This document shows positions 1-64,000 of a stretch of 64,000 nt of DNA, piece after piece (positions within the stretch are counted from its first letter, which is position 1; each line of letters opens with the position of its first letter). Source of the DNA: Acidobacteriota bacterium (GTDB lineage: Bacteria; Acidobacteriota; Blastocatellia; RBC074); NCBI GenBank assembly GCA_019639255.1, contig JAHBSF010000008.1, positions 21,148 to 85,147 of the forward strand. The letters are read 5' to 3'. The position numbers and the translations under genes are program-made. The notes below the pieces were generated by a model. It was not told where the DNA came from, did not search any database, and worked only from the letters and a program-made list of their open reading frames with translations.

Positions 1-121
1 ATGAAGGCGCGGGCCACGGATTTATGCGCGCGGCCGAAGATCCGGCGAATACCAACGAGGCGAACGTAAAGGCGCACAAGGAAGCGTGGGCGCGGTGGAA
101 GGAACTGCTGAAGAAGATTTG
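1..121 (+). CDS. 3' end of an unidentified gene (C-terminus ...KEAWARWKELLKKI*), partial at window edge
   Basis: Open frame running off the left edge with a stop at 119-121. No recognisable domain in the 40 aa visible. Confidence 0.3.
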
Positions 122-130
122 ACGCTCTCT

Positions 131-222
131 CACCGACGGAACAAACGAAATAAAACGAAAATCACGGAAAAGTTGAGTATTTCCGTATTTTTCGTCTTAT
201 TTCGTTTGTTCCGTCATCTCGC
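131..222. repeat. Family-1 palindromic intergenic element (copy 1)
   Basis: Arms cggaacaaacgaaataaaacgaaaatcacggaaaag / ttccgtatttttcgtcttatttcgtttgttccgtcatctc mirror each other around the loop agttgagtat. Confidence 0.85.
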
Positions 223-251
223 TTTTATGTCCCGAAGACGCGTGGAGTGAT

Positions 252-1166
<915 letters not shown>

Positions 1167-1323
1167 AAGGTGCGTGCTTGCAGGAATCGAAAATACGGAA
1201 CATACGCAATAAACTTCGACAAAACCTTTTCCATACGCCGCGTATTCTCTCCGAGGATCGGCGGCGAAATCAATCCGCGGGCATGTTATTATTTGCGGCG
1301 GAAAAGGATACGGTACTGCGTGT

Positions 1324-2154
1324 ATGAATCTGCTGCTTTTGGCTGCACTGATGGTTTATCTGGTCGGGGCTTTTTACGCCGTGCTGCTGTTTGCGCTGCG
1401 CAGGGAGGCCGCAGACCGCCCGCTGCTGATGCTGCTCGGAGCGGGATTCGCCGCGCATACGGCGTCGATAGCGGTGGAGTGGGCGCAGGTCGGGCATTTC
1501 CCCATAGTCAACCCGAAGGAAGTCAGTTCGTTCATAGGCTGGGCTATAGTGGCCTATTTTCTCGTAATCAGATGGCGCACGAGGGTGCGCGCGCTTGCGA
1601 CGTTCGTATTGCCGCTGGTGTTTCTCTTTACGCTTGTATCGCTGCTGTTGCCCGAACCCGCAATTTCTCCGGCGCTTGCGGGCGCAATCGACGCAAGCAC
1701 GTTTACGCGCGTGATCTTTCCGCTGCACGTTACGCTGATACTGTTTTCGTATGCGGCATTCTTCCTGACATTCATCGGCGGCATCATGTATCTGATGCAG
1801 GAGCGCGAACTGAAGGCGAAAACCTTCGGCGCCGTGTTTTATCGCCTGCCCGCGCTCAATACGTGCGACGAGCTGGGCTATCGCTCGCAGACGATCGGGT
1901 TCGTGCTGCTGACATTGGGAATGATTACCGGGATCATCTGGAACAATCAGCGCGACGGGCGCTTCTGGCATTACGATCCGAAAGAAGTGCTGGCGCTTAC
2001 GACCTGGTTCGTTTATCTGTTTATGATGCATTACAGGTTGACGGCGGGCTGGCGCGGCAAGCGCATAGCGTGGCTTTCGGTGATCGGTTTCGTAGTCGTT
2101 CTGTGCACGTGGATAGGGGCGCGCTACCTGCCCGGTTATCACGTATTCGGTTAA
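1324..2154 (+). CDS. Cytochrome c assembly protein, CcsA/HemX-like integral membrane protein
   Basis: 276 aa, polytopic and hydrophobic. Tryptophan-rich WWD-type motif GIIWNNQRDGRFWHYDPKEV. Sits immediately upstream of hemA, which is the conserved ccsA/hemX-hemA arrangement. Confidence 0.7.
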   Translation: MNLLLLAALMVYLVGAFYAVLLFALRREAADRPLLMLLGAGFAAHTASIAVEWAQVGHFPIVNPKEVSSFIGWAIVAYFLVIRWRTRVRALATFVLPLVFLFTLVSLLLPEPAISPALAGAIDASTFTRVIFPLHVTLILFSYAAFFLTFIGGIMYLMQERELKAKTFGAVFYRLPALNTCDELGYRSQTIGFVLLTLGMITGIIWNNQRDGRFWHYDPKEVLALTTWFVYLFMMHYRLTAGWRGKRIAWLSVIGFVVVLCTWIGARYLPGYHVFG

Positions 2155-2174
2155 AGATGGAGATGAAAGCAAAC

Positions 2175-2269
2175 AGAGATGACGGAACATACGAAATGAT
2201 ACGAAAATTACGGAAAAGTTGAATATTTCCGTAGTTTTCGTCTTATTTCGTTTGTTCCGTTATCTCTCT
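2175..2269. repeat. Family-1 palindromic intergenic element (copy 2), ends 17 bp before the hemA start
   Basis: agagatgacggaacatacgaaatgatacgaaaattacggaaaag-ttgaatat-ttccgtagttttcgtcttatttcgtttgttccgttatctctct. Confidence 0.9.
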
Positions 2270-2285
2270 TCTTTCCCGTAAAGAG

Positions 2286-3569
2286 ATGAGCATCATTCTG
2301 ATCGGGATCAGCCACAAGACGGCGCCTATAGAGCTGCGCGAGCGGCTCGCTTTTGCCGAGGACCGTCTCGGCGCGGCGCTAGCGCAACTCGTCGACCGCG
2401 AGGCAATCGAGGAAGGGCTCATACTCTCGACGTGCAACCGCGTAGAGATACTCGCATCCGCCAGCCGTGCGCCGGAACACGGCGTAGAGCATCTGTTCGA
2501 TTTCCTCGCGCATCACCACGACTGTGCGGTGGAAACGCTGCGCCGCCACGCCTACCATCACGTAGACCAGGATGCTATTCGGCACGTATTCCGCGTCACG
2601 TCGAGCCTCGATTCGATGGTCGTGGGCGAACCGCAGATTACGGGCCAGATGAAGGAAGCCTATCAGCGCGCGCAACAGGCGCAGACCGTGGGTCGGCATC
2701 TGCATCGATTGATGAATCGCGCGTTTGCAGTAGCCAAGCGCGTGCGCAACGAAACCGGGATTGGATCGAGCGCGGTATCGATCAGTTTCGTAGCGGTGGA
2801 GCTTGCGCGCAAGGTATTCGATCGGCTCGACGGGGCAAGCGTGCTGCTGCTGGGAGCGGGCGAGATGGCGGAACTCGCCGCGCGCCACCTTTCCGGTTAC
2901 GGCGCATCGCGTTTGCTGATAGCCAACCGGACGCGCGAGCATGCCGAAAGTCTTGCGGCGGAATTGAACGGCGAAGCCGTGGCGTTTGCAGATTTCGAGC
3001 GCCGAATGAGCGAAGCCGACATCGTGATCTGTTCTACGGGCGCACCGAATTATCTGATCCGGCCCGAAGCCGTGCGCAGCGCGGTTGCGGCGCGGCGCAA
3101 CCGCCCGATGCTGCTTATAGACATATCGGTGCCGCGCAATATCGATCCGGCCTCGGCCTCGATCGACAATGCATTTGTCTTTGATGTAGACGATCTTGAA
3201 AACGTGGTTGCAGCCAATCGCGAGGAACGCGAGCGCGAAGCATTCCGCGCCGAAGCAATCATCACAGCCGAGGCCGACAGATTTGCCGCTGCGCTCGCCG
3301 AGGGCGACCCGACGCAGGTTATAGGCGCGTTTCGGCGCGAGGTGGCGCTTATGGTTCAGGTTGAACTCGAACGCAGCCGCCGAAGGCTTGGACCGCTGTC
3401 CCCGGAACAGGAACGAGCAATCAGAACGCTGCTGAATTCCGTGGTCGACAAACTGACGATGCCGGTCATCAAACAGTTGCGTGAAAGCGAAGACGGCCAC
3501 TCGCACTTTCTCGAAGCGTGGCGCGAACTTTACCCGCACCGCGATCGCGAAGAAGATAAAGAAGAATAA
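2286..3569 (+). CDS. hemA: Glutamyl-tRNA reductase
   Basis: 427 aa. N-terminus MSIILIGISHKTAPIELRE and catalytic Cys motif LSTCNRVEIL. NADP-binding GAGEMAELAARHL. C-terminal dimerisation helix. Confidence 0.92.
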   Translation: MSIILIGISHKTAPIELRERLAFAEDRLGAALAQLVDREAIEEGLILSTCNRVEILASASRAPEHGVEHLFDFLAHHHDCAVETLRRHAYHHVDQDAIRHVFRVTSSLDSMVVGEPQITGQMKEAYQRAQQAQTVGRHLHRLMNRAFAVAKRVRNETGIGSSAVSISFVAVELARKVFDRLDGASVLLLGAGEMAELAARHLSGYGASRLLIANRTREHAESLAAELNGEAVAFADFERRMSEADIVICSTGAPNYLIRPEAVRSAVAARRNRPMLLIDISVPRNIDPASASIDNAFVFDVDDLENVVAANREEREREAFRAEAIITAEADRFAAALAEGDPTQVIGAFRREVALMVQVELERSRRRLGPLSPEQERAIRTLLNSVVDKLTMPVIKQLRESEDGHSHFLEAWRELYPHRDREEDKEE

Positions 3570-3624
3570 CCAAACAACCAGCAAGACCGCCCTCTCATCC
3601 CCTACTCTCATCTCAGGAGGCTCA

Positions 3625-6600
3625 ATGAATCACAACGATCGCCGCAGCCGCACGCTTTCCGTCGCGGTTCTGCTTTGCTGTTTTGCGCTGACGATCGGCG
3701 CCGTCCCGGGATTTTTTTCGCAATCGAGCGCACGATCCGCGCCGCAGGAACCCGCAAGAAGCGAGGGCGTACGCGTCGAAGCCGCCGGTATCAGCGCGTC
3801 TGCCCTGCGACAGATTCAATCCCTCGCGGCCGAAAAGCAGGCGCGCACTCCCGCGCAGCGCAAAATAAGCTCTCAGCTTCTTTACGCTGCACGAATGCAC
3901 GGCGGACGAAGGGTGAGTTCAGAGGTCAATACGCTCGAAGTAGCAGCCGAGATAAGCGACGACGGAATGACTACGGTCGACCTCACTGGCCGAATTACCG
4001 GGATGCTCGTCGAGCGCATAGAGGAACTCGGCGGGACGGTGCTGAACGCCTTTCCGCGCCTCAACAGCCTGCGTGCGCGGATTCCGATAGAAATAATCGA
4101 AACGATCGCCGAATTGCCCGAAGTCGGATTCATTTATCCCAAACAGGTTGCATTCACCTCGAGCGGCAGATCCAACTCCGATTATAAGCATCGCACAACA
4201 GCCTATACGGGAACCGGGGCGCGACCGGCGTTTGAGGAACGCGCCGAGCGCGTGCGCAGGCATCTTTCTTCCGTAATTCCGCGTGCTTCGGCCTCATCGT
4301 CCGCAACGACACAGGAAAGAATTGCAGTCTCCACGCTCAGCACTGCCTCATCGTCCGCAACGATGCAGGATGGGATTGCGGTTGAAGGCGACGTAGCGCA
4401 TCGCGCCGACCTTGCACGCAATACGTTCGGCATCAACGGCGCGGGTGTAAAAATCGGCGTGCTGTCGGACGGCGTGACGAATCTGAGGGTCAGTCAGGCG
4501 CGAGGAGCGCTTCCCTCCGTTACGGTTCTGAACGGACAGGCCGGCGAGGGCGACGAAGGCACTGCAATGCTCGAAATCATCCACGCAGTAGCGCCGGGTG
4601 CACAACTGTTTTTTGCTACCGCATTCGAAAGCGCCGCAGGATTCGCCACGAATATTCGCGCTCTTCGCATCGCGGGCTGCGACATCATCGTCGACGATGT
4701 ATTTTACATCACCGAATCAGCGTTTCAGGACGGGCAATCGGGCACGATCGTTTCGCCCACGGGCGGCGGACTTATCGCGCAGGCGGTCAACGATGTAACG
4801 GCAAGCGGCGCGATGTTTTTCTCTTCGGCGGGAAATTCGGGGAACCTGGCAAGGGGAACTTCCGGCGCTTGGGAAGGGGATTTCAGGGACGGCGGCGGCG
4901 CATTTTCACCGCTCCCGATTGATGCCGGAAGGATTCACGACTTCGGCGGCAATCGCCTGAGCAATCAGATAACCGTGAGCACGCCGTTTCCCGTCATCCT
5001 GCAATGGAGCGATCCGCTCGGAGCTTCAAACAACGATTACGATCTGTACGTGCTCAACAGCGGGGAAACGCAACTGCTCGCCGCTTCGGTAGACGTGCAG
5101 AACGGAACGCAGGATCCGTTCGAATTCGTGCTGCCGCAACTGGCGGGGCGCCGCATAGTCATCGCGCGTTATTCGGGCGAAAACAGATTCCTGCATCTGA
5201 ACACCAATCGCGGGCGGCTCGCCATTCCCACCGACGGCCAGTTGCACGGACACGCGGCCGGAGCCGCAGCTTTTGCAGTAGCCGCAACGCCCGCATTCCT
5301 GCCCTTCGGCCCGCCGCCCAACCCGTCGGGGCCGTTTCCGGGGGCGTTTTCGATGTCGAACCGCGTCCAGTTATTTACCTCGGACGGGCCGCGCCGCCTG
5401 TTTTTCAGAGGCGACGGATCGCTTTTTACGCCGGGTAATGCGCTCGCATCGGGCGGTCTGCTCAGGCAAAAGCCCGATATAACGGCGGCGGACGGAGTAT
5501 CGGTCAGCGGAGTGGGATTTTTCCCGAGTCCTTTTTACGGCACATCAGCCGCAGCGCCGCACGCCGCCGCGATCGCTGCGCTGTTGAAATCCGCCAATCC
5601 GGCATTCACTCCCGCACAGTTGCGCCAGGCAATGTTATCTACGGCAATCGATATAGAAGCGCCGGGCGCGGACGTGCTTTCCGGAGCCGGAATAGTCATG
5701 CCGGTTAACACGGCTCAATCTCTCGGAATCGAACCGATGGCCTCGCTCAACCTCGGCGTCGTCGCCGTGGCTGAAATCGGCGGCAACGGCAACGGTATAG
5801 TCGAGGCGGGGGAAAGCGCGAGGCTTTCAGTCGAAATCAGAAACACCGGTTCGGTCGATGCATCGAATGTCCGAGCCGTGCTCACAAGCCTTTCTCCGGA
5901 AGTATTCGCCGCGCCGACCGAGGTTGTTTACGGCGATATCGCTGCGGGAAGTTCGGCGACGATCGGAGTTTTCGAGTTTACGTTGAGCACCGTAAGCGCG
6001 TGCGACCTGCGCGCGGCTCTGTCGCTGCAACTCAACTACACGGGAGGACCGAGCCCGAAAGCTCTCAATTTCCAGGTGCAGACCGGGCCGCCGCCAATAG
6101 ATATTACATCCACGCTCGACGCCGTTGCTCCGCCGCCCGGTTTGAACTACACGACGACAACCGGAATGCAGGCGGGACGAATGGTGAGAACGATCATTGC
6201 GAGCGCGTGCGGCGCGCCGACGCCGTTTCCGGGCATCTTCTCGACGCTCGCGCGGCGCTTTGACGCTTATACTTTTTCGTCGTGCCCCACAAGCGCCCCA
6301 ACGTGTGTAACGGTAACGCTGCGTTCGCCGTGCACGGGCAATCGCGGCGTATTCGCTTCGGTTTATCTCGATTCGTATGATCCGAACAACATAGAGATGA
6401 ACTATCTCGGGGACATAGGCGACAGCCCCTTTCCCGACGAGGTGCTTGCATTCAGCTTTCAGTTGCCGCGCGGGCGCAAGTTTGTAGTCGTTGTGCATGA
6501 GATAAATCCCGGGGGAAGCACCGGCTGCGAATACACGATCAACGTATCTGGACTGTGCCGTTCGTGCGAGGCGGCGAATCTGATATGCGTTCAGGACGAC

Positions 6601-6873
6601 CGCACGCAGGATTCCCTGCTGTTCAATTTCCTTACGGGGGATTATCTCTTCACGCGGTGCGCCGACGGACTCACCTTCACCGGGCGAGGGCGCGTTGGAC
6701 GGGCGATGGGACAGGTGACGCTGAGCGATGGAGCGCGTGCATCGGCGGCGGTGGAAAACAAGGTCTTCGGCCCGAGCAGTACGGGCGCGGCGCGCATTCG
6801 CCCCGGCGGACTCGGAGCCCCGATCGCGATCGACGACCGCAACATTTTCAACAACTCGTGCACCTGTCCCTGA
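3625..6873 (+). CDS. Secreted subtilisin-like (S8 family) serine peptidase with a large C-terminal extension
   Basis: RBS aggagg 5 nt upstream of the ATG at 3625. Signal peptide MNHNDRRSRTLSVAVLLCCFALTIGA. Asp-box GVKIGVLSDGV, His region HGHAAGAAA, Ser motif GTSAAAPHAAAIAALL. About 480 extra C-terminal residues. Confidence 0.75.
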   Translation: MNHNDRRSRTLSVAVLLCCFALTIGAVPGFFSQSSARSAPQEPARSEGVRVEAAGISASALRQIQSLAAEKQARTPAQRKISSQLLYAARMHGGRRVSSEVNTLEVAAEISDDGMTTVDLTGRITGMLVERIEELGGTVLNAFPRLNSLRARIPIEIIETIAELPEVGFIYPKQVAFTSSGRSNSDYKHRTTAYTGTGARPAFEERAERVRRHLSSVIPRASASSSATTQERIAVSTLSTASSSATMQDGIAVEGDVAHRADLARNTFGINGAGVKIGVLSDGVTNLRVSQARGALPSVTVLNGQAGEGDEGTAMLEIIHAVAPGAQLFFATAFESAAGFATNIRALRIAGCDIIVDDVFYITESAFQDGQSGTIVSPTGGGLIAQAVNDVTASGAMFFSSAGNSGNLARGTSGAWEGDFRDGGGAFSPLPIDAGRIHDFGGNRLSNQITVSTPFPVILQWSDPLGASNNDYDLYVLNSGETQLLAASVDVQNGTQDPFEFVLPQLAGRRIVIARYSGENRFLHLNTNRGRLAIPTDGQLHGHAAGAAAFAVAATPAFLPFGPPPNPSGPFPGAFSMSNRVQLFTSDGPRRLFFRGDGSLFTPGNALASGGLLRQKPDITAADGVSVSGVGFFPSPFYGTSAAAPHAAAIAALLKSANPAFTPAQLRQAMLSTAIDIEAPGADVLSGAGIVMPVNTAQSLGIEPMASLNLGVVAVAEIGGNGNGIVEAGESARLSVEIRNTGSVDASNVRAVLTSLSPEVFAAPTEVVYGDIAAGSSATIGVFEFTLSTVSACDLRAALSLQLNYTGGPSPKALNFQVQTGPPPIDITSTLDAVAPPPGLNYTTTTGMQAGRMVRTIIASACGAPTPFPGIFSTLARRFDAYTFSSCPTSAPTCVTVTLRSPCTGNRGVFASVYLDSYDPNNIEMNYLGDIGDSPFPDEVLAFSFQLPRGRKFVVVVHEINPGGSTGCEYTINVSGLCRSCEAANLICVQDDRTQDSLLFNFLTGDYLFTRCADGLTFTGRGRVGRAMGQVTLSDGARASAAVENKVFGPSSTGAARIRPGGLGAPIAIDDRNIFNNSCTCP

Positions 6874-6875
6874 AC

Positions 6876-6969
6876 AGATCACGGAACAAACGAAATAAAA
6901 CGGAAACTACGGAAAAGCTGAATATTTCCGTAGTTTCCGTCTTATTTCGTTTGTTCCGTCATCTCTCTC
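6876..6969. repeat. Family-1 palindromic intergenic element (copy 3), between the convergent protease and polA genes
   Basis: agatcacggaacaaacgaaataaaacggaaactacggaaaag-ctgaatat-ttccgtagtttccgtcttatttcgtttgttccgtcatctctc. Confidence 0.9.
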
Positions 6970-9631
6970 AAGGCTTGGCGTCCATCCAGTTTTTTCCGGC
7001 GCCGATTTCGACCACAAGCGGCACGGCAAGTTGCGCGGCGCTCTCCATTGCAGTCCTTATCACTTCGCTTGCCTGCGCGAGTTCCGCTTCGGGAACCTCA
7101 AAAATGAGTTCATCGTGCACCTGCAGGATCATGCGCGCCGAAAGTCCCGCTCTGCCGAGCGCGGCATCGGCCTTCAGCATCGCGATCTTCACTATGTCGC
7201 TTGCCGAACCCTGCATAGGCATATTGATCGCTTCGCGCTCGGCCCGCGCACGCAGGTTTCCGTTCTTGTGCTCCAGATCCGGAAGCCTTCTCAAGCGCCC
7301 GAAAATCGACCTCACAATGCAGCCCGAGTCGCGCGCACGGTCGGGCAGTTCTTCCATATATTTCCGCACACCGGCGTAGGTGCGGTAGTAATCCTCGATA
7401 ACTTTTCTTGCCTCGCCGCGCGGAATGTTGATGCGCTGAGCGAGGCCGAAAGCTCCGATTGCGTAGGCAATGCCGAAGTTGACGATCTTCGCTACGCGCC
7501 GCTTCTCCTTCAATTCCTCTTCGGTCTGCGCGCCGAAAACGCTGCGCGCCGTGCGCGCGTGAATGTCTTCGCCCTTGCGAAACGCGTCGAGCATCTCTGC
7601 GTCCTGGGTAATGTGCGCAAGCAGTCGCAGTTCTATCTGCGAATAATCCGCCGATAGCAGCACGTATCCGTCGGCCGGAATGAACGCGCGGCGTATGCGG
7701 CGGCCCATTGGGGTGCGTATCGGTATGTTCTGCAGGTTTGGTTCGGTTGAAGAAAGGCGCCCCGTAGCCGTAGCCGCCTGATTGAGCGTCGTGTGTATGC
7801 GTCCGTCGCGCGGATCTACGAGTTTCGGAAACGCATCGACGTAGGTGCCCTTGAGTTTCATCAACTCGCGGAACTCGATTACGAGGCGCGGCAATTCGTA
7901 TTTCAGCGCGAGTTCATCGAGTATGTCGCGGCTGGTCGAGATCTTTCCGGTCGATGTGCGGCGCGACACGTCGAAATTCAGACGCTCGAAAACCTCTCCG
8001 AGCTGCGAGGGCGAATTGATGTTGAACTCCTCGCCCGCGAGTTCATAAATCCGCACCGTGAGCGATTCTAGTTCCCGCTCCATCTCGCCTGAGAGTTCGG
8101 CAAGCACATTGGTATCGACGCGAAACCCGGCGCGCTCCATGCGGTAAAGCAGCGGAGCGAGCGGCAGTTCTATTTCGCGGTAGACTTTTGTAAGCCCTTC
8201 GGCTTCGAGGCGAGATGCAAGAACATCGGCCAATCTGTTCGTCAGATCGGCTGCGAGCAGTGCGCGAGCGGGCGCCGATTCCGGCTCGACCACGGATTGC
8301 TGCAGATACTCGCGCGCAAGATCTCCGGTTTCGTAGCGGTTGCGTTCGGGATCGAGCAGATAAGCGGCAAGCAGCGTATCGTCCGCAACATTGTTCAATG
8401 CGATACGCAATCTTTCGGCAGTGGGAATCGCACGTTTGAGATCGTGGACCGAGGATTCGAGCAAACCGTTGTCGAAGAGTTCCCCGAGCATATGCACCGC
8501 CGAATCCCGGTCCCCGCACGCTGCAAGGTCTACGAAATCGGCGCGACGCGGCGCACCCGAAAGCGCTACGCCGGATACGGATTCCTCATCAGGCGGATCG
8601 TCTGACGAATCGGCGACTGAATTGGCGGCATCGGCGAAAGCGAATGCAAAGCGGTCGCGGGCGAGCAGCGAATCTGCGAGTTTTTTTATATCTTCGAGAG
8701 AAGCGACGATATGGTATTCGCCCTCTGTCGCCTCCGAAGGCCGTGCGTTTGAATCCGACGGAGCGCCGGATGCGAATTCGCGAGTGAGTTGCGAGAATTC
8801 GAGTTCGGAGAAGAGTTCGTAGGCGAGGCGCGCGTCGGGTTGTTCGTATTTCAGTGCGTCGAGATCGAGAGAAACCGGAACGTTCAAATCTATGCGGGCG
8901 AGTTCGCGCGAGGTGCGAATGATTTCGGCGTTGTCGCGCAGGGATTCGCGATAGGTTTTCTTCTTTACCGATTCCCAGCCGGCGAGCGCACCCTCGATTG
9001 CGTCGAATTGTTCGAGCAACTGCACGGCGCCCTTTTCGCCGATGCCCGGAGCGCCGGGAATCATGTCGGTGGGATCGCCCATCAATCCGAGCAGATCCAC
9101 TACCTGATCGGCGCGCACGCCGAGACGCGCGCGCACGCCAGCCTCGTCGATCCATATTTCGCCGGCGCGGTCTATTTTCAGAATGATTACATCGGGATCG
9201 CGCACGAGCTGGCACAGGTCCTTGTCGCTCGAAACTATGACGGTCTGAACGCCCTCCGAAGACGCCTGACGCGCAAGCGTGCCGAGTATGTCGTCGGCTT
9301 CATAACGCGGAAGGCGAAGTACGGGCACGCGCAGCGCCTCGCATACGCGCTCGATGTAGGGCAGTTGCGCTACGAGGTCTTCGGGCATGTCGGGGCGGTT
9401 GGATTTGTATTTTTCGTAAGCCTCGTGGCGAAAGGTTTTTTCTTTGGAGTCGAGCACTACGCCGAGGTAATCGGGATTATGCGCCGAGATGAGTTTGCGC
9501 AGCATCATCGCGAAACCAAAGACGGCGTTTGTGGCCATTCCTTTGGAGTTCGAGAGGCCGCGAATCGCGTAATAAGCGCGATATATGTTCGACATTCCAT
9601 CGACGAGAAATAATCTTTTCCGGTCAGGCAT
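6968..9631 (-). CDS. polA: DNA polymerase I
   Basis: 5'-3' exonuclease N-terminus MPDRKRLFLVDGMSNIYRAYYA, Pol A motifs DYSQIELRLLAH and KIVNFGIAYA. Start chosen at the internal ATG (9631) matching the canonical N-terminus. The ORF continues upstream to 9730. Confidence 0.93.
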   Translation of the reverse strand: MPDRKRLFLVDGMSNIYRAYYAIRGLSNSKGMATNAVFGFAMMLRKLISAHNPDYLGVVLDSKEKTFRHEAYEKYKSNRPDMPEDLVAQLPYIERVCEALRVPVLRLPRYEADDILGTLARQASSEGVQTVIVSSDKDLCQLVRDPDVIILKIDRAGEIWIDEAGVRARLGVRADQVVDLLGLMGDPTDMIPGAPGIGEKGAVQLLEQFDAIEGALAGWESVKKKTYRESLRDNAEIIRTSRELARIDLNVPVSLDLDALKYEQPDARLAYELFSELEFSQLTREFASGAPSDSNARPSEATEGEYHIVASLEDIKKLADSLLARDRFAFAFADAANSVADSSDDPPDEESVSGVALSGAPRRADFVDLAACGDRDSAVHMLGELFDNGLLESSVHDLKRAIPTAERLRIALNNVADDTLLAAYLLDPERNRYETGDLAREYLQQSVVEPESAPARALLAADLTNRLADVLASRLEAEGLTKVYREIELPLAPLLYRMERAGFRVDTNVLAELSGEMERELESLTVRIYELAGEEFNINSPSQLGEVFERLNFDVSRRTSTGKISTSRDILDELALKYELPRLVIEFRELMKLKGTYVDAFPKLVDPRDGRIHTTLNQAATATGRLSSTEPNLQNIPIRTPMGRRIRRAFIPADGYVLLSADYSQIELRLLAHITQDAEMLDAFRKGEDIHARTARSVFGAQTEEELKEKRRVAKIVNFGIAYAIGAFGLAQRINIPRGEARKVIEDYYRTYAGVRKYMEELPDRARDSGCIVRSIFGRLRRLPDLEHKNGNLRARAEREAINMPMQGSASDIVKIAMLKADAALGRAGLSARMILQVHDELIFEVPEAELAQASEVIRTAMESAAQLAVPLVVEIGAGKNWMDAKP

Positions 9632-9827
9632 AGCGCACGGATTATCCTTCCGCAGGCAACAGGGGGTCAAGAAAGTCAGGACTGCAACCCGATTGCGGAA
9701 CGACGCTGAAATCACGCACTGGAAATCCACGTTCGTCTGGTTCTCGTATATTGTTTAGGTGTATTGGGTGTTCCTGCATTCTGGTGTAGACTGGCGCTCC
9801 AACCGTTCGGAATGGAGGAATAATCTT

Positions 9828-11063
9828 ATGGCAGTTGCATATATTATCGACGCCGTACGCTCGCCGCGCGGGCGGGGCAAGATGGGCAAGGGTGCATTGT
9901 CGGTCGTTCATCCGCAGGAGTTGCTTGCGCAGACGCTCAACGAACTCGCAGCGCGCACCGCGATCGACAAAAGCGAGGTTGACGACGTAGTGGCCGGGTG
10001 CGTATCGCAGGCGGGCGAGCAGGGCGGAGACATAGCTCGCAGCGCCGTGCTGACGGCGGGCTGGCCCATAGAGGTCACGGGAGTATCGCTCAATCGTTAC
10101 TGCGGCTCGGGGCTTCAGGCTGTGAACTTTACGGCTATGGGTGTGATGTCCGGGATGCAGAAACTCGTCGTCGGGGGAGGCGTAGAGAGCATGTCGCGCG
10201 TTCCGATGGGATCGGACGGCTCGGGCCTTGACGGCAACAATCCGCACCTGCGGCGCAGACATTTTCAGGTGCCGCAGGGCATCAGCGCCGATCTGATAGC
10301 CACGCTCGAAGGTTTCAGCCGCGAGGAAATCGACCGCTTCGCGCTGCGGTCGCAGCAACTCGCTGCACAGGCGATAAAGGAAGGGCGCTTCAACCGCAGC
10401 CTGTTTCCCGTAATCAACCCGGATACGAACGAAGTCGTACTCGAAGCCGACGAATATCCGCGCCCCTCGACTACGCTGGAGGCGCTCGCCGCACTCGAAC
10501 CCGCGTTCGTCGCGCTCGGAGCAACGCCCGTAGGGTCGAACGGAGAGACCGTCGACGAGTTGGTGCTCCGGAAATATCCGCAGGCGGGCGAAGTTCGGCA
10601 CGTGCATACGGCGGGCAATTCGAGCGGCATCGTGGACGGAGCGGCCGCCGTTTTGATTGCCTCCGAAGAATACGTCAGGGCGCACGGGTTGAAGGCGCGG
10701 GCGAAAGTCACGGCGATGGCTACGGCCGGGGCCGAACCGATGATTATGCTGACTGCGCCGACGCCCGCATCGCAGAAGGCGCTCGCGCAGCGGCGAATGA
10801 CGGCAAGCGACATCGATCTGTGGGAGATCAACGAAGCGTTTGCCACCGTGCCGATGCAGACGATGCGGAATCTCGGCGTAGATCCCGACCGCGTCAACGT
10901 CAACGGGGGCGCGATTGCGCTCGGACATCCACTGGGGGCTACGGGCGCTGTACTGCTCGGAACGGCTCTGGATGAACTCGAACGCCGCGGACTCGCAACG
11001 GCATTGATTACTCTGTGCATAGGCGGCGGTCAGGGTATCGCCACGATCATAGAACGCATTTAA
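9828..11063 (+). CDS. Acetyl-CoA C-acetyltransferase (thiolase II)
   Basis: RBS ggagga before the ATG at 9828. N-terminus [18 protein letters not shown] with active-site Cys region [11 protein letters not shown]-terminal [14 protein letters not shown] and CIGGGQG thiolase signatures. Confidence 0.9.
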
Positions 11064-11084
11064 CAAAGACTACGGGGGCAACGG

Positions 11085-11176
11085 ACTGAACGGAAGCAAC
11101 CAGAGAAATCGAACTTTTCCGTTTATTCCGTTCATTCCGGATGTTCCGGATGTTCCGGATGTTCCGTAGTCTCTCT
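11085..11176. repeat. Degenerate family-1 element carrying (GGATGTTCC)x3 tandem repeat
   Basis: cggaagcaaccagagaaatcgaacttttccgtttattccgttcattccggatgttccggatgttccggatgttccgtagtctctc. Confidence 0.6.
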
Positions 11177-11195
11177 TCGATATACGACTTCAGGC

Positions 11196-11340
11196 CAGCA
11201 ATACCCGGTTTAGAAAGAAAGAGAGATAACGGAACAAACGAAATGATACGAAAATTACCGAAAAGTCGAATATTTCCGTTTGTTCCGTCTTATTTCGTTT
11301 GTTCCGTTATCTCTCTTTCTTTCTAAACCGGGTATTGCTG
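11196..11340. repeat. Family-1 element (copy 4) with ~25-bp copy-specific extended palindromic flanks
   Basis: cagcaatacccggtttagaaagaaagagagataacgg ... ccgttatctctctttctttctaaaccgggtattgctg. The inverted repeat extends well beyond the family core. Confidence 0.9.
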
Positions 11341-11353
11341 ACTTCAGACAAGG

Positions 11354-14300
11354 TTGCCCATGCTAAATCTCACCCCGCTTCGCATACTCTCACTCGGCCT
11401 GTTTATCGTCGCCGCACTGCTCGCCTCCGGCGTCGTAGTCGCGCGGCAGGGGCAGACCCCGCAGGTCGTCACGGTTTCGGCAGCCGACTTCCAGGCGCGG
11501 ATTGCGCCCGATTCGATCGTAGCAACTTTCGGCGCGGGGCTTTCCACAACAACACTCGCCGCAGAATCGCTGCCGCTGCCCACTGAACTCGGCGGCACTA
11601 CCGTAACGGTCAGAGATTCGCAGGGGCGCGATTTTGCGGCGCCGCTGCTGTTTGTATCGCCCGCGCAGATCAACCATCTGATTCCGGGCGATGCGGCGCC
11701 GGGTGCGGCGCAAATAACGGTGCGTTCGGGGAATGGTTCGGTCGTTTCGGGTGCGATCCAGATCGTATTGGTTGCTCCGGCTATTTTCACTGCAAATCAG
11801 GATGGGCGCGGAGCGCCCGCGGCTATGGTGCTGCGCGTTGGGGCCGACGGCCGCCAGACCAACGAATCGCCCTCGATAATCGTCAACGGCAGGTTCATTC
11901 CGCGTCCGGTCGATCTGGGACCCGAGGACGAGAGGGTTTTTCTTGTTCTCTTTCTCACCGGGCTGCGCAACGCTCCGAATACGGACGGAAACAACGAAAA
12001 CGGATCGGCGGAAAATGTAAGGGTGCTGATCGGGGGCGTATTGCAGGCGCCGCTGTTTGCGGGAGCGCAGGGGAGTTTTGCCGGGCTGGATCAGGTGAAC
12101 GTAGAGATTCCGAGAACGCTGCTGGATCCTTCGCTGCCCGGCAGCCGGCAGATAAACGTTTCGTTAAAGGCGCCCGGGTTTACGGATTCCAACGAAGTAG
12201 AAATTGCGCTGGCTCCCGTTGCGGGTTCGGCCCTGGCGATAACCGGATTCGATGCGCCGCCGCAGGTGCTGGCGCATTCAGAAATTCAGCTCAACGGCGC
12301 CGGGATTTCCCCCGTGGTTTCCCGCAACAAGATAAGTTTCGGCGAAGGCGCGGGCGATGCGCGCCCCGGAGAAATCCGTGCGGCTTCCGCAACGCAGTTA
12401 TCGGCTTTGGTTCCCTTCGGCGCGGTTTCGGGACTTATTTCAGTCAATTCTGACGGCAGGAGCTGGACCAGCGAATCGCCGCTCGCGGTAAGAACATCCG
12501 TCAGCGCGCTTGTGCTCGACACCGACGGTCAGCCGTTTTCGCCGCTTTTCGGAGGGCGCGTATGTTTTCCGAACTGCTCGGCCGGCAGTTCGATCACCCA
12601 GATTCAGAGGGGCGGGTGGTTCGTTTTGCCGGATCCGCCTCCGGGCAATCGCCGCATATTCGTCATCGAGGCGCCGACCCAACCCGGGGCGCTTGCCTTC
12701 AACAGGACGACGATTTCATCGCCGATAGTCGCCGACCGGGACAATCCATTGCCGCAGCAGGTTTATCTGCAAGCCATCTACGGTCCCAGCGCAGCGATTG
12801 GAAGTTCAAGCGGTTTCAAACAGGCGCGCGAGGTGCGACAAACCCAGGTTCCGAAGGTCAGTCTCTCGATCGAAGGGTTTAATTTCACGCTGCCCGTAGA
12901 TGCGGATGCGACATTTCCCGACGGAACGAAGTCGGGAGTGCTGACGCTGACTCCGGTGAAAAACAGCCTGACTCCCGTACCGATGCCTCCGGCGATTTTC
13001 AGCTCCGCCGTAGTCCAGATTTCGCCCTTCGGCGTCGCGCTCCAGCCCGGAGGCGCTTTAACCTTCCCGAATCGGGACGGACTCGGACCCAATCCCGCTC
13101 CGACGCTTTTCAAATACGATATCAACAACGCAAGTTTCATAGACACCGGAATCAGGGCGGAACTGAGCGAGGACGGCAGATACTTCACCACACCCGATGG
13201 AGCGATCACCGAGACGAGCATTTATTTTGTAGCGGTAAAGCAGAAAACCACTACGATCGCGGGACGCGTACTTGAAAGCGACGACTCAACGCCGGTCAAG
13301 GGCGTCGTAGTCTCGGCGCGGGGTCGTTTCGCCACAACCGACGGCAATGGAGGGTACAGTCTGGCGCAGGTTCCGACCGGTGAAATTGATGAGTCCGAAG
13401 CGGCCCCGGCGCTGCACGGCGTTCATCAACGGGGGGCTGCCCTTTCGTCAAACGCACCCATCATTCTGCTGGCGAATTATTTGCGACCGAGCGGGCGAGC
13501 CGATACGACGATGCGCAACATTTCAAACCCCGTAACCGGGGGCATTACGGACGTGTCGCCGCTGCTGCTGCCGCCGCTTGATTCCAACCGCCCGCCGTCC
13601 ATAAACGTTGCAGGATACCTGACGATTTACGCAACCGAAACCCGGCAACTGCCCGTGCTCGTCACCGAACTTGACGACGGCCAGATGGTTGGCGATGTAA
13701 CGGTCGGCGGCGCGGACTTCGCTGCGCTCGAAGATGAAGGCGGCGGAGTATATTCGCTGCGGCTCTCACCTCAAACAAGCGATGTAGGTCAGCGTTTGCT
13801 TACCATAACCGCGACGGATTCAGAGGGCGGATCGACGAGCATCGATGTTACGGTCATCGTATTTCCGTTGCCTGCCGCCGCAGGGCAGACGAAAACGACG
13901 ACTCCCGATACTCCGGTTGCAATCGCGCTTCAGGGCATCGATGCGGATAACCTGCCGCTCACCTTTGCAATCGTTTCGCCGCCCGCCAACGGAACGCTTT
14001 CCGGCGCTCCTCCGGAAGTGATTTACACGCCCGGGGCGGGGTTTCTCGGAACCGACAGCTTCACCTTCAAGGCGAGCAACGGAATAGTCGAGGGGCCGCC
14101 GGCGGCGGTCACGATCAATGTCATCGATGCTGCGCCGGTGATTCAGGCGCTGTCGCCGGCATCGGTCGTCACAATCGACGGGGCTTTTGAATTGAAGGTG
14201 TTCGGAGAGGGATTTGCTCCGGGAGCCATGGTCAGATTCAACGGCGCTGCGCGGCAGACTACTTTTATTTCTGAAAACGAGGTGCGAGCGCAGATCACGG

Positions 14301-16486
14301 AAGAAGACGTTGCCAAGGCCGGCGCGGCGCCGGTCACGGTATTCAATCCCGCGCAGGTCGGGGGCGAATCAAACCTGCTGATTTTCACCATTCTCAATCC
14401 CGAACCAATCATCGAAAGCCTGATGCCCGACGCCGCGATATCCGAACACGACGGGTTTTTCCTGACCGTCAAGGGAATTCGTTTTACGGCCGGCTCTATC
14501 GTCTTCTGGAACGGCGCTCCGCGCTTTACGGAGTTTCTGGACAGCTCTACCCTGCTGGTTACGATCCCGACAAGCGATATCGCCGCCGCAGGCATCGTTC
14601 AGGTCACGGCAAACAATCCCGAACCCGGCGGCGGGGTATCGAATGCAAAGAACTTCACCATCAACAATCCGCTTCCGGTGCTTGCCTCGATCGATCCGAC
14701 AACGGCCAATGCAGGCGACCCGGCGTTGGTCCTGACCGTTACCGGAATGGATTTCAGGCCGCCGTCCGTTGTACGCATCAACGGCAGCGACCGGCCAACA
14801 ATCTATATAAGCTCCACAATGCTGACGGCGCAGATTGCAGCCGGCGATTTAATCGACGGGGGCGGCTACAGCATAACCGTATTCACGCCGGGCCCCGGGG
14901 GAGGCATATCCGAGCCGCAAACGCTGACGGTTTACAATCTGGATCCGCTCATCTCGTATGTCAGCAGGGCGTCAACTGAAATACCGCACTACGAGCCGCT
15001 GTTTACAGAAATAACCTATCAGGTAATCGGGTCACATTTTGTACCCTCATCGAAGGTCAAATGGGACGGCAACGAACGGCCGACAACCTATATAAGTTCG
15101 ACCCAGCTTTTGTTTCAGGCGCCCGTAATCCCTATAGGAGATGCCAACCGGGCGCATCCTGTAAAAGTAATCAACCCCGAGCCGGGAGGCGGAGAATCCA
15201 ACGCAGGAGTGGCGTTGGGACTTGATACCCTGAATCCGGAGATCCTGAGCGCCAACCCGGCATCCGCCGTAGCCGGCGGCCCCGACTTTACACTGGCGAT
15301 CGAGGGCAACAACTTTACGCCCGGATCGGTACTGAACTGGAACGGCAATCCGCGCCCCACTACCGTTACGGATACGAAACATCTGACGGCGGTGATTCCG
15401 GCATCGGACATCAGCGCATCGACTACCGCCGTATTGACGGTAACAAATCCTGCGCCTGTCCACCGAACTTCGAATCTTGTGAACTTCGCCGTCATTCCGC
15501 AACCGACGCCGCCCGGCGATGCGTTCCACGGCATTGAACTCGCGGCGCCTGCGGTAGTCATACTGCCGGGCGGCGATGCACTGCTTTTGGGCGGATTAAC
15601 GGCAAATACGCGGGAACCTTCGGCGGATGTGGACTTCTACAACCCCGCAACCGGACAAAGGGACTTCGCACCGCCGATGACCCGCGCTCGGGCCGGACAT
15701 ACGGCAACGCTGCTTGCATCCGGAGAAATCCTTGTCGTGGGCGGCATAGGAGTTGTCCCGGAAACGGATTCCAGTGCTGAAATTTATGATCCTGCGACCG
15801 GCGCCTGGCGAAGCGCAGCCGCGCCGCGGTTTGCGCACGTTGCACACACCTCGATTCCGCTTCGGGACGGAAGGATACTCGTCATCGGCGGAATGGATGA
15901 AAAGGGTGAAATCGGCAGCCGTGCTGAAATATATGACCCGGTCGCCGATCAATGGATGCCGGCAAGTGCGATGCTTGCCGGGCGCGCCGCAGCGACGGCG
16001 GTTCTGCTCGATGATGGACGTGTGCTTGTGGCCGGCGGTATCGGCGATGACGGATCGCTTGCCGTTTCCGAAATCTATGATCCGCAAACCGGCGTCTGGA
16101 CCTCAACCGGCGAATTGCATCTTGCGCGCCTCGGACACACTATGACGCGCCTTTCGGATGGCCGTGTATTGATCGCAGGAGGAACGGGCGAAGCCGCCGC
16201 GACGACATCCGAGGTATATGACCCATTGAGAGGAGACTGGGAATTTGCCGGGAATCCCGGAATCGGGCGCATGGCGCACAGCGCGATGCTGCTCCGGGAC
16301 GGACGCGTAATGATTACGGGCGGCAGGGACACGGCCGGACGCCTGCTGCGCGAGTGCGAAATTTATGACCCCCAAACCCGCTTGTGGGTCGAGGCCGCAC
16401 GACTATCGGAGCCTCGCGCCGGACATACTTCAATCCTGTCAGGCGACGGACGCCCCATCGCAATTGGAGGTCGAGGACTGCATTGA
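11354..16486 (+). CDS. Giant secreted surface protein with repeated IPT/TIG-like Ig domains, a Cna-B/carboxypeptidase-regulatory-like domain and a C-terminal Kelch-type beta-propeller
   Basis: Signal peptide MPMLNLTPLRILSLGLFIVAALLA. At least 8 repeats of ~90 aa ending ...NP(E/G)PGGG(E/V)SN (IPT/TIG-like). Cna-B-like region TTIAGRVLESDDSTPVKGVVVSARGRFATTDGNGGYSL. Six Kelch-like blades (GEILVVGG, DGRILVIGG, DGRVLVAGG and similar) at the C-terminus. Confidence 0.8.
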   Translation: MPMLNLTPLRILSLGLFIVAALLASGVVVARQGQTPQVVTVSAADFQARIAPDSIVATFGAGLSTTTLAAESLPLPTELGGTTVTVRDSQGRDFAAPLLFVSPAQINHLIPGDAAPGAAQITVRSGNGSVVSGAIQIVLVAPAIFTANQDGRGAPAAMVLRVGADGRQTNESPSIIVNGRFIPRPVDLGPEDERVFLVLFLTGLRNAPNTDGNNENGSAENVRVLIGGVLQAPLFAGAQGSFAGLDQVNVEIPRTLLDPSLPGSRQINVSLKAPGFTDSNEVEIALAPVAGSALAITGFDAPPQVLAHSEIQLNGAGISPVVSRNKISFGEGAGDARPGEIRAASATQLSALVPFGAVSGLISVNSDGRSWTSESPLAVRTSVSALVLDTDGQPFSPLFGGRVCFPNCSAGSSITQIQRGGWFVLPDPPPGNRRIFVIEAPTQPGALAFNRTTISSPIVADRDNPLPQQVYLQAIYGPSAAIGSSSGFKQAREVRQTQVPKVSLSIEGFNFTLPVDADATFPDGTKSGVLTLTPVKNSLTPVPMPPAIFSSAVVQISPFGVALQPGGALTFPNRDGLGPNPAPTLFKYDINNASFIDTGIRAELSEDGRYFTTPDGAITETSIYFVAVKQKTTTIAGRVLESDDSTPVKGVVVSARGRFATTDGNGGYSLAQVPTGEIDESEAAPALHGVHQRGAALSSNAPIILLANYLRPSGRADTTMRNISNPVTGGITDVSPLLLPPLDSNRPPSINVAGYLTIYATETRQLPVLVTELDDGQMVGDVTVGGADFAALEDEGGGVYSLRLSPQTSDVGQRLLTITATDSEGGSTSIDVTVIVFPLPAAAGQTKTTTPDTPVAIALQGIDADNLPLTFAIVSPPANGTLSGAPPEVIYTPGAGFLGTDSFTFKASNGIVEGPPAAVTINVIDAAPVIQALSPASVVTIDGAFELKVFGEGFAPGAMVRFNGAARQTTFISENEVRAQITEEDVAKAGAAPVTVFNPAQVGGESNLLIFTILNPEPIIESLMPDAAISEHDGFFLTVKGIRFTAGSIVFWNGAPRFTEFLDSSTLLVTIPTSDIAAAGIVQVTANNPEPGGGVSNAKNFTINNPLPVLASIDPTTANAGDPALVLTVTGMDFRPPSVVRINGSDRPTIYISSTMLTAQIAAGDLIDGGGYSITVFTPGPGGGISEPQTLTVYNLDPLISYVSRASTEIPHYEPLFTEITYQVIGSHFVPSSKVKWDGNERPTTYISSTQLLFQAPVIPIGDANRAHPVKVINPEPGGGESNAGVALGLDTLNPEILSANPASAVAGGPDFTLAIEGNNFTPGSVLNWNGNPRPTTVTDTKHLTAVIPASDISASTTAVLTVTNPAPVHRTSNLVNFAVIPQPTPPGDAFHGIELAAPAVVILPGGDALLLGGLTANTREPSADVDFYNPATGQRDFAPPMTRARAGHTATLLASGEILVVGGIGVVPETDSSAEIYDPATGAWRSAAAPRFAHVAHTSIPLRDGRILVIGGMDEKGEIGSRAEIYDPVADQWMPASAMLAGRAAATAVLLDDGRVLVAGGIGDDGSLAVSEIYDPQTGVWTSTGELHLARLGHTMTRLSDGRVLIAGGTGEAAATTSEVYDPLRGDWEFAGNPGIGRMAHSAMLLRDGRVMITGGRDTAGRLLRECEIYDPQTRLWVEAARLSEPRAGHTSILSGDGRPIAIGGRGLH

Positions 16487-16496
16487 CGCCCTTCAC

Positions 16497-16600
16497 CAAA
16501 AGAGAGATAACGGAACAAACGAAATTAGACGGAACAAACGGAAATATTCAACTTTTCCGTAATTTTCGTTTCATTTCGTTTGTTCCGTTATCTCTCTTTT
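16497..16600. repeat. Family-1 palindromic intergenic element (copy 5)
   Basis: aaaagagagataacggaacaaacgaaattagacggaacaaacggaaatattcaacttttccgtaattttcgtttcatttcgtttgttccgttatctctcttttc. Confidence 0.9.
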
Positions 16601-16758
16601 CTCCCAAACCGAGAATTGCCGCTGGCTGATATTCATTGGCCCCTTCGGAGAGTAATCAAGGAACTTAATTTCCAGTGTACCAAAGGGTCTAAAGGGTCCC
16701 AACGAGGGTAATTTCAATGCCTATTCCAATTCAGATACGGGGAAGCGCACACCAATCG

Positions 16759-19700
16759 ATGCGGCGCCAGACCTGGAAGAAGTATTTCTATGCTGGAATT
16801 ATCCTCCCATTAATCTCAGCCATTGCGTCGACAACGCCGGGTATTTCGGCTCGCGCTGTTCAATCCTCACAGGTTGTAACGGTTTCGGCAGCCGACTTCC
16901 AGGCGCGGATTGCGCCTGATTCGATCGTAGCAACTTTCGGCGCGGGGCTTTCCACAACAACGCTCGCCGCAGAATCGCTGCCGCTTCCGACCGAACTCGG
17001 CGGCACTACGGTAACGGTCAGAGATTCACAGGGGCGCGATTTTGCGGCGCCGCTGCTGTTTGTATCGCCCGCGCAGATCAACCACATCATTCCCGCCGAT
17101 GCCGTTCCCGGCGCGGCGCAGATAACGGTGCGTTCGGGGAATGGTTCGGTCGTTTCGGGTGCGATCCAGATTGCATCGGTCGCTCCAGCCATATTCACTG
17201 CAAATCAGGACGGGCGCGGAGCGCCTGCTGCGACCGCATTGCGCCTGGCCGCCGATGGTGAACAGACATCCGAACCGGTTGAGACCTTTGCCGACGGCAG
17301 ATTCATCCCGCGCCCGATCAACCTCGGGCCGGATGACGAACGCGTATTTCTTATTCTCTTCCTGTCGGGATTGCGCCGCACCCCGAATACCGACGGCAAC
17401 AACGACAACGGATCGGCGGAAAATGTAAGTGTGCTGATCGGGGGCGTATTGCAGGCGCCGCTGTTTGCGGGAGCGCAGGGGAGTTTTGCCGGGCTGGATC
17501 AGGTAAACGTAGAGATTCCGCGCCAGTTGCTGGATGCAACGTTGCCGGGCAGCAAACAGATCAACATATCGGTCCAGGTTTCGGGCTTTTCCGGATCGAA
17601 CGAGGTGGAAATCGCGCTGGCTCCGCCCACAGCGCCCCCGCTCGAAGTCACCGGCTTCAATGCGCCCGCGCAACTGCTCGCCAACTCCGGCATACAGATC
17701 CTCGGCAGCGGACTCGATCCGGAAGCGGCAAACAACCGCGTAAGCTTCGGCGAGGGCACCGGGGATGTCCGCCCCGGCGAAGTGCGCACGGCGAGTTCAT
17801 CCGACCTCTCGGTGATCGTCCCGTTCGGCGCCGTAAGCGGCAGGATCGCGCTCAACTCCGACGGGCGCAGGTGGACAAGCGATCAGGAACTGCAGGTGAG
17901 AACCTCCTTCAGCGCCCAGATCAAGGATACCGAGGGGCAACCTCTGTCGTCCGTGCTCGGCGCGCGCGTATGCGCACCCGACTGCACGGGAAACAATCCT
18001 TCAACGAATATTCAGACCGGCGGGTGGTTTGTGCTGCCCGACCCGCTGCCCGGTGCGCGGCGCGTATTTTCCATCGAACCTCCCCAAACCGCGGGCGCGC
18101 TGCCGTTCAACCGCATTACGGTCGCATCGCAGGTCATCGCCGGCCGCGACAACCACCTGCCGCAGGAAATCTACATTCAGACCATTTACGGACCGAGCGG
18201 AACCATCGGAAGCAGCTTCGCCGGAAACAGCCCGCCCGGTAATACGGCGGCGGCCGGTGCATCCACCTCAACCGTAAAGCAGACGGCGCAGGGAAACGCG
18301 TTTAGTCTGGCGATCGAGGGATTCCGCTTTACGCTGCCCGCAGGCGCCACGGCGATGTTTCCAAACGGCGCGACAAACGGCCAGGTCACGTTGACGCCGG
18401 TAAAAAACAGCCTGACTCCGGTGCCGATGCCGCCGAATGTTTTCAGCTCCGCCGTAGTCCAGATTTCGCCCTTCGGCGTCAAACTTGCACCCGGTGGAAA
18501 GCTGTTCTTTCCCAACCGCGACGGATTCGGCACGCAGGTCATTCCGACGCTCTATAAATACGATCTGGAATCCGCCGCATTCATCGACACCGGAATAAGG
18601 GTGACGATAGGCGATCAGGGCGTACTCGAAACGCCCGACGGCGCAATCACAGAAACGAGCATATATTTCCTGGCCGTGCGCCGCGAATCTACGACGATCG
18701 TGGGCCGCGTATTTGACGGCGACGGGCGCACGCCGGTGCGTGGAGCTGTGGTTTCCACGCGCGGACAACAGGCCGTTACCGACGGCAACGGCGGATACAT
18801 ACTCTCTTCGGTGCCCGTAGGCGATAGCGCAGATATTGGACCATTCGGCGGAGCCAACGCCGGAGCCAACGCCGGAGCGCGCCCCGCAGCGCCCGCCCAG
18901 GATCAGGTGATCGTTACATCGAGTTATCTGCGGCCGAGCGGCAAGACCGATATAAGAAGCGTAACGGTCGACAATATCGACATCGGAGGCGTAACGCAGG
19001 CGCCCGCAATAGTGCTGCCGCCGGCTGCGAGCAACCGCCCGCCCGTAATATATGCGCCCGGACACCTGACGCTTTATTCCGACGAGATGCTGGAGGCAAC
19101 CGTCACGGTAGACGATCCCGACCCCAACCAGACCATAGCATCTGCAACCGTGACCGGAGCCTCATTCGCATCGCTTGCAGCAGCGGGATCGGGATCATAC
19201 ACGCTGAGACTCGCTCCCACGCCGGCCGATACAGGAACACATACGCTGACGATCACGGCCGCCGACAGCGCGGGCGCAAGCGCGTCGTTTCAGGCTACGA
19301 TCATCGTCTTCCCCCCGCCTGCGGCCAATGCGCTCGCCGTTTCTACAAACGAGGATACGCCTCTTGCGATAGTCCTGCCCGGCAGCGGCGGAAACGGCTC
19401 GCCGCTGGTCTTTACCATCGTTGAAGCACCGATGCACGGAGTGCTTGCGGGCGCGCCGCCCAATCTGGTTTACACACCGAATCAGGATTACATCGGCGCC
19501 GACGGCTTCCGCTTCCAGACAAGCGACGGAACGAGGACGAGCGCGCCTGCGACCGTGACGATTACGATAAATGACGTAAACGACCCGCCTCAACTTACCG
19601 TTACGTGTTCGGTGCAGGGCAACATTACGACCGGCACGCCGATTACCTGTCAGGTTTCGGCGTCCGATCCGGACGTGGGGCAGTTTCTGCTAATTTCAGC

Positions 19701-22700
19701 CGATAATCTGCCGGCGGGGGCCACGTTTGATCCGGATACGGGGCTGTTCGCCTGGACGCCGGGGCCGGACCAGGCAGGCAGCCACTCGGTCACCTTCAAG
19801 GTCATAGACAGCGGAACGCCGCCGCTCACGGATCTGAAGACCGTAGGGTTTTTCGTATTCAATGCGCAACCGGTCATCACGTCGCTGCAGCCCGCGATGG
19901 CGACGATTTTACAGGAACCGATGATCCTGACTGTTACTGGGCAGGGCTTCGTGCTGGGTTCCGAAGTGCGGTGGAACGGCTCGCCGCGTGATACGAGTTT
20001 CCTCGGCACGACGCAACTCCATGCGCTCATACAGCCCGACGATCTGACGACGATCGGCACAGTGGTCGTGACGGTATTCAACCCGGGGCCCGGCGGCGGA
20101 TTGTCGGCTGCGGTCAACTATTCGATAGTAAATCCCGTGCCCACGATCGCAGGGTTTCTCAGCGTTACTCCGCCTTTTAATTTCATGTTTTTTGAATCGG
20201 GGATGCTGCTGGTCGGGACGGGATTTGTGCCCGGTTCAGTGGCGCGATGGGACGGAGTAGACCGCCCGACGAGTTACGTCAGTCCGACGCAACTGGGAAT
20301 ATCGATACCGATGGTACCGGTAGCCGAGGCGCTCAATACGCATTCGATAACCGTATTTAATCCCGGCCCCGGGGGAGGCGAATCGAACGCGCTCACCGGG
20401 TTTTCGGTTTCGAACAATCCGGGGACCATCTTTTTCACTGATCCGGAATCGGTCGATGCCGGAAGCGGGGAGTTCCAGCTTACGATATTTGGAGGAGGGT
20501 TCGTCCCAGGTGCGACGGCGAACTGGAACGGCAGTCCGAGGCCGACCGGCCCGGTTTCGCTCGCATTCGGCGGAGCAGGCACACAGTTGACGGTAACGAT
20601 TTCAGCCGAGGACGTGGCTGAGGGTGGATTTGGGATGCTGACAGTTACCAATCCGCCGCCGTTTGACAATACCTCCGCCCCGTTCGCATTCCCGATCAAT
20701 CTGCCGCAGCCCGTACTGACGACCGCCGAGCCCCCATCTGTGCCGGAATTCCAGTATCTCTTCACCGAAGAGGAAATCAGCCTCGGAGGCGCAGGCTTCA
20801 CTCCTCAATCCGTGGTGCGATGGGACGGCGACGACCGGCCCACGACATACATAAGCTCGGCCCAACTCACATTTACAGCACCCATAATTCCCGTATCGGA
20901 AGCCCTGAGTTTTCACGATATCAGGGTATTCAATCCGCTGCCGGGAGGGGGGCTGTCGGATCCGCTGTTTTTCCTCCCGCTCAGCAACACGCCGCCGTCG
21001 ATCTCTATGGTAACGCCCGGTTCCGCCACTGCGGGAGGGCCGGGTTTCGAACTCACGGTTACCGGCTCGTACTTCGCACCCGGAGCAGTACTGAACTGGA
21101 ACGGCAGTCCGCGGCCGACCACGGTTTCAAGCTCTACCGAACTCACGGCTACTATTTCGGCTGCGGATATCATGACGGCGGGCATGGCGAGTTTGACCGT
21201 ATTGAATCCCGTACCCCTTGCTACAATCTCCACTATCTTTCCGTTTACGATTCATCCGCAGCCGACCATCTCCGCACTCGGCCCGGATTCCGTTACGCTG
21301 ACGATTCCGTCGCAGGAGTTGGAGATTTGGGTTTTCGGGGCGAACTTCCTCCCGCAGACGGTTATCCACTTTGACGGCTCTCCGGTTCCGACCACATACC
21401 TGGACGATATGACGATGTCGTTCGTCCGGCCGCCCATCACGGACAGCCAGGCCGGGTTCTATAACGTCACGGCGGTAAATCCTGCGCCGGTGACTCCTTC
21501 GTCGCCCGTAGTATTTACGGTCTTCAACCCGGGTACGCTGATCGATAACCTGGACCCGATGTTTGCCGATCTGGGCGGTCCTGCGTTTACTCTGGCGGTT
21601 TCCGGAAACGGGTTTGTGCAGGAGTCGGTAGTGCGATGGAACGGCAGCGACCGGCCGACGACGTACTTTTCAAAAAACTTTCTGGAGGCCGAGATCCCGG
21701 CAGAGGATCTTTCATCTCCCGGGTTTGTTGGGATAACGGTATTCAATCCGGCGCCGGGCGGCGGCGAGTCGATGCCCGTTGATTTCTTCATCGGGGCTCC
21801 ATTTACCTTCACGGGCAGCGAGCCTGCCGCAGCCGGTCTACCCGGGGGCGAAGTGCTGCTTGCAGGAGGCAGGGACGAAAACAGTCATACGCCGATTGCG
21901 CGGGTCGAGATATTCAGCCCCGCGACCGGTATACTGCAAGCCGCATCGCCGATGTTTGCACCGCGGGCCGGACATACGGCGACGGCGCTCGCCACCGGAG
22001 AAGTACTGGTCATCGGCGGTCTCGGCGCATCCGACGAGCGACAGACTGCGGCGCAGAGCGCAGAGATTTACGATCCCTCGACGGGTGCGTGGCGGCGCGC
22101 ATCGGCTCCGAACTTCGCGCACATATCGCATACGGCTACGCTGATGGCGGACGGCCGCGTGCTTGTAGCGGGCGGAATGGATGAAACCCTTGCCCTGAGC
22201 CGGCGCGCGGAAATCTACGATCCGGCCTCGGACGTATGGACCGAAGCTGTAGCTTTAACAACGCAGCGCGCGTCAGCCAAGGCATTGCTGCTTGATGACG
22301 GGCGCGTGCTGGTTGCGGGCGGCGCAGGTGAGGGCGGCGATCTTGCAGGCGTCGAAATTTATGACGCGCAGGCAGATGCCTGGACGCAGGCAAGCGATAT
22401 GAATTTGGCCCGCTCCGGGCATACGTTGACGCTTATACCGGGCGGCGGCGTGCTTGCCGTAGGAGGAAAACAGCAGGATGCCGCCGCAGTCGCGGAAATC
22501 TACGATCCGGCCGCAAACGCGTGGGAAGCGTCGGGAAGATTAACGGTTGCGCGCAGCGCTCACAGCGCAACGCCTCTTGCGAACGGGCGAGTACTGGTTG
22601 CGGGCGGGCGCGGCGTGGACGGGCGGCTGCTCGATGAATGCGAAGTTTACGATCCGCAGAAAGCGGCGTGGTCCGAAGCGCCGCGATTGAAGGAACCCAG

Positions 22701-22779
22701 AGAGCGCCATACTGCGGTGGTACTGAGCGACGGACGCGTTGCGGCCGTAGGCGGGCGCCGTGAGAAGAAAGAGAGATAA
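16759..22779 (+). CDS. Giant secreted IPT/TIG-repeat / Kelch-propeller surface protein, tandem paralog of 11354-16486
   Basis: Same architecture with about 14 IPT/TIG-like repeats and a C-terminal Kelch propeller. The N-terminal ~120 aa are nearly identical to the upstream paralog at DNA level. Start could be the upstream ATG 16717 or 16759; 16759 begins a hydrophobic signal-like segment. Confidence 0.8.
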   Translation: MRRQTWKKYFYAGIILPLISAIASTTPGISARAVQSSQVVTVSAADFQARIAPDSIVATFGAGLSTTTLAAESLPLPTELGGTTVTVRDSQGRDFAAPLLFVSPAQINHIIPADAVPGAAQITVRSGNGSVVSGAIQIASVAPAIFTANQDGRGAPAATALRLAADGEQTSEPVETFADGRFIPRPINLGPDDERVFLILFLSGLRRTPNTDGNNDNGSAENVSVLIGGVLQAPLFAGAQGSFAGLDQVNVEIPRQLLDATLPGSKQINISVQVSGFSGSNEVEIALAPPTAPPLEVTGFNAPAQLLANSGIQILGSGLDPEAANNRVSFGEGTGDVRPGEVRTASSSDLSVIVPFGAVSGRIALNSDGRRWTSDQELQVRTSFSAQIKDTEGQPLSSVLGARVCAPDCTGNNPSTNIQTGGWFVLPDPLPGARRVFSIEPPQTAGALPFNRITVASQVIAGRDNHLPQEIYIQTIYGPSGTIGSSFAGNSPPGNTAAAGASTSTVKQTAQGNAFSLAIEGFRFTLPAGATAMFPNGATNGQVTLTPVKNSLTPVPMPPNVFSSAVVQISPFGVKLAPGGKLFFPNRDGFGTQVIPTLYKYDLESAAFIDTGIRVTIGDQGVLETPDGAITETSIYFLAVRRESTTIVGRVFDGDGRTPVRGAVVSTRGQQAVTDGNGGYILSSVPVGDSADIGPFGGANAGANAGARPAAPAQDQVIVTSSYLRPSGKTDIRSVTVDNIDIGGVTQAPAIVLPPAASNRPPVIYAPGHLTLYSDEMLEATVTVDDPDPNQTIASATVTGASFASLAAAGSGSYTLRLAPTPADTGTHTLTITAADSAGASASFQATIIVFPPPAANALAVSTNEDTPLAIVLPGSGGNGSPLVFTIVEAPMHGVLAGAPPNLVYTPNQDYIGADGFRFQTSDGTRTSAPATVTITINDVNDPPQLTVTCSVQGNITTGTPITCQVSASDPDVGQFLLISADNLPAGATFDPDTGLFAWTPGPDQAGSHSVTFKVIDSGTPPLTDLKTVGFFVFNAQPVITSLQPAMATILQEPMILTVTGQGFVLGSEVRWNGSPRDTSFLGTTQLHALIQPDDLTTIGTVVVTVFNPGPGGGLSAAVNYSIVNPVPTIAGFLSVTPPFNFMFFESGMLLVGTGFVPGSVARWDGVDRPTSYVSPTQLGISIPMVPVAEALNTHSITVFNPGPGGGESNALTGFSVSNNPGTIFFTDPESVDAGSGEFQLTIFGGGFVPGATANWNGSPRPTGPVSLAFGGAGTQLTVTISAEDVAEGGFGMLTVTNPPPFDNTSAPFAFPINLPQPVLTTAEPPSVPEFQYLFTEEEISLGGAGFTPQSVVRWDGDDRPTTYISSAQLTFTAPIIPVSEALSFHDIRVFNPLPGGGLSDPLFFLPLSNTPPSISMVTPGSATAGGPGFELTVTGSYFAPGAVLNWNGSPRPTTVSSSTELTATISAADIMTAGMASLTVLNPVPLATISTIFPFTIHPQPTISALGPDSVTLTIPSQELEIWVFGANFLPQTVIHFDGSPVPTTYLDDMTMSFVRPPITDSQAGFYNVTAVNPAPVTPSSPVVFTVFNPGTLIDNLDPMFADLGGPAFTLAVSGNGFVQESVVRWNGSDRPTTYFSKNFLEAEIPAEDLSSPGFVGITVFNPAPGGGESMPVDFFIGAPFTFTGSEPAAAGLPGGEVLLAGGRDENSHTPIARVEIFSPATGILQAASPMFAPRAGHTATALATGEVLVIGGLGASDERQTAAQSAEIYDPSTGAWRRASAPNFAHISHTATLMADGRVLVAGGMDETLALSRRAEIYDPASDVWTEAVALTTQRASAKALLLDDGRVLVAGGAGEGGDLAGVEIYDAQADAWTQASDMNLARSGHTLTLIPGGGVLAVGGKQQDAAAVAEIYDPAANAWEASGRLTVARSAHSATPLANGRVLVAGGRGVDGRLLDECEVYDPQKAAWSEAPRLKEPRERHTAVVLSDGRVAAVGGRREKKER

Positions 22780-22883
22780 CGGAACAAACGAAATAAGACG
22801 AAAACTACGGAAAAGTTGAATATCGTTGAATATTTCCGTGCTTTTCGTCTCATTTCGTTTGTTCGGTGGCTTCTTTTCTTCTC
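22765..22883. repeat. Family-1 element (copy 6) with duplicated loop (gttgaatatcgttgaatat) and degenerate right arm
   Basis: gaagaaagagagataacggaacaaacgaaataagacgaaaactacggaaaag...ttccgtgcttttcgtctcatttcgtttgttcggtggcttcttttcttctc. Confidence 0.85.
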
Positions 22884-22960
22884 TCAATACACTTCGTTTA
22901 TGCAGTACTGAGGGGCTCTCAGGGATATGATGTGGTGGCATCAGAATGGAGGATGCGGCC

Positions 22961-24100
22961 ATGATTAAGGAAATTTCGCTGGAGAATTTCAGAAACCACT
23001 CAAAGACGACGATCAGGCCCGGTCGTGTGACGGCGCTTGTCGGGACGAATGGGAGTGGCAAGACTTCTCTGCTCAAAGGCCTTAATCATCTTACGAAATC
23101 CCTCCAGAGAATCGACCAGGGATTCTCCTGGGACTCTTATTTCCAAGGAGACTGCGACCCCGCAGTGATCGTGCGGCGTGGACAGACTCACGTCTCCTTC
23201 GGTGCTGAAGGGGGAGATAAAACTGCCGATTGGTCGATCCAGATCGGCCTCAACTTGTCACCAAACCCATCTGTCCCCTCAAAAAGCCTGCCTCTGGATT
23301 GCAAGGCAAGGTATGGAGGTCAGCGTTATGACATGCACCAAGCCAGTCTGAAAGATAAAAACCCGCTTGAGCTAGCAAGAAAAGCGCTGGGAGAATCTTT
23401 TTACTTCAAAGGAATTGGGCAAAACATTGCCCGGCCCACCTACTCACCACATACTACGCCCCTACTTGAGGCAGATGGCAGTTATCTGGCTTCAGTGATT
23501 GCCTACCTGATGACTAATGAACGAGGTAAGGTTGAAGAAATCGAAAAGTCGTTGCGCGCTATTGTTCCGATTGTCAGGCAAATTCGCGTCAAGCCAACAA
23601 AGCTGACTTGGCAGGAAAAGAAAGTCGTCTCAATCAACGGCACTCAGGTGCCCTATGAAGAGCAGAGGGAAGTCATCGGCCATCAGTTGCTGATCGATAC
23701 TAACAGCGCCGATGAGGTGCCAGCCGACGCCTTGAGTGAGGGAACACTTCTTGTTCTGGCGGTACTGACTGTGCTTTGGGGGCCGGCTTGTCCGAAATTG
23801 ATTTTATTGGACGATGTCGAGCAGGGTCTCCATCCTATTGCCCAGCGCGAAACAATGCAGATACTTAGACAATTCGCTGAGCAGCAGCAGAGGCAAATCA
23901 TCGTCACGAGCCATTCACCATATATCATTGACGAACTTGACCCACAGGATGTGTGGGTAATGGCGACCGATGCGAAAGGAGTAAGTATCACCAAATGTCT
24001 GAAAGATCACCCTGACTCCGAGCGCCTCAAACAGGTGCTTACAACCGGCGAACTGATTGGCGCCGTCGGTGAAGATTGGGTAATACATCAAGCCCAATGA
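22961..24100 (+). CDS. ABC-type (AAA_21/OLD-like) ATPase, candidate defence-system ATPase subunit
   Basis: N-terminus MIKEISLENFRNHSKTTI. Walker A GTNGSGKTSLL, ABC signature-like LSEGTLLVL, Walker B LILLDDVEQGLHP, H-loop IIVTSHSPYI. About 50% GC versus >60% in the flanks. An alternative ATG lies at 22946. Confidence 0.75.
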   Translation: MIKEISLENFRNHSKTTIRPGRVTALVGTNGSGKTSLLKGLNHLTKSLQRIDQGFSWDSYFQGDCDPAVIVRRGQTHVSFGAEGGDKTADWSIQIGLNLSPNPSVPSKSLPLDCKARYGGQRYDMHQASLKDKNPLELARKALGESFYFKGIGQNIARPTYSPHTTPLLEADGSYLASVIAYLMTNERGKVEEIEKSLRAIVPIVRQIRVKPTKLTWQEKKVVSINGTQVPYEEQREVIGHQLLIDTNSADEVPADALSEGTLLVLAVLTVLWGPACPKLILLDDVEQGLHPIAQRETMQILRQFAEQQQRQIIVTSHSPYIIDELDPQDVWVMATDAKGVSITKCLKDHPDSERLKQVLTTGELIGAVGEDWVIHQAQ

Positions 24101-24853
24101 TTGGAGATCAGGATGATCGAGATTGCAGTGGTGGCGGAGGCCGAGGCTGACCTACGCATCGCCTCGAAACTTGCTGATCGGATGCTATTTCTTGAAGACC
24201 CATGCTCCTGGCTCCACGGCCAGCACCCTGAGGATTTCCGGTCGTGGTGCGGCCTTAAACCGGGTACAACCTTTACCAGGTGGCCTGAAATCCGCTCACT
24301 GAGCAAATCATTTCCGCGATTGATGTACCTGCGCCGAAATCAGCCCGAACCACGACTACCGGACTATGCACCAGCTCGAAAAGCAATTCTCCTTTCCACG
24401 TTATTGCGCCCAAAATCACCACCAAGCGCTTTGCTGCTCATACGGGATCTCGATAACCAGGAGGAGCGGCGAGCAGGGCTTAAGCAGGCAATAAGTGAAA
24501 TACCTACGCTCGTCGTCTTAATAGCAACACCAAATCCACAACGTGAAGCATGGGTCTTAAACGGATTCCTTTGCGGCAACGAATCTGAATCCGGCGAACT
24601 CCGGCAAATCACTCGCGACTTAGGATTTGATCCTTGCATTCAAGCAGAAAGACTACGACACTCTTCCAGGACCGACTCTCCTGAACGCGACCCCAAACGA
24701 ATCGTTGAACGATTGACTGAAGGGAAATTTGAGCGCGAAGAACTCTGTTGGACGCAGACATCTATTACGATGTTGCGTGACAGAGGAGAGAAAACTCACC
24801 TCGCGGATTATCTCGACGAAGTAAGGCGGCTACTGCCCCTTCTCGGGCAATAA
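24101..24853 (+). CDS. Small Toprim-like protein (DUF4276-like by recollection) translationally coupled to the ATPase, candidate nuclease/effector subunit
   Basis: Starts at TTG 24101 (or ATG 24113), directly abutting the ATPase stop codon at 24098-24100. Acidic beta1 motif IEIAVVAEAEAD and a later DxD-like LIRDLDNQEE, consistent with a Toprim fold. Assignment is by motif only. Confidence 0.5.
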   Translation: MEIRMIEIAVVAEAEADLRIASKLADRMLFLEDPCSWLHGQHPEDFRSWCGLKPGTTFTRWPEIRSLSKSFPRLMYLRRNQPEPRLPDYAPARKAILLSTLLRPKSPPSALLLIRDLDNQEERRAGLKQAISEIPTLVVLIATPNPQREAWVLNGFLCGNESESGELRQITRDLGFDPCIQAERLRHSSRTDSPERDPKRIVERLTEGKFEREELCWTQTSITMLRDRGEKTHLADYLDEVRRLLPLLGQ

Positions 24854-24896
24854 CCGAGGGCGGCAAATCCGCATCGACGCCTTCAAGCAGGACCGG

Positions 24897-25131
24897 GAAT
24901 CTCTCAGAGCGTGTTTTGAAAGCCCCGAAGGGGCGAAAGATCTGTAGCCTGGTGCGCAAGCGCCAGGTCAAATCGAGAAACGCGTCCGAGCCCTGAAAGG
25001 GCGAAAGACCTATACAACGGGGATCTTCCGCCCTTTCAGGGCTGAAATTGATGTTGGCCCGATACCCAGGGCTTACGCCGCTGGGCTACAGGTCTCTCGC
25101 CCCTTCAGGGCTTTCAAAACACGCTCTCAGA
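24897..25131. repeat. Family-2-related large nested palindrome (variant copy C)
   Basis: ctctcagagcgtgttttgaaagccccgaaggggcgaaagatctgtagcc...ggctacaggtctctcgccccttcagggctttcaaaacacgctctcagag. Shares the core ggcgaaagatctgtagcc with copies at 35.4 kb and 53.6 kb. Confidence 0.8.
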
Positions 25132-25207
25132 GTTGGGTTTGAGGTTGACGGCGCCCAGCGTAGGAATTCCGCTCTTCAGCCCCGATTTCGGCGCTTTGAG
25201 AGGGATG

Positions 25208-26872
25208 TCAACGCCGGTAGACAACGCGCCCGTCGAAGATCGTCATCACGACCCTCGCCTTGTCGATCCTCACCGGATTGATGGTCAGGATATCATCCGA
25301 GAGCACGGCGAAATCCGCCAGCTTCCCTGCCTCGATCGTCCCCTTGATTTTCTCGTCGAAGCTTGCATAAGCAGAGCCCCAGGTATAAGCGCGAACCGCT
25401 TCGGCCACCGAGATCTTCTGCTCCGGCACCCACCCTTGCGGGCGCTTGCCGTCGATCGTTCGCCGCGTAACGGCGCCGTAAATCCCCAGCATCGGCTCCA
25501 TCGGCGCGACGAACCAGTCCGAACCGAACGCAAGCACGGCTCCGGCATCGAGCAATGACCGGAACGCATACGTGCCCTTAGCGCGTTCGGCCCCGATGCG
25601 GTTTTCGGCCCAGCGGCCGTCATCGATTGCATGGTACGGCTGCATCGAGGCAATCACTCTTTCTTCTGCAAACCGTTTAATCTCCTCCTGCCGCAGGTGC
25701 TGCGCGTGTTCGATGCGAAAGCGCCGGTCGCGCGCGCCGTTGCGTTTAACGACTTCGGCGAATAGATCGAGTATCTGCTGATTGGCCCGGTCGCCGATGG
25801 CGTGAATTGCGATCTGAAGCCCCGCCTTGTCCGCGCCGAGGACGTTTGACAACATCCGGCTTTCATCCACCATTTCATCCGACGGCAATCCCCGTGTTTT
25901 CGGATCATCGAGATAGGGGGCAAAAAACAGCGCCGTCGTAGACCCGAGCGAGCCGTCTGCAAAACCTTTTAACGCGCCGATCTTCAGCTTGTCGTTGCCG
26001 AATCCGGCGCGCACGCCTACGCGCGCAAGCCCCTCCCACCGGCTCAAAGGCTGATGGCCCGATACGCGCACCGTCAGTTCGTTGCGCGCAAGCAGTTGCT
26101 GGTAAACGGCGAGAATCTCCGGCGAAGCCGACATATCCTGCACGCTCGTGACGCCGTTTTCGGCGGCGTATCTCATCGCCGCACGCAGCGCCTCGGCGAT
26201 TTCTTCTTCTGAAGGCGGCGGGATGGCGCGGTAAACGGCGTTCATCGCCGCGTCCTTGAGCACGCCCGTAGGCTCGCCGCGCTCGTCGCGAACGATTGCG
26301 CCTCCGGGTGGATCGGGCGTCTCGCGCGTGATGCCCGCAAGTTTCAATGCAAGCGAATTGGCCAGACACATATGCCCGTCGAGCCGGTTTATAAACACCG
26401 GATTGTCGGGCGTAACGGCGTCGATCAATTGCCGCGTGGGCAAACGCGCCGGCGTCCAGTTTTCGTGATCCCAGTTCCCCTCCGTAATCCAGCGTCCCTT
26501 CGGAATGCGCGCAGCGAAGGCTTTTATGCGGTCGCGAAATTCCTCGGGCGTGCGCGCATCCCGCAACTGCACGCCGGCAAGCCCGCGCCCGCCGTCGTGG
26601 AAGTGAACGTGCGAATCGTTGAAGCCGGGTACGACCCTGCGCCCTTCAAGGTCGATTATTTGTGTAGAGGCTCCGGCGTATTTGCGGATCTCGGCCGATG
26701 CGCCCACGGCGAGTATCCGCCCGTCGCGGCAGCCTGCGGCCTCGGCTTCGGGTTGCGCCGGATTGACGGTCCAGATTTTTCCGTTGACGAGTATCAGATC
26801 GGCGGGCGCCTGCGCGGAGGTGAATAAGCCTGCGACGAGCAGTGCAACGAGAGTCGAAATGTATATCTTCAT
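25208..26872 (-). CDS. Secreted amidohydrolase-family (Amidohydro_3-like) metal-dependent hydrolase
   Basis: Signal peptide [22 protein letters not shown]. Motif [11 protein letters not shown] (HxH metal ligands). 554 aa, typical of the family. Confidence 0.8.
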
Positions 26873-26902
26873 AAGCCCAGTGGTGTACCGATGATGGAAC
26901 GA

Positions 26903-27001
26903 AAGAGAGATAACGGAACAGACGAAATAAGACGGAAACCACGGAAATAGATGAAAACTACGGAACCCGTCAAACTTTCCGTTTATTCAGTTATCTCTCT
27001 T
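26903..27001. repeat. Family-1 element (copy 7, divergent interior)
   Basis: gaaagagagataacggaacagacgaaataagacggaaaccacggaaatag...ttccgtttattcagttatctctct. Confidence 0.8.
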
Positions 27002-28029
27002 CAGCAGTGGCCGCAGCCGGGCGGCTTTTCGTACTTGATCTGCGTCAGAGCGGAAAGCAGCGGATCTTCGAGCTGGATCGTGGAATGTGTAAGCGAGAAG
27101 CGCTCGGCAAGCATGCGCCGCAGTTCCCTCAGTATCCTGTAGCTCTCGCCGAGATCGTCGATGACGACGTGCGCAGTCAGCGAGTGGCGGTCCGAGGTAA
27201 TCGTCCATACGTGCAGGTCGTGCACGTCGCGCACGCCTCTGATCCCGCGCATGGCGGCTTCTACCGCCGCAGCGTTGATGTGCGCCGGAGCGCCTTCAAG
27301 AAGCACGTTGACCGCGGCGGATACCAGCCGCCAGGCGCTGTAAATAATCAGAATGCTGATGAGTATGCTGAATGCGGGATCAGCCCAAAGCCAGCCCTTC
27401 CATATCACGCACAAACCGGCCAGAATCGCCGCCGCCGATCCGAGCAGATCCCCGATTACGTGCAGCAACGCCCCGCGTATGTTCAGGCTCTCGCCGTGAT
27501 GACGGTGCAGCAGCCACGCCGAAACCACGTTGACTGCAAGCCCGCCCGACGATATCCATACAAGCGTCCAGGCGTCGATCTGCTGCGGCGAGCGCAACCG
27601 CCCCCACGCCTCGTAACAGATCAGAAACGCAAGCCCCAGCAGCGTCACGCCGTTTGCCAGAGCTGCGAGGATTTCCAGGCGGTAAAAACCGAAGGTCTTG
27701 CTCGGCGTGGCGGGCCGCGAGGCGAAACGCACCGCCACAAGCGCAAGCGCAAGCGCCGCTACATCGGTAAGCATATGCCCGGCGTCCGACATCAGCGCCA
27801 GACTGTTTGAAAGATATCCGCCGACGGCCTCGGCGATCATGTAGCAGAACGTAAGCACCAGCACCGCAAGCAGCACCCGCTGCGATGCCCCGCGCGCGTG
27901 ATCGTGATGGGAATGATTATGGCCCGGATGCTCGCGCCTCGCATCATCGAGCAGGCGCGGACGCTCCGCCGAGGACTCGGAGATGATCTCATCCGGTGAA
28001 CCGCCCTGGGGATTTGCCTGAGCCGCCAT
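27001..28029 (-). CDS. Cation diffusion facilitator (CzcD/ZitB-type) divalent metal efflux transporter
   Basis: His-rich N-terminus [15 protein letters not shown] motifs [17 protein letters not shown] and [11 protein letters not shown]-terminal cytoplasmic domain. Confidence 0.9.
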
Positions 28030-28107
28030 CGCCCCCCGATCTTATCCCAAAGAAATCAGCGGCTCAAACGCCGCTCCCGTCAAAGCATATTCCAGATGAT
28101 CGTTAGA

Positions 28108-28686
28108 TCAATCGACTCTTTCGTAGTACGCGTTCCCCGCACAACCGCGACACAACGTCTTTTCGCCCTCTACAACCTCGCGCCGGTCGTTGACACCCTC
28201 GCCGCAAGCGTCGCAGCGCACGCGCGTCAGCGGATGGCCCGGAAGGTCGGCATCGTCGAGTAATACGCGCACGCGCTCGAATCTGAACAGTTCTTCGTCC
28301 GGCAACTCGGTGTAAGCCGCCATCTGCTGTTCCTTTTTCGTCGGCAGATGACCGTAACGGGTGCGCGCCAGTTCGCGCGACTCATCTACGGCGACGACGC
28401 GCACGGCCGCGCCGGTTTCGGTATTGAGAAAAGTCGCAGCCAGTTTGCCGAAATCGCGGAATTTCAGGGTCCGCTTGCCGAGCCTGCACCCCGTTACCGT
28501 GTTGACGGCGTCGGCGGCGCAGCGGTCTATCTCGACAAACACGATCAACCTGCGGCTCGATTTCGGCTCGTCGATTCCAATGCTCCGGCACCCGGCCATA
28601 GCCATACGCACGCCGAGTACCTGCCCCGGACACATGTGCCCGTGGTTGCGTTCGGCCTCGATCAGATATTCCGAAAGCGTCCGCAT
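28108..28686 (-). CDS. FmdE-family zinc-binding protein
   Basis: HGHMCPG motif and C-terminal CDACGE...CRGC zinc ribbon. Adjacent to the CDF transporter, a common pairing. Start taken at MRTLSEYL; the ORF extends to 28740. Confidence 0.7.
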
Positions 28687-28744
28687 ATCAGGGAGGAAGA
28701 AGAAGTGCTGAGTGGGACATACAAGAGGATAACGCAGCATTCGA

Positions 28745-28820
28745 AATATAACGAAAATTACCGAAAAGTTGAATATTTCCGTATGTTCCGTCTTATTTCG
28801 TTTGTTCCGTTATCTCTCTT
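28745..28820. repeat. Family-1 element (copy 8, left arm truncated)
   Basis: aacgaaaattaccgaaaagttgaatatttccgtatgttccgtcttatttcgtttgttccgttatctctct. Confidence 0.8.
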
Positions 28821-28858
28821 GCTGTCTCACGCTTTGCACCAATCTGCTGTGGATCTGT

Positions 28859-30034
28859 TTAATACAACAGATACCTCCGCCGCAAATCATCAAAAGCGCG
28901 CTCATCTTCGCGCCACCCTGCGGCGATGTCTTCAACCGAGGCGCCCGATTCGATCTGCGATCTCAGTTCACCGGTTCCCGCTATTACATCGAACGGGCAG
29001 CGGTCGTATACGTATTCATAGGGCGGATCCTGCCAGGCGAAATCCTCCGGGTACATATCGCGTATCGCCTTTATCAGCGCAATCCCCGTAATTACGGGCC
29101 GAAAAATCCTGCGCTCAAGGACGTGAATCTGCACGCCGCCGCACAACACCCCCGCGTGTTTCTGAAACGTGGGCTGAAAGCTGTGCGCGCGAAACCATAC
29201 TCCGGGCAAGCCAAGCCCGTTGAGATGTTCGGCCAGATCCGCGGCGTCTACATAGGGGGCGCCGTTGATTTCAAACGGCCGCGTAGTTCCCCGCCCCTCG
29301 CTTACCCTGGTTCCCTCGACGAACACGGCGCCCGGGTATACGGTCGCAGTTTCGAGCGTAGGCATATTCGGCGAGGGCAGCACCCACGGCGCATCGGTAT
29401 CGTCAAACCACATCGAGCGGTCGTAACCTTCCATGGAGACTACGGTCAAGTCGCACCCTATGCCGTATTCTTCGTTAAAGAGCCGCGCCAGTTCCCCCAC
29501 GGTCATCCCGTGGCGCATAGGGATCGGATACATACCGACGAAAGATTCCCAACCCGGTTCGAGCAGGCCGCCCTCGACCTCAGTGCCACCTATGGGATTG
29601 GGCCGGTCCAGAACCAGAAAACGCTTCCCTTCGGCGCGCGCCGCCTGCATTGCAAGCGCCATGGTGTAGATAAAAGTATAAACCCGCGTGCCCGTGTCCT
29701 GCACGTCGAAGACCAGGCAGTCTATATCTTCTAGCATCTCCGGAGTCGGCCGGCGCACTTCACCATAAAGCGAGTAGGCCATGACTGCGGTGCGGCGGTC
29801 GCAAAAGCCCTCCCACTCGATCATATTGTCCTGCGTCTCGCCGCGAATGCCGTGCTGCGGACCGAAAAGAGCGGTCAGATTGATCCCCGGACTGTTGTGG
29901 AACAGGTCTGCGGCGTGCCGGAAGCCGTGATCCACCGTAGCCGGATTGCATATCAACCCGACGCGCTCGCCGCCTGCAAAAGGCAACGGGTCATCGAGCA
30001 GTCTTTCGAGTCCGAGTCTTAGTTTTTTCTTCAT
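28859..30034 (-). CDS. DUF1343-family protein (NamZ/YbbC-like exo-beta-N-acetylmuramidase)
   Basis: 391 aa. N-terminal [14 protein letters not shown] followed by HGIRGE. Recognised as DUF1343 by these motifs and by length. Confidence 0.8.
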
Positions 30035-30257
30035 AAACCGGTAGGAGTATGCCGGGGGGGTGAGCGGAGTGTCAACGACGGCCTGGGGGATGTCGGGAGA
30101 TGAGGTATTGGATGGCGATGGGGAGGCAAAAAATTTTATTCAGTGAAGGAACTTTTCTGGGCCTGAAGCGTGTAGAATGTCCGAGCGGGGTTCCGGGCTT
30201 CCGGGTATAGTGAGGGTATTCGGGAGCGGGCACGCGCAGCGAGTGCTGGAATGCAGG

Positions 30258-30310
30258 TGAGGCTCGCAGTCAAGGGCTCGATGGTGAGTGAGGCGCCGTC
30301 GAGCCCGGTT
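30258..30310 (+). terminator. Rho-independent terminator-like hairpin on the + strand
   Basis: gggctcgatgg-tgagtgaggcg-ccgtcgagccc followed by ggtttcttttt. Lies at the 3' end of a 270-bp ORF-free G-rich spacer. Confidence 0.4.
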
Positions 30311-30319
30311 TCTTTTTGA

Positions 30320-31414
<1,095 letters not shown>

Positions 31415-31631
31415 AGCCGTTTTGTGTATCTTCCAAAGTTGACCGACGGGGTCTGAAGCAAAAATGCGGGCAGATTATATGGATCGCGCGCGGAGAAGTA
31501 AATCCGCGCCAATGGCATTTCCACAATGGATTTGTTAATCTCGCCTTTCGTCAAATGCCCGGCGATTATTCATTTAGTGCAGTTCGCAGCATTGCAAAGC
31601 GGTGCGGCGCAGCAGCGTGAAGCATTTGGAG

Positions 31632-32657
31632 ATGGATGCAAGCAGATATTCCCGCCAGACCCTGTTCGCCGGCATAGGTCCCGCAGGCCAGGAGCGGCTT
31701 TCGGCCGGAAGCGCCGTAATCATCGGAGCAGGCGCACTCGGTGCACTGCAGGCCGAGATGCTTGCGCGCGCCGGAGTGGGCCGGTTGCGCCTCGTCGACC
31801 GCGACTTCATCGAACCATCCAACCTTCATCGCCAGGTTCTGTACGACGAAGCGGACGCCGCCGACCACCTGCCCAAAGCCGTAGCCGCGGCGCGAAGGCT
31901 GCAACGAATCAATTCCGCGATAGAGATCGATCCGGTAGTAGCCGATGTCAACTACGCCAACATCGAGGATCTGATCCGCGATTGCGACGTTATTCTCGAC
32001 GGAACGGACAATTTCGAGACGCGGTATCTGATCAACGATGCGGCGCTCAAACTCGGACGGCCGTGGATTTACGGCGCAGCGGTCGGGGCAACCGGCGCGC
32101 AGATGACCGTCCGCCCGGGCGTAACGGCGTGTTTGCGCTGCATATTTCCAGATCCGCCCGCACCCGGCGCCGCGCCGACGTGCGACACTGCGGGCGTAAT
32201 ACTGCCGATAATCGCCGCAATCGTTTCGCATCAGGTTGCGGAAGCATTCAAGCTGCTTACGGGACAAACCGAAAAACTGCACGGATCGCTGCTTCAATTC
32301 GATCTGTGGGAAAACTCCGGGGCGAGGTTGAAACTCGACCGCGCGCGGCTCGATGATTGCCCCGCGTGCGGGCGCGGCGAATACACTTTCCTGAGCGCCC
32401 GAACCGGACAGGCGGCCACCCCTATGTGCGGGCGCAACGCGGTTCAGATCTCGCCCGGAATTCCTGCAAAACTCGATTTCGCCGCGCTCGCAGCACAACT
32501 CCGCAGCGCAGGCGAAGTAAAGGTAAATCCCTATCTGCTGCGCTTCGAGACGGGCGAGTACGAGATTACGGTATTCGCCGACGCGCGCGGCATCGTCAGG
32601 GGAACGGAAGATCCGCAGGTGGCGCGTTCGCTTTATGCACGCTACATCGGAGTCTGA
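31632..32657 (+). CDS. ThiF/MoeB-family E1-like adenylyltransferase
   Basis: YSRQ...GAGALG nucleotide-binding motif ([54 protein letters not shown]), CxxC pairs (CLRC, CPAC) and a C-terminal extension. Confidence 0.85.
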
Positions 32658-32707
32658 AGAGAGATAACGGAACAAACGGAACAAAACAAACGGAAAGAAC
32701 CGAAAAG
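32658..32707. repeat. Family-1 half-element (one arm only) immediately upstream of the thrB start
   Basis: agagataacggaacaaacggaacaaaacaaacggaaagaaccgaaaag, then ATG at 32708. Confidence 0.7.
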
Positions 32708-33631
32708 ATGGTGCGGACCGAGATCATAGTTCCGGCGTCGACTTCAAACCTCGGAGCAAGTTTTGATGCCTGCGGGCTGGCGCTGGCGATTTACCTGCGC
32801 GTAAGGGTCGAACCGCGCGAAGAGGGTTTTGAAATCATTGCCTCGGGCGAAGGAAGTCATGAAGTCCCGCCCGATGAATCCAACCTGATTGCGCGTGTAG
32901 CCCGGTTCGTAGCCGAGCGGCGCGGTGTGCGATTGCCGGGCGCGCGACTTTTTGTCGAGAATGAAATACCGCTTGCTCGCGGTCTCGGCAGCAGCAGCGC
33001 CGCAATCATCGCGGGCATCTCGGTATTTGAAACGCTTGCGGGCGAGCATATGGCGGATGAGGAATTTTTCTCTTATGCATTGCACTTCGAGGGGCACGGC
33101 GACAACCTCGCGCCCAGCCGGCTCGGCGGTCTCGCCGTCGCCTGCGTAATCGAGCGAAACGGCGCAGCTACGCTTGCAACCGTCAAACGACGCTGGCCCG
33201 ATGAGGTGAAGGTCGTAGTGGCGATTCCGGATCTCGAACTCGAAACCGCGCGCATGCGCGCAGCGCTGCCCGAGCGCGTTTCGATGCACGATGCGGTATT
33301 CAACCTCCAGCGCGCGGCGCTGCTGCAGGCGGCGATTGCCGAAGGCCGCTTCGATCTGATAGGCGAGGCGCTCGGCGACCGTTTGCATCAGCCCTACCGC
33401 GCACCGATCGCTCCTGCGCTTGCCGGCGTTCTCAAACTCAACGACGAGCGCGGGAAAATAAGAGGGCTTCTGGGTACGGCGATCAGCGGCGCGGGTTCGA
33501 CTATGATCGCATTTGCCCTCGAAAACGAAACCGAAATCGGACGCATAATGCAGGAAAGGATACAGGCCCACGGCGTACGGGCGCGCGTGCTTGCGCCCGC
33601 AATCGACAACGAGGGCCGAAGGTTTCTGTAA
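32708..33631 (+). CDS. thrB: Homoserine kinase
   Basis: GHMP kinase: [26 protein letters not shown] and the ATP-binding loop [16 protein letters not shown]. Confidence 0.88.
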
Positions 33632-33634
33632 ATC

Positions 33635-34750
33635 ATGTCTTCACTGACGAAGATCCCGGCGGGGGTTCAGTACTTCTTCGACGATGAGGCGCGGCTGCGG
33701 CGCGAGGTCGAACGCCGCGTGATGTCCGTATTCGCCGGATGGTCGTATGACGAAATCATCCTGCCGATGTTCGACTACCACGACCTGTTTGCGCGCGGAA
33801 TGGGTGCGGATCAGGCCGAGCGCACCTACCGTTTCACGGATCGCGACGGAGCGCTGCTTGCACTGAGGCCCGAACTCACGTCGCTTGTCGCGCGCACCGT
33901 GGCTACGCGGTTCCTGCGCCGCGCCCGCCCCATACGACTGTGCTATTCCGGCGAAGTGTTTCGCTACGACGAACCCGCGGAACGCGCCGCGCGCGAGTTT
34001 CATCAGCTCGGCGTGGAACATATAGGGCAGCCCGGTGCGGCGGCCGATATCGAGATACTGCTCGTAGCGACCGAAGCGATTTCTTCGCTCGGGATACGGG
34101 ATTTTCGCATCGCGCTTGCGCACGTCGATTTTTTCAACGGGGTATCGGAGTATTTGCAGCTACGGGATGCAGACCGCGCGCGGCTGCGTGAACTGATCGA
34201 CCGGCGCAATTCGCAGGCGCTCGATGAATTTCTGCAACAGCGTGCGCCGCAGGTCGAAGCCGAGCGCCGCCGGGGCTTCTGCCGGTTAACGCAGATTGCG
34301 GGCAAACAGGATGCGCTCGACGGCGCTCGCGCCGTGCTTGTAAACGAACGCTCGCGCGCCGCCGTGGAAGAACTTGCGCGCGTATATGCAACGCTCGATG
34401 CACTGGGCCTGGCGGAGCATTTCGACATCGACCTCGGGGATGCGGGCGGGCTGGAGTATTACACCGGATTGACGTTCAAGGTATATGCGCCGGGCTGGGG
34501 CGCGGAAATCGGAGGCGGCGGACGCTACGATCATCTGATAGGAAACTTCGGCGCGCCGGAACCGGCCGTCGGATTTTCGCTTTCGCTCGATGCGCTGACC
34601 GGCGCGCGAGCCGGTAGCCGCAGCAATCCGGCGCAGCAGTCATCCGACGATGCAGAACACATTGCGCGCGGAGATGATTACGCCGAGGCGTTTCGCGCGG
34701 CGCGCGAGGTGCGACTGCGGGGCGGCAAGGTCATCGTCAAATCTTCGTGA
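33635..34750 (+). CDS. hisZ: ATP phosphoribosyltransferase regulatory subunit (class-II aaRS-like, HisRS paralog)
   Basis: HisRS-like catalytic core without an anticodon-binding domain. Sits immediately upstream of a short-form hisG, the conserved hisZ-hisG arrangement. Confidence 0.8.
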   Translation: MSSLTKIPAGVQYFFDDEARLRREVERRVMSVFAGWSYDEIILPMFDYHDLFARGMGADQAERTYRFTDRDGALLALRPELTSLVARTVATRFLRRARPIRLCYSGEVFRYDEPAERAAREFHQLGVEHIGQPGAAADIEILLVATEAISSLGIRDFRIALAHVDFFNGVSEYLQLRDADRARLRELIDRRNSQALDEFLQQRAPQVEAERRRGFCRLTQIAGKQDALDGARAVLVNERSRAAVEELARVYATLDALGLAEHFDIDLGDAGGLEYYTGLTFKVYAPGWGAEIGGGGRYDHLIGNFGAPEPAVGFSLSLDALTGARAGSRSNPAQQSSDDAEHIARGDDYAEAFRAAREVRLRGGKVIVKSS

Positions 34751-34778
34751 CTTTTTTTGTACACGCCAATTTCATGAC

Positions 34779-35408
34779 ATGCTGACCATAGCAATTTCCA
34801 AAGGAAGAATGCAGGATGCGACGCTTGCGCTGTTTGCGCGCGCGGGCATCGAAGCAAAGGAAGAAGCGCTGCGTTCGCGCCGATTGCTGATCGAGACAGC
34901 GGACGGCCGGTGCAGTTTTATTTTCGTCAAACCGGGCGATGTGCCAACGTATGTGGAATACGGCGTGGCGGACGCGGGCGTATGCGGCCGGGATGTTTTG
35001 CTGGAGTCGCGGGCAGAGGTTCACGAGCCGCTGGACCTGAAGCTGGGTTACTGCCGGCTGGCGGTAGCGGGCAGGCGCGAAGTTCTGGGCGAGGACTACA
35101 ACCTGCTTGCAACCGTGCGCGTTGCGACGAAGTTTCCGCGCATCACATCGGAGTATTTCCACGAACGCGGTATACCGATCGAGGTAATTACGCTTTCCGG
35201 TTCGGTGGAGATCGCGCCGCTGCTGGGGCTGTCGGACAGGGTAGTGGATCTGGTGGAGACGGGGCGCACGCTGCGCGAAAACGGCCTCGAAGTAATCGAC
35301 GTCATAATGGAATCAACGGCAAGACTCATAGTCAATCGCGCGAGCTTTCACCTGAAACGCGAAGAGATAAGCCGGTTGATTGCCGATGTCGGCGCGGTCG
35401 TAGAATGA
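34779..35408 (+). CDS. hisG: ATP phosphoribosyltransferase, short form
   Basis: MLTIAISKGRMQDATLALFARAGIE... ~210 aa short form lacking the C-terminal regulatory domain, consistent with the HisZ partner. Confidence 0.9.
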   Translation: MLTIAISKGRMQDATLALFARAGIEAKEEALRSRRLLIETADGRCSFIFVKPGDVPTYVEYGVADAGVCGRDVLLESRAEVHEPLDLKLGYCRLAVAGRREVLGEDYNLLATVRVATKFPRITSEYFHERGIPIEVITLSGSVEIAPLLGLSDRVVDLVETGRTLRENGLEVIDVIMESTARLIVNRASFHLKREEISRLIADVGAVVE

Positions 35409-35420
35409 TGAAGTGCAGCA

Positions 35421-35740
35421 GTGCTGAAGTAGAAGTGCTGAGTGCTGAGTCCTGAGTGCTGAGTGCAAATAGGAACTGAAGAACTTCTATACTCCGTCAA
35501 ACAAGTTCTTTGAGTTTATCAGCCGCGGAGCGGCGAAAGATCTGTAGCCCAGGGCGGCGAGCCCTGGGTAAGTGTAGAGAAGCCGTACCAGCCCCGGAGG
35601 GGCGGAAGATCTTTCGCCCTTTCAGCGCTCGGGCGTTCTGTTTTTTCTGACCTGGCGCTCACGCACCAGGCTACAGATCTTTCGCCGCTCCGCGGCTGAA
35701 AAACTCAAAAACTTTGTTTACAGAGCACTGAGTACGACAG
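35421..35740. repeat. Family-2 large palindrome (copy A) with GTGCTGAGT repeats, located between hisG and hisD
   Basis: gtgctgagtgctgagtcctgagtgctgagtgcaaataggaactgaagaacttctatactccgtc...ggcgaaagatctgtagcccagggc...gccctgg...gctacagatctttcgccgctccgcggctgaaaaactcaaa...cagagcactgagtacgac. Confidence 0.85.
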
Positions 35741-35761
35741 TGTTTGGTGGATAGTGATTTT

Positions 35762-37087
35762 ATGATTGAGATCATCACACTGGAGACGGGAAATCCGGCG
35801 GAGAGTCCGAAGTTGAAGCGGATTCTGGGCCGCACGGGCGGACTCGACGCCGAAGTGCTTGTGCGCACCGACGCCGTAGTGCGCGATGTGCGCGCGCGAG
35901 GCGATGCGGCGATTCTTGAATACACTGCAAGATTCGATGGCGTCACCCTTACGCCCGCAACCCTGCGCGTCGAACGCGAACAAATCGAGGCGCTCGCCGC
36001 ACAAGTCGATTCAGAACTGATCGCCGCGATGCGCGAGGCGATCGCCAACATCCGCCACTACCACGCACATCAACGCGCAGGCGACTGGGAAATCGAGCGC
36101 CGCAACGGCGTGCGACTCGGTCAGCGCGTGCGCCCGCTCGGAATCGTCGGATTGTACGTGCCCGGCGGAAGCGCAGCCTATCCGTCAACCGTGATGATGA
36201 ATGCGATACCGGCGCAGGTCGCAGGCGTAGAGCGCATCGTAGTCGTCACGCCCCCGGCGCAATTTGCGCGCAATCCGGTGATTGCAGCCGTACTGAACGA
36301 ACTCGGATTGTTCGAGGTTTACACGATCGGAGGCGCGCAGGCCGTAGCCGCGCTCGCCTACGGCACCGCCACCCTTCCGCGCGTGGACAAAATCGTAGGC
36401 CCCGGCAATCAGTACGTCGCTGCTGCCAAAAAGATCGTCTACGGCGTCGTGGATATAGATTCGATCGCCGGGCCGAGCGAAATCGTGGTCATTGCGGACG
36501 ATTCGGCGCGTCCGGATTACGTGGCCGCCGATATGCTCTCGCAGGCGGAGCATTCCGAAGATGCAGCGGCGATTCTCGTTACAACGAGCGGCGATCTGGC
36601 TGAAGCGGTGCGCGCCGAAATAATCAAACAGACCGGGCATCTGTCACGCCGCGCAATCATTGAAAAGTCGCTGCGCGATTACGGCGCGATCATAGTCGTC
36701 GGATCGACGGAAGCGGCGACGGCGCTCGTAGACCGGCTCGCGCCCGAACACGTAGAGGTAATGACGGAAAACGCGGAAATCGATGCGGCGCGATTGCGGC
36801 ACGCGGGAGCGATATTCATCGGCCCCTATTCGCCGGAACCCGTCGGAGATTATTTCGCCGGGACAAACCACGTGCTGCCTACGGGCGGAACGGCGCGGTT
36901 TTCCTCGGCGTTGGGCGTTTACGATTTTCTGAAACGAACCAGCATCATTCGCTACACCGAAGCCGAACTTGCACAAACGGCCGGAGCGATAGACCGGCTT
37001 GCGCGCGCCGAGGGTTTCGACGCGCACGCGCGCGCGGCTACGATCAGAACGGAAGGAAACAGAGAGATAACGGAACAAACGAAATAA
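35762..37087 (+). CDS. hisD: Histidinol dehydrogenase
   Basis: MIEIITLETGNPAE..., motifs GGAQAVAALAYGT, SQAEHSEDA and Zn/His ligands. The last ~10 codons of the ORF run into the family-1 element; the real stop may lie slightly earlier. Confidence 0.9.
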   Translation: MIEIITLETGNPAESPKLKRILGRTGGLDAEVLVRTDAVVRDVRARGDAAILEYTARFDGVTLTPATLRVEREQIEALAAQVDSELIAAMREAIANIRHYHAHQRAGDWEIERRNGVRLGQRVRPLGIVGLYVPGGSAAYPSTVMMNAIPAQVAGVERIVVVTPPAQFARNPVIAAVLNELGLFEVYTIGGAQAVAALAYGTATLPRVDKIVGPGNQYVAAAKKIVYGVVDIDSIAGPSEIVVIADDSARPDYVAADMLSQAEHSEDAAAILVTTSGDLAEAVRAEIIKQTGHLSRRAIIEKSLRDYGAIIVVGSTEAATALVDRLAPEHVEVMTENAEIDAARLRHAGAIFIGPYSPEPVGDYFAGTNHVLPTGGTARFSSALGVYDFLKRTSIIRYTEAELAQTAGAIDRLARAEGFDAHARAATIRTEGNREITEQTK

Positions 37088-37167
37088 AACGAAAAGCCCA
37101 AAACAGACCGAAAAGACGGATTATTCCGTCTGTTTCGTGTTATTTCGTTTGTTCCGTTATCTCTCTT
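37061..37167. repeat. Family-1 element (copy 10) between hisD and hisC
   Basis: agagagataacggaacaaacgaaataaaacgaaaagcccaaaacagaccgaaaag-acggattatt-ccgtctgtttcgtgttatttcgtttgttccgttatctctct. Confidence 0.85.
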
Positions 37168-37175
37168 GCATTGCG

Positions 37176-38267
37176 ATGCCAACGCCGCTGGATAAAATCA
37201 AACCGCAGGTGCGCGCAATACGCGCCTACACCCTTGCGCCGCTCGAAGCGCCCGTAAAGATCAATCAGAACGAAAATCCGTTCGAGATGCCGGAAGAAAT
37301 CAAGCGCGCGGTTCTTGCGCGGCTTGAAGATCGCCCGTGGTCGCGTTATCCGACATTTACTCCCACGGCGCTTCAGGAAAAACTCGCCGCTCACGCAAAC
37401 TGGCGCGCCGACGGAGTGCTGGCCGGAAACGGATCGAACGAACTGATCCAGGCGCTTTTGACCGTCACCGTAGGCGCGGGCACGCGCGTGCTTATACCCG
37501 AACCTACATTCACCCTCTACCGCCAACTGGTATCGGTGCTCGGCGGCGAAGTCATTCCCGTACCGCTGACCGAAGCTCTGCAATTCAACATACCGAAACT
37601 CGCGGGCAAGGTCGCCATGACAAAAGCCGACCTGCTCATACTGTGTTCGCCCAATAATCCCACCGGATGCACGATCTCCGAGCGCGATCTGCGGCTGCTG
37701 CTGCGGCAGTCGGAGGGGTTGGTGGTTGTAGATCAGGCATACGTAGAGTTCGGCGGAGAGGATTTCGCGCCGCTGCTCCCGGAATTTCCGAATCTCGTCA
37801 TACTGCGCACGTTCTCGAAGGCGATGGCGATGGCCGGGTTGCGCGTGGGATACCTGCTCGCCGCTCCCGAAATCGCCCTTGAGATCAATAAAGCGAAGCT
37901 GCCCTACAATCTGAATTTCTTCTCCATAGCCGCGGCCGAAGCCGCGCTGGAAAAGGTCCATCTGCTGCGCCCGCTAATTGACAGGATCGTTGCCGAACGC
38001 GAGAGACTATTCGCCGAATTGCAGCGCATTCCTGGGCTGTCGCCCGTCAGGTCCGAGGCGAATTTCTTCGTCGTGCATACGCGCATCGCTCCGGGGGAAT
38101 TATTTGAAGCCCTGCACGCGCGTGGTATTCTCATCCGCGACGTGAGTTCGTATCCGATGCTCGCCGGTTATGTGCGGCTGAGCGTGGGGGCGCCGGAGGA
38201 AAACGACCGGTTGATCGAAGCGCTGCGGGAAATCTTCGACGGTTATCGGGACGAGAATCAATACTGA
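37176..38267 (+). CDS. hisC: Histidinol-phosphate aminotransferase
   Basis: MPTPLDKIKPQVRAIRAYT... class-II aminotransferase with the PLP-lysine region TFSKAMAMAGLRVGY. Confidence 0.9.
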   Translation: MPTPLDKIKPQVRAIRAYTLAPLEAPVKINQNENPFEMPEEIKRAVLARLEDRPWSRYPTFTPTALQEKLAAHANWRADGVLAGNGSNELIQALLTVTVGAGTRVLIPEPTFTLYRQLVSVLGGEVIPVPLTEALQFNIPKLAGKVAMTKADLLILCSPNNPTGCTISERDLRLLLRQSEGLVVVDQAYVEFGGEDFAPLLPEFPNLVILRTFSKAMAMAGLRVGYLLAAPEIALEINKAKLPYNLNFFSIAAAEAALEKVHLLRPLIDRIVAERERLFAELQRIPGLSPVRSEANFFVVHTRIAPGELFEALHARGILIRDVSSYPMLAGYVRLSVGAPEENDRLIEALREIFDGYRDENQY

Positions 38268-38311
38268 AATCAATACGGAAATCGATACGGGAATCAATAC
38301 GGGAATCAAAG
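38268..38311. repeat. Tandem 12-mer repeat (AATCAATACGGG)x~3.5 immediately upstream of hisB
   Basis: aaatcaatacgg aaatcgatacggg aatcaatacggg aatcaaag. Confidence 0.8.
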
Positions 38312-38899
38312 ATGACGCGAAGGGCGGAAGTAAAGCGAAAAACCAAAGAAACCGACATCCGCGTTGCGATTGAACTCGACGGTGCGGGCGCAGTCCGCGT
38401 GCAAACCGGCATCGGTTTTCTCGATCATATGCTCGATCTTTTTGCGCGGCACGGACTGTTCGATCTGGAAGTCGAATGCCGCGGCGATCTGAATATAGAC
38501 GATCATCATTCGGTCGAAGACATAGCCATATGCCTCGGACAGGCGTTTGCTGAAGCGCTCGGCGACAAACGCGGCATAGTGCGTTTCGGTTCGGCCTACG
38601 TACCGATGGACGAAACGCTGGCGCGCGCGGTTGCGGATCTTTCGGGACGGTCGTATATGGTTTACCGCGTCGAGAACACGCGCGACCGGATAGGCGATTT
38701 TTCGACCGAACTCGCCGAACATTTCTGGCATTCGTTCGCCGAACACGCACGGTGCAACCTGCACATAGAGGTTTTCTACGGCCGCAATCAGCATCACATA
38801 CTCGAAGCCGTATTCAAGTCGGCGGCGCGCGCCCTGTCGCAGGCCGTGCGTTTGGACGCGCGCATCGAGGGAGTGATGTCTACAAAAGGAGTGCTCTGA
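38312..38899 (+). CDS. hisB: Imidazoleglycerol-phosphate dehydratase
   Basis: MTRRAEVKRKTKETDIRVAIELDG... with the duplicated Mn-binding His motifs DDHHSVED and HHILEAVFK. Confidence 0.92.
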   Translation: MTRRAEVKRKTKETDIRVAIELDGAGAVRVQTGIGFLDHMLDLFARHGLFDLEVECRGDLNIDDHHSVEDIAICLGQAFAEALGDKRGIVRFGSAYVPMDETLARAVADLSGRSYMVYRVENTRDRIGDFSTELAEHFWHSFAEHARCNLHIEVFYGRNQHHILEAVFKSAARALSQAVRLDARIEGVMSTKGVL

Positions 38900-38903
38900 C
38901 GCT

Positions 38904-39506
38904 GTGAAAGTGGCGATTATCGATTACGGGGTCGGGAATCTGCGCAGCGTCGAAAAGGCATTCACCTCGCAGGGCATAGATGCGGCAATAAGCAGCGACA
39001 TCGACGCTCTGCAACGCGCCGAGCGTCTGGTGCTGCCGGGCGTGGGCGCATTTGCGGCGTGTATGAACGGGCTGAGGGAAAGAGGATTCGACCGCCTGGT
39101 ATGCAAAGCGGCGGCCGAAGGAAAACCGATCATCGGACTGTGCGTCGGCTTGCAGATGCTTTTTGAAGAGGGGCGCGAGTTCGGCGTTCATCGCGGGTTG
39201 GGGCTGCTGCCCGGGCGCGTAGTGCGGTTTCCCGAGGGCGTGCACGTGCCGCACGTGGGCTGGAATCAGGTATCGATAAAACAATCGCACCCGATTTTCA
39301 GCGAATTGCCCGACGAATCGTTTTTCTATTTCGTGCACTCTTATCACGTCGAAACCGACGACGCATCGTGCGTGATGGGCGAAACCGAATACGCGCTCCG
39401 TTACCCTTCGGTATGCGGGCGCGGATCGTTGCTCGGCGTTCAGTTTCACCCGGAAAAAAGCCAGACCGCAGGGTTGAAACTGCTGAAAAACTTCGCCGAA
39501 ATGTAA
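38904..39506 (+). CDS. hisH: Imidazole glycerol phosphate synthase, glutamine amidotransferase subunit
   Basis: MKVAIIDYGVGNLRSVEKAF..., catalytic GLCVGLQ and the HPEKS triad region. Confidence 0.92.
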   Translation: MKVAIIDYGVGNLRSVEKAFTSQGIDAAISSDIDALQRAERLVLPGVGAFAACMNGLRERGFDRLVCKAAAEGKPIIGLCVGLQMLFEEGREFGVHRGLGLLPGRVVRFPEGVHVPHVGWNQVSIKQSHPIFSELPDESFFYFVHSYHVETDDASCVMGETEYALRYPSVCGRGSLLGVQFHPEKSQTAGLKLLKNFAEM

Positions 39507-39508
39507 AA

Positions 39509-39555
39509 AAGACATTTGTTTCGTTTCATTCTGTTTGTTCCGTGTTCTCTCTTCC
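39509..39555. repeat. Family-1 half-element directly after the hisH stop
   Basis: aaaaagacatttgtttcgtttcattctgtttgttccgtgttctctcttcc. Confidence 0.6.
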
Positions 39556-40218
39556 CCTCGCGTAACCGGCGACGTAGTCGGGAACATCGATGCCCGATCT
39601 CAACAGCGGATCGTCTATGGGCGGGCCGGCGGTGAGACTGAGCGGCAACAGGCCGGCCCAGACATCGAGTGCGTGATCCTCATCGTCGTCTATGGGCGGT
39701 CCCGTGCGGATCTTGGCCGAGACCTCTTCGAGCGGCAGGGCCAGAACGAGGGTCGCTTTCAACTCCTGTTCATTCGGTTCGCGCACGTCGGCCCATCTGC
39801 CCGGGGTGAGGTGATCGGTGAAGACGCGCAGCGCGGTGTTTTTTTCGGCTTCGTCTTCGACTACGTATGCGCGGCCGAAAACAACTACCGAACGATAGTT
39901 GATCGAATGGTGAAAAGCCGAGCGTGCGAGCACGAATCCGTCGACCAGCGTAACCGCGACGCATACATCCACGCCCTCGGCGAGCGTGCGCAGCATTCGG
40001 CTGGCTGCAGAGCCGTGAATATAGAGCAGATCTCCGAGGCGCCCGTAAGCGGTCGGAATGACTACGGGGCGTGAATCGACGATGAATCCTACGTGGCAGA
40101 TGAAGGCTTCGTCGAGTATGCGGTATACGGCGGCGCGATCGTATTCAGCGCGCTGGGGGCGCCGTTTGAGCGTCGTTCGCGGCGTGGGGATAAACTTGTC
40201 TGACTGATCGGATTCCAT
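39526..40218 (-). CDS. Pyridoxamine 5'-phosphate oxidase-family (FMN-binding split-barrel) protein, encoded antisense between hisH and hisA
   Basis: 230 aa. RAAVYRILDEAFICHVGF...VVIPTAY...LYIHGSAAS pattern typical of PNPOx-like split-barrel proteins. Confidence 0.7.
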   Translation of the reverse strand: MESDQSDKFIPTPRTTLKRRPQRAEYDRAAVYRILDEAFICHVGFIVDSRPVVIPTAYGRLGDLLYIHGSAASRMLRTLAEGVDVCVAVTLVDGFVLARSAFHHSINYRSVVVFGRAYVVEDEAEKNTALRVFTDHLTPGRWADVREPNEQELKATLVLALPLEEVSAKIRTGPPIDDDEDHALDVWAGLLPLSLTAGPPIDDPLLRSGIDVPDYVAGYARGRENTEQTE

Positions 40219-40511
40219 CTATGTTGCTCCTTGATTTCACGAATAAGTTCGACACACTAACAGCGAGTACGCGATCGCACAAGGGCCAATTCCGGCGATT
40301 TCCGCAGACATTTCCGGTTAATTGCCCGGAAAGATGGCGGAGATATGCGAAAAATCCTTGCCTGAAAACGCAAAATGAGTAGTATTGTGGCCACCGTCGG
40401 GGCGCGCCCCGCGGTCCGACGAGACCTGTGAGTGCAAGAGACCTGTGAGTGTAACTGGATAACCGTACAGACTGGCGGCGGCGATGAGCGCCCCGAAACA
40501 CACACATCCGC

Positions 40512-41240
40512 ATGATTATCATCCCGGCGATTGACCTGCGCGGCGGGCGGTGCGTACGCCTGACGCAGGGCCGTGCATCAGACGAAACCGTCTACTCCGA
40601 AAACCCCCTCAAAGTAGCCCGCGAATGGTACGAGGCCGGGGCGGAAATGCTGCACATCGTCAACCTCGACGGCGCGCTCGGTTCGGCCGACCGTAATAAT
40701 CTGAAGGCGCTCGAACAGATCCTGTACGAGATCAACATCCCGATACAGTTCGGCGGCGGCGTGCGTACATTCGACGATGTGCGGCAACTCGACGAACTCG
40801 GAGCAACGCGCATCGTGCTCGGCACTACGGCGATTGAAAATCCCGTGCTGCTCGAACATATCGTCGGCGAATTCGGATCTACGATCGTCGTCGGCATCGA
40901 TGCGCGCGCGGGCAAGGTCGCGGTGCGCGGATGGGAAAAGACATCGAGCATCGACGCCGTAGAGCTGGCGCAGCGCGTAGCCGACATCGGCGTCGAACGC
41001 ATCGTTTACACCGACATCGAACGCGACGGAATGATGACCGGCGTCAACCTCGATGCAACGCGCGATATAGCCGAAGCCAGCGGCCTGAAGGTGACTGCAT
41101 CGGGCGGCGTATCGTCGCTCGACGATATCTACGCACTGAAAGATCTCGAACCCTTCGGCGTCGACAGCGTGATAATCGGCAAGGCGCTTTACGAGGGACT
41201 CTTCATGCTCGAAGACGCTCTCGACGTTGCCGACGAATAA
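40512..41240 (+). CDS. hisA: 1-(5-phosphoribosyl)-5-[(5-phosphoribosylamino)methylideneamino]imidazole-4-carboxamide isomerase
   Basis: MIIIPAIDLRGGRCVRLTQG...VNLDGA...GGGVR...SGGVSSLDD. Classic HisA (beta/alpha)8 motifs. Confidence 0.92.
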   Translation: MIIIPAIDLRGGRCVRLTQGRASDETVYSENPLKVAREWYEAGAEMLHIVNLDGALGSADRNNLKALEQILYEINIPIQFGGGVRTFDDVRQLDELGATRIVLGTTAIENPVLLEHIVGEFGSTIVVGIDARAGKVAVRGWEKTSSIDAVELAQRVADIGVERIVYTDIERDGMMTGVNLDATRDIAEASGLKVTASGGVSSLDDIYALKDLEPFGVDSVIIGKALYEGLFMLEDALDVADE

Positions 41241-41310
41241 GAGAAACAACGGAATGGTTGAATATTTCCGTGGTTTCCGTCTTATTTCGTTTGTTCCGTC
41301 ATCTCTCTCT
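41241..41310. repeat. Family-1 element (copy 12, left arm truncated)
   Basis: agagaaacaacggaatggttgaatatttccgtggtttccgtcttatttcgtttgttccgtcatctctctc. Confidence 0.8.
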
Positions 41311-42267
41311 CATTCCTCTTTTCATCGCCAGCGCCGCGCCGCCCCACAATCCGGCCCGCTCGCCGAGCATAGACGGTTCGATCCTGATTTCATCCACCGG
41401 GAAAATCGCAATACGCCACCGCACCGTTTCGCGGACTACGTCAAACAACCTCTCGCCGATTTCCGCCACGCCGCCTCCGAGCACTACAAGCTCCGGATAA
41501 ATCGCGCCGATGATGTTGGCCACGCCGATGCCTATGTACCCGGCTGCGCTGCGAATCACGTCGGCTACGGCTTCATCCCCGCAGTCGGCCGCCCGCGCCA
41601 TCTCGCGCGGAGTCACGCGGCGCGGATCGCCCTCGGTGAGTTCAAACAGCTTCGGCGCGCGCCCGCACTGCATCAGCCATATGCCCTGTGCGGCGATTGC
41701 CGGACCGCTTGCCACGGTTTCCAGACAACCGCGATTGCCGCAGCCGCAACGATCTCCGTCCGGAATGATCGTCTGATGCCCAAGCTCGCCCGCCATTCCC
41801 GACGGCCCGAGCCTCAGCCGTCCATCTATTACCAGCCCGCCGCCTACCCCCGTACCCAGCGCAAAAAACGCCATCGTACGCACGCCGCGCCCGCGGCCGA
41901 AGGTCATCTCGCCGAGCGTTGCCGTGCGAACGTCGTTAAGTAGATACACGGGACAGCCTGCTGCGGATTCCAGAATCGCACGCACCGGCACGCCCCTCCA
42001 CCCGGTTGCAAGATTGGGCAGAAATCTGGTCACGCCGCCTGCAATGTCTGCAAGCCCGGGCACGCCCATTCCAAGCGCCTCGGGGCGCGCGTGTGCAGCC
42101 GCGCACAATTCGTCGAGCGTATGCGCAATCCTTCCGAGCACGGCCTCAGGCCCGTCGTGCGAATCGGTCGCAATGGTTTTTTCGGCAAGCAAATCGCCCG
42201 CTGATGTAATCAGCGCGCAGGCCGTTTTGGTTCCGCCCAGATCGACGCTTGCATAAACATCACTCAT
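41299..42267 (-). CDS. ROK-family sugar kinase (glucokinase-like)
   Basis: N-terminal ATP motif VDLGGTKTACALI and the ROK zinc motif CGCGNRGCLE. Confidence 0.85.
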   Translation of the reverse strand: MSDVYASVDLGGTKTACALITSAGDLLAEKTIATDSHDGPEAVLGRIAHTLDELCAAAHARPEALGMGVPGLADIAGGVTRFLPNLATGWRGVPVRAILESAAGCPVYLLNDVRTATLGEMTFGRGRGVRTMAFFALGTGVGGGLVIDGRLRLGPSGMAGELGHQTIIPDGDRCGCGNRGCLETVASGPAIAAQGIWLMQCGRAPKLFELTEGDPRRVTPREMARAADCGDEAVADVIRSAAGYIGIGVANIIGAIYPELVVLGGGVAEIGERLFDVVRETVRWRIAIFPVDEIRIEPSMLGERAGLWGGAALAMKRGMRER

Positions 42268-43295
42268 CAGGAATCTCCTTCCAGAATCTCCCTGATGTAC
42301 ACCACTTCGTTGCGCCGCGCAGATTCATAACACGCAAAAACCACGGCTACGGTCCTCAGATATTCATCGCCTTCCGATTCGCACCTCGCTCCGCTCGACA
42401 ATGATTCGATGAAATGGCGATGGAGTGCGAATATGCTGTCGCCCTTGTAGCCGTTTTCCGGTTTTTCAAACGCCTGCGCGCGATCCGGCCCATTGAGATC
42501 GTTCGTCCACAGATCGCCTTCGGGCGTCATGCGCACCGATCCGCGCGAGCCCTCGATCAGAAACGTCTGATTGGTGATTGCGGGTTTCGCCGGACCGGAC
42601 CATCGGTTTGAATCAATCAGGCCGAGCGCGCCGCTTTCGAACGTCATCTGTATGATCGCGCAATCTTCACCTCGAATCGCCGGATTGATGCGCCGCAAAC
42701 TGCAATACACCGATTCGACATCGCCCATCAGATACCGCATCGTATCGATGAAATGCACGAGCATTTCGTAGATGAGGACGCGGTCCATCGCGCGCAGGTA
42801 GGGCTGCTGCGCGTAAGGGTGCGTTCCGCGGCCGTCGCCGCCGCGCATAAAAAAAGTCGATTGAAAAAGATCGCCGCAAAATCCCGCATCTATGAGCCTT
42901 CGGATCTCGCGAAACCACGGCTGCCAGCGCCAGTTTTCGTGCATAAACAGGCGCACGCCCGCTTCTTTCACAGCCTCGACCATCGCCGTGCATTCCTTCC
43001 ACTCAGGCGCCATCGGCTTCTGGCAGAAAACGTGCACACGGGAATTGGCCGCCAGTTCTACGAGTTTCAGATGCGTAGGCGAAGGCGTTACGATATCGAC
43101 GAAATCCGGACGCTCGCGCGCAAGCATATCCTCTGCATCTTCATAATATGCCGGCAACTTCCAGCGATCAGCAAATTCGGCGGCCCGCCCCGGTGCGGCA
43201 TCCGCTACGGCGGTGATCCTTACCCCCGGCATGCGCTGCCAGGCTTCTATATGCTGCGCGGCAAACCATCCCGCGCCGATAATGGTTCCCTTCAT
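42267..43295 (-). CDS. Gfo/Idh/MocA-family NAD(P)-dependent oxidoreductase
   Basis: MKGTIIGAGWFAAQHIEAWQRMPGVRITAVAD Rossmann N-terminus. The stop overlaps the ROK start codon (ATGA). The longer 461-aa ORF upstream is element-derived. Confidence 0.85.
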   Translation of the reverse strand: MKGTIIGAGWFAAQHIEAWQRMPGVRITAVADAAPGRAAEFADRWKLPAYYEDAEDMLARERPDFVDIVTPSPTHLKLVELAANSRVHVFCQKPMAPEWKECTAMVEAVKEAGVRLFMHENWRWQPWFREIRRLIDAGFCGDLFQSTFFMRGGDGRGTHPYAQQPYLRAMDRVLIYEMLVHFIDTMRYLMGDVESVYCSLRRINPAIRGEDCAIIQMTFESGALGLIDSNRWSGPAKPAITNQTFLIEGSRGSVRMTPEGDLWTNDLNGPDRAQAFEKPENGYKGDSIFALHRHFIESLSSGARCESEGDEYLRTVAVVFACYESARRNEVVYIREILEGDS

Positions 43296-43297
43296 CT

Positions 43298-43348
43298 TTT
43301 CGTCTTTCAGTTTGTTCCGTTTATTCCGTTTATTCCGTTGTCTCTCTT
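43298..43348. repeat. Family-1 half-element next to the oxidoreductase start
   Basis: tttcgtctttcagtttgttccgtttattccgtttattccgttgtctctcttc. Confidence 0.6.
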
Positions 43349-43506
43349 CTGTTTCATTCAAGAGACTTACGCCCGATTTGACCCGATACGGCCGGAACCC
43401 CTGCTTGAACTGTGCGCCCGTTCGTGCTATTTCAAATAGCCTTTGTGCGCAGAAAGCGGGTTGCACTCTTATTGTGCAACCCCGGAAATGTCGTAATTTA
43501 TGAACT

Positions 43507-46050
43507 ATGTCTAAATCATTAGTAATTGTCGAATCGCCGTCGAAGGCGAAGACGATCAACAAGTATCTGGGCCGGGATTTCAAGGTCATCGCATCGGTAG
43601 GCCATATCATGGACCTGCCGAAGAAGGGTCTGGGCGTCGATGTCGACAACAACTTCGAGCCGACCTACGAGATCATGCCCGGCAAGGAAAAGGTCGTCAA
43701 ACAAATCAAGGATGCGGCCAAAGAGGCCGACGAAGTCTATGTTGCAACCGATCCGGACCGCGAGGGCGAGGCCATCGGGTTTCACATTGCCGAAGTAGTG
43801 CGCAGCGGGCGCGGGCAGTCCAAAAAGCCCGTGCTGCGCGTGATGTTCAACGAAATCACGAAAACGGCGGTTCAGGAAGCATTCAATCATCCGGGACAGA
43901 TAAACGTCGCTCTCGTGGATGCGCAGCAGGCGCGGCGCGTGCTCGACCGCCTTGTAGGTTACAAGGTGAGCCCGCTCCTGTGGGACAAGGTGCGGCGCGG
44001 ACTCTCGGCCGGCCGCGTTCAGACCGTCGCGGTCAGGCTCGTCGTAGAGCGCGAACGCGAGATACAGAACTTCGTCAAGACCGAGTACTGGACCGTAACG
44101 GCGTGGCTCGGCGCGCATGCGCCGCCCGAATTCGACGCGCGCCTTTACAAGATCGGCGAGCAGACCGTCAAAACCTCGGGCTTCGATCAGGGCGTCAAAA
44201 AATCCGAGATACACATTGAAAACGAGGAGCAGGCGCTCGCAATCCTCGCCGCGCTCGAAGGCGCAACCTACGTCGTCAGCGACGTAACCACTCGCGAAAA
44301 GAAGCGCAACCCGGTTCCCCCTTTCATCACGTCGAAACTTCAGCAGGAGGCCTCGCGCAAACTCCGGCTTCCGGCCAAAAAGGCCATGCAGATTGCGCAG
44401 CGTCTTTATGAAGGCAGAGAACTCGGCGAAGAGGGTTCGGTAGGACTCATCACCTACATGCGCACCGACTCCACGCGCGTAGCCGACAGCGCGCTCGGCG
44501 AAGTGCGTGAGTTCATCACCGGGCAGTACGGGCCGAACTATCTGCCGGAAAAGGCCGTTTATTACCGCTCGAAGAAGGGCGCGCAGGACGCGCACGAAGC
44601 CATACGTCCGACCTCCGTTGCGCGCACGCCGGACTCCGTTGCGAGGTATCTTGAAAAGGAAGAACTCGCACTCTACCGCCTGATATGGCAACGCTTCGTC
44701 GCATCGCAGATGATGCCGGCGCTTTTCGATCAAACGACGATCGACATCGCAGCGGGCGAAAAATATCTCTTCCGCGCCACCGGATCGGTGCTGAAGTTCG
44801 ACGGATTCCTCGCCGTATACGAAGAGGGCAAGGATGAGAAGGACGAAGAGGACGAAGAACAGGCGCACAAGCTGCCGAAGGTAGAACGCGGCGAGACGCT
44901 CAACCTCAAGTCGCTCAATCCCGAACAGCATTTCACCGAACCGCCGCCGCGTTACACCGAAGCGACACTTGTAAAGGCGCTCGAAGAAAAAGGCATCGGC
45001 CGCCCCTCGACCTACGCCTCGATTATGAGCGTGATACAGGATCGCGAATACGTCGAAAAAAACGAGGGCAAGTTCAGCCCTACGGAACTCGGCGCCATCG
45101 TAAACGACCTTCTGATCGAAAGCTTCGCCGATATCTTCAACGTCGAATATACGGCGCGGATGGAGGAAGAACTCGACGAGATAGAAGACGGCAAGATGCG
45201 CTGGACCGAAGCGCTCCGGGAGTTTTACGACAAGTTCACCGCCGATCTGAATACAGCCGCCAAACACATGCGGAACATCAAGCGGCAGGAGATCGTCACC
45301 GACGAAGTATGCGAAAAGTGCGGCTCGAAGATGGCGATCAAGTTCGGACGCTTCGGGCAGTTCCTCGCCTGCACAAACTACCCCGAATGCAAATCCACGC
45401 GCGAAATCGCCAAACCCGGAGCACCCAACGGGGGCGAGAAAACTACGGAAGCCGCAGCCGCGCCCGAAGCAGCGACGGAAAACCCATACGCCGATGAAGT
45501 GTGCGAAAACTGCGGCAGCCCGATGGTGCTCAAGCGCGGACGCTTCGGACAGTTCCTCGCCTGCTCTGCCTATCCGACATGCAAGACGACGCGGCGCATA
45601 ACGAAAACCGGTGCGGCAGCCGCCCCTGTAATGCTGGATGAAAAATGCCCCGAATGCGGCGCACAACTGGCTCTTCGCGACGGGCGCTTCGGAGCCTTCA
45701 CCTCCTGTTCGCGCTATCCCGAATGCAAATACATCAAGCGCGACACCACGGGCGTAGCCTGTTCGCGCGCGGGCTGCAAGGGCGAAATCGTCGTCAAGAA
45801 ATCAAAACGCGCAAAAGTATTCTACGGCTGTTCGGAGTATCCGACCTGCGATGTTGTGTTCTGGGACAAACCCATAGCCGAAGCGTGCCCGCAATGCAAT
45901 GCCCCGTTTGTGCTTGAAAAATACAACGCCCGCAAGGAAACCGCTACGCGTTATTGCCGCAACGAGGAGTGCAACTGGCGCAGCGACGGCGACGGCGGAG
46001 GCGCAACGGTTGCGGCCAAACCGAAACGCGCAACGCGCCGCGCATCGTAA
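43507..46050 (+). CDS. topA: DNA topoisomerase I
   Basis: Toprim N-terminus MSKSLVIVESPSKAKTINKYLG. Active-site Tyr region and three or four C-terminal C4 zinc ribbons (CEKCGS...C..C). Confidence 0.95.
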   Translation: MSKSLVIVESPSKAKTINKYLGRDFKVIASVGHIMDLPKKGLGVDVDNNFEPTYEIMPGKEKVVKQIKDAAKEADEVYVATDPDREGEAIGFHIAEVVRSGRGQSKKPVLRVMFNEITKTAVQEAFNHPGQINVALVDAQQARRVLDRLVGYKVSPLLWDKVRRGLSAGRVQTVAVRLVVEREREIQNFVKTEYWTVTAWLGAHAPPEFDARLYKIGEQTVKTSGFDQGVKKSEIHIENEEQALAILAALEGATYVVSDVTTREKKRNPVPPFITSKLQQEASRKLRLPAKKAMQIAQRLYEGRELGEEGSVGLITYMRTDSTRVADSALGEVREFITGQYGPNYLPEKAVYYRSKKGAQDAHEAIRPTSVARTPDSVARYLEKEELALYRLIWQRFVASQMMPALFDQTTIDIAAGEKYLFRATGSVLKFDGFLAVYEEGKDEKDEEDEEQAHKLPKVERGETLNLKSLNPEQHFTEPPPRYTEATLVKALEEKGIGRPSTYASIMSVIQDREYVEKNEGKFSPTELGAIVNDLLIESFADIFNVEYTARMEEELDEIEDGKMRWTEALREFYDKFTADLNTAAKHMRNIKRQEIVTDEVCEKCGSKMAIKFGRFGQFLACTNYPECKSTREIAKPGAPNGGEKTTEAAAAPEAATENPYADEVCENCGSPMVLKRGRFGQFLACSAYPTCKTTRRITKTGAAAAPVMLDEKCPECGAQLALRDGRFGAFTSCSRYPECKYIKRDTTGVACSRAGCKGEIVVKKSKRAKVFYGCSEYPTCDVVFWDKPIAEACPQCNAPFVLEKYNARKETATRYCRNEECNWRSDGDGGGATVAAKPKRATRRAS

Positions 46051-46051
46051 A

Positions 46052-46168
46052 ACGGAAGAAGTGAGAAAAACGGAACATACGAAATAAAACGAAACAAACG
46101 GAAAATGTCATCCCCTTCCGTTTGTTTCGTCTATTTCGTATGTTCCGTTTTTCTCACTTCTTCCGTTG
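46052..46168. repeat. Family-1 variant element (copy 14) with distinct termini (gaagtgagaaaaacgg / ccgtttttctcacttc), near-perfect 117-bp palindrome
   Basis: acggaagaagtgagaaaaacggaacatacgaaataaaacgaaacaaacggaaaatgtcatccccttccgtttgtttcgtctatttcgtatgttccgtttttctcacttcttccgt. Confidence 0.85.
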
Positions 46169-46711
46169 ACTGAAATTCGCCGCCGTTTCCGTCACGCCCG
46201 CGCGTTTGTTCGCCGCACGCGCCAGCACAAAAAGCAGATCCGATATCCGGTTCAGGTATATAAGCGCGGCAGGGTTGATTTCCTCGCGGCGGCCGAGCGC
46301 AACCACTACGCGTTCGGCGCGTCGCGCCACCGTTCGCGCCAGATGGATCGTAGAACCCACTACGGTCCCGCTCGGCAGGATGAATTCCTTCAGCGGTTCG
46401 AGTTCTTCGAGCAGCCGGTCGATCAGGCCCTCGAGGTCGGCGATCATCTCCGCGCCCACGCGCGGCACGGCCGTGCCCATCGGCGTCGCCAGATCCGCGC
46501 CCACGATGAACAGATCGTTCTGAAGGCGCTCCAGAATTGCGCCGATTTCCGGTTCTTCGTTTCCGGCGCGCGCCAGCCCAAGCACCGAATTCAGTTCATC
46601 GACATCGCCGTAAGCCGCTACGCGCAGATCATCCTTGCCCACGCGCGAACCGTCGACGAGCGATGTTTCGCCCGCGTCTCCCGTCTTCGTATAAACCCTC
46701 GTGACTCTCAA
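46154..46711 (-). CDS. PduO-type ATP:cob(I)alamin adenosyltransferase
   Basis: (M)[20 protein letters not shown]...GDVDELNS. Inferred TTG start at 46711, since the canonical N-terminus has no in-frame ATG. Confidence 0.75.
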
Positions 46712-49500
46712 CCTCGATCCCCTTTCCGTTTCCGTATCATTCCCGATGACGCCGCACCCCAGACGACGAGCAGCAGCACGCCCCCGACCGCGCACCACGC
46801 GCCGCGGCGAAAGCTCGCCGGACGGTATACAAACTCTACGCGATTCGTTCCCGCCGGCGCCATTACGCCGCGCAGAACATAATTCGTCCTGTATACCTGC
46901 GCTGCAACCCCGTTGATGCGCGCTTCCCATCCCGGAAAGTGTACTTCGCTGAGCACCAGAAAGCCCGGCTGCGCGCGCCGCGTCTCCATTTCAATCCGGT
47001 TCGGCGCATAGTTCACTATCCGCACCGAACCATCGCTTGAGGGAGACGAAACCGGGGCATCGCCGATTCCCTCACGCTCCATCCATTCGCGGTCAACATA
47101 TGCAGTCCGTCTAGGGTCTGAAATGCCGCGCCGGATCAGGTCGAGTATTTCCTGTTCCGGCGCGATTTTCACCTTTTCCGCAAACCACGCGCGCGGCAAT
47201 GCACGCAGATTTTCATAGATGCTTATATCGTCGAACTGCGCGAGTTTTCTCCATCGTTCGGCGGGCAGTTCCATTCCGACAATCGGCGTCGATACGCGCG
47301 AGGGCGCATCAAAAAGCGATGCGCGCACCAGATAAATTCCTGCATCCTCGCGTGCGTATTCCCATTCGATATGCGTAATCAGCGAACGGTCGAAAGTCAG
47401 CCGGGCGAGATACGAATGAATCTCAAAACCGTCTCCCGGCCTGCTCTCTGCGACTTGGGCACGCCGGTGTTTGACCGTATCGCGCAGTTCCTGCTGATCG
47501 TGCGCCCATTCGGACGTATCGCGCCCGGCCTGCACTTCGCGCTCAAACACGCGGCCGTCCGAAGTATGGAGTTTTATCCGCAGCACCGTTTCGCCGTCCG
47601 CAAGGTGCACGGAGTTGAACATGGAGGTTACAAGCGCGATCTCGCTTGCAAGCGCCGTTACGCCGTCGGTGCGCAGTTTCACTCCGGGTTTGAATTCGCG
47701 GCCGAAAGTCGTATTGGAGAAGGCTATGCCGTCGTGAAGGATCGAACGCTTCGGATCGAGCGAACCGCGACGCTCTACGAGCAAATATCTGACATTCAAA
47801 AGATCAAAGCTGCGGTCTTCGGCTCCGAGCGAAGCCGGATCTCGAACTATGCCGCTTGCATCCATAAGGCCGGAAAAATCCATCACTCTGGTCAATCCCA
47901 AAACGTCCATTCCGTTGACCGAATGCAGGCCGCGAGCCGATGACGCATCGGGCAGGTTCATCGCGTCGTAGTTTTTTTCAAACGGCGCGTCGTAAGTGTA
48001 ATCGTAAGGCAGATCCGAAACGCTCAACACGCGAAAGTCGTGCGGCGAACCCGTGCGCGATTTGATGAATGCAAGAGTGGGCGGATCGGAAAGTCTCCCG
48101 GCAATTCTGTTTTCGACCGCGCGCCAGTCGTAAAACCACCCGAAGGACGCCAGATCGAGCGCAAGTATTACCAGCAATATCACGGCGGCTGCGTTGTTGC
48201 GCTTCAATACAAAAAACAACATCGCAACCGCACCCGTAACAAATACGGCAACCGGGATTGCAGCTTCGGCATCACCGAGGCTTCGCCCCGCGCCTGAATA
48301 CATCCATACGGCCGCGCACAGAAGCACGGCGGTAACGCCCGTCGCGGCGATGGCAGCGGCCTTTGCGCGCTCGCTTTTGCGCAATGCGTCGATGCCGATT
48401 GCGGCGAGCATCGCTACGGCGAAATCAAATTCGTACAGGTGGCGGTAAGAACCGCGAAAGAGGTTGTAAACCGGAATACCGTAAAACAGCCGGTACAAAT
48501 CGGCGGGCAGATGTGCGCCGAATGAAAGCAGCAGCGCCGCAACCGCTGCGATGGTCCACAACCAGACGGCCGGATTACGAAAGCGCAGAATGAGCGCGGC
48601 AAAGGCGAGCGTCAATCCGAGCAATCCAGTATATCCACCCTGAATCATCGAATTCCACGCGCCGCTGTAGGGTGCGCTGTAGGGCGTAAGCGCCGCGCCG
48701 CCGAAGAAATACGGCATGATGAGCGCAAGCGCCTGGCGCGGCGGCAGCGAGTAGCTCGAAAATTCCTCGTAACCGATGCGCGCGCGCCCGCCCTGATCGA
48801 GCAATTCCGCCTGCGGCAGCAGTTGCATCATCGACAGCAGCGCGCCGCTTGCAAACATCAACATCACACCGACGATCAGGCGCCGGCGCACAATCCAATC
48901 TTCTATCTGCGTCAGACGCCAAAATGTATAAAGCGCGACTACGCAGTATCCGTAAAGCGTCGTCTGCGGATCGCCCGCGAATACCTGAAGCGCGATGAAC
49001 ACTGCTCCGGCTGCGCCCCACAGCCACTGCAATCTTTGCATCCGGCTCTGAGCCATGGCTTCGACCGCGAGCAGCAGCCACGGCAGCCATACGATCGCCG
49101 TCAGCCGGTGCGTATGCGCCAGATGCGTTATGAGAAAACCGCCGAAGGCGAAGATCATCGCGGCGGCGAATGAGGCCGTGCGCGTGCACTGCGTGCGCCG
49201 CGCGAAAAGATACGCGCCCGCAAGCGCCAGATGATAGCTCACAATGACGAGCGCATTCATTGCGGCGGCAGGCGGCAGAAGGGTGAAGATCCAGTTGAGC
49301 GGGTAGAGCGCGCCGGGATCTACGCTTGCAAGCAGCGGCATGCCCGAAAACACGTGCGGATTCCACAGCGGCAGCGCGCCGGAGGCGAGTATTTGACCGG
49401 CGAGCACGCGCACGCCGAGGTTGTGCGTCCAGCCGTCGCCCGGAACCAGAGCAACGCGCCCCGCGACGGCGGGCAGGAAATAGATGAGCGGCGCGAGCAG
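46708..49500 (-). CDS. Large polytopic membrane protein, YfhO/ArnT-like (putative membrane glycosyltransferase family). Start uncertain
   Basis: About 14 predicted TM segments in the N-terminal 450 aa, followed by a ~480-aa soluble C-terminal domain. The 5' end of the 977-aa ORF (to 49641) is the family-1 element, so the true start is probably a non-ATG codon near 49500. Confidence 0.55.
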
Positions 49501-49508
49501 CAGGGCAA

Positions 49509-49612
49509 GGAAAGAGATAACGGAACGAACGGAAATAAACGAAACAAACGGAAGGAAGTCTCTTTTCCGTATGTTTCGTTCTTTTTCGTTTGTTCCGTTA
49601 TCTCTCTTCTTT
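49509..49612. repeat. Family-1 element (copy 15)
   Basis: aaagagataacggaacgaacggaaataaacgaaacaaacggaag-gaagtctctt-ttccgtatgtttcgttctttttcgtttgttccgttatctctct. Confidence 0.85.
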
Positions 49613-49618
49613 CGCATA

Positions 49619-50704
49619 TCAGGCGCGCGCGATGAGAGCATCGATTATGCGCTCGGCGGCGCGGCCGTCCCAAAGTTCCGGAATCCGCTTTTCCGTGAGG
49701 CTTGCGCTGTCGAGCGCGGCGAGCGCCTCGCCGACTATTTTTTCCGGGTCAGCGCCCGTCAGCCGGTTTGTTCCCTCGGTAATGGTCACGGGGCGTTCGG
49801 TATTTTCGCGCAGCGTAAGGCAGGGCAAACCAAGCGCGGTGGTTTCTTCCTGCAGGCCGCCCGAATCGGTAAGCACGAGCTTCGATGCGCTCCAGAGCCG
49901 CAGAAAATCGAGGTATCCGAGCGGGTTTATGATTTTTACGCCTTCGGGCGCGTTCAATCCGAATTCGGTCATACGCAGTTGCGTGCGCGGGTGGGCCGGG
50001 AAAATTACGGGCAGTTCGCCCGCAATGCGTCCGAGCGCATCGAGAATGCCCGCAAGCGTAGAAGCGTCGTCCACGTTTGCGGGACGATGCAATGTAACGA
50101 CTACGTACTCGGAGGTTTCGAGTCCGAGCGTTTCGAGAACCGTTGAATGCTGCGCGCGATCGAGATGAGCGAGCAGGGTGTCGATCATCACGTTGCCGAC
50201 GCGGACTATGCGCCAAGCGTCGATGCCCTCTCGCAGAAGGTTTGCGTCGGCGTCGGCGCTCGGCGTCAGCAACAGGTCCGAGAGTTGATCGGTGAGGATT
50301 CGATTGATTTCTTCGGGCATACGGCGATCGAAGCTGCGAAGTCCGGCTTCAACGTGCGCTACGCGAAACTGGAGTTTCGACGCCACAAGCGCGCAGGCGA
50401 GCGTGGAGTTTACGTCTCCGACGACAAGGGTCCAGTCCGGGCGCTCGCGAACTATGACGGGTTCGAAGGCGAGCATAACGCGCGCTGTAGTTTCGGCGTG
50501 CGTACCGGAGCCGACTTCGAGGTTGAGGTCGGGCGCGGGCAGATCGAGATCGCGAAAGAAGGCGTCCGACATCGCCTCGTCGTAATGCTGTCCTGTATGG
50601 ACGAGCATCTGCGAGATGGATGCGGGACGCCTTTTGATTTCGGCGATGAGCGGCGCGATTTTCATGAAATTCGGCCGCGCGCCGACGATGTGCAAAATCT
50701 TCAT
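49619..50704 (-). CDS. wecB: UDP-N-acetylglucosamine 2-epimerase (non-hydrolysing)
   Basis: MKILHIVGARPNFMKIAPLIAEI..., followed by HTGQHYD and HVEAGLRS motifs. Confidence 0.9.
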   Translation of the reverse strand: MKILHIVGARPNFMKIAPLIAEIKRRPASISQMLVHTGQHYDEAMSDAFFRDLDLPAPDLNLEVGSGTHAETTARVMLAFEPVIVRERPDWTLVVGDVNSTLACALVASKLQFRVAHVEAGLRSFDRRMPEEINRILTDQLSDLLLTPSADADANLLREGIDAWRIVRVGNVMIDTLLAHLDRAQHSTVLETLGLETSEYVVVTLHRPANVDDASTLAGILDALGRIAGELPVIFPAHPRTQLRMTEFGLNAPEGVKIINPLGYLDFLRLWSASKLVLTDSGGLQEETTALGLPCLTLRENTERPVTITEGTNRLTGADPEKIVGEALAALDSASLTEKRIPELWDGRAAERIIDALIARA

Positions 50705-50731
50705 CGCCGATATTTGATCGAGTTTTCTGTC

Positions 50732-51271
50732 TCAGGGATTGGGCCAGCCACCGCCGCCCGGCGAATAGGGGTTCTGGGGCGCCGGTTGCCGTTTCTCGAA
50801 AAACTTCACTCCGAGCAGGCCGCCGAGTACGGTGAAACCGAGGAGTATTGCCCCGCCGATGACCGAAAGCGGCAGCGCGCCTATGACGCGCTGTGCGGCC
50901 GACTGATTGGCCGCCTGTTCTATGGCCTGCTGCATCAACTCCTGCACTTCGGGATTGTTCGCATTCGATGCTATCTGTTCCAGAACCTTGAGCATCATGC
51001 TGCTTGCCGTGCTGCTCATGCTGAGCAGCATCTGGCCGAAGAAATATATTCCGCCGCCGATCATTCCGGCGAACGCTCCGACCTTGGCGCCGTCTGCGTT
51101 TGCGATCGCGCGCGGTGAGCTGTCGACGAGCAGTTTCGTAGCCATCATACCGCCTATCAGCGCCCACGCGCAGAAGCAGCAGTTGAGCAGACTCACGATA
51201 GGGATCACCGATCCCAGGCCGACGATCAGGCCGCCGATGATCGCCGGTCGTTTCAGATCGAGTTCATTCAT
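50732..51271 (-). CDS. Hypothetical small membrane protein
   Basis: 179 aa, four hydrophobic segments and a Gly-rich C-terminus. ATGA overlap with the downstream gene. No recognisable domain. Confidence 0.5.
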   Translation of the reverse strand: MNELDLKRPAIIGGLIVGLGSVIPIVSLLNCCFCAWALIGGMMATKLLVDSSPRAIANADGAKVGAFAGMIGGGIYFFGQMLLSMSSTASSMMLKVLEQIASNANNPEVQELMQQAIEQAANQSAAQRVIGALPLSVIGGAILLGFTVLGGLLGVKFFEKRQPAPQNPYSPGGGGWPNP

Positions 51272-51801
51272 GGTCGGGTTTCCTCCTCGATTACGCCGCC
51301 TGCAAACCCCGCAGGGGAGCTCTTGAGCATTCTTGTTGTTAAATGTGATGTAAGAGTCGAAACGAGTCCGGGCACGATGTAAAACGCCGCCGCCGATCCG
51401 CCGAGCGCCCCGGTCAATGCGCGCGACAAATGCGTGTTCTCAACGAGTCCGATCAAGCCCAGGCTGAAATCGACCGCCATCGGCGCAGATGCAAGCACCA
51501 GCCATTTCAGTCGCGGCATGCGCTCGTCTCCCATACGCCGCATCATGGGATAAACCGCAAGCCCGAGTGCGAATCCCGCGTAAATCCCCGCGCAGCGCGC
51601 ACACACAGCAAGCGGAAGCCCGTCAATATGAAACGACCGTTCTGCGCGCTGATGACACACGGCGGCGAAGGCCGCATATATCGTCGTCCCCGCAAATACG
51701 CTCCCGTTTGAAATCAACATCGGCGCGGCGAATACGGCTCCGAGCCACAGAGCAGTTACGGCGACGAGCGCGAAGTAGAAAAGATGAAGTTGTCTCTTCA
51801 T
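51268..51801 (-). CDS. DUF2085-family membrane protein
   Basis: MKRQLHLFYFALVAVTALWL...AAVCHQRAERSFHIDGLPLAVCARCAGIY. The CHQ...CxRC motif is characteristic of DUF2085. Only the 3' 534 nt of the long 51268-52548 ORF are taken as real. Confidence 0.65.
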   Translation of the reverse strand: MKRQLHLFYFALVAVTALWLGAVFAAPMLISNGSVFAGTTIYAAFAAVCHQRAERSFHIDGLPLAVCARCAGIYAGFALGLAVYPMMRRMGDERMPRLKWLVLASAPMAVDFSLGLIGLVENTHLSRALTGALGGSAAAFYIVPGLVSTLTSHLTTRMLKSSPAGFAGGVIEEETRP

Positions 51802-51812
51802 CAGAAGCGATA

Positions 51813-52859
51813 TCAGAAGCGATCGAAACGGACGAACGTATCCGGTCCGCCCTCGACGTGCACGGTATCGACGAAGCGGACGTGGCGCGTTTCGGTAGTC
51901 ATAATCAGCGATTGCGTGCGTTTGCCGGTGCCGAAGAAGCGCACGCCGCGCAGTATCGTGCCGTCGGTGACGCCGCAGGCTGCGAAGATTATCTTGCGGC
52001 CGGGTGCGAGTTCGTTGGTATCGTAAACGCGCGTGGGATCGGAAATCCCCATGCGCTTCATACGATCCGCAAGTCCGTCGGGCAGCTTCTCGCGGTCTTC
52101 GGGCTGTTCGAGCTGTTCGCGCAGCACAAAGCGCGACTGTATCTCTCCGTTCAGGCATCTCATCGCTGCGGCCGTTATGACGCCTTCCGGAGCGCCGCCT
52201 ATGCCCATCAGCGCGTGCACGCCCGAACCGGCTACGGCAGCCGAGATGCCCGCCGAGAGATCGCCGTCCGTAATCAGGCGTATGCGCGCTCCGGCCTGCC
52301 TGATTTCGGATACAAGGCGTTCGTGACGCGGCCGGTCCAGCACGATGATCGTCAGGTCGGTTACATCCCGGTTGAGTCGCCGCGCAATGGCCTTGAGGTT
52401 GTCCTTTACCGGCGCGTCTATATCCACTGCACCTTTGACCGACGGGCCGACGACGATTTTGTTCATGTACATGTCGGGCGCGTGCAGCAATCCTCCGCGC
52501 TCGGCCGCTGCAAGCACGGCTATGGCGTTCGGCGCGCCCGTAGCGCACAGGTTGGTGCCTTCGAGCGGATCTACGGCGATGTCGACTTCCGGGAATGACG
52601 CGCCGGCTTCGAGCGCGCCTCGGCCTACACGTTCGCCGATATAAAGCATCGGGGCTTCGTCGCGTTCGCCCTCGCCGATGACAATCGTGCCGGTCATGGG
52701 GATGGATTCCATCACCGAGCGCATTTTTTCGACGGCGACGTGATCGGAGTATTTGCGGTCGCCCTGCCCCATCGTGCGCGCGGCTGCGATGGCTGCGGCC
52801 TCGACTACGCGCAGGAAATCCAGCAGCAGATCGTGCTCCATCGGACGCTGGGTGCTCAT
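51813..52859 (-). CDS. glpX: Fructose-1,6-bisphosphatase class II
   Basis: [28 protein letters not shown]...[17 protein letters not shown]...DPLEGT. Canonical GlpX motifs. Confidence 0.9.
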
Positions 52860-52881
52860 CGCCGTCCTCCTTGTTGATTGA

Positions 52882-52950
52882 AGGAGAGACAACTGTTCTG
52901 TTTCATTTCGTTTGTTCCGTTGTCTCGTTTCTTGGTTGTCTCGTTTCTTG
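52882..52950. repeat. Family-1 half-element (degenerate) upstream of glpX
   Basis: aggagagacaactgttctgtttcatttcgtttgttccgttgtctcgtttcttggttgtctcgtttcttg. Confidence 0.55.
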
Positions 52951-52962
52951 ATTATGTCCGAT

Positions 52963-53574
52963 TCAGGGCGAAACGACGCCTCCGGTTTGAACCTCGAGTT
53001 CTTCGAGCGATGCGCTCAAATGCGGATCGAAGCATTCGCGGCAGCGCGCCTCATAGGCTCCGGCGGCGCCGACTACTACGCGCTCCTTGCGGTGAATCAG
53101 CCGCTGCGTGTAGGTCGCCGGGTTGCCGCAGCACATACAAATGGCGCGCGTCTTTGTAATGTCCTCGGCTATTGCGAGCAGTTGCGGCATCGGCTCGAAG
53201 GGGCGGCCGAGATAGTCCATATCCAGGCCGGCGATTACCACGCGTTTGCCCTGATCCGCGAGTTGATTGGCTACGCGCACAAGATCCGAATCGAAGAACT
53301 GCCCCTCGTCTATGCCGATGACGTCGGTATCCACATCTACGATGGCGAGGATTTCGCCCGCGGAACCGACCAGATCCGAGTCGATTTTCATTTCCGAGTG
53401 CGAAACGATGTGGGACATAGAGTAGCGTTCATCTATAGCGGGTTTGAAGATCTGCACCTTCTGGCGCGCGATCTGTGCGCGGCGCAGGCGGCGAATGAGT
53501 TCTTCGCTTTTGCCGCTGAACATCGATCCCGTTATCACTTCTATCCAGCCCGCATCAGATGAATGCCGTTCCAA
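52963..53574 (-). CDS. tdk: Thymidine kinase
   Basis: P-loop [11 protein letters not shown] and C-terminal zinc ribbon CMCCG...C..C. Confidence 0.92.
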
Positions 53575-53640
53575 TTTCCGGATTCTCCTTTTTTCGATGT
53601 GCGCCCCTTCTACACCAGAAGCAATGCTGCGGTCAAAGGA

Positions 53641-54098
53641 GGGGAGAAGAAAGTGCTGAGTGCGAGGGGGAAGAAGAAAGTGCTGAGTGCTGAGTGCTGA
53701 GTGCTGAGTGCAATTTGGAACTGAAGAACTTCTATACTCCGTCGAGAAAGTTCTTTGAGTTTTTCAGCCGCGGTAGCGGCGAAAGATCTGTAGCCCAGGG
53801 CGGCAAGCCCTGGGTAGGTGTAGAGAAACCGTACCAGCCCCGGAGGGGCGGAAGATCTTTCGCCCTTTCAGGGCTTGAACATTTTTTTCTGCTGACCTGG
53901 CGCTCACGCACCAGGCTACAGATCTTTCGCCGCTACCGCGGCTGAAAAACTCAAAGAACTTTCTCGACGGAGTATAGAAGTTCTTCAGTTCCAAATTGCA
54001 CTCAGCACTCAGCACTCAGCACTCAGCACTCAGCACTCAGCACTCAGCACTTCTTCTTCAGGTGCTTCTTCCTCCTCTTGATCTTCCACGATCAAGCC
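53641..54098. repeat. Family-2 giant near-perfect palindrome (~450 bp, copy B) capped at both ends by (GTGCTGAGT)n tandem arrays
   Basis: Left array has 4-5 gtgctgagt units, right array has 7 gcactcagc units. Core ggcgaaagatctgtagcccagggcggcaagccctgggtaggtgtagagaaaccgtaccagccccggaggggcggaagatctttcgccc and its mirror. The mirror-image ORFs 53694-53945(+) and 53764-54015(-) share an identical N-terminus. Confidence 0.9.
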
Positions 54099-54170
54099 GC
54101 GACAATGGGCCGCGGCGATTGCGGCGGTTTGCCCGTTTACGCATCAACTTAAAAGAATCGGAGAACATAT

Positions 54171-55817
54171 ATGCGGCGTACGTTTCTGGTAATCCTTCTC
54201 GGCCTCAGTCTGCTCAATCCGCTGCCGATGGCGGCGCAGGAGCCCGTAGACGCTTCGGTCAACGAGCGCATCGAGCGCGAGGGAATGAACAATTCCCGGA
54301 TCATGCAAACATTGCATTATCTGACCGACATGTACGGCCCGCGCCTTACGGGTTCGCCCTATCACAAGGCGGCGGCAGAATGGGCGGCGAAGGAAATGAC
54401 CAAATGGGGCCTGGCCAACGCCAGGCTCGAACCGTGGGATTTCGGTCATCCGGGCTGGCTCAACGAACGCCTTACAGCACATATCATTTCTCCGGTCAAG
54501 GATCATTTGACGGGCGAGGTGCTGGCCTGGACGCCGAGCACTCCCGGAGTCGTTACAGCGCAGGCTTTCCACCTCATTCCGCCCGACCGTCCGACCGCCG
54601 AGCAGTTGACCGCTTACCTGGATTCGGTAAAAGAGCGTGTGCGCGGGAAAATCGTGCTGGTCGGCAAACATCAATTCGTGCCCGTGACGATCACGCCTTC
54701 GACCCGGCGCGTAGAGGATGCGCAGCTTCGGCAGCGTTTTGATCCCAACAATCAGAACGCCGATCAGAGGCCGCCCTTTGCGCGTGGACAGCAGGGACCT
54801 CCGCCGCAGCCCGGCGTGCTCAACCCGCGCCAGATCGCCGAGCAGATCGACGCATTTCTTGTTGCAAACGGCGCAGCCGTGCGCATAGATGACGGCGGGC
54901 GCGAACACGGACAGATACGCGCATTCCACAACCGCACCTTCGATCCCTCGAAGGTCGCGCCCACCGTGATACTGCGCAACGAGGATTTCGGCCGCATTTC
55001 GCGATTGCTCGCAAACGGCTCGCCTGTAGAGCTTGAATTCAACGTCGTCAACCGCATCTATCCCGAAGGCCGGACCTCCTACAACGTCGTCGCCGAAATT
55101 CCCGGAACCGACAAGGGCGATGAAGTCATCATGCTCGGCGGACATCTGGATTCGTGGCACGCAGCGACCGGAGCTACCGACAACGCCATCGGCTGCGCGG
55201 TGATGATGGAAGCGGCGAGGATCATTCACTCGCTCGGCCTCAAGCCCCGGCGCACCATAAGGGTCGCGCTCTGGGGCGGCGAGGAACAGGGTCTGCTCGG
55301 ATCGCTCGCCTACGTAAAGGAACACTTCGGCACGGCCGAAAATCCAAAACCCGCATACGAAAAATTCGGCGGTTATTTCAATATCGATACGGGTACGGGA
55401 CGCGTTCGGGGACTGACCGTATTCGGGCCGCCCGAAGCGGCTTCGGTAATAAGGGAGATAATCGCGCCGTTCGAGAAATTCGGCGTAATGGGCGCGGCCG
55501 CATCGCGCAGCCGCGGCCTCGGCGGTTCGGATCATACCTCTTTCAATCAGGCGGGCCTGCCCGGCATAGGCGCGATGCAGGATCCCATCGAATACGGCTC
55601 GGCTACCTGGCATACGAACCTCGACACCTATGAGCGGATCATAGAGGACGACGCCAGGAAGTCCGCCGTAGTCATCGCGTCGGCGGTATATCATCTTGCG
55701 ATGCGCGATCAACTGCTGCCGCGTTTTGCCGGGGATCAGATGCCGCAACCGCCCGGCGCGCGTCCGGCAACGCCTCCCGTGACCCCGGCTGCGCCCGCGC
55801 GGCAAGGCAACCGGTAA
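54171..55817 (+). CDS. Secreted M28-family metallopeptidase (aminopeptidase) with PA domain
   Basis: Signal peptide [24 protein letters not shown]28 zinc ligands [29 protein letters not shown] and [13 protein letters not shown]. Confidence 0.85.
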
Positions 55818-55906
55818 AGATGACGGAACAAGCGAAAGTACACGAAACAAACGGAAAGTAACTGTTTTCGTTTGTTTCGTTTCTTTCCGTTTGTTCCATT
55901 ATCTCT
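55817..55906. repeat. Family-1 element (copy 17, divergent)
   Basis: aagatgacggaacaagcgaaagtacacgaaacaaacggaaag-taactg-ttttcgtttgtttcgtttctttccgtttgttccattatctct. Confidence 0.8.
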
Positions 55907-55917
55907 AAAGTTTTGTT

Positions 55918-57156
55918 ATGCCGAGATCACTGTTTTCACTCGTCGATCGTCCCAGTCGCGATCCGGTAAGGACGCTCCTCAAGGATCAACGAATCGTTCG
56001 CGCCGAGGCGTTCTTTGCCACATCGGCTGATCGATTCAACGCCGAGCACATACGCATATGCGAGATCCCCGCCCCGCCATTCAAGGAGCATGAACGCGGA
56101 AGGTACTTCGCCGCGCGCTTCATCGAACTCGGCCTCGCCGACGTGCATACCGACAGCGTAGGCAACGTCATAGGCTTCCGGCGCGGTGTAAACGACGATC
56201 CGATCGTAGTGCTTTCGGCGCATCTCGATACTGTATTTCCCGAAGGGACCGATGTACGGGTGCGGCGCGAGGGCGACAGGTTGTGCGCGCCGGGAATTGC
56301 GGATAACGCCGCGGGGCTTGCGGCGCTGATTGCACTGATACAGGCCTTGAATGCAGCTCAAATCCGCACGAAGGGTACGCTCGCTTTCGTCGCTACGGTG
56401 GGCGAGGAAGGCGAGGGCAATCTGCGCGGCGTGCGCCACCTGTTCAGCGAGGGCAAGCTTGCCGGGCGCGTTGCGTCGTTTATTTCATTCGACGGTCCGG
56501 GGCTGGATTACATTACGAATCAGGCGCTCGGTTCGCGCCGCTACCGCGTGCGGTTCAGCGGTCCGGGCGGGCACAGTTGGGCGGATTTCGGCGTGGTCAA
56601 TCCCGTGCACGCGGTGGGGAGCGTGGTTGCCCTTATGTCTGCGTATCGCGCGCCTGCCGAACCGCGCACCACGTTTAACATCGGCCGGATTGCGGGCGGC
56701 GAATCGGTAAACGTCATTCCGGCTGCGGCGGAGATGGACGTGGATCTGCGTTCGGCGTCGGATGAGGAACTGAATCGCATCGAGGATCATTTGTTGAACG
56801 CGGTGCATCGGGCGGCGGAGGAAGAAAACACCGGGCGCGCAGTTTCAGGGCAATCGCTGCAAATGAATGTACAGTTGATAGGCGACCGGCCCGCGGGTGA
56901 AACTCCCGCGTCTTCGATGCTCGTGCGGGCGGCACTGGCCGCATCGCGCGCCTGCGGGATAGATGCAATACTCAACCGCGCCTCTACGGATTCGAACATT
57001 CCCATAAGTCTCGGCATTCCGGCAGTGACGATCGGAACCGGAGGCGCGTTTAACGATGCTCACCGGCTCAGCGAATGGTACGATCCGGCGGGACGCGAAA
57101 CCGGTTACAGGCGCGCGATGCTTTTATCGCTTGCGATGACGGGCCTTGCATCCTGA
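55918..57156 (+). CDS. M20/M25/M40-family metallopeptidase (peptidase T / deacylase-like)
   Basis: [26 protein letters not shown] metal-binding motifs and dimerisation-domain insert. Confidence 0.85.
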
Positions 57157-57177
57157 TCAGCAAAGAGGAGGCGAATA

Positions 57178-57422
57178 TGTCGAACGGACACGGACTGAGC
57201 GAAGAGGAGCAGGATTTTTTTGAAGCGATCGATCGCAACACCATGGCCGAACAGCATATCTTCGACGCGTTGTCCGACATAAGCGACGAACAGTACTACA
57301 CGCTGTTTGAAGTCGAAGTGGAACATACCTGCGGCCCGGCGCAGGTGCAGGTTTATCCGGAACGCGCCGGCACGCTTTACCGCTGCCTGAATTGCGGTAT
57401 GGCCGGCATAATCGGCGGGTAA
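57178..57422 (+). CDS. Small hypothetical Cys-containing (putative zinc-ribbon) protein
   Basis: RBS aggagg 6 nt upstream. 81 aa MSNGHGLSEEEQDFFEAID...HTCGP...CLNCG. Acidic with 4 Cys. Confidence 0.4.
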
Positions 57423-57525
57423 GAGAAGAGATAACGGAACAAACGAAATAAGACGAAAACTACAGAAATACTCAACTTTTCCGTGATTTCCGTCTTATTT
57501 CGTTTGTTCCGTTATCTCTTCTTTT
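57421..57525. repeat. Family-1 element (copy 18)
   Basis: aagagaagagataacggaacaaacgaaataagacgaaaactacagaaatactcaacttttccgtgatttccgtcttatttcgtttgttccgttatctcttctttt. Confidence 0.9.
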
Positions 57526-57526
57526 A

Positions 57527-58933
57527 TCAGCTTCGAAGTTTCATCGCCTCGGCATCCCACTCGCAGATGCGTCGATCGAAGTAGCTGACATTCGCCATCA
57601 ATGCGGGGGCTGCGGCGCGGAAACCGAATACGGCGTCCTCTACAACCTGCTCGCGCGTGCGCATGGCGTTGAAGAAGTTTCTGAAGTGATCCAGCCGTTC
57701 GTCGTATTTATCCGAGGCGGCGAAGCGTTCTTCGGGATAAGCGCTCAGTGCGGCGTCGTTTCGCGGGTGCTGTTTGCGGTATTCCCTCATAAACGCTTCC
57801 TGCACGGCTTCGGGGAAGGTATCGATCGAGGTTCCGGGTTCACGTTCCTTCGGCGTCCGGCGCAGTACTACGCCGTTTCCGCCTATGATGATGACGCCCT
57901 CGCTGCCGACGAAACGGTACTCCCACGTTCCCCAGCCGCTGCGGTCCGTTCCACCGTCGCACAGGCTGACGCGAAAGTTCATGTTGAATGCCGGATGGGC
58001 GTCAGTCTTCGGATAATCGAACAGCCCGAGCAGAAGATCCGGCACATCGCGCCCGTCGTGCCAGTAGTGCAGCCCGCCGGTTGCAAGCACGCGGCTCGGC
58101 CCCTTCGCTCCGGTGACGAAGTGCGCGCTCGTAAACTGATGGACGAACAGATCGCCGCCTATGCCGGTGCCGTAGTCGCGGTAATTGCGCCAGCGGAAAA
58201 ACCTTTTGGCATCGAACGGCACCTTCGGCGCGCGTCCGAGAAACCGGTCCCAGTCGATGTTCTGCGGCGAGGCGTCGGGCGGGATAGAATACTGCCAGGC
58301 GCTCCTCGGTCCGCGGCGCAGCAGCGTCGAATCTACGAAGTTGAGTTCGCCGATTACGCCGGAAGACAGCAATTCCTTGGCCTTTTTATAAACGACCGAG
58401 GAAACAAACTGGCTGCCGACCTGGAATATGCGTTTGGTTTGCTGCTGCGCGGCGATTACGGCGTGGCCTTCATCGAGCTGCTGGACTACGGGTTTTTCGC
58501 AGTATACGTCCTTCCCGGCATTCATCGCGTCGACCGATATGCGCGAATGCCAGTGGTCGGGCGTGGCAATGATTACGGCGTCGATGTCGGGGCGAGCCAG
58601 CACCTCGCGGTAATCGCGCGTGGTCATCACGTTTTTGCCGAATACTTCCTTGACGCGGGTCAAACGGCCGTCGTAGAGGTCTGCGGCTGCGACCAGTTCA
58701 ACGCCCCTGACGCGCAGCGCCGTTTCGGTATCCCCGAAACCCATTCCGCCCGCTCCGATCAGGCCCAGGCGTATGCGGTCGTTGGGCGATACGGGACGCT
58801 GCGATTGCGGCTCGGAATCGAGAAATGTGGTGCGCGGCCCCCCGTGTATGCGCACGCTCGAGCCTGCGGCGGCTGCGCCCGCTGCGGCCAGCTTCAGAAA
58901 ATTGCGGCGTGAACCGGATCCGGATTTCTTCAT
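57527..58933 (-). CDS. Tat-exported Gfo/Idh/MocA-family oxidoreductase
   Basis: Twin-arginine signal [17 protein letters not shown]. Rossmann [10 protein letters not shown]. Confidence 0.85.
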
Positions 58934-59080
58934 GATATTTCCTCCCGGGAAGTGTCGAATGCAGGCAGTTTACATCGGACGGGGCAACAATGGAACGCGG
59001 CTTTGTACATGCAGTTCGTGGAATGCATTTCTTTCCCTACACGCTGTTGAACAACTACGGACGATCTGGTATCAGGGAGC

Positions 59081-60016
59081 GTGATCAACAAATCCTCATC
59101 GACCACATCCCCGATTGATCGCGCCCCGACCGGCTCCATAGATTCCGGGATGCTGCTGGTAGCGCTGATATGGGGGGCGAATTTCGCAATCGTCAAATCG
59201 AGTTTCGCCCAGATTCCGCCGCTTGCCTTCGCCGCGCTCAGATATGTGCTGGCATCGCTCGCGCTTGCGGCGCTGCTCAGATGGCGCGAGGGACTCTCGC
59301 CGCTGCCCCCCGGAAGCTTCCGGCGAATAATGTGGCTCGGACTGATCGGGAACACGGGCTATCAGGCGCTGTTTGTCATCGGCCTCTCGATGACTACGGC
59401 AGCCAACAGTTCGATGCTGCTGTCGACGACGCCCGCGCTCGTAGCCCTGTTCGGCGGACTGCTGGGAATAGAAACAATCAACCGGCGCACGGCTTCAGGC
59501 ATCGCGATGGCTACAGCGGGAATCGCGCTCGTGATGCTGGCGCGCGGGGCGTCCTTTTCTATGAGCACGGTTCTCGGCGATCTGATTACGCTGGCGTCGG
59601 TGCTGTGCTGGGTAACGTATGTGCTGGGCGTGCGCACGCTGGCGGGCAAGATCTCCTCGCTGCGACTGACGGCGCTCACAATGCTCGCCGGAACGCCCGG
59701 CCTGCTGCTGCTCGGCGGCGCGCAGATGATGAAACTTGACTGGGCAGCCTTCAGCCCAAGTACATGGTTCGGCGTGTTTTACGCCTCGATGCTGGCGCTC
59801 GTTGTGTCCTACCTTCTTTACAACCGCGCCGTAGCCCGCATCGGCAGCGTCCGCACTTCCGTACACGGCTGCATAATACCTGTAGTCGCCGCGCTCATTG
59901 CCTGGCCCGTGCTCGGCGAACGCCCAACCCTTTGGCAGGGCGCCGGTGCAGCGCTCATCATCGGCGGCGTCCTTCTTACCCGTGGAAAAAAAGAAACCGC
60001 GGAATCTGCGAAATAA
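59081..60016 (+). CDS. DMT-superfamily (EamA-like) transporter
   Basis: 10 TM segments and two EamA repeats (LVALIWGANFAIVK..., WVTYVLGVR...). Confidence 0.85.
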   Translation: MINKSSSTTSPIDRAPTGSIDSGMLLVALIWGANFAIVKSSFAQIPPLAFAALRYVLASLALAALLRWREGLSPLPPGSFRRIMWLGLIGNTGYQALFVIGLSMTTAANSSMLLSTTPALVALFGGLLGIETINRRTASGIAMATAGIALVMLARGASFSMSTVLGDLITLASVLCWVTYVLGVRTLAGKISSLRLTALTMLAGTPGLLLLGGAQMMKLDWAAFSPSTWFGVFYASMLALVVSYLLYNRAVARIGSVRTSVHGCIIPVVAALIAWPVLGERPTLWQGAGAALIIGGVLLTRGKKETAESAK

Positions 60017-60086
60017 AGCCGAAAATCACCGAAATATGCACCTTTTCCGTGATTTTTGTTTCATTCCGTTTGTTCCGTTATCTCTC
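60012..60086. repeat. Family-1 element (copy 19, left arm truncated)
   Basis: aataaagccgaaaatcaccgaaatatgcaccttttccgtgatttttgtttcattccgtttgttccgttatctctcc. Confidence 0.8.
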
Positions 60087-60269
60087 CAACCGGGAATGGT
60101 CAAATGCCCCTATGTACCAGCCTGCCCCGCCAAAGTCGTGAAATGCCCCATTAGTTTATTCTCGGATTCAGAATTGTTTTCACCATAAACCGTTGCAATG
60201 CAAGGTATTTGCAATATGGAGACGGGGATTTGGGGGATTTCTGCGGCGTATTACCGGCGCTGTAGACGG

Positions 60270-60286
60270 TCGGTACGCTGGTTGCA
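60270..60286 (+). promoter_or_regulatory. Possible sigma-54 (-24/-12) promoter upstream of the first usp gene
   Basis: cGGtACgctggTTGCa compared with the TGGCAC-N5-TTGC consensus, with correct GG/GC spacing. About 65 nt upstream of the ATG at 60349. Confidence 0.3.
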
Positions 60287-60348
60287 GGCATCTGTCTTAC
60301 AGCAATAAGGAGCAATAAGGGTTGATAAGGAAGGATCAGGAGGGTGTA

Positions 60349-61275
60349 ATGGCTGAAAGGTTGAAGATTCTGATTGCTTACGACGGTTCGGAATGTGCGG
60401 ATGCAGCGCTTGCGGATCTGAAACGGGCGGGTTTGCCGGCTGAAGCCGAAGCCATAGTGCTGGCGGTTGACGAGCAATGGCTGCCTGCGCCGACGACGTA
60501 CTGGCTGGTGGAAACCGCGCGCGGGACTACGCACCCGGTATCGGAGGAAGTTACGGCGATGGCCGAGCGCGGGGCCGCCTGCGTTAAAGAGCTTTTTCCT
60601 TCGTGGGAGGTGCGCGCCGAAGCGCACGGCGGTTCTCCGGCGTCGATCATACTTGCGGCGGCAGAGCAGTGGAACATTGATCTGATAGTTGTGGGTTCGC
60701 ACGGACGCACGGGGCTTACGAGGTTGCTGCTCGGCAGCGTATCGCAGAAAATACTGCATCAGGCGCCGTGTTCGGTGCGCGTAGCGCGCGCGCACGATGT
60801 GCCTGTAGATGCGCCGATCGGTATAATCGTGGGTGTAGACGGATCGGATGGGGCGGATGCTGCGGCGCGCGAGGTTGCAGCGCGTCCATGGCCCGCAGGA
60901 ACGCGTGCACTGCTGTTGTCGGTTATGCCGGAGATTCCCTCGGTGGCAAGCAATCGCATCATAGGCCCGATTTCGAAATGGCTTGAAGAGGAACGCGCCA
61001 GAGTTGTGGGCGTGGGCGGGCGTCTGGAAGCGGAGTTGCGCGAGGCCGGATGCGAGGTCAGCCTGCTTGTAAGGGACGGCGACCCGCGCGGCGTGCTGCT
61101 TGAAGAGGCCAAACGCATGGGCGCCGATTGCATATTCGTCGGCGCAACCGGAATGAGCGCGCTCGACCGGCTGCTGCTCGGCAGCGTTTCGGGCGCAGTG
61201 ACGGCGCGCGCAGAGTGTTCTGTAGAAGTAGTTCGCAAGCCCGCGTCCGAAAAACCGGGTTCGCAGACCGAGTGA
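60349..61275 (+). CDS. Universal stress protein, tandem-domain UspA
   Basis: Two Usp domains: MAERLKILIAYDGSECADAAL...IDLIVVGSHGRTGLTRLLLGSVS and IGIIVGVDGSDGADAA...ADCIFVGATGMSALDRLLLGSVS. Confidence 0.85.
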   Translation: MAERLKILIAYDGSECADAALADLKRAGLPAEAEAIVLAVDEQWLPAPTTYWLVETARGTTHPVSEEVTAMAERGAACVKELFPSWEVRAEAHGGSPASIILAAAEQWNIDLIVVGSHGRTGLTRLLLGSVSQKILHQAPCSVRVARAHDVPVDAPIGIIVGVDGSDGADAAAREVAARPWPAGTRALLLSVMPEIPSVASNRIIGPISKWLEEERARVVGVGGRLEAELREAGCEVSLLVRDGDPRGVLLEEAKRMGADCIFVGATGMSALDRLLLGSVSGAVTARAECSVEVVRKPASEKPGSQTE

Positions 61276-61280
61276 GTTAA

Positions 61281-61418
61281 ATCAAACCACACGACTTCGG
61301 GATGAAAAAGAGAGATGACGGAACAAACGAAATGCAACGAAAATTACGAAAAAGTTGAATTTTTTCGTTTGTTCCGTCATCTCTCTTTTTCATCCCGAAG
61401 TCGTGTGGTTTGATTCAA
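61281..61418. repeat. Family-1 element (copy 20) with ~28-bp copy-specific extended palindromic flanks, between the two usp paralogs
   Basis: caaaccacacgacttcgggatgaaaaagagagatgacggaacaaacgaaatgcaacgaaaattacgaaaaagttgaattttttcgtttgttccgtcatctctctttttcatcccgaagtcgtgtggtttg. Confidence 0.9.
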
Positions 61419-61453
61419 CCCAAAGTGAATCTGAAAGGAGCACGTCCAGGATA

Positions 61454-62320
61454 ATGAAGATTCTGATCGCTTACGACGGATCGAAGCACGCGCAGGCCGC
61501 GCTCGATGATTTGCGCCGCGCCGGACTGCCCGATGACACCGAGGCCACGATCATCTCCGTAGCCGAGATGATTACACCGACGCTTCAGGTGCATACGCGC
61601 ACGCCCGCCGACGCTCCGCCCGATCAGCCCTTCGGCCCCAAGGAAGCCGAGATGTTAACCCGGCAGGCCGCAGAGCGGATAAAAAAGGCGTTCCCGAAAT
61701 GGACGCTCGATACGGATTTCGAAACCGGCTCCGCGGCGTGGGCTATCGTCGAGAAAGCCGACAAGCTGAAACCCGACCTGATCATTGTCGGCTCTCACGG
61801 ACGCTCGGCGCTCGGCCGCGCCATCTTCGGCAGCACGTCGCAGCGCGTAGCCACGGATGCGCGTTGTTCTGTGCGCGTAGCGCGCACGCCGAGATCGGAC
61901 AAGCCGCCGCGCATCCTGCTGTGCATCGACGGATCGGAATACGCCGAAGCTGCTCTCAACGCGGTCGCGGCCCGCTCCTGGCCCGAAGGCGCCGAGGTGC
62001 GGATGATTTCGGCCGTGGGGCCGTTTTCCGGGATGAGGGTCGCCGATTTCACCCTCGAACTCGATCGCACCAATACGTTGCAGCAGACTGCTGCGGCGCT
62101 TCTGGCCGCCAACAATATTCTTACATCCACCGTGTCGAAGGACGGCGATCCGAAGCAGGTGATTCTCGAACACGCCGAGGAATGGGGCGCTGACTGCATT
62201 TTCCTCGGCTCGCGCGGACTCAACCGTTTCCACCGCTTCTGGCTCGGAAGCGTTTCGACCGCGGTGGTGGCGCGCGCGCTTTGTTCGGTGGAAATCGTGA
62301 GAAAGGCCGCATCTGTGTAA
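61454..62320 (+). CDS. Universal stress protein, tandem-domain UspA (paralog)
   Basis: MKILIAYDGSKHAQAALDDLRRAGLP...LIIVGSHGRSALGRAIFGSTS and ...ADCIFLGSRGLNRFHRFWLGSVS. Same architecture as 60349-61275. Confidence 0.85.
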   Translation: MKILIAYDGSKHAQAALDDLRRAGLPDDTEATIISVAEMITPTLQVHTRTPADAPPDQPFGPKEAEMLTRQAAERIKKAFPKWTLDTDFETGSAAWAIVEKADKLKPDLIIVGSHGRSALGRAIFGSTSQRVATDARCSVRVARTPRSDKPPRILLCIDGSEYAEAALNAVAARSWPEGAEVRMISAVGPFSGMRVADFTLELDRTNTLQQTAAALLAANNILTSTVSKDGDPKQVILEHAEEWGADCIFLGSRGLNRFHRFWLGSVSTAVVARALCSVEIVRKAASV

Positions 62321-62390
62321 ACTGCGCCTCATCTTCAGAATGACGCCCGCAGGATCAAAACCAAACCGCGGTATACGCGGACGCAACAGT

Positions 62391-63866
62391 ATGGATGCAA
62401 AACCTGCCTCCGATCTGTTTGCTCCGCGTATACGGCGTTTTTTCCTGTTACTCGCGCTCGCCTGCTGTTTCGGCGGTTCCGTTCATACCGCGCAAACTCC
62501 GGCCTCGCCCGTCGTGCTGCGGATTCAGCTTGCCAACGAAGCCATCACGCCCGTAACCGCACGGTTCATCATTCAGGCGATCAAGCGCGCAGAACAGGAG
62601 CAGGCCGCAGCGCTCGTGCTGATGCTCGACACTCCGGGCGGCCTTGTAGATTCCACGCGCCAGATCGTAGGCGCAATTCTGCAGAGCCGCGTGCCCGTGG
62701 TTGTATACGTCGCGCCCTCGGGCGCCCGCGCGGCATCGGCCGGCGTGTTCATAACCATGGCCGGGCACGTAGCGGCGATGGCCCCCGGCACCACAATCGG
62801 CGCTGCACATCCGGTTCAGGTAGGCGGCGGATTTCCCGGCGTTCCGCAGTCCCCTCCGCCCGAACAGTCTCCGCAACCGCGACAGGGTGAAAGACAGGGC
62901 GAAGAGAAACAATCCGAACCCCGGGCTGAACCCGGCAGCAGATCTTCATCGCCGATGGAGGACAAGATCCTCAACGACACCGTAGCCTGGGCGCGCGCGC
63001 TTGCCGAGATGCGCGGCAGAAACGCCGACTGGGCTGCGCGAGCCGTAAGGGAAAGCATTTCCGCTCCGGCATCCGAAGCCCTGAAGGAAAAGGCCGTGGA
63101 TCTGATCGCGGACGATTTGCAGGCGCTGCTTGCCGAGATTGACGGCCGCGAGGTCGCTCTGCCCGAAGGCCGGGTAAAGTTGCACGTAGCGGGCGCCGAG
63201 ATCCGCTCGCACCATATGTGGTGGGGCGAACAACTGCTTTCTGCGCTCGCCAATCCCACGCTCGCATTTCTGCTGCTGATGTTCGGCTTCTACGGAATAC
63301 TGTTCGAACTTTACACCCCGGGATGGGGAGCCTCGGGAACCGTGGGCGTCATTTGCATCGTGCTCGGATTTTTCGCACTCGCAGTGCTGCCGATCAATTA
63401 CGTGGGACTTGTGCTGATCGTAATTGCGCTTGCGATGTTTCTGGCCGAAGCCTTCGTCGTTAGCTACGGTTTTCTTACACTGGGCGGAATAATCTGCCTC
63501 GTGATGGGCGGATTGATGCTCGTGGATTCGCCCGTGGGATTTATGCGCATCCCTCTATGGACGCTCATAGGCACGGCTACGGCTACGGCCGGCATTACGT
63601 TTTTCCTCGTCGGCAGCATACTGCGCGCGCGCCGCGCGCCGGTGCAAACGGGCGCCGAAACGCTTTCGGGATGGACGGCGGCGGCGGATGAGGATTTCAG
63701 GAAGGAGGGAGAGATTTACCGCGGAAGGGTGTTGGCGCACGGTGAATTGTGGAGCGCCGTGAGCCGGTCGCCGATAGCGGCGGGGCAACCGGTCGAAATC
63801 GAGGATCGCCGGGGACTGACGTTGAATGTAAGACCCGCTCGCAGCTCCGGAAACGAATCCGCATAA
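62391..63866 (+). CDS. NfeD-family membrane-bound ClpP-class serine protease (stomatin operon partner)
   Basis: Signal peptide. ClpP-like LMLDTPGGLVDSTRQIV...YVAPSGARAASAGVFITMAGHVAAMAPGTTIGAAHPV. Four or five C-terminal TM helices and an OB-fold tail. Confidence 0.85.
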   Translation: MDAKPASDLFAPRIRRFFLLLALACCFGGSVHTAQTPASPVVLRIQLANEAITPVTARFIIQAIKRAEQEQAAALVLMLDTPGGLVDSTRQIVGAILQSRVPVVVYVAPSGARAASAGVFITMAGHVAAMAPGTTIGAAHPVQVGGGFPGVPQSPPPEQSPQPRQGERQGEEKQSEPRAEPGSRSSSPMEDKILNDTVAWARALAEMRGRNADWAARAVRESISAPASEALKEKAVDLIADDLQALLAEIDGREVALPEGRVKLHVAGAEIRSHHMWWGEQLLSALANPTLAFLLLMFGFYGILFELYTPGWGASGTVGVICIVLGFFALAVLPINYVGLVLIVIALAMFLAEAFVVSYGFLTLGGIICLVMGGLMLVDSPVGFMRIPLWTLIGTATATAGITFFLVGSILRARRAPVQTGAETLSGWTAAADEDFRKEGEIYRGRVLAHGELWSAVSRSPIAAGQPVEIEDRRGLTLNVRPARSSGNESA

Positions 63867-63903
63867 CCGAACTGAGAATTGCTATAAGCCAGGAGGACGC
63901 GCA

Positions 63904-64000
63904 ATGATTGACAACACGCTTGGAGGAGTCGGCATATTCATCGGCATCGTGGTGCTTTACTTTCTGAGCTGCATCAAGTTCATTTACGAATACGAGCGCG
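63904..64000 (+). CDS. SPFH/band-7 (stomatin-like) protein, 5' partial at window edge
   Basis: MIDNTLGGVGIFIGIVVLYFLSCIKFIYEYER... Typical N-terminal membrane anchor of slipin/stomatin proteins. Position directly after nfeD. Confidence 0.65.
   Translation, partial: MIDNTLGGVGIFIGIVVLYFLSCIKFIYEYER

Follow-up and report, generated by a model that had tools for sequence, protein, structure and literature searches.

A dispersed palindromic repeat built from 9-bp tandem units lies near gene 3' ends in a Blastocatellia genome

The window, by which we mean the whole 64-kb stretch of DNA analysed here, carries housekeeping genes such as hemA, polA, topA and a his cluster, interspersed with copies of a palindromic repeat of ~100 nt. 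The host genome is metagenome-assembled and belongs to a soil-type acidobacterium of the Blastocatellales. The consensus proposed in the preliminary description of this DNA was read directly in the sequence at 16497-16601, and the 22-nt arm end TTTCGTTTGTTCCGTTATCTCT occurred 28 times in the window at ≤3 mismatches compared to 0 times in 100 shuffles. An nhmmer profile built from six copies, with matches accepted up to E=10, returned 21 sites in 64 kb. These were the same 21 sites listed in the preliminary description, each starting within ~25 nt of the position given there, and nothing further was detected at E ≤10. Sixteen of the 21 sites were approximately full length (83-124 nt) and five were half copies, single arms or fragments (32654, 39477, 41224, 43285 and 52881). 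The repeat occupied 3.3% of the window and its GC content was 36.9%, compared to 58.9% for the window, which bears out the earlier impression of AT-rich islands in GC-rich DNA. ACGRAA hexamers occurred at 60 per kb within the elements and 1.3 per kb elsewhere, a 46-fold difference; the idea that the hexamer is a genome-wide uptake-type signal was rejected because ACGGAA was unremarkable outside the elements. Pairwise identity among window copies had a median of 75% and a maximum of 96%. The preliminary description had raised the possibility that copies might be restricted to the window, whereas the family was found in other genomes (see below) and a scan of the neighbouring 10 kb, to the left on the same contig, gave about 4-5 additional copies (4 full copies, one of them the window's own at 135, plus 2 partial copies). 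The density of ~1 copy per 3 kb therefore persists beyond the window. Given 28 matches against 0 in shuffles, and independent assemblies from NCBI, ENA, JGI and Logan that carry the sequence, the chance that the repeat is a random feature or an assembly artefact is negligible.

Gene calls were taken from a codon-usage model and compared with recorded calls where these existed. All window copies were intergenic, lying between -29 and +37 nt from a stop codon, and approximately 10 open reading frames (ORFs) terminated a few codons within an element. Copies occupied 5 of the 6 convergent gaps and ~13 of the 17 same-direction gaps longer than 40 bp, but only 1 of the 7 divergent gaps, and that with a fragment. 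The earlier claim that copies sit at every type of gene junction thus held for convergent and same-direction gaps, while divergent gaps were rarely occupied; one full copy was found in a divergent gap just beyond the window edge. Copies in other genomes lay at a median of ~14 nt from a stop codon, and the gaps containing them comprised 13 convergent, 23 same-direction and 7 divergent.

Several convergent gaps were filled exactly, two of them as follows. The full copy at 6869-6972, recovered by nhmmer, formed the entire gap between the peptidase S8 and polA genes with both stop codons at the element edges, and the full copy at 57421-57525, which folded at -65 kcal/mol, left 0 and 3 nt to spare. 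A near full-length copy at 125-227 (nhmmer E=3e-26) also lay between convergent gene ends; its left terminal box was degenerate, and its right flank carried an extra ~25-nt module resembling the outer arm of the copy at 61305. Only a right arm was present at 39477-39556, between the convergent hisH and Pyridox_ox genes, and a copy with a truncated left arm (41224-41313) separated the convergent hisA and ROK genes. The window's sole element in a divergent gap was a right-arm fragment at 43285-43351, between the 5' ends of the GFO gene and topA, in which TTCCGTTTA was repeated three times.

Three copies were intra-operon and left less than 60 bp of spare spacer: a full copy at the hisD/hisC junction within the his cluster (37047-37170), a half copy consisting of the left arm only that occupied the 50-nt gap between the ThiF and GHMP-kinase genes (32654-32731), and a full but diverged copy between the co-directional peptidase M28 and M20 genes, where 7 nt of spacer remained (55810-55917). 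Between the co-directional ccsA-like (Cytochrom_C_asm) gene and hemA, a full copy (2167-2273, nhmmer E=4e-31) began 17 nt past the upstream stop codon. Further full copies lay 37 nt past the stop of the NamZ gene (minus strand; 28718-28823), 8 nt past the stop of the UDP-GlcNAc 2-epimerase gene (minus strand; 49507-49611), at the 3' end of a cation-efflux gene (minus strand; 26900-27004, with a degraded right inner arm) and directly after topA (46050-46167, with a variant terminal box and one additional outer ACGGAA unit). A short right-arm fragment (52881-52934, nhmmer E=1e-3) was found between glpX and tdk (minus strand). The ORF upstream of the full copy at 22766-22885, in which the loop GTTGAATAT was duplicated, terminated 12 nt inside the element, and the EamA ORF terminated 29 nt inside the diverged full copy at 59986-60090. 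The full copy at 16497-16601 was 96% identical to the copy at 11216 in flipped orientation, and folded at -58.6 kcal/mol on the plus strand and -53.3 kcal/mol on the minus strand.

Each element was an inverted pair of arms flanking a short centre, ~100 nt in all. Each arm opened with the purine-rich terminal box RAAGAGAGAT and continued with four units of 9 bp (ACGGAACAA, ACGGAAATA, ACGGAACAG and ACGGAAA...). The arm consensus was RAAGAGAGAT-ACGGAACAA-ACGAAATAAG-ACGAAAAYT-ACGGAAA in this genome and AGAGAGATR-ACGGAACAR-ACGGAAATA-ACGGAACAG-ACGGAA in other species, and the elements ended in AGAGAGAT and ATCTCTCT, with the tail CTCTCTTYY. The commonest hexamer count was four per arm, giving the ~8 ACGRAA hexamers per element originally reported. 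In this genome ACGRAA-to-ACGRAA distances were 9 bp (n=54) or 10 bp (n=24), and in other species 178 of 207 distances were 9 bp and 18 were 18 bp. The 9-10 bp spacing noted in the preliminary description is therefore conserved and mostly 9 bp; its reading as one helical turn is not upheld, since a period of 9 bp against a helical repeat of 10.5 bp indicates a tandem-repeat architecture and not helical phasing. Unit number had changed in two copies, the fragment at 43285 with its three TTCCGTTTA units and a divergent copy at 11059-11180 (nhmmer E=1e-9) whose right arm was enlarged by three TTCCGGATG units, a case of unit-number slippage. Little or no variation was seen in the hexamer columns across species and sub-families, in contrast to the spacers, terminal box and loop, which varied. 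In this genome the loop was mostly a single sequence, GTTGAATAT, in either orientation, at odds with the earlier statement that loops differ between copies; in other species the arms were ~90% alike and the centres were unrelated between copies.

Folding, suggested as a check in the preliminary description, gave hairpins of -40 to -65 kcal/mol for full copies on both strands, with z-scores of -8 to -15 and an AT-rich stem of ~45 bp. Co-variation between the arms was examined by aligning 33 copies drawn from nine genomes; 94.5% of cells in this alignment were paired. Changes on both sides of a pair were found in 42 cells compared to 14.7 +/- 3 after shuffling, none of 500 shuffles reached 42, and pairing fell to 38-55% when partner columns were slid out of register. 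Column pair 15/116, for example, was AU in 13 copies, GC in 6, UA in 3 and CG in 2, while the hexamer columns barely varied. The co-variation of the arms described earlier was thus confirmed: pairing between the arms is maintained, yet it is insufficient alone to account for the invariant hexamers. The sense strand was the more stable in 7 of 12 copies, which amounts to no bias toward the transcribed strand and implies that selection could act on the DNA instead of the RNA. The structural constraint may accordingly lie on DNA, on RNA, or on both.

At least 12 Blastocatellia genomes carried the family. When species-representative genomes were scanned with the arm 22-mer, at least 35 loci were recovered from at least 11 species-level genomes, and the correctly labelled carriers among the matches listed were all Blastocatellia or Acidobacteriota. 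Spread across phyla, suggested by three genomes labelled Heliomicrobium/Heliobacteriaceae, was rejected because these are Blastocatellia by sequence; among the mislabelled carriers, L012 matches a Blastocatellia contig at 89-93% identity, and a protein of L011 has homologues in Acidobacteriota and Blastocatellia at 73-76% identity. The family was additionally found in L040, L041 and L075. Among 80 metagenomic topA loci it occurred only in L075, with three copies in 7.9 kb built from ACGAAA units. Density in other genomes was far below that observed here. Viral contigs scanned with the arm 22-mer gave 0 matches, and a plasmid collection searched with blastn in distant mode gave no match.

Comparison of related genomes showed how individual sites had fared. 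In L005 and L012, whose nucleotide sequences are ~90% identical at this locus, one copy was shared at the same site between two genes and had the same unique centre, indicating vertical inheritance of that copy. The orthologous sites compared more widely (3' of topA, hisH and hisA, and between hisD and hisC) held genome-specific variants or other palindrome families, or were empty. The topA 3' site was occupied in the window, L040 and L041, each time by a genome-specific variant, and the L040 variant AACC-ACGGAACAC-ACGGAAAG was present at two different sites. The hisD/hisC junction was filled in L008 and empty in L040, and the L008 site orthologous to the ThiF/GHMP-kinase gap was without an element. 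Where the window has a lone right arm at 39477, L040 and L075 have a full copy, and the site orthologous to 41224 held an ACGAAA variant in L075 and other palindromes in L039, L042 and L073. L039, the closest relative found (TopA 85% identical), had another palindromic repeat, rich in GC (GGCCGCCGAAAGGCGGGACTCAAAAC...), 3' of both hisH and hisA. Elsewhere, palindromes at the hisA or topA 3' site were built from tandem units of CTGAAAA (L042), TGGAAAA/TGACAAA (L073) or GCGCAAAG (L044, L068, L071 and L110), and L073 and L114 had an apparent relic of the first ACGGAA unit beside a newer hairpin. Tandem units of 7-8 bp in other Acidobacteria included GATTGCG, GATTCGA, GCGCAAAG and CTGAAAA. The region downstream of topA was markedly structured in only 14 of 62 related lineages. 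Taken together, the orthologous sites indicate that the architecture is general in the clade, that the unit sequence is lineage-specific, and that sites turn over.

Window copies in both orientations shared the loop GTTGAATAT as well as identical mismatches between left and right arms, which points to descent from one master sequence. In other species, the conservation of arms around unique centres requires the arms to be under selection or to undergo gene conversion with each other, and simple copy-and-decay does not account for this pattern. Some copies were nested in larger palindromes. The full copy at 11216-11320, recovered by nhmmer, lay inside a longer perfect palindrome (11196-11340) whose outer 20-nt arms had no second occurrence in the window, and a copy with a shortened centre (61305-61390) lay inside a 150-nt near-perfect palindrome (61273-61422) that folded at -100.5 kcal/mol. 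The positions 11196 and 61281, given as copies in the preliminary description, are the starts of these longer palindromes. Extended flank complementarity at near-symmetric offsets was seen in 3 of 44 copies (the two above and one in L020), and asymmetric outer repeats were present in a few sub-families. With 3 of 44 copies affected, insertion into pre-existing palindromes was rejected as a general rule and kept as an occasional event; the nested copies may have arisen in this occasional way, by insertion into a hairpin already present, or else because the palindrome grew outward.

We consider it on balance probable that the element is a lineage-specific, non-coding dispersed palindromic repeat of the REP/BIME-MITE-STRR class that acts as a transcribed 3' or intercistronic hairpin. 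A master sequence would have been copied in either orientation, and copies would have been retained in the short non-coding stretch just past stop codons. Transcribed within the flanking mRNAs, the element would form a ~45-bp stem on whichever strand is read. It would most likely behave as REP-type hairpins do at 3' ends or between cistrons, presenting a barrier to 3'-exonucleases; it might further act as a weak or partial bidirectional terminator or as a processing site, and possibly as an obstacle to ribosomes at the stop codon. The other palindromes found at the same orthologous sites in related lineages suggest functional equivalence, and we counted them in favour of this explanation. The hexamer array is conserved far beyond the needs of pairing, from which we infer a recognition lattice for a putative protein that would mobilise or homogenise the copies, or bind them.

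Three other explanations were weighed against a transcribed 3' hairpin. The repeat could be mainly a host-selected bidirectional terminator, one of the roles named in the preliminary description. The long symmetric hairpin would then halt RNA polymerase arriving from either side, and the repeat would be abundant because the genome had adopted a single sequence as its standard terminator. The 5 of 6 convergent gaps occupied, often with an exact fit, the adjoining stop codons and the other long hairpins that relatives carry at the same gene ends all agree with this, as does a lack of competing canonical terminators: 24 canonical terminator-like sites were found in 1-20 kb, a total equal to chance expectation, and 0 of them lay on an element. 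The intra-operon copies (hisD-hisC, ThiF-GHMP kinase and M28-M20), with their <60 bp of spare spacer, leave too little room for a promoter, which argues against a strong terminator. The hairpin shows no GC-rich stem followed by a T-run, and its stem far exceeds what termination needs; half copies persist, the invariant hexamers are left unexplained by structure alone, and the structured region downstream of topA was confined to 14 of the 62 related lineages. A strong terminator is therefore unlikely, and termination as the main role of the repeat seems to us doubtful.

Invariant hexamers amid variable spacers, a strict 9-bp period, the absence of bias toward the RNA sense strand, and arms that are conserved in other species around centres free to vary would all be expected of a double-stranded DNA protein-binding array (nucleoid-associated, partition/iteron-like or regulatory), in which eight ACGGAA sites load a filament and the palindrome is secondary. 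Plain double-stranded sites would not need pairing, however, and the compensatory changes show that pairing of the arms matters. The sister units ACGAAA, CTGAAAA and GCGCAAAG, set in the same architecture, would demand a new protein specificity for every lineage. Outside the elements the hexamer shows no enrichment, and there is no known candidate protein. These points make a binding array of this kind quite improbable. A classical MITE, also named in the preliminary description, would be a deletion derivative of an insertion sequence, mobilised via its terminal inverted repeats by a DDE transposase encoded elsewhere, and the dispersed, multi-copy, non-coding nature of a ~100-bp element with inverted ends, its presence in both orientations, its patchy occurrence at orthologous sites and its strongly unequal density between genomes are all reminiscent of one. 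Against this, direct repeats of 3-8 bp flanking 44 copies, sought at offsets of 0-13 nt, were not above the level in shuffled flank pairs at any offset. The window contained no transposase; the ORF families recurring beside elements in ~0.4 Mb of element-bearing loci were only orthologues and common enzyme families, with no transposase or partner insertion sequence among them. The sequence read comprised 74 kb of this genome and 8-22 kb pieces of other carriers. No arm pair in it bracketed a longer segment or cargo, and at a median identity of 75% the copies are old. We therefore regard a classical MITE as very improbable.

A more far-reaching reading is that the ACGGAA lattice is the docking array of a dedicated putative protein that co-evolves with the unit sequence, as part of a general Acidobacteria repeat-plus-protein system. 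We think this unlikely, though not fanciful. Candidates for the putative docking protein would be an enzyme of a novel type that mobilises or homogenises the copies, or a nucleic-acid-hairpin binder. If so, tandem-unit hairpins and their protein would be analogous to REP-RAYT while mechanistically distinct, and might also explain the cyanobacterial STRR.

The repeat family is real and had not been described before. It belongs to a familiar kind of bacterial repeat and is unusual in its internal architecture, but does not represent a new kind of system. What sets it apart is the combination of arm pairing with an invariant motif of 9-bp period, and likewise its exchange for other tandem-unit palindromes in sister lineages. 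Blastocatellia are abundant in soil, very few genetic tools exist for them and, to our knowledge, almost nothing is known about their transcript ends and genome organisation. Because it makes up ~3% of the genome and is present in about two-thirds of the longer intergenic gaps, the repeat is the first candidate 3'-end or processing signal in the group. It is also of practical concern, as it probably breaks assemblies and several neighbouring ORFs end inside it. More broadly, it provides a tractable comparative system in which to ask whether REP-like and STRR-like repeats are kept for their usefulness or for their ability to spread.

The preliminary description recognised no described family in the consensus, and our searches agree. 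At gathering thresholds Rfam gave no match on the element (the sole hit in the window, Acido-Lenti-1, lay elsewhere), and at permissive thresholds the element gave generic miRNA-precursor-like hairpin matches far below the thresholds. Searches of the literature on Acidobacteria MITEs and Chloracidobacterium palindromic repeats, and with sequence strings, found no description of the family. Integron attC sites are imperfect palindromes with RYYYAAC and GTTRRRY core sites, arranged in a one-directional cassette array beside intI. They were rejected as an identity for the repeat, whose neighbours in either orientation are housekeeping genes (his, hemA, polA, topA), which lacks an integrase and which ends in AGAGAGAT and ATCTCTCT. 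An intrinsic terminator is a GC-rich stem-loop of 5-14 bp followed by a T-run. The repeat resembles a bidirectional terminator in being a symmetric hairpin between convergent genes, purine-rich on its 5' side and pyrimidine-rich on its 3' side, and differs in its ~45-bp stem at 37% GC, its lack of a T-run, and its intra-operon and half copies. MITEs, of which Correia/NEMIS in Neisseria, Nezha in cyanobacteria and RUP/BOX in pneumococcus are bacterial examples, are defined by target-site duplications and a cognate insertion sequence. Like them, the Blastocatellia repeat is small, non-coding and multi-copy, has inverted ends, is foldable as RNA, can supply stop codons or change the 3' ends of its neighbours, and varies strongly in copy number with lineage; unlike them, its inverted repeat covers the entire element and is internally periodic.

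Closer likenesses are to the REP and STRR families. REPINs are hairpins of ~100 nt formed from two inverted halves, as is the Blastocatellia repeat. With REP/BIME elements it shares a high copy number, a palindromic structure, an extragenic location at gene 3' ends or between cistrons within a few nt of stop codons, a species-specific consensus and signs of concerted evolution. REPs are transcribed together with neighbouring genes, make transcripts more stable, and can cause ribosomes to stall near stop codons (PMC12306157). A REP half, however, is itself imperfectly palindromic over 20-40 nt and headed by GTAG or CGTC (PMC3733652), whereas the Blastocatellia arm consists of four 9-bp units in direct tandem and is unable to fold alone. 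The conserved end is RAAGAGAGAT, and GTAG is found only in the inner unit of some copies here and is not kept elsewhere. The repeat is also AT-rich within a GC-rich genome, and no RAYT gene was seen in the sequence read. STRR hairpins are built from 7-bp units and are intergenic in cyanobacteria; a role in transcript stability has been suggested and their function is unknown (PMC2670836). In both STRR and the Blastocatellia repeat, a tandem array of short units in intergenic DNA pairs with an inverted counterpart, which yields a hairpin between genes, and the Acidobacteria loci examined hold 7-bp and 8-bp unit versions too. The 7-bp units of the cyanobacterial STRR are near-identical and form arrays of variable length, whereas the Blastocatellia repeat has a 9-bp unit, four unlike units in fixed order and a conserved terminal box, the entire ~100-bp composite is what recurs, and the phylum is another. 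The Blastocatellia repeat and STRR thus have the same architecture and are separate families.

A second repeat family was found in the window besides the ACGGAA element, represented by three intergenic copies of approximately 190-200 bp (24910-25110, 35510-35710 and 53756-53955), each lying in a gap that contains no ACGGAA element. Both ends of this repeat correspond to the Rfam Acido-Lenti-1 motif in mutually inverted orientation, with matches on the minus strand at 35521-35568 (35.5 bits) and 53766-53814 (26 bits), and on the plus strand at 35651-35697 (37.4 bits) and 53896-53943 (28 bits). Because the motif copies sit inverted at the two repeat ends, the "Acido-Lenti-1 RNA" has, in the window, the appearance of a terminal inverted repeat belonging to a MITE-like element.

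ACGGAA elements lie before and after each of two giant genes arranged in tandem, at 11360-16486 (1708 aa) and 16759-22779 (2006 aa), and the most similar pair of elements in the window is formed by the copies at 11216 and 16497 (96%). Both genes encode Kelch, TIG and bacterial Ig domains, with one short DNA motif identical between the two, and thus appear to be paralogues. At 22946-24853, where GC content is lower (55-56%), an AAA_21 (AbiEii-like) ATPase gene precedes an ORF of 250 aa that matched no Pfam family; the two may form a small cassette of a defence or toxin-antitoxin-like kind.

We also observed other palindromes in related genomes. In L039, the locus of the closest relative found (85% identity in TopA), a GC-rich, REP-like palindrome (GGCCGCCGAAAGGCGGGACTCAAAAC...) that differs from the ACGGAA element lies 3' of hisH (2584-2649) and hisA (about 4950-5010), the positions at which the window has ACGGAA elements; the L039 motif was not present in the window. 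Relative to its close relative L012, locus L005 contains a 430-bp insertion (2650-3110) holding a GTAG-headed palindrome (CCCCGTAGTAACGAATTCATTCGTT...) and a second, GC-rich palindrome, and other repeat families therefore coexist in this Blastocatellia genome.

Binchicken genomes publicly labelled "uncultured Heliomicrobium sp." or "Heliobacteriaceae" are Blastocatellia-like in sequence, at odds with the label (loci L001, L003, L011, L012, L015, L017, L020, L022-L025, L028, L031 and L034; records CAYWDW01, CAZXZU01 and CAYYDG01). In the L040 contig, three called ORFs make up a split hisD (4695-5989), and the GHMP kinase and Epimerase_2 are likewise fragmented; these broken ORFs are probably frameshift errors of assembly and not real pseudogenes.

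Long hairpins whose arms consist of tandem 7-8 bp units (GATTGCG, GATTCGA, GCGCAAAG, CTGAAAA, TGGAAAA/TGACAAA and GAAGRCA) were found in many Acidobacteria loci, frequently directly 3' of genes. They occur in L041 (7149-7238 and 18590-18696), L042 (5740-5830 and 12011-12095), L044 (3102-3178), L073 (5663-5744), L087 and L088 (676-749 and 8437-8489), and downstream of topA in L068, L071 and L110. These hairpins resemble the STRR sequences of heterocyst-forming cyanobacteria, and such an STRR-like phenomenon appears to be general across the phylum Acidobacteria.

What the first reader, a model, noticed from the sequence alone, without database searches (positions are those of the whole stretch)
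22884..24853. Lower-GC two-gene island: ABC-type ATPase translationally coupled to a small Toprim-like protein. Candidate split OLD/PARIS-like anti-phage system
The stretch 22.9-24.9 kb is ~50% GC against a background above 60% and is wedged between two large housekeeping blocks. It is bounded upstream by a family-1 palindromic element and downstream by a large family-2-type palindrome. Gene 1 is an AAA_21/OLD-type ABC ATPase with Walker A GTNGSGKTSLL, signature-like LSEGT, Walker B LLDDVEQGLHP and H-loop TSHSP. Gene 2 (about 245 aa) starts at the codon immediately after the ATPase stop codon (24098-24100), either TTG 24101 or ATG 24113. It carries an acidic beta1 motif IEIAVVAEAEAD and a DxD-like RDLDNQEE, a pattern expected of a Toprim nuclease. 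An ATPase plus a separate Toprim effector is the logic of OLD-family, Gabija and PARIS (AriA/AriB) defence modules. I cannot match this pair to a named system from memory (possibly AAA_21 + DUF4276), so it may be an uncharacterised variant. No cognate trigger or antitoxin is visible.
Basis: partly seen in the sequence, partly recalled or inferred. Interest (0 to 1): 0.8.

Follow-up and report, generated by a model that had tools for sequence, protein, structure and literature searches.

The report
Unmodelled ABC-ATPase plus Toprim-like effector pair
A horizontally acquired two-gene cassette in an Acidobacteria genome pairs an OLD/PARIS-type ABC ATPase with a small, unclassified Toprim-like (probable nuclease) protein; it is a new branch of a well-known class of toxin/anti-phage modules, not a new kind of system.

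Summary
Two tightly coupled genes (gene 1 22961-24100, gene 2 24113-24853, + strand) form the lowest-GC, most compositionally deviant stretch of the 64-kb window. Gene 1 is an AAA_21/OLD-type ABC ATPase with all motifs. Gene 2 matches no Pfam, PADLOC or NCBIfam model on its own. It belongs to a family of about 1,300 protein clusters (50% identity), and in 83 of 83 loci examined it lies directly downstream of a gene 1-type ATPase. The two proteins co-evolve (r = 0.92).

A confident AlphaFold model has a beta-alpha-beta-alpha-beta-alpha-beta core with the family's most conserved residues at Toprim catalytic positions: E9 after beta1, D112xD114 after beta3, E145-A-W after beta4. Diverse family members weakly but specifically hit HEC-01B (DUF4276), PDC-M25B, PDC-M31B, RloB and Toprim models. 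Gene 1 hits the matching A components.

The pair is therefore a divergent, unmodelled lineage of the ABC-ATPase plus Toprim-like effector modules (PARIS, AbiL, HEC-01, MAD3-MAD4). It is not a member of PARIS, OLD or Gabija. An anti-phage role is inferred from relatives only: genomic context is heterogeneous, and the family is absent from the phage, plasmid and viral collections searched. Side finding: in Nostocales the same pair is conserved cargo of the xisA/nifD excision element.

The parts
22779..22867 (.). Family-1 palindromic repeat (42-nt arms, 5-nt loop), directly after the stop codon of the upstream 2,020-aa gene. It is a genome-wide REP-like intergenic element, probably not part of the cassette; it may act as a terminator or insulator.
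   Evidence: 21 arm matches at about 13 sites in the window, 0 expected by chance.
22948..22953 (+). Shine-Dalgarno sequence GGAGGA for gene 1, 7 nt before ATG 22961.
   Evidence: Read from the sequence. The start at 22961 is supported.
22961..24100 (+). Gene 1: ABC-type (AAA_21/AAA_15, OLD/PtuA-like) ATPase, 379 aa. The longest ORF starts at 22946. Walker A is at 23042-23065, signature LSEGT at 23732-23746, Walker B DD.E at 23810-23821 and H-loop His at 23912-23914.
   Evidence: Pfam AAA_21 E 1.1e-25. PADLOC HEC-01A 1.6e-34, PDC-M07A 1.4e-29, mad3 1.4e-25, AriA 2.2e-25. Closest solved sequences are Thermus OLD 6p74 (E 1.8e-7) and retron/Septu PtuA. Motifs are invariant in 52 homologues. AF2 model pLDDT 90.8.
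24103..24106 (+). Shine-Dalgarno sequence GGAG for gene 2, inside the 12-nt spacer between the gene 1 stop (24098-24100) and ATG 24113. This supports translational coupling.
   Evidence: Read from the sequence.
24113..24853 (+). Gene 2: 246-aa Toprim-like putative metal-dependent nuclease/effector. The N-terminal beta-alpha-beta-alpha-beta-alpha-beta core spans residues 1-150 and a C-terminal helical domain spans 157-244. Key codons: E9 24137-24139, D112 24446-24448, D114 24452-24454, E145 24545-24547, W147 24551-24553.
24901..25132 (.). Family-2 compound palindrome between the gene 2 stop and the convergent amidohydrolase stop (25208). It is built from Acido-Lenti-1-like hairpins at 24921-24967 (-) and 25065-25112 (+). 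It is probably a bidirectional terminator or repeat element and is not specific to the cassette.
   Evidence: 36.8 and 32.7 bits against a gathering score of 37; the copy at 35651-35697 passes the gathering score.

Best explanation
The region is a self-contained, horizontally acquired two-gene module. Gene 1 encodes an OLD/PARIS-type ABC ATPase and gene 2 encodes a small Toprim-like, probably Mg2+/Mn2+-dependent nuclease. The two are co-transcribed and translationally coupled.

Proposed mechanism, by analogy with PARIS and with the AAA-neutralised TOPRIM_OLD toxin-antitoxin pairs:
1. The ATPase oligomer binds the Toprim effector and keeps it inactive, acting as sensor and antitoxin.
2. A trigger, such as a phage protein or loss of ATPase supply, leads through ATP binding or hydrolysis to release or activation of the effector.
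3. The effector cleaves nucleic acid using the E9 / D112xD114 / E145 metal site, causing growth arrest or abortive infection. tRNA or other RNA seems somewhat more likely than DNA, because the separate small Toprim effectors studied so far hit translation.

Shown here:
- The ATPase identity and its intact motifs.
- Obligate pairing and co-evolution of the two genes.
- The foreign composition of the cassette.
- Conservation of acidic residues at Toprim catalytic positions.
- Weak but specific family-level homology of both components to HEC-01, PDC-M25 and PDC-M31.

Inferred only: physical complex formation, nuclease activity, substrate, trigger and anti-phage role.
For: ATPase identity: AAA_21 E 1.1e-25. 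Defence-type ABC ATPase models are the best PADLOC hits. Nearest solved sequences are OLD and PtuA, ahead of transporter ABCs. Motifs are invariant.

Pairing: 83 of 83 loci have a gene 1-type ATPase immediately upstream on the same strand, usually with an 8-nt overlap. Pairwise identity matrices of the two proteins correlate at r = 0.92.

Toprim-like effector:
- The AF2 model (pLDDT 93) has a b1(2-8)-a-b2(43-46)-a-a-b3(106-110)-a-b4(134-138)-a core.
- Across 141 homologues at 30-46% identity, the only invariant residues are E9, E145 and W147; D112 and D114 are at least 90% conserved. This matches the published Toprim definition of a Glu after b1 and DxD after b3 (PMC12065111).
- At E <= 0.01 the only Pfam families hit by any of the 141 members are RloB (4 members, best 4.1e-5) and Toprim (1 member).
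- The wide-family consensus hits RloB at 2.7e-5.
- 16 of the 18 PADLOC models hit are HEC-01B, PDC-M25B or PDC-M31B (best 3.7e-7). Gene 1 hits the matching A components.
- HEC-01B is DUF4276.
- The DxD-to-EAW segment aligns with DUF4276 in both search directions.

Function of relatives: PARIS AriA sequesters AriB, which cleaves tRNA (PMC11464382). AAA + RloB/TOPRIM_OLD pairs have been validated as toxin-antitoxin pairs with translation-targeting toxins (PMC10440598). One HEC-01 representative protected E. coli B against at least one phage (PMC12881386).

Horizontal acquisition: composition; 140 of 185,579 species across at least 5 phyla; absent from 80 relatives at this locus.
Against: - Gene 2 itself has no significant hit in any profile library.
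- hhalign against DUF4276 is non-significant (probability 0.2-1.9%).
- Foldseek against PDB and BFVD finds nothing at E < 0.1.
- Strand order and metal-site superposition could not be checked.
- Genomic context gives no guilt by association: 140 different Pfam families occur among 145 neighbour ORFs, with no R-M, CRISPR or other classical defence neighbours.
- The family is absent from 50,697 phage records, 72,556 plasmids and 2.9 million viral contigs, unlike PARIS.
- The first published test of HEC-01 found no defence (bioRxiv 10.1101/2024.01.29.577857).
- No trigger is identifiable.
Confidence: 0.55

Rival explanations
1. The pair is a toxin-antitoxin/addiction module whose main role is to stabilise the DNA segment or mobile element that carries it. 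The Toprim toxin is neutralised by the ATPase, and there is no dedicated anti-phage role.
For: AAA + TOPRIM_OLD/RloB-like pairs behave as toxin-antitoxin pairs in E. coli (PMC10440598). In about 20 Nostocales genomes the homologous pair is conserved cargo next to xisA in the nifD-type excision element, a setting where an addiction function is plausible. PIN and DUF433 neighbours recur. There is no defence-island context.
Against: Toxin-antitoxin behaviour and abortive-infection defence are not mutually exclusive; PARIS and AbiL are both. The family is absent from the plasmid and phage collections, where addiction modules are common. In the window the cassette sits between chromosomal genes, with no integrase, tRNA or flanking direct repeats.
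Confidence: 0.2
2. Gene 2 has a Toprim-like or Rossmann-like fold but is not a nuclease. It could be a nucleotide- or metal-binding regulator, or an adaptor that recruits another effector, with the ATPase doing the main work.
Against: The invariant and near-invariant residues are exactly the acidic Toprim positions E9, DxD and E145. All weak profile hits go to Toprim-type effector families. No third conserved gene that could be the real effector accompanies the pair.
Confidence: 0.12
3. The pair is a housekeeping DNA-repair or chromosome-maintenance pair analogous to RecF (an SMC-like ABC ATPase) and RecR (a Toprim protein).
For: Gene 1 weakly hits the N-terminal regions of RecF and SMC_N. RecR carries a Toprim domain (general knowledge).
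Against: The RecF hit covers only the N-terminal 40 residues and scores 40 bits against a cut-off of 172. The pair is present in only 140 of 185,579 species genomes, is compositionally foreign, is absent from 80 relatives at this locus and has a variable context.
Confidence: 0.03

Closest known systems
HEC-01 (PADLOC candidate: HEC-01A ABC ATPase + HEC-01B = DUF4276 Toprim-like protein)
   Same: It has the same two-gene order, with an overlapping or coupled ATPase followed by a small Toprim-like partner. Gene 1's best PADLOC hit is HEC-01A (1.6e-34). HEC-01B models are the ones most often hit by gene 2 family members (up to 19 of 141 on one model, best 3.7e-7). The b1-E, DxD and E-A-W motifs are co-linear.
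   Different: Genuine HEC-01 pairs score 1e-167 to 1e-181 for A and 1e-80 to 1e-100 for B. The window's gene 2 scores nothing, and hhalign against DUF4276 is non-significant. Gene 2 is longer (246 aa against 189-211 aa), with about 100 residues between b1 and DxD against about 58, plus a distinct C-terminal helical domain. HEC-01 examples are embedded in R-M or BREX operons; this pair is free-standing.
PDC-M25 and PDC-M31 (untested PADLOC candidate systems, A = ATPase, B = small partner)
   Same: Both components give concordant weak hits. Gene 1 hits PDC-M25A at 1.1e-19 and PDC-M31A at 2.9e-21. Family members hit PDC-M25B (10, 9 and 3 members, best 4.1e-7) and PDC-M31B (2 and 2 members, best 7.8e-5). 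The wide-family consensus hits PDC-M25B at 6.5e-4.
   Different: All hits are far below family-member level, and the window protein itself does not hit. These candidates have no published function that I could find.
PARIS (AriA ABC ATPase + AriB DUF4435 Toprim nuclease)
   Same: It has the same logic of a split ABC ATPase plus a separate Toprim-type effector. Gene 1 hits AriA models at 2.2e-25. PARIS is the best mechanistic template: sequestration followed by release of a tRNA-cleaving Toprim protein (PMC11464382).
   Different: Gene 2 and its family never hit DUF4435 or AriB models. The gene 1 model has a long beta-hairpin (205-247) and a beta-rich insert, where AriA has helical and coiled-coil inserts IS1 and IS2 (against PMC11464382). 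The pair is not found on phages or satellites.
AbiL / RloA-RloB and NetFlax AAA(D29)-TOPRIM_OLD(D44/D60) toxin-antitoxin pairs
   Same: These also pair an AAA_21-type ATPase with a small RloB-like Toprim protein. The wide-family consensus of gene 2 hits Pfam RloB at 2.7e-5, and 4 of 141 members hit it. Gene 1 hits AbiLi at 7.6e-19.
   Different: The RloB match is below Pfam's gathering score (24.9 against 31.5 bits) and covers only the DxD-to-b4 region. No AbiLii model is hit.
MADS MAD3-MAD4 (ATPase + DUF4276-type protein within the methylation-associated defence system)
   Same: Gene 1 aligns end to end with the mad3 model (residues 6-370 against 1-368 of 374, E 1.4e-25). The A1 consensus of gene 2 hits mad4 at 6.9e-4.
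   Different: The NCBIfam MADS3 score is 76.9 bits against a cut-off of 420. No methyltransferase or other MADS genes are adjacent.
OLD-family nucleases (class 1 P2 Old, class 2 Gabija GajA)
   Different: In OLD and GajA the ATPase and Toprim domains are fused in one polypeptide. Here they are separate genes, with no full-length fusions seen. There is no Toprim_OLD Pfam hit, and no GajB/UvrD helicase neighbour.

Membership tests
ABC-type ATPase, AAA_21/AAA_15 (OLD/PtuA/AriA-like) group | Pfam AAA_21 match above the gathering score | tested here: met
   PF13304 scores 91.8 bits against a cut-off of 27, covering residues 28-329 and profile positions 1-304 of 304. AAA_15 scores 70.7 bits against 32.1.
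ABC-type ATPase, AAA_21/AAA_15 (OLD/PtuA/AriA-like) group | Walker A, ABC signature, Walker B with catalytic Glu, and H-loop His present and conserved | tested here: met
   G28/N30/G33/K34, G261 (in LSEGT) and D285 are invariant; S259, D284, E287 and H318 are at least 90% conserved across 52 homologues.
Toprim superfamily | Conserved Glu immediately after beta1 and a DxD motif immediately after beta3, as defined in PMC12065111 | tested here: met
   The AF2 model has b1 at 2-8 followed by E9 (invariant), and b3 at 106-110 followed by D112-L-D114 (at least 90% conserved).
Toprim superfamily | Three-layer alpha/beta fold with sheet order b2-b1-b3-b4, superposable on known Toprim domains | tested here: inconclusive
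Toprim superfamily | Significant sequence or profile match to a Toprim-clan model | tested here: inconclusive
   The window protein has no hit. At family level, RloB is hit at 2.7e-5 by the consensus, below the gathering score. RloB is hit by 4 and Toprim PF01751 by 1 of 141 members, and these are the only Pfam families hit at E <= 0.01.
HEC-01 (AAA_21 ATPase + DUF4276) | B component matches DUF4276 / HEC-01B models | tested here: not met
   Gene 2 has no DUF4276 or HEC-01B hit at E <= 1. hhalign of the family against DUF4276 gives probability 0.2-1.9%. Only some diverse relatives reach 3.7e-7. Genuine members score 1e-80 to 1e-100.
HEC-01 (AAA_21 ATPase + DUF4276) | A component matches HEC-01A at member level | tested here: inconclusive
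   The best hit is 1.6e-34 in two stretches, against 9e-167 to 1e-181 for genuine members. Genuine members give E-values of a similar order against other ATPase families.
PARIS (AriA/AriB) | Effector is a DUF4435 (PF14491) Toprim protein, AriB | tested here: not met
   Gene 2, its consensus and 190 family members give no DUF4435 or AriB hit.
PARIS (AriA/AriB) | AriA-type ATPase with helical/coiled-coil inserts IS1 and IS2 that build the hexameric scaffold | tested here: inconclusive
   AriA models are hit at 2.2e-25 but are not the best hits. The AF2 model shows a beta-rich insert (77-126) and a long beta-hairpin (205-247) in place of a coiled coil. Oligomeric state is not testable here.
PARIS (AriA/AriB) | Activated by anti-restriction proteins such as Ocr; AriB cleaves tRNA-Lys | not testable with these tools
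   This needs experiments.
OLD family class 1/2 (including Gabija GajA) | ATPase and Toprim_OLD domains fused in one polypeptide; for Gabija, an adjacent GajB UvrD-like helicase | tested here: not met
   There are two separate ORFs with a stop codon and a 12-nt spacer. No Toprim_OLD hit. No helicase neighbour. No full-length fusions in the family.
AbiL / RloA-RloB | Partner protein matches RloB (PF13707) or AbiLii above threshold | tested here: not met
   The window protein has no hit. The consensus scores 24.9 bits, below the 31.5 gathering score. No AbiLii model is hit.
MADS (methylation-associated defence system) | MAD3 equivalog score, and co-location with a methyltransferase and other MAD genes | tested here: not met
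   NF047739 scores 76.9 bits against a cut-off of 420. The neighbours are an adhesin-like gene and an amidohydrolase.
Anti-phage defence system (generic) | Enrichment next to known defence genes or carriage on mobile elements | tested here: not met
   There are 140 different Pfam families among 145 neighbour ORFs. Only Uma2 (26), PIN (4), XisI (3) and DUF433 (3) recur among families with a plausible defence, toxin-antitoxin or mobile-element link. The family is absent from the phage, plasmid and viral contig collections. The exception is its role as cargo of the xisA/nifD element in Nostocales.
Anti-phage defence system (generic) | Experimental protection against phage | not testable with these tools
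   Only relatives have been tested. HEC-01 was negative in one study and positive in another. PARIS and AbiL are positive in the literature.

The most novel reading that the evidence does not exclude
The pair may define a distinct, previously unmodelled family of ABC-ATPase/Toprim-like modules: about 1,300 clusters at 50% identity, missed by Pfam, PADLOC and NCBIfam. Its effector carries a new C-terminal helical domain.

Its primary biology may not be classical phage defence. It could instead guard or stabilise chromosomal elements. This is suggested by its conserved place next to xisA inside the developmentally excised nifD element of about 20 Nostocales species. There it might act as an addiction or checkpoint nuclease linked to element excision.
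Probability: 0.15. Interest if true: 0.65.

Novelty: new variant of a known kind. Interest (0 to 1): 0.4.

Why it matters
ABC-ATPase plus Toprim nuclease modules (OLD, Gabija, PARIS, AbiL, HEC-01, MADS3-4) are a major theme of bacterial immunity. This family shows that a sizeable branch of them is invisible to current annotation and defence-finder profiles: about 1,300 clusters in soil Acidobacteriota, filamentous cyanobacteria and other phyla.

Adding models for both components would improve defence and toxin-antitoxin annotation in environmental genomes. The cyanobacterial members sit in genetically tractable Nostoc/Anabaena strains and inside the nifD excision element. That offers a practical route to test what such modules sense and cleave.

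The finding does not change the conceptual picture. It extends a known architecture.

Tried and rejected
- Direct profile searches with gene 2 against Pfam, PADLOC and NCBIfam gave nothing at E <= 1.
- The family profile against PDB sequences gave only a spurious collectin hit. The DUF4276 profile against PDB gave nothing meaningful, so PH0156 could not be tied to DUF4276 by sequence.
- Foldseek against PDB and BFVD gave no hit below E 0.1. The AFDB50 library was unavailable.
- hhalign of the gene 2 family against DUF4276 was not significant, either with the tool or with deeper alignments and relaxed settings. I therefore do not claim DUF4276 membership.
- tblastn of both proteins against plasmids and of gene 2 against phages, plus the gene 2 profile against IMG/VR, gave no relatives of gene 2. 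I rejected the idea that the cassette is phage- or plasmid-borne like PARIS.
- Empty-site reconstruction failed. The 80 amidohydrolase-bearing relatives lack the pair, but downstream synteny is not conserved at 68-79% identity, so a clean indel cannot be demonstrated.
- I looked for mobility hallmarks. There is no tRNA in the window, no flanking direct repeats and no integrase or transposase adjacent.
- The palindromes as island borders were rejected, because both are dispersed repeat families.
- The sigma-70 promoter scan found no convincing promoter upstream of gene 1. This is uninformative for Acidobacteria.
- Natural full-length fusions were sought as evidence of a functional link. Only deletion or frameshift derivatives turned up: P0021, P0116 and P0256.
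Full report
**1. What is in the sequence**

The window holds two same-strand ORFs at 22946-24100 and 24101-24853. Reading the DNA together with database entries and homologue alignments corrects both starts.
- Gene 1 most likely begins at ATG 22961, 7 nt after GGAGGA (22948-22953). The identical public protein P0380 is 379 aa, and every homologue alignment starts at residue 6 of the long ORF.
- Gene 2 begins at ATG 24113, 6 nt after GGAG (24103-24106). The identical entry P0001, from an Acidobacteria bacterium MAG, is 246 aa, and the N-termini of homologues align to MIEIAVV.
- The two genes are therefore separated by a 12-nt spacer that contains the ribosome-binding site. In homologues they usually overlap by 8 nt. 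Translational coupling is plausible, but 'the codon immediately after the stop' is not the real start.

**2. Composition**

The region's GC is 0.513 against a window mean of 0.589 +/- 0.017. It is the lowest 1,970-nt stretch of the 64 kb and the most tetranucleotide-deviant (0.464 against a median of 0.219). GC3 is 0.545 and 0.494 against 0.675-0.743 in the three neighbouring genes measured. This is a strong signature of foreign origin.

**3. The palindromes**

The first belongs to a dispersed intergenic repeat with 21 arm matches at about 13 sites in this window, against none expected. The arms of the second recur elsewhere and match the Rfam Acido-Lenti-1 motif. The scores here are 36.8 and 32.7 bits against a gathering score of 37, and a copy at 35651-35697 passes the threshold. 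They are ordinary genome-wide repeats at gene ends, not borders of the cassette. No tRNA, integrase or flanking direct repeat marks an insertion.

**4. Gene 1**

Gene 1 is a clear AAA_21/AAA_15 ABC-type ATPase (PF13304, E 1.1e-25, full-length).
- Its best PADLOC matches are ATPase components of defence or candidate systems: HEC-01A 1.6e-34, PDC-M07A 1.4e-29, mad3 1.4e-25 (end to end), AriA 2.2e-25, PDC-M31A 2.9e-21 and PDC-M25A 1.1e-19.
- The nearest solved proteins by sequence are the Thermus OLD nuclease and the retron/Septu PtuA ATPases, ahead of transporter ABCs.
- Genuine HEC-01A proteins score 1e-167 to 1e-181 on their own models and give E-values of a similar order against other ATPase families. 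Gene 1 therefore belongs to this superfamily but to none of the modelled families.
- Walker A, the LSEGT signature, Walker B and the H-loop are invariant or nearly so in 52 homologues.
- A confident AlphaFold model (pLDDT 90.8) shows a compact ABC head with a beta-rich insert (77-126) and a long beta-hairpin (205-247), where Rad50/SMC/AriA-type proteins carry coiled coils.

**5. Gene 2**

On its own, gene 2 hits nothing in Pfam, PADLOC or NCBIfam, even at E <= 1. It is nevertheless a real, conserved protein.
- A word-indexed search found 116 relatives. An exhaustive profile search found 1,304 representatives of 50%-identity clusters at E <= 1e-3, of which 1,014 are at E <= 1e-10.
- Among one genome per species, 140 of 185,579 carry it. 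They include Acidobacteriota/Blastocatellia, Rhodothermales, Desulfobacterales, Thiotrichales, Methylococcaceae, Chthoniobacterales and, above all, filamentous cyanobacteria.
- In 83 of 83 loci a gene 1-type ATPase (32-49% identity, full length where the contig allows) lies immediately upstream on the same strand.
- The pairwise identity matrices of the two proteins correlate at r = 0.92.

The pair is an obligate, co-evolving unit.

**6. Is gene 2 Toprim-like?**

The AlphaFold model is confident (pLDDT 93, pTM 0.90). It has a core of b1 (2-8), helix, b2 (43-46), two helices, b3 (106-110), helix, b4 (134-138), helix, followed by a helical domain at 157-244.

Across 141 homologues at 30-46% identity to the query, the only invariant residues are E9, E145 and W147. 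D13, R111, D112, D114 and R119 are at least 90% conserved. E9 follows b1 directly, D112-x-D114 follows b3, and E145 follows b4. This is the arrangement that defines Toprim domains, including RloB and DUF4276 (PMC12065111).

The fold searches are only moderately helpful:
- Lumazine synthase and Piwi MID domains score just as well.
- Foldseek finds nothing in PDB or BFVD, and AFDB was unavailable.

The sequence links are weak but strikingly specific:
- At E <= 0.01 the only Pfam families hit by any of 141 members are RloB (4 members, best 4.1e-5) and Toprim (1 member). About 1.4 chance hits would be expected over all 24,736 models.
- A consensus of the wider family hits RloB at 2.7e-5, which is below the gathering score.
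- In PADLOC, 16 of the 18 models hit are HEC-01B, PDC-M25B or PDC-M31B (best 3.7e-7). These are the partners of the ATPase models that gene 1 hits.
- I confirmed on real examples that HEC-01B is DUF4276.
- hhalign between the family and a DUF4276 alignment is not significant (probability 0.2-1.9%). Even so, its best local match and reciprocal HMM alignments put DxD-to-E-A-W in register with DUF4276's D70xD72-to-E114-A-W116.

My reading is that gene 2 is a divergent Toprim-superfamily protein related to the DUF4276, RloB and PDC-M25B partners. It is not a member of any of those families as currently modelled. It has a longer b1-to-b3 region and its own C-terminal helical domain, with conserved R192, K195, R208, C212-W213 and G225.

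**7. Context and mobility**

Immediate neighbours of the pair in 79 loci fall into 140 different Pfam families. The most frequent recurrent ones are Uma2 (26, probably one Microcoleus lineage), UPF0014 (5), PIN (4), XisI (3) and DUF433 (3).

There is no defence-island signal, and the family is absent from 50,697 phage records, 72,556 plasmids and 2.9 million viral contigs.

At this locus, 80 metagenomic relatives carrying the amidohydrolase orthologue (68-79% identity) all lack the pair. Of these, 16 also keep the adjacent CDF-transporter gene. Downstream synteny is too diverged to show a clean empty site.

The cassette is thus an accessory, horizontally moving two-gene unit, but how it moves is unknown.

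**8. Mechanism**

The best-supported model is borrowed from characterised relatives.
- In PARIS, the AriA ATPase scaffold holds the AriB Toprim nuclease inactive until a phage trigger releases it to cut tRNA (PMC11464382).
- AAA + RloB/TOPRIM_OLD pairs behave as toxin-antitoxin pairs, with a translation-targeting Toprim toxin neutralised by the ATPase (PMC10440598).

I therefore propose that gene 1 senses and restrains, and that gene 2 is a metal-dependent nuclease effector using E9, D112, D114 and E145, causing growth arrest or abortive infection.

My rough confidence in each step:

| Step | Confidence |
|---|---|
| Functional coupling of the two proteins | about 0.85 |
| Nuclease activity of gene 2 | about 0.65 |
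| Anti-phage role | about 0.5 |

The rivals are a pure addiction module, a non-catalytic Toprim-like partner, and a RecF/RecR-like repair pair. The last is disfavoured by rarity and foreign composition.

**9. Comparison with known systems and novelty**

The pair works like PARIS, AbiL or HEC-01, but it fails the membership tests for PARIS (no DUF4435), OLD and Gabija (not fused, no helicase), HEC-01 (no DUF4276-level match), AbiL/RloAB (below threshold) and MADS (far below the equivalog cut-off, no methylation genes).

It is best called a new variant of a known kind: an unmodelled lineage of ABC-ATPase plus Toprim-like effector modules. A specialist would not be surprised by the architecture. 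The value lies in the annotation gap it exposes, and in the cyanobacterial context described next.

**10. Side finding**

In 20 of the homologous loci, most from named heterocystous Nostocales, a XisA-type recombinase lies 1-5 kb upstream of the pair on the same strand. It is 77-95% identical across 19 of them. In at least 17 loci a nifK-like gene lies just beyond it on the other strand, sometimes with a DUF433 gene in between.

That is the layout of the xisA end of the nifD-interrupting element that is excised during heterocyst development. The pair is therefore conserved cargo of that element. This fits either defence cargo or an element-stabilising toxin-antitoxin role, and it offers a tractable experimental system.

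Noticed in passing
L002 1042-6771; also L013, L015, L026, L032, L043, L051, L057, L059, L063, L064, L067, L071, L073-L076, L078, L079, L083: In about 20 genomes, most of them named heterocystous Nostocales, the homologous ATPase plus Toprim-like pair lies 1-5 kb downstream of a conserved XisA-type recombinase. In at least 17 of them a nifK-like gene lies just beyond xisA. The pair is thus conserved cargo at the xisA end of the nifD-type developmental excision element. A DUF433 gene sits between xisA and the ATPase in 6 loci.
   Followed up: partly
window 136-214, 2182-2260, 6881-6959, 11229-11307, 16510-16588, 22779-22867, 26913-26938, 28785-28810, 37070-37157, 41274-41299, 46070-46095, 57434-57512, 61318-61343: An AT-rich palindromic repeat of about 90 nt (core ACGGAACAAACGAAATAAGACGAAAA) occurs at about 13 intergenic sites in the 64-kb window, with 21 arm matches against 0 expected. 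It looks like a REP- or MITE-like family typical of this genome. Its function is unknown.
   Followed up: partly
window 24901-25132, 35610-35697, 53856-53875: The arms of the 'family-2' palindrome match the Rfam Acido-Lenti-1 sRNA motif (RF01687). The copy at 35651-35697 passes the gathering score, and 24921-24967 (-) and 25065-25112 (+) fall just below it. Here the motif occurs as inverted copies inside a compound palindrome between convergent genes. That looks more like a dispersed repeat or terminator element than a stand-alone sRNA gene.
   Followed up: partly
window 11474-11866 and 16882-17289: The N-terminal region of the 2,020-aa adhesin-like gene (16717-22779) has a paralogous copy about 5.4 kb upstream. 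Both match the same segments of relatives' loci, which suggests two tandem giant surface-protein genes.
   Followed up: no
L084 (Meiothermus taiwanensis plasmid pMtWR-220, 52927-58442) and L085 (E. coli plasmid pX14-3-NDM, 142002-147466): These are textbook 'embedded' HEC-01 pairs. In Meiothermus, the AAA ATPase plus DUF4276 pair sits between hsdS and hsdR of a type I R-M operon, next to a DUF4433 plus macro-domain pair that I take from memory to be DarT/DarG-like. In E. coli the pair sits between pglX and pglZ of BREX-1 on an NDM plasmid.
   Followed up: no
L014, L016, L017, L023, L025, L030, L034, L056, L062 and other Microcoleus loci, about 90-340 nt downstream of the pair: A Uma2-family putative endonuclease gene (PF05685) is a neighbour in 26 of the 145 neighbour ORFs scanned. 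It probably corresponds to the convergent gene of roughly 210-290 aa seen downstream in many Microcoleus loci, though the Pfam summary does not say which ORFs hit. An unannotated ORF of about 630 aa is conserved upstream. This could be lineage synteny or a functional association.
   Followed up: no
P0021 (416 aa), P0116 (318 aa), P0256 (336 aa): A few database proteins join fragments of the ATPase (N-terminal 130-160 aa, or C-terminal about 60 aa) to the gene 2-like protein. They look like deletion or frameshift derivatives, not functional full-length fusions.
   Followed up: partly

Follow-up and report, generated by a model that had tools for sequence, protein, structure and literature searches.

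Elements of the IS200/IS605 superfamily have gene-less, MITE-like derivatives, among them the haloarchaeal 'PATE' elements. The ends of IS200/IS605 elements are not inverted repeats; their end hairpins lie on the same strand, and the elements insert, without duplicating the target, 3' of a tetra- or pentanucleotide of fixed sequence. Intergenic tandem repeats of heptamers are known from cyanobacteria as STRR. The heptamer TAACTGA is repeated in intergenic DNA of Beggiatoaceae, Cyanobacteria and Bacteroidetes, in 169 direct sets and one indirect repeat (MacGregor 2015, PMC4679880).

REP sequences are short imperfect extragenic palindromes with 5' GT[AG]G at the foot of the hairpin (PMC6006769). 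Among the TnpAY1 proteins, subclass 1.2 has the motif Y---Q--HH and a short core and is close to IS200 TnpA (Quentin et al. 2018, PMC6006769); Y1 proteins with this motif were described as lacking terminal structures (PMC6006769). Class 3 comprises the TIRYT proteins of Acidobacteria and Planctomycetes, whose Y1 genes are flanked by inverted structured repeats (TIRtrons; PMC3733652, PMC6006769). These repeats also form dispersed families, with ~600 copies in Solibacter (PMC3733652; Quentin et al. 2018), and the class is marked by the motif Y----Q (consensus YV[VI]xEQ) and the hairpin foot CnGA (Quentin et al. 2018, PMC6006769). The Acido-Lenti-1 RNA motif (RF01687) is represented by a 46-nt Rfam model of sRNA type with no assigned function, and its authors remarked only on its proximity to group II introns in Lentisphaerae (Weinberg et al. 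2010, PMC2864571).

The 64-kb stretch of Acidobacteriota DNA analyzed here (64,000 nt, the window) contains three copies of a repeat, which constitute the sample from the source genome: copy C at 24900-25132, copy A at 35410-35740 and copy B at 53643-54075. All three are intergenic and share a core of ~180 nt consisting of two inverted Acido-Lenti-1 motifs and two inner small hairpins. The initial annotation had described a dispersed family of nested dyads with copies at these three places, which was borne out; it missed that the core is an inverted Acido-Lenti-1 doublet and that the same modules flank a Y1 gene elsewhere. The core probably represents the gene-less left and right ends of a ~0.7-kb IS200/IS605-superfamily (Y1/HUH) element, that is, a REPIN/MITE-like, non-autonomous mobile repeat. 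This reading builds on conserved, covarying modules, on their occurrence as inverted intergenic doublets in Blastocatellia, on five sites at which they bracket a Y1 gene, and on the absence of copies A and B from the corresponding sites of relatives. The features are listed below, with the strand where a feature has one; R1 is a covariance model built in this analysis.

24900-25132: copy C, with core 24921-25112 and its own 20-nt outer arms (24900-24920 and 25113-25132), without heptamer arrays
34779-35408, plus strand: hisG, upstream of copy A (Pfam PF01634 on the deposited gene call)
35410-35466, plus strand: copy A heptamer array, degenerate then regular (TRF rows 35400-35441 and 35434-35466, the latter 4.7 copies of period 7)
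35467-35520: copy A left outer arm, 91% identical to that of copy B
35521-35697: copy A core doublet, with modules at 35517-35571 (minus strand, R1 69.5 bits) and 35648-35701 (plus strand, R1 69.3 bits)
35698-35740: copy A right outer arm, truncated or degenerate, with about one heptamer-like unit left
35762-37087, plus strand: hisD, downstream of copy A (PF00815), 100% identical to a protein of a Blastocatellales MAG, GCA_026129895.1
52963-53574, minus strand: tdk, transcribed away from copy B (PF00265)
53643-53678: copy B outer left edge, purine-rich, with one isolated GTGCTGAGTGC and an imperfect mirror at 54052-54075
53679-53711, plus strand: copy B left heptamer array, (AGTGCTG) x 4.7 (TRF period 7, 100% matches)
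53712-53763: copy B left outer arm, ~52 nt, 100% complementary to the right arm and 91% identical to the left arm of copy A
53762-53817, minus strand: copy B left Acido-Lenti-1 module (R1 66.9 bits, E = 6e-16; RF01687 26 bits, below the gathering score of 37)
53764-53945: copy B core, a putative left-end plus right-end doublet with the architecture of ~25 doublets in Blastocatellia MAGs
53837-53874: copy B centre, with inner small hairpins 53837-53849 and 53862-53874 around the palindrome GGCGGAAGATCTTTCGCC (53847-53864); partial module hits
53893-53947, plus strand: copy B right Acido-Lenti-1 module, large hairpin 53896-53915 (R1 68.2 bits; Rfam 28 bits)
53946-53997: copy B right outer arm, pairing with the left arm as an inverted repeat
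53998-54051, minus strand: copy B right heptamer array, (GCACTCA) x 7.7 (TRF), exceeding the left array; its flank junction is also present in Logan contig L206
54052-54075: copy B outer right edge, pyrimidine-rich, mirroring 53643-53678
54171-55817, plus strand: M28 peptidase gene, transcribed away from copy B (PF04389)

Copy B had been described as an almost perfect palindrome with an exact mirror. Its inverted arms (53679-53802 and 53907-54030) are indeed 124 nt each and 98% complementary, and a weaker outer inverted pair (53669-53711 and 54033-54075) is 74% complementary. The centre of 104 nt (53803-53906), however, is non-palindromic, and the two large hairpins differ in sequence (beginning CCCAGGGC and CCTGGCGC). 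The argument that so long a perfect palindrome should be unstable through SbcCD cleavage therefore probably carries less weight. From the left, the core of copy B reads as small hairpin, GAAAGATCT, GTAG (53790-53793), large hairpin (53794-53814), spacer and inner small hairpin up to the central GGCGGAAGATCTTTCGCC, and from there as inner small hairpin, spacer, large hairpin, CTAC, AGATCTTTC and small hairpin. Two open reading frames, 53694-53945 (plus strand) and 53764-54015 (minus strand), share their first 34 residues; they are by-products of the palindrome, as had been supposed. Folding energies, a check proposed earlier for both strands, lie far below those of shuffled sequences (z = -11.7 and -13.7 for the two strands of copy A, z = -30 for copy B). 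Matches of microRNA families (MIR8670 and others) to the long hairpins are far below thresholds and reflect the palindrome only.

Copy C does share the core and has outer arms of its own, as had been noted; its core lies in the orientation opposite to that of copies A and B, which had gone unremarked. Its modules, at 24917-24970 (minus strand, R1 63.6 bits) and 25062-25116 (plus strand, R1 56.4 bits), score 36.8 and 32.7 bits with the Rfam model. The core 18-mer GGCGAAAGATCTGTAGCC occurs 10 times at three mismatches or fewer, against 0.06 expected. About half of the rows in a genome scan with the 18-mer (Pseudomonas, Paenibacillus and others) are chance matches without hairpins, and a single hairpin-less match in a viral contig was likewise taken as chance.

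With 37.4 bits against the RF01687 gathering score of 37, one module of copy A (35651-35697) belongs to the curated family, the other five window modules scoring 26-36.8 bits, under that threshold; homologues in Blastocatellia score 40.2-43.7 bits. In each module a conserved linker connects a GC-rich 8-bp hairpin, which has GTAG at its foot, to a small outer hairpin, and an additional small hairpin lies on the gene-proximal side. GTAG stands directly 5' of the 8-bp stem in nearly all of 55 aligned modules. In the structural alignment (A3), 91.6% of the cells are paired, and sliding the partner column gives 45% or less; both sides change in 9 of 13 pairs, and none of 500 shuffles reaches the observed values. 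The two hairpins (8 bp and 5 bp) covary, GCTA is invariant, and the linker starts with GGCUA.

The large hairpins are local structures. Pairing within a hairpin (96%) exceeds complementarity across the arms (85%), the two large hairpins are unlike each other in 22 of 26 doublets, and those of the window differ at 6-7 of 16 stem positions with each still self-complementary. They covary independently of the partner arm and do not form one long palindrome.

These modules share with RF01687 the two hairpins, the GGCUA after the first of them, and the phylum; one window module and several from Blastocatellia pass the curated score, and clustered tandem and inverted copies are already present in the Rfam seed alignment. 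They differ in the linker (CAGAUCUUUCGCC here, auuUAUgcCG in Rfam), and the window adds inverted doublets, two extra inner hairpins, an insertion polymorphism and, elsewhere, a flanked Y1 gene. Tandem arrays of modules occur in two contigs (L028 and L201) as well as in the Rfam seed alignment. A truncated integron-integrase-like ORF beside the tandem modules of L028 prompted a comparison with integron attC sites; by eye, no R'/R'' (GTTRRRY) core sites are present, and the idea was set aside since the Y1 link explains more.

Other contigs carry, at five independent places, a gene for a 150-aa IS200-like Y1 (HUH) protein exactly at the position of the core centre, with the same modules on either side. 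In L041, an ORF at 1395-1847 matches PF01797 over the whole profile (E = 3e-25) and lies between modules at 1299-1350 (minus strand) and 1925-1976 (plus strand). Four further independent places (L192, L193-200, L201 and L202-205) hold homologues 51-63% identical to it, which have precomputed PF01797 annotation and the same kind of flanking modules. The inner small hairpins bracket the Y1 gene, one of them lying just upstream of the gene in L192 and L193, and the modules are inverted in every full element and doublet. The centre of copy B corresponds to the place of the Y1 gene in the full elements. Since the same modules flank the gene at five places, the window copies would be derivatives that retain the left and right ends and have no gene; the association points concretely to where they came from and to how they probably move.

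In this protein family the HUH motif is invariant, and Y115, Q119, H122 and H123 (Y---Q--HH) do not vary across 20 sequences. The nearest solved structures are the TnpA proteins of IS608 and ISDra2; that of the E. coli RAYT, which has also been solved, is absent from the matches. Both contigs for which the source names a phylum (L041 and L192) belong to Planctomycetes MAGs. A tblastn search with the family through the window, ~35 Blastocatellia loci and all fetched loci returned L041 alone. A RAYT-like ORF in one Blastocatellia locus (L059) was rejected as a partner, being 6.4 kb away from the element and flanked by different inverted repeats of its own.

Comparison with the described systems places the repeat close to several of them. 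With the REP/BIME/REPIN-RAYT systems of Proteobacteria (PMC3116915, PMC3337134, PMC6006769) it shares a GC-rich extragenic palindrome with GTAG at the 5' foot, hairpin-forming inverted doublets, the absence of target duplication, and a multi-copy extragenic distribution (three copies in 64 kb, at least 12 loci of MAG BP_42 and ~25 intergenic loci). As in a REPtron, a Y1 gene is flanked by inverted copies, here at five places in other genomes. It differs in the second small hairpin of each module, which gives four to six hairpins over ~200 nt per doublet, in the unlike large hairpins of a doublet, and in the partner protein, which has the class 1 motif Y---Q--HH and not the Y---NP of class 2 TnpA-REP (RAYT). 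Given this motif and the nearest structures, IS608 and ISDra2 TnpA, the system may work in a REPIN-like way but is not, strictly speaking, a RAYT system.

The likeness to IS200/IS605 and its derivatives lies in a Y1/HUH gene of ~150 aa (PF01797) between the ends, in subterminal hairpins, in gene-less left plus right ends and, as far as the sampled sites show, in the lack of target duplication. In contrast to IS200/IS605, the ends are inverted repeats and the hairpins do not lie on the same strand. No conserved tetra- or pentanucleotide target was seen in the flanks. The invariant Y---Q--HH, the length of ~150 aa and the closeness to IS200 TnpA agree with subclass 1.2, an assignment by motif only, yet the Y1 genes found here are bracketed by conserved hairpin modules. 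Class 3 TIRtrons likewise combine structured inverted repeats around Y1 genes with dispersed copies; the foot GTAG and the motif YIxxQxxHH set the present family apart from that class as described. The repeat is judged to be mobile DNA of a known type, and the reading of Acido-Lenti-1 appears to be new.

Doublets of ~200 nt are widespread in the intergenic DNA of Blastocatellia MAGs and occur in all four gene orientations (~25 loci), and MAG BP_42 has the element at 12 loci or more. In all three copies of the window, as at most Blastocatellia loci, the plus and minus modules stand 125-210 nt apart. No target-site duplication abuts the ends of the ~25 doublets, and their flanks yielded neither a conserved target or cleavage motif nor, in this sample, a close pair of filled and empty sites. 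Neither promoter-like nor terminator-like signals exceeded chance.

Copy A begins 2 nt past the hisG stop codon. As stated earlier, it occupies the gap between hisG and hisD on their strand, for which the deposited annotation gives a length of exactly 353 nt. The spacing in relatives, which it had been proposed to check, is a 4-nt overlap or 9 nt, with no module. Upstream of tdk, homology to a relative that has no module stops exactly at the left edge of copy B (53642/53643). This locus of the relative has no conserved M28 synteny, so only the left boundary of copy B could be set, and the boundaries are approximate because the nearest relatives have only 79-88% protein identity. Since relatives have neither copy A between their nearly abutting hisG and hisD nor copy B upstream of tdk, both copies are, judged from sequence comparison, lineage-specific insertions with arms and heptamer caps included, in keeping with the recent origin that had been suggested as one possibility.

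The caps had been taken for tandem 9-mers; TRF instead gives a period of 7 for the arrays of both copies, with the unit GTGCTGA. In this orientation the array presents TGA in all three frames, and in the other it is open. At least 120 metagenome contigs carry such arrays of 2-17 units, which are intergenic and often lie a few nucleotides upstream of start codons. Where neighbouring arrays stand on opposite strands as inverted pairs, the polarity is the same in 30 of 30, with (GTGCTGA)n as the left and (TCAGCAC)n as the right array, and the enclosed spacers are unrelated and 12-152 nt long. No Acido-Lenti-1 module was found in 614 kb of heptamer-bearing contigs, and the heptamer arrays are a separate, widespread feature. 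With TAACTGA and STRR they share the 7-nt unit, stops in three frames one way and an open reading the other way, an intergenic location, variable copy number, and a frequent position just upstream of starts. They differ in the unit itself, in the window arrays capping a putative transposon-end doublet and, relative to TAACTGA, in very often forming inverted pairs of fixed polarity. In the library searched, the heptamer sequence gave only eukaryotic chance matches and no bacterial description. The outer arms are common to copies A and B only; they have no homologue in the fetched loci, and a metagenome scan with a 23-mer gave no match. Between copies A and B, arms and core are both ~90-91% identical, suggesting that the composite was copied as a unit.

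This last observation can also be read to mean that copies A and B are a second element, made of polar heptamer arrays and 50-nt arms, that carries the doublet as cargo and spreads by a mechanism of its own, the Y1 enzyme being irrelevant to both insertions. The caps belong to the inserted DNA at both sites, and the fixed polarity of the metagenome pairs around unrelated spacers, together with the absence of modules from heptamer-bearing contigs, speaks for such a carrier. We nevertheless hold this to be rather unlikely: neither a target duplication nor a candidate enzyme accompanies the arrays, their unequal lengths (4.7 against 7.7 units in copy B, 4.7 against about one in copy A) fit growth by slippage in place, the 50-nt arms lack homologues elsewhere, and copy C is a core without heptamers. 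That the modules are primarily a functional structured RNA, either an sRNA or an element acting in cis on processing or stability and under selection at each site, is very unlikely. It would account for the Rfam typing of RF01687, for the covariation noted by its authors and confirmed here, for the very stable predicted RNA folds and for the place of copy A inside an operon. It accords poorly with quasi-palindromic doublets in all gene orientations, convergent and divergent pairs included, with the lack of promoter or terminator signals, with the tandem arrays of modules, with the transposase gene that modules bracket, and with copies that are insertions missing in relatives. As an indicator of the strand of action, G-T and A-C mismatches number 19 and 10, showing no clear strand bias.

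A classical MITE, moved by a DDE transposase through terminal inverted repeats, would likewise be small, intergenic and multi-copy with inverted ends; this is most improbable given that none of the ~25 doublets has a target-site duplication and that the only gene found between such ends encodes a Y1/HUH and not a DDE enzyme. It is hardly plausible, either, that the long palindromes arose as errors in assembling short metagenome reads. Although the source is a MAG, and contigs of the Logan assembly, a second assembler applied to read set SRR12908343, break inside both elements, Logan reproduces the right-hand junctions of copies A and B, contig L066 covering 35701-35761 at the right side of copy A; palindrome interiors and array lengths come from the MAG assembly alone. 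The elements are internal to a 233-kb contig with intact genes around them, and the core has the same architecture in dozens of MAGs that come from studies unrelated to each other.

If the core does consist of the gene-less ends of a Y1 element, a putative Y1 enzyme encoded elsewhere in the genome would recognize the hairpins in single-stranded DNA and cut and rejoin beside them, much as IS608 moves by 'peel and paste' or RAYTs cleave REP sequences, and doublets would move in this way without target-site duplication. In copies A and B the shell of 50-nt arms and polar heptamer arrays was evidently copied along with the core. Counting against this, the outer limits of copies A and B lie more than 100 nt beyond the hairpins, whereas Y1 enzymes normally cut beside them, so that mobilization of the whole composite by Y1 is not straightforward. 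The inverted-repeat ends, a partner without the RAYT Y---NP, flanks without a motif, and the lack of a Y1 gene of this family in the window or the ~35 Blastocatellia loci also weigh against it. In a presumably transcribed spacer such as that between hisG and hisD, the element is predicted to fold into a very stable RNA structure; the insertion would replace the translational coupling of hisG and hisD in relatives, and the element may affect mRNA stability in the manner of REP/BIME sequences. Copy A would then be a natural, highly structured insertion of ~340 nt that splits a coupled gene pair, useful for studying the tolerance of such elements in operons. An Rfam family that has stood as 'sRNA' since 2010 would receive a concrete reading as the hairpin end of a Y1/HUH transposon and its gene-less doublets, Y---Q--HH Y1 proteins would gain a candidate DNA substrate, and REPIN-like systems would extend to Acidobacteriota and Planctomycetota with a non-RAYT partner.

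Instead of being passive microsatellites, the heptamer arrays might terminate a hairpin element of their own, widespread and so far undescribed, with the layout (GTGCTGA)n-cargo-(TCAGCAC)n, in which case copies A and B would have captured a Y1-transposon doublet before inserting between tightly coupled genes; we regard this as unlikely. The fixed polarity would then place three-frame stops toward ribosomes arriving from either side and the open orientation just upstream of starts, and copies A and B would supply stops on entry and keep the downstream start accessible. A further candidate is a connection of the heptamer arrays with subclass 1.2 Y1 enzymes, both being reported from Cyanobacteria and Bacteroidetes and both being met at this window. 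Soil and sediment metagenomes commonly contain the polar inverted arrays.

The three nested palindromes lie where the initial annotation placed them, and an 18-mer shared by them, GGCGAAAGATCTGTAGCC, occurs 10 times in the window at ≤3 mismatches (0.06 expected). One end of A scored 37.4 bits against Rfam RF01687 (Acido-Lenti-1), which is at the curated threshold (gathering score 37). With a relaxed Rfam threshold, each copy contains two inverted RF01687 modules, one at each end of a core of ~180 nt. The module belongs to this family. Going inwards, a small hairpin (GCCGC-nnn-GCGGC) is followed by the linker GAAAGATCT, then by the tetranucleotide GTAG, and finally by an 8-bp GC-rich hairpin. 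Between the modules are two more small hairpins flanking a short palindrome, which in A and B reads GGCGGAAGATCTTTCGCC.

Palindromes and their heptamer arrays in the window (units by TRF)
24900-25132: copy C
35410-35740: copy A, in the hisG-hisD gap
35434-35466: heptamer array, left side of A, 4.7 units
53643-54075: copy B, between tdk and an M28 peptidase gene
53679-53711: heptamer array, left side of B, 4.7 units
53998-54051: heptamer array, right side of B, 7.7 units

Copy B had been described as an exact mirror. Its arms are mirrored (53679-53802 and 53907-54030, 124 nt each, 98% complementary, with a weaker outer pair reaching 53669 and 54075), but the central 104 nt has no mirror. The caps, which had been read as 9-mer arrays, have a tandem unit of 7 nt by TRF. 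The mirror ORFs sharing identical N-termini are real, but arise as a by-product of the palindrome. The window was assigned to contig JAHCHF010000011.1 of a Blastocatellales MAG (GCA_026129895.1). For both A and B, the junction on the right-hand side is reproduced in Logan contigs, built by a different assembler (read set SRR12908343), and these contigs break off within the repeats; the palindrome interiors are a candidate structure from a single assembly.

The 18-mer, scanned against species-representative genomes, recovered doublets of ~190-210 nt like the window copies: ~25 from Blastocatellia and Pyrinomonadaceae MAGs, with at least 12 in one MAG. Thermoanaerobaculia yielded single modules in the same scan. 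All four gene orientations are represented around the short intergenic gaps that hold the doublets (co-directional at 12, divergent at 5, convergent at 4). Beyond the outer small hairpins the flanks are unrelated from copy to copy, and no direct repeats abutting the ends were seen among the doublets compared.

In an alignment of 55 modules, 91.6% of cells are paired; sliding the partner column lowers this to at most 45%. Both-side changes occurred in 9/13 pairs, and the observed values were reached by no shuffle. The large hairpins of doublets are 96% self-paired, whereas their complementarity to the opposite arm's hairpin is only 85%, and the two hairpins are unlike each other in 22 of 26 doublets; those in the window are CCCAGGGC/GCCCTGGG and CCTGGTGC/GCGCCAGG. 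This pattern indicates constraint on each hairpin rather than on the long palindrome, and an element with two different ends. Judged by which large hairpin is which, C is oriented opposite to A and B. Mismatches in the modules (19 G-T versus 10 A-C) indicate no clear strand.

At one locus (L041, from a MAG titled Planctomycetaceae) the modules are 630 nt apart rather than 150, and the interval is a 150-aa ORF with a full-length match to Pfam Y1_Tnp (PF01797, E = 3e-25). Homologues of this protein, 51-63% identical, were fetched at four more independent places, each with a minus-strand module 50-80 nt upstream and a plus-strand module 37-65 nt downstream. The Y1 gene is bracketed by the inner small hairpins. 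Because the same modules bracket a Y1 gene elsewhere, the window cores correspond to both ends of the element minus the gene. The HUH motif and Y---Q--HH are invariant in the protein family, and among solved structures the IS608 and ISDra2 transposases are closest to it. Y---Q--HH is the signature of TnpAY1 subclass 1.2, which is reported to lack terminal structures (Quentin et al., PMC6006769). The accessible parts of the Acido-Lenti-1 literature searched make no connection to a transposase, and matching this Rfam "sRNA" with an orphan Y1 subclass appears to be new.

Several other arrangements were observed at the fetched loci. The L041 element (1299-1976) carries the exact Blastocatellia-type linker GGCTACAGATCTTTCGCC, which suggests that the element crossed between phyla by horizontal transfer or that the contig was misbinned. 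On a 4.4-Mb contig (L201 154-1103), a Y1 gene is preceded by ~13 tandem modules with a 74-nt period, resembling the 74-nt arrays in the Rfam seed coordinates for Lentisphaera. In a Blastocatellia MAG (L028 3021-3510), one module is present in tandem 70-nt copies beside an ORF (3474-4142, minus strand) resembling a truncated tyrosine recombinase of the integron type; the ORF has matches to PF13495 and to the N-terminal portion of PF00589, and its 3' end extends into the repeats. Blastocatellia BP_40 contains a class 2 RAYT-like Y1 gene (L059 141-719, minus strand; DHIH..WQ..YIHQNP) flanked by its own, different hairpin repeats (inverted repeats 71-112/768-810), a second Y1/repeat system within the same lineage.

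Comparison with relatives was used to assess the insertions. In the window, 353 nt separate hisG from hisD. The distance is 9 nt in a relative whose HisD is 83% identical, and in two others (79%) the genes overlap by 4 nt; no modules are present at these three loci. All of A, heptamers included, is therefore extra DNA. For B, the tdk upstream region of a relative with 88% identical TK aligns with the window up to CCTTTGACC; homology ends exactly at the start of B (53642/53643), and this relative has no module and no heptamers there. The hisG stop (35403-35420, GAA TGA TGA AGT GC..) is right at the margin of the inserted DNA and may be supplied by it; compared with its counterpart in the nearest relative, HisG is shorter by one residue (..VVE* versus ..VIEK*). 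One relative has another lineage-specific insertion in the his operon, a small PF05635 gene (23S rRNA-intervening-sequence protein) between hisD and hisC (L069/L070 4370-4720).

What is observed is the conservation and covariation of the modules, their arrangement as doublets, their position on both sides of a Y1 gene, and the absence of the copies from relatives. A Y1 enzyme encoded elsewhere would recognise the GTAG-footed hairpins in single-stranded DNA and move the doublets. IS608-type TnpA and, on REPs, RAYT are established examples of such recognition and mobilisation (background, including PMC6006769). The absence of target duplication fits Y1 mobilisation and speaks against a DDE-type MITE. 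Weighing against Y1 mobilisation, no Y1 gene of the module-flanked family was found in the window or in ~35 Blastocatellia loci, the ends are inverted, and the limits of A and B fall >100 nt outside the hairpins. The doublets also resemble gene-less IS200/IS605 derivatives, but their ends are inverted whereas those of IS200/IS605 are not. Features shared with REPs are a GTAG foot, multiple copies outside genes, pairing as inverted doublets, and a gene with repeats on both sides; unlike REPs, their partner is not a RAYT. Functionally the doublets resemble REPINs. The category itself, mobile hairpin repeats, is ordinary.

Outside the core, A and B share arms of ~50 nt and heptamer arrays that are not in C. 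Between A and B the arms are 91% and the core 90% identical; arms and core diverged about equally, which indicates that the composite was copied as a unit. The arms of B are 100% complementary to each other yet different from those of A, so arms within a copy stay matched. No arm homologues were found in any fetched locus or metagenome scan. Heptamer arrays are widespread: a 25-nt probe matched at least 120 metagenome contigs (L071-L190), one of which looks planctomycetal. Among the contigs listed, 28 have opposite-strand arrays ≤400 nt apart, and the 30 such pairs are without exception ordered (GTGCTGA)n...(TCAGCAC)n around unrelated spacers of 12-152 nt. In 614 kb of heptamer-bearing contigs, a search with the module model gave no convincing hit. 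The heptamers may be microsatellites grown on hairpin flanks, or they may be the ends of a separate carrier element. One orientation has TGA in all three frames and the other is open; long-ORF starts are ~3x as frequent 0-20 nt after (TCAGCAC)n as after (GTGCTGA)n. The arrays resemble the TAACTGA repeats of MacGregor (PMC4679880), and no bacterial description of the GTGCTGA heptamer was found in the literature searched. Other short tandem units (GAGTTGG/GAGTTAG, GAGTAAC, CCGACTA, TGAGTAA, AATCCGC) are frequent in the spacers, which indicates that several heptamer families coexist in these organisms.

Spacers with other tandem units, by heptamer-bearing contig
L111: 2207-2310
L135: 969-1050
L163: 1235-1400
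L183: 1300-1900

As RNA, A is predicted to form a very stable fold (-174 kcal/mol, z = -11.7), and no promoter- or terminator-like sites above chance were found. Judging from gene spacing, A would take the place of the hisG-hisD translational coupling found in relatives, and it may affect the his mRNA.

The "candidate defence island" of the initial annotation (22946-24853, upstream of C) comprises an AAA_21 ATPase with matches to the PADLOC families HEC-01A, PDC-M07A and AriA (best E = 1e-34) and, after it, an ORF of 250 aa for which neither Pfam nor PADLOC gave a match. The window also holds recurrent short arrays of the 9-mer TTCCGTTTG/AACGGAACA and of related units, presumably the "first repeat family" of that annotation.

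9-mer arrays in the window
11117-11308
16509-16543
28777-28811
32666-32685
43306-43339
49519-49599
55823-55895
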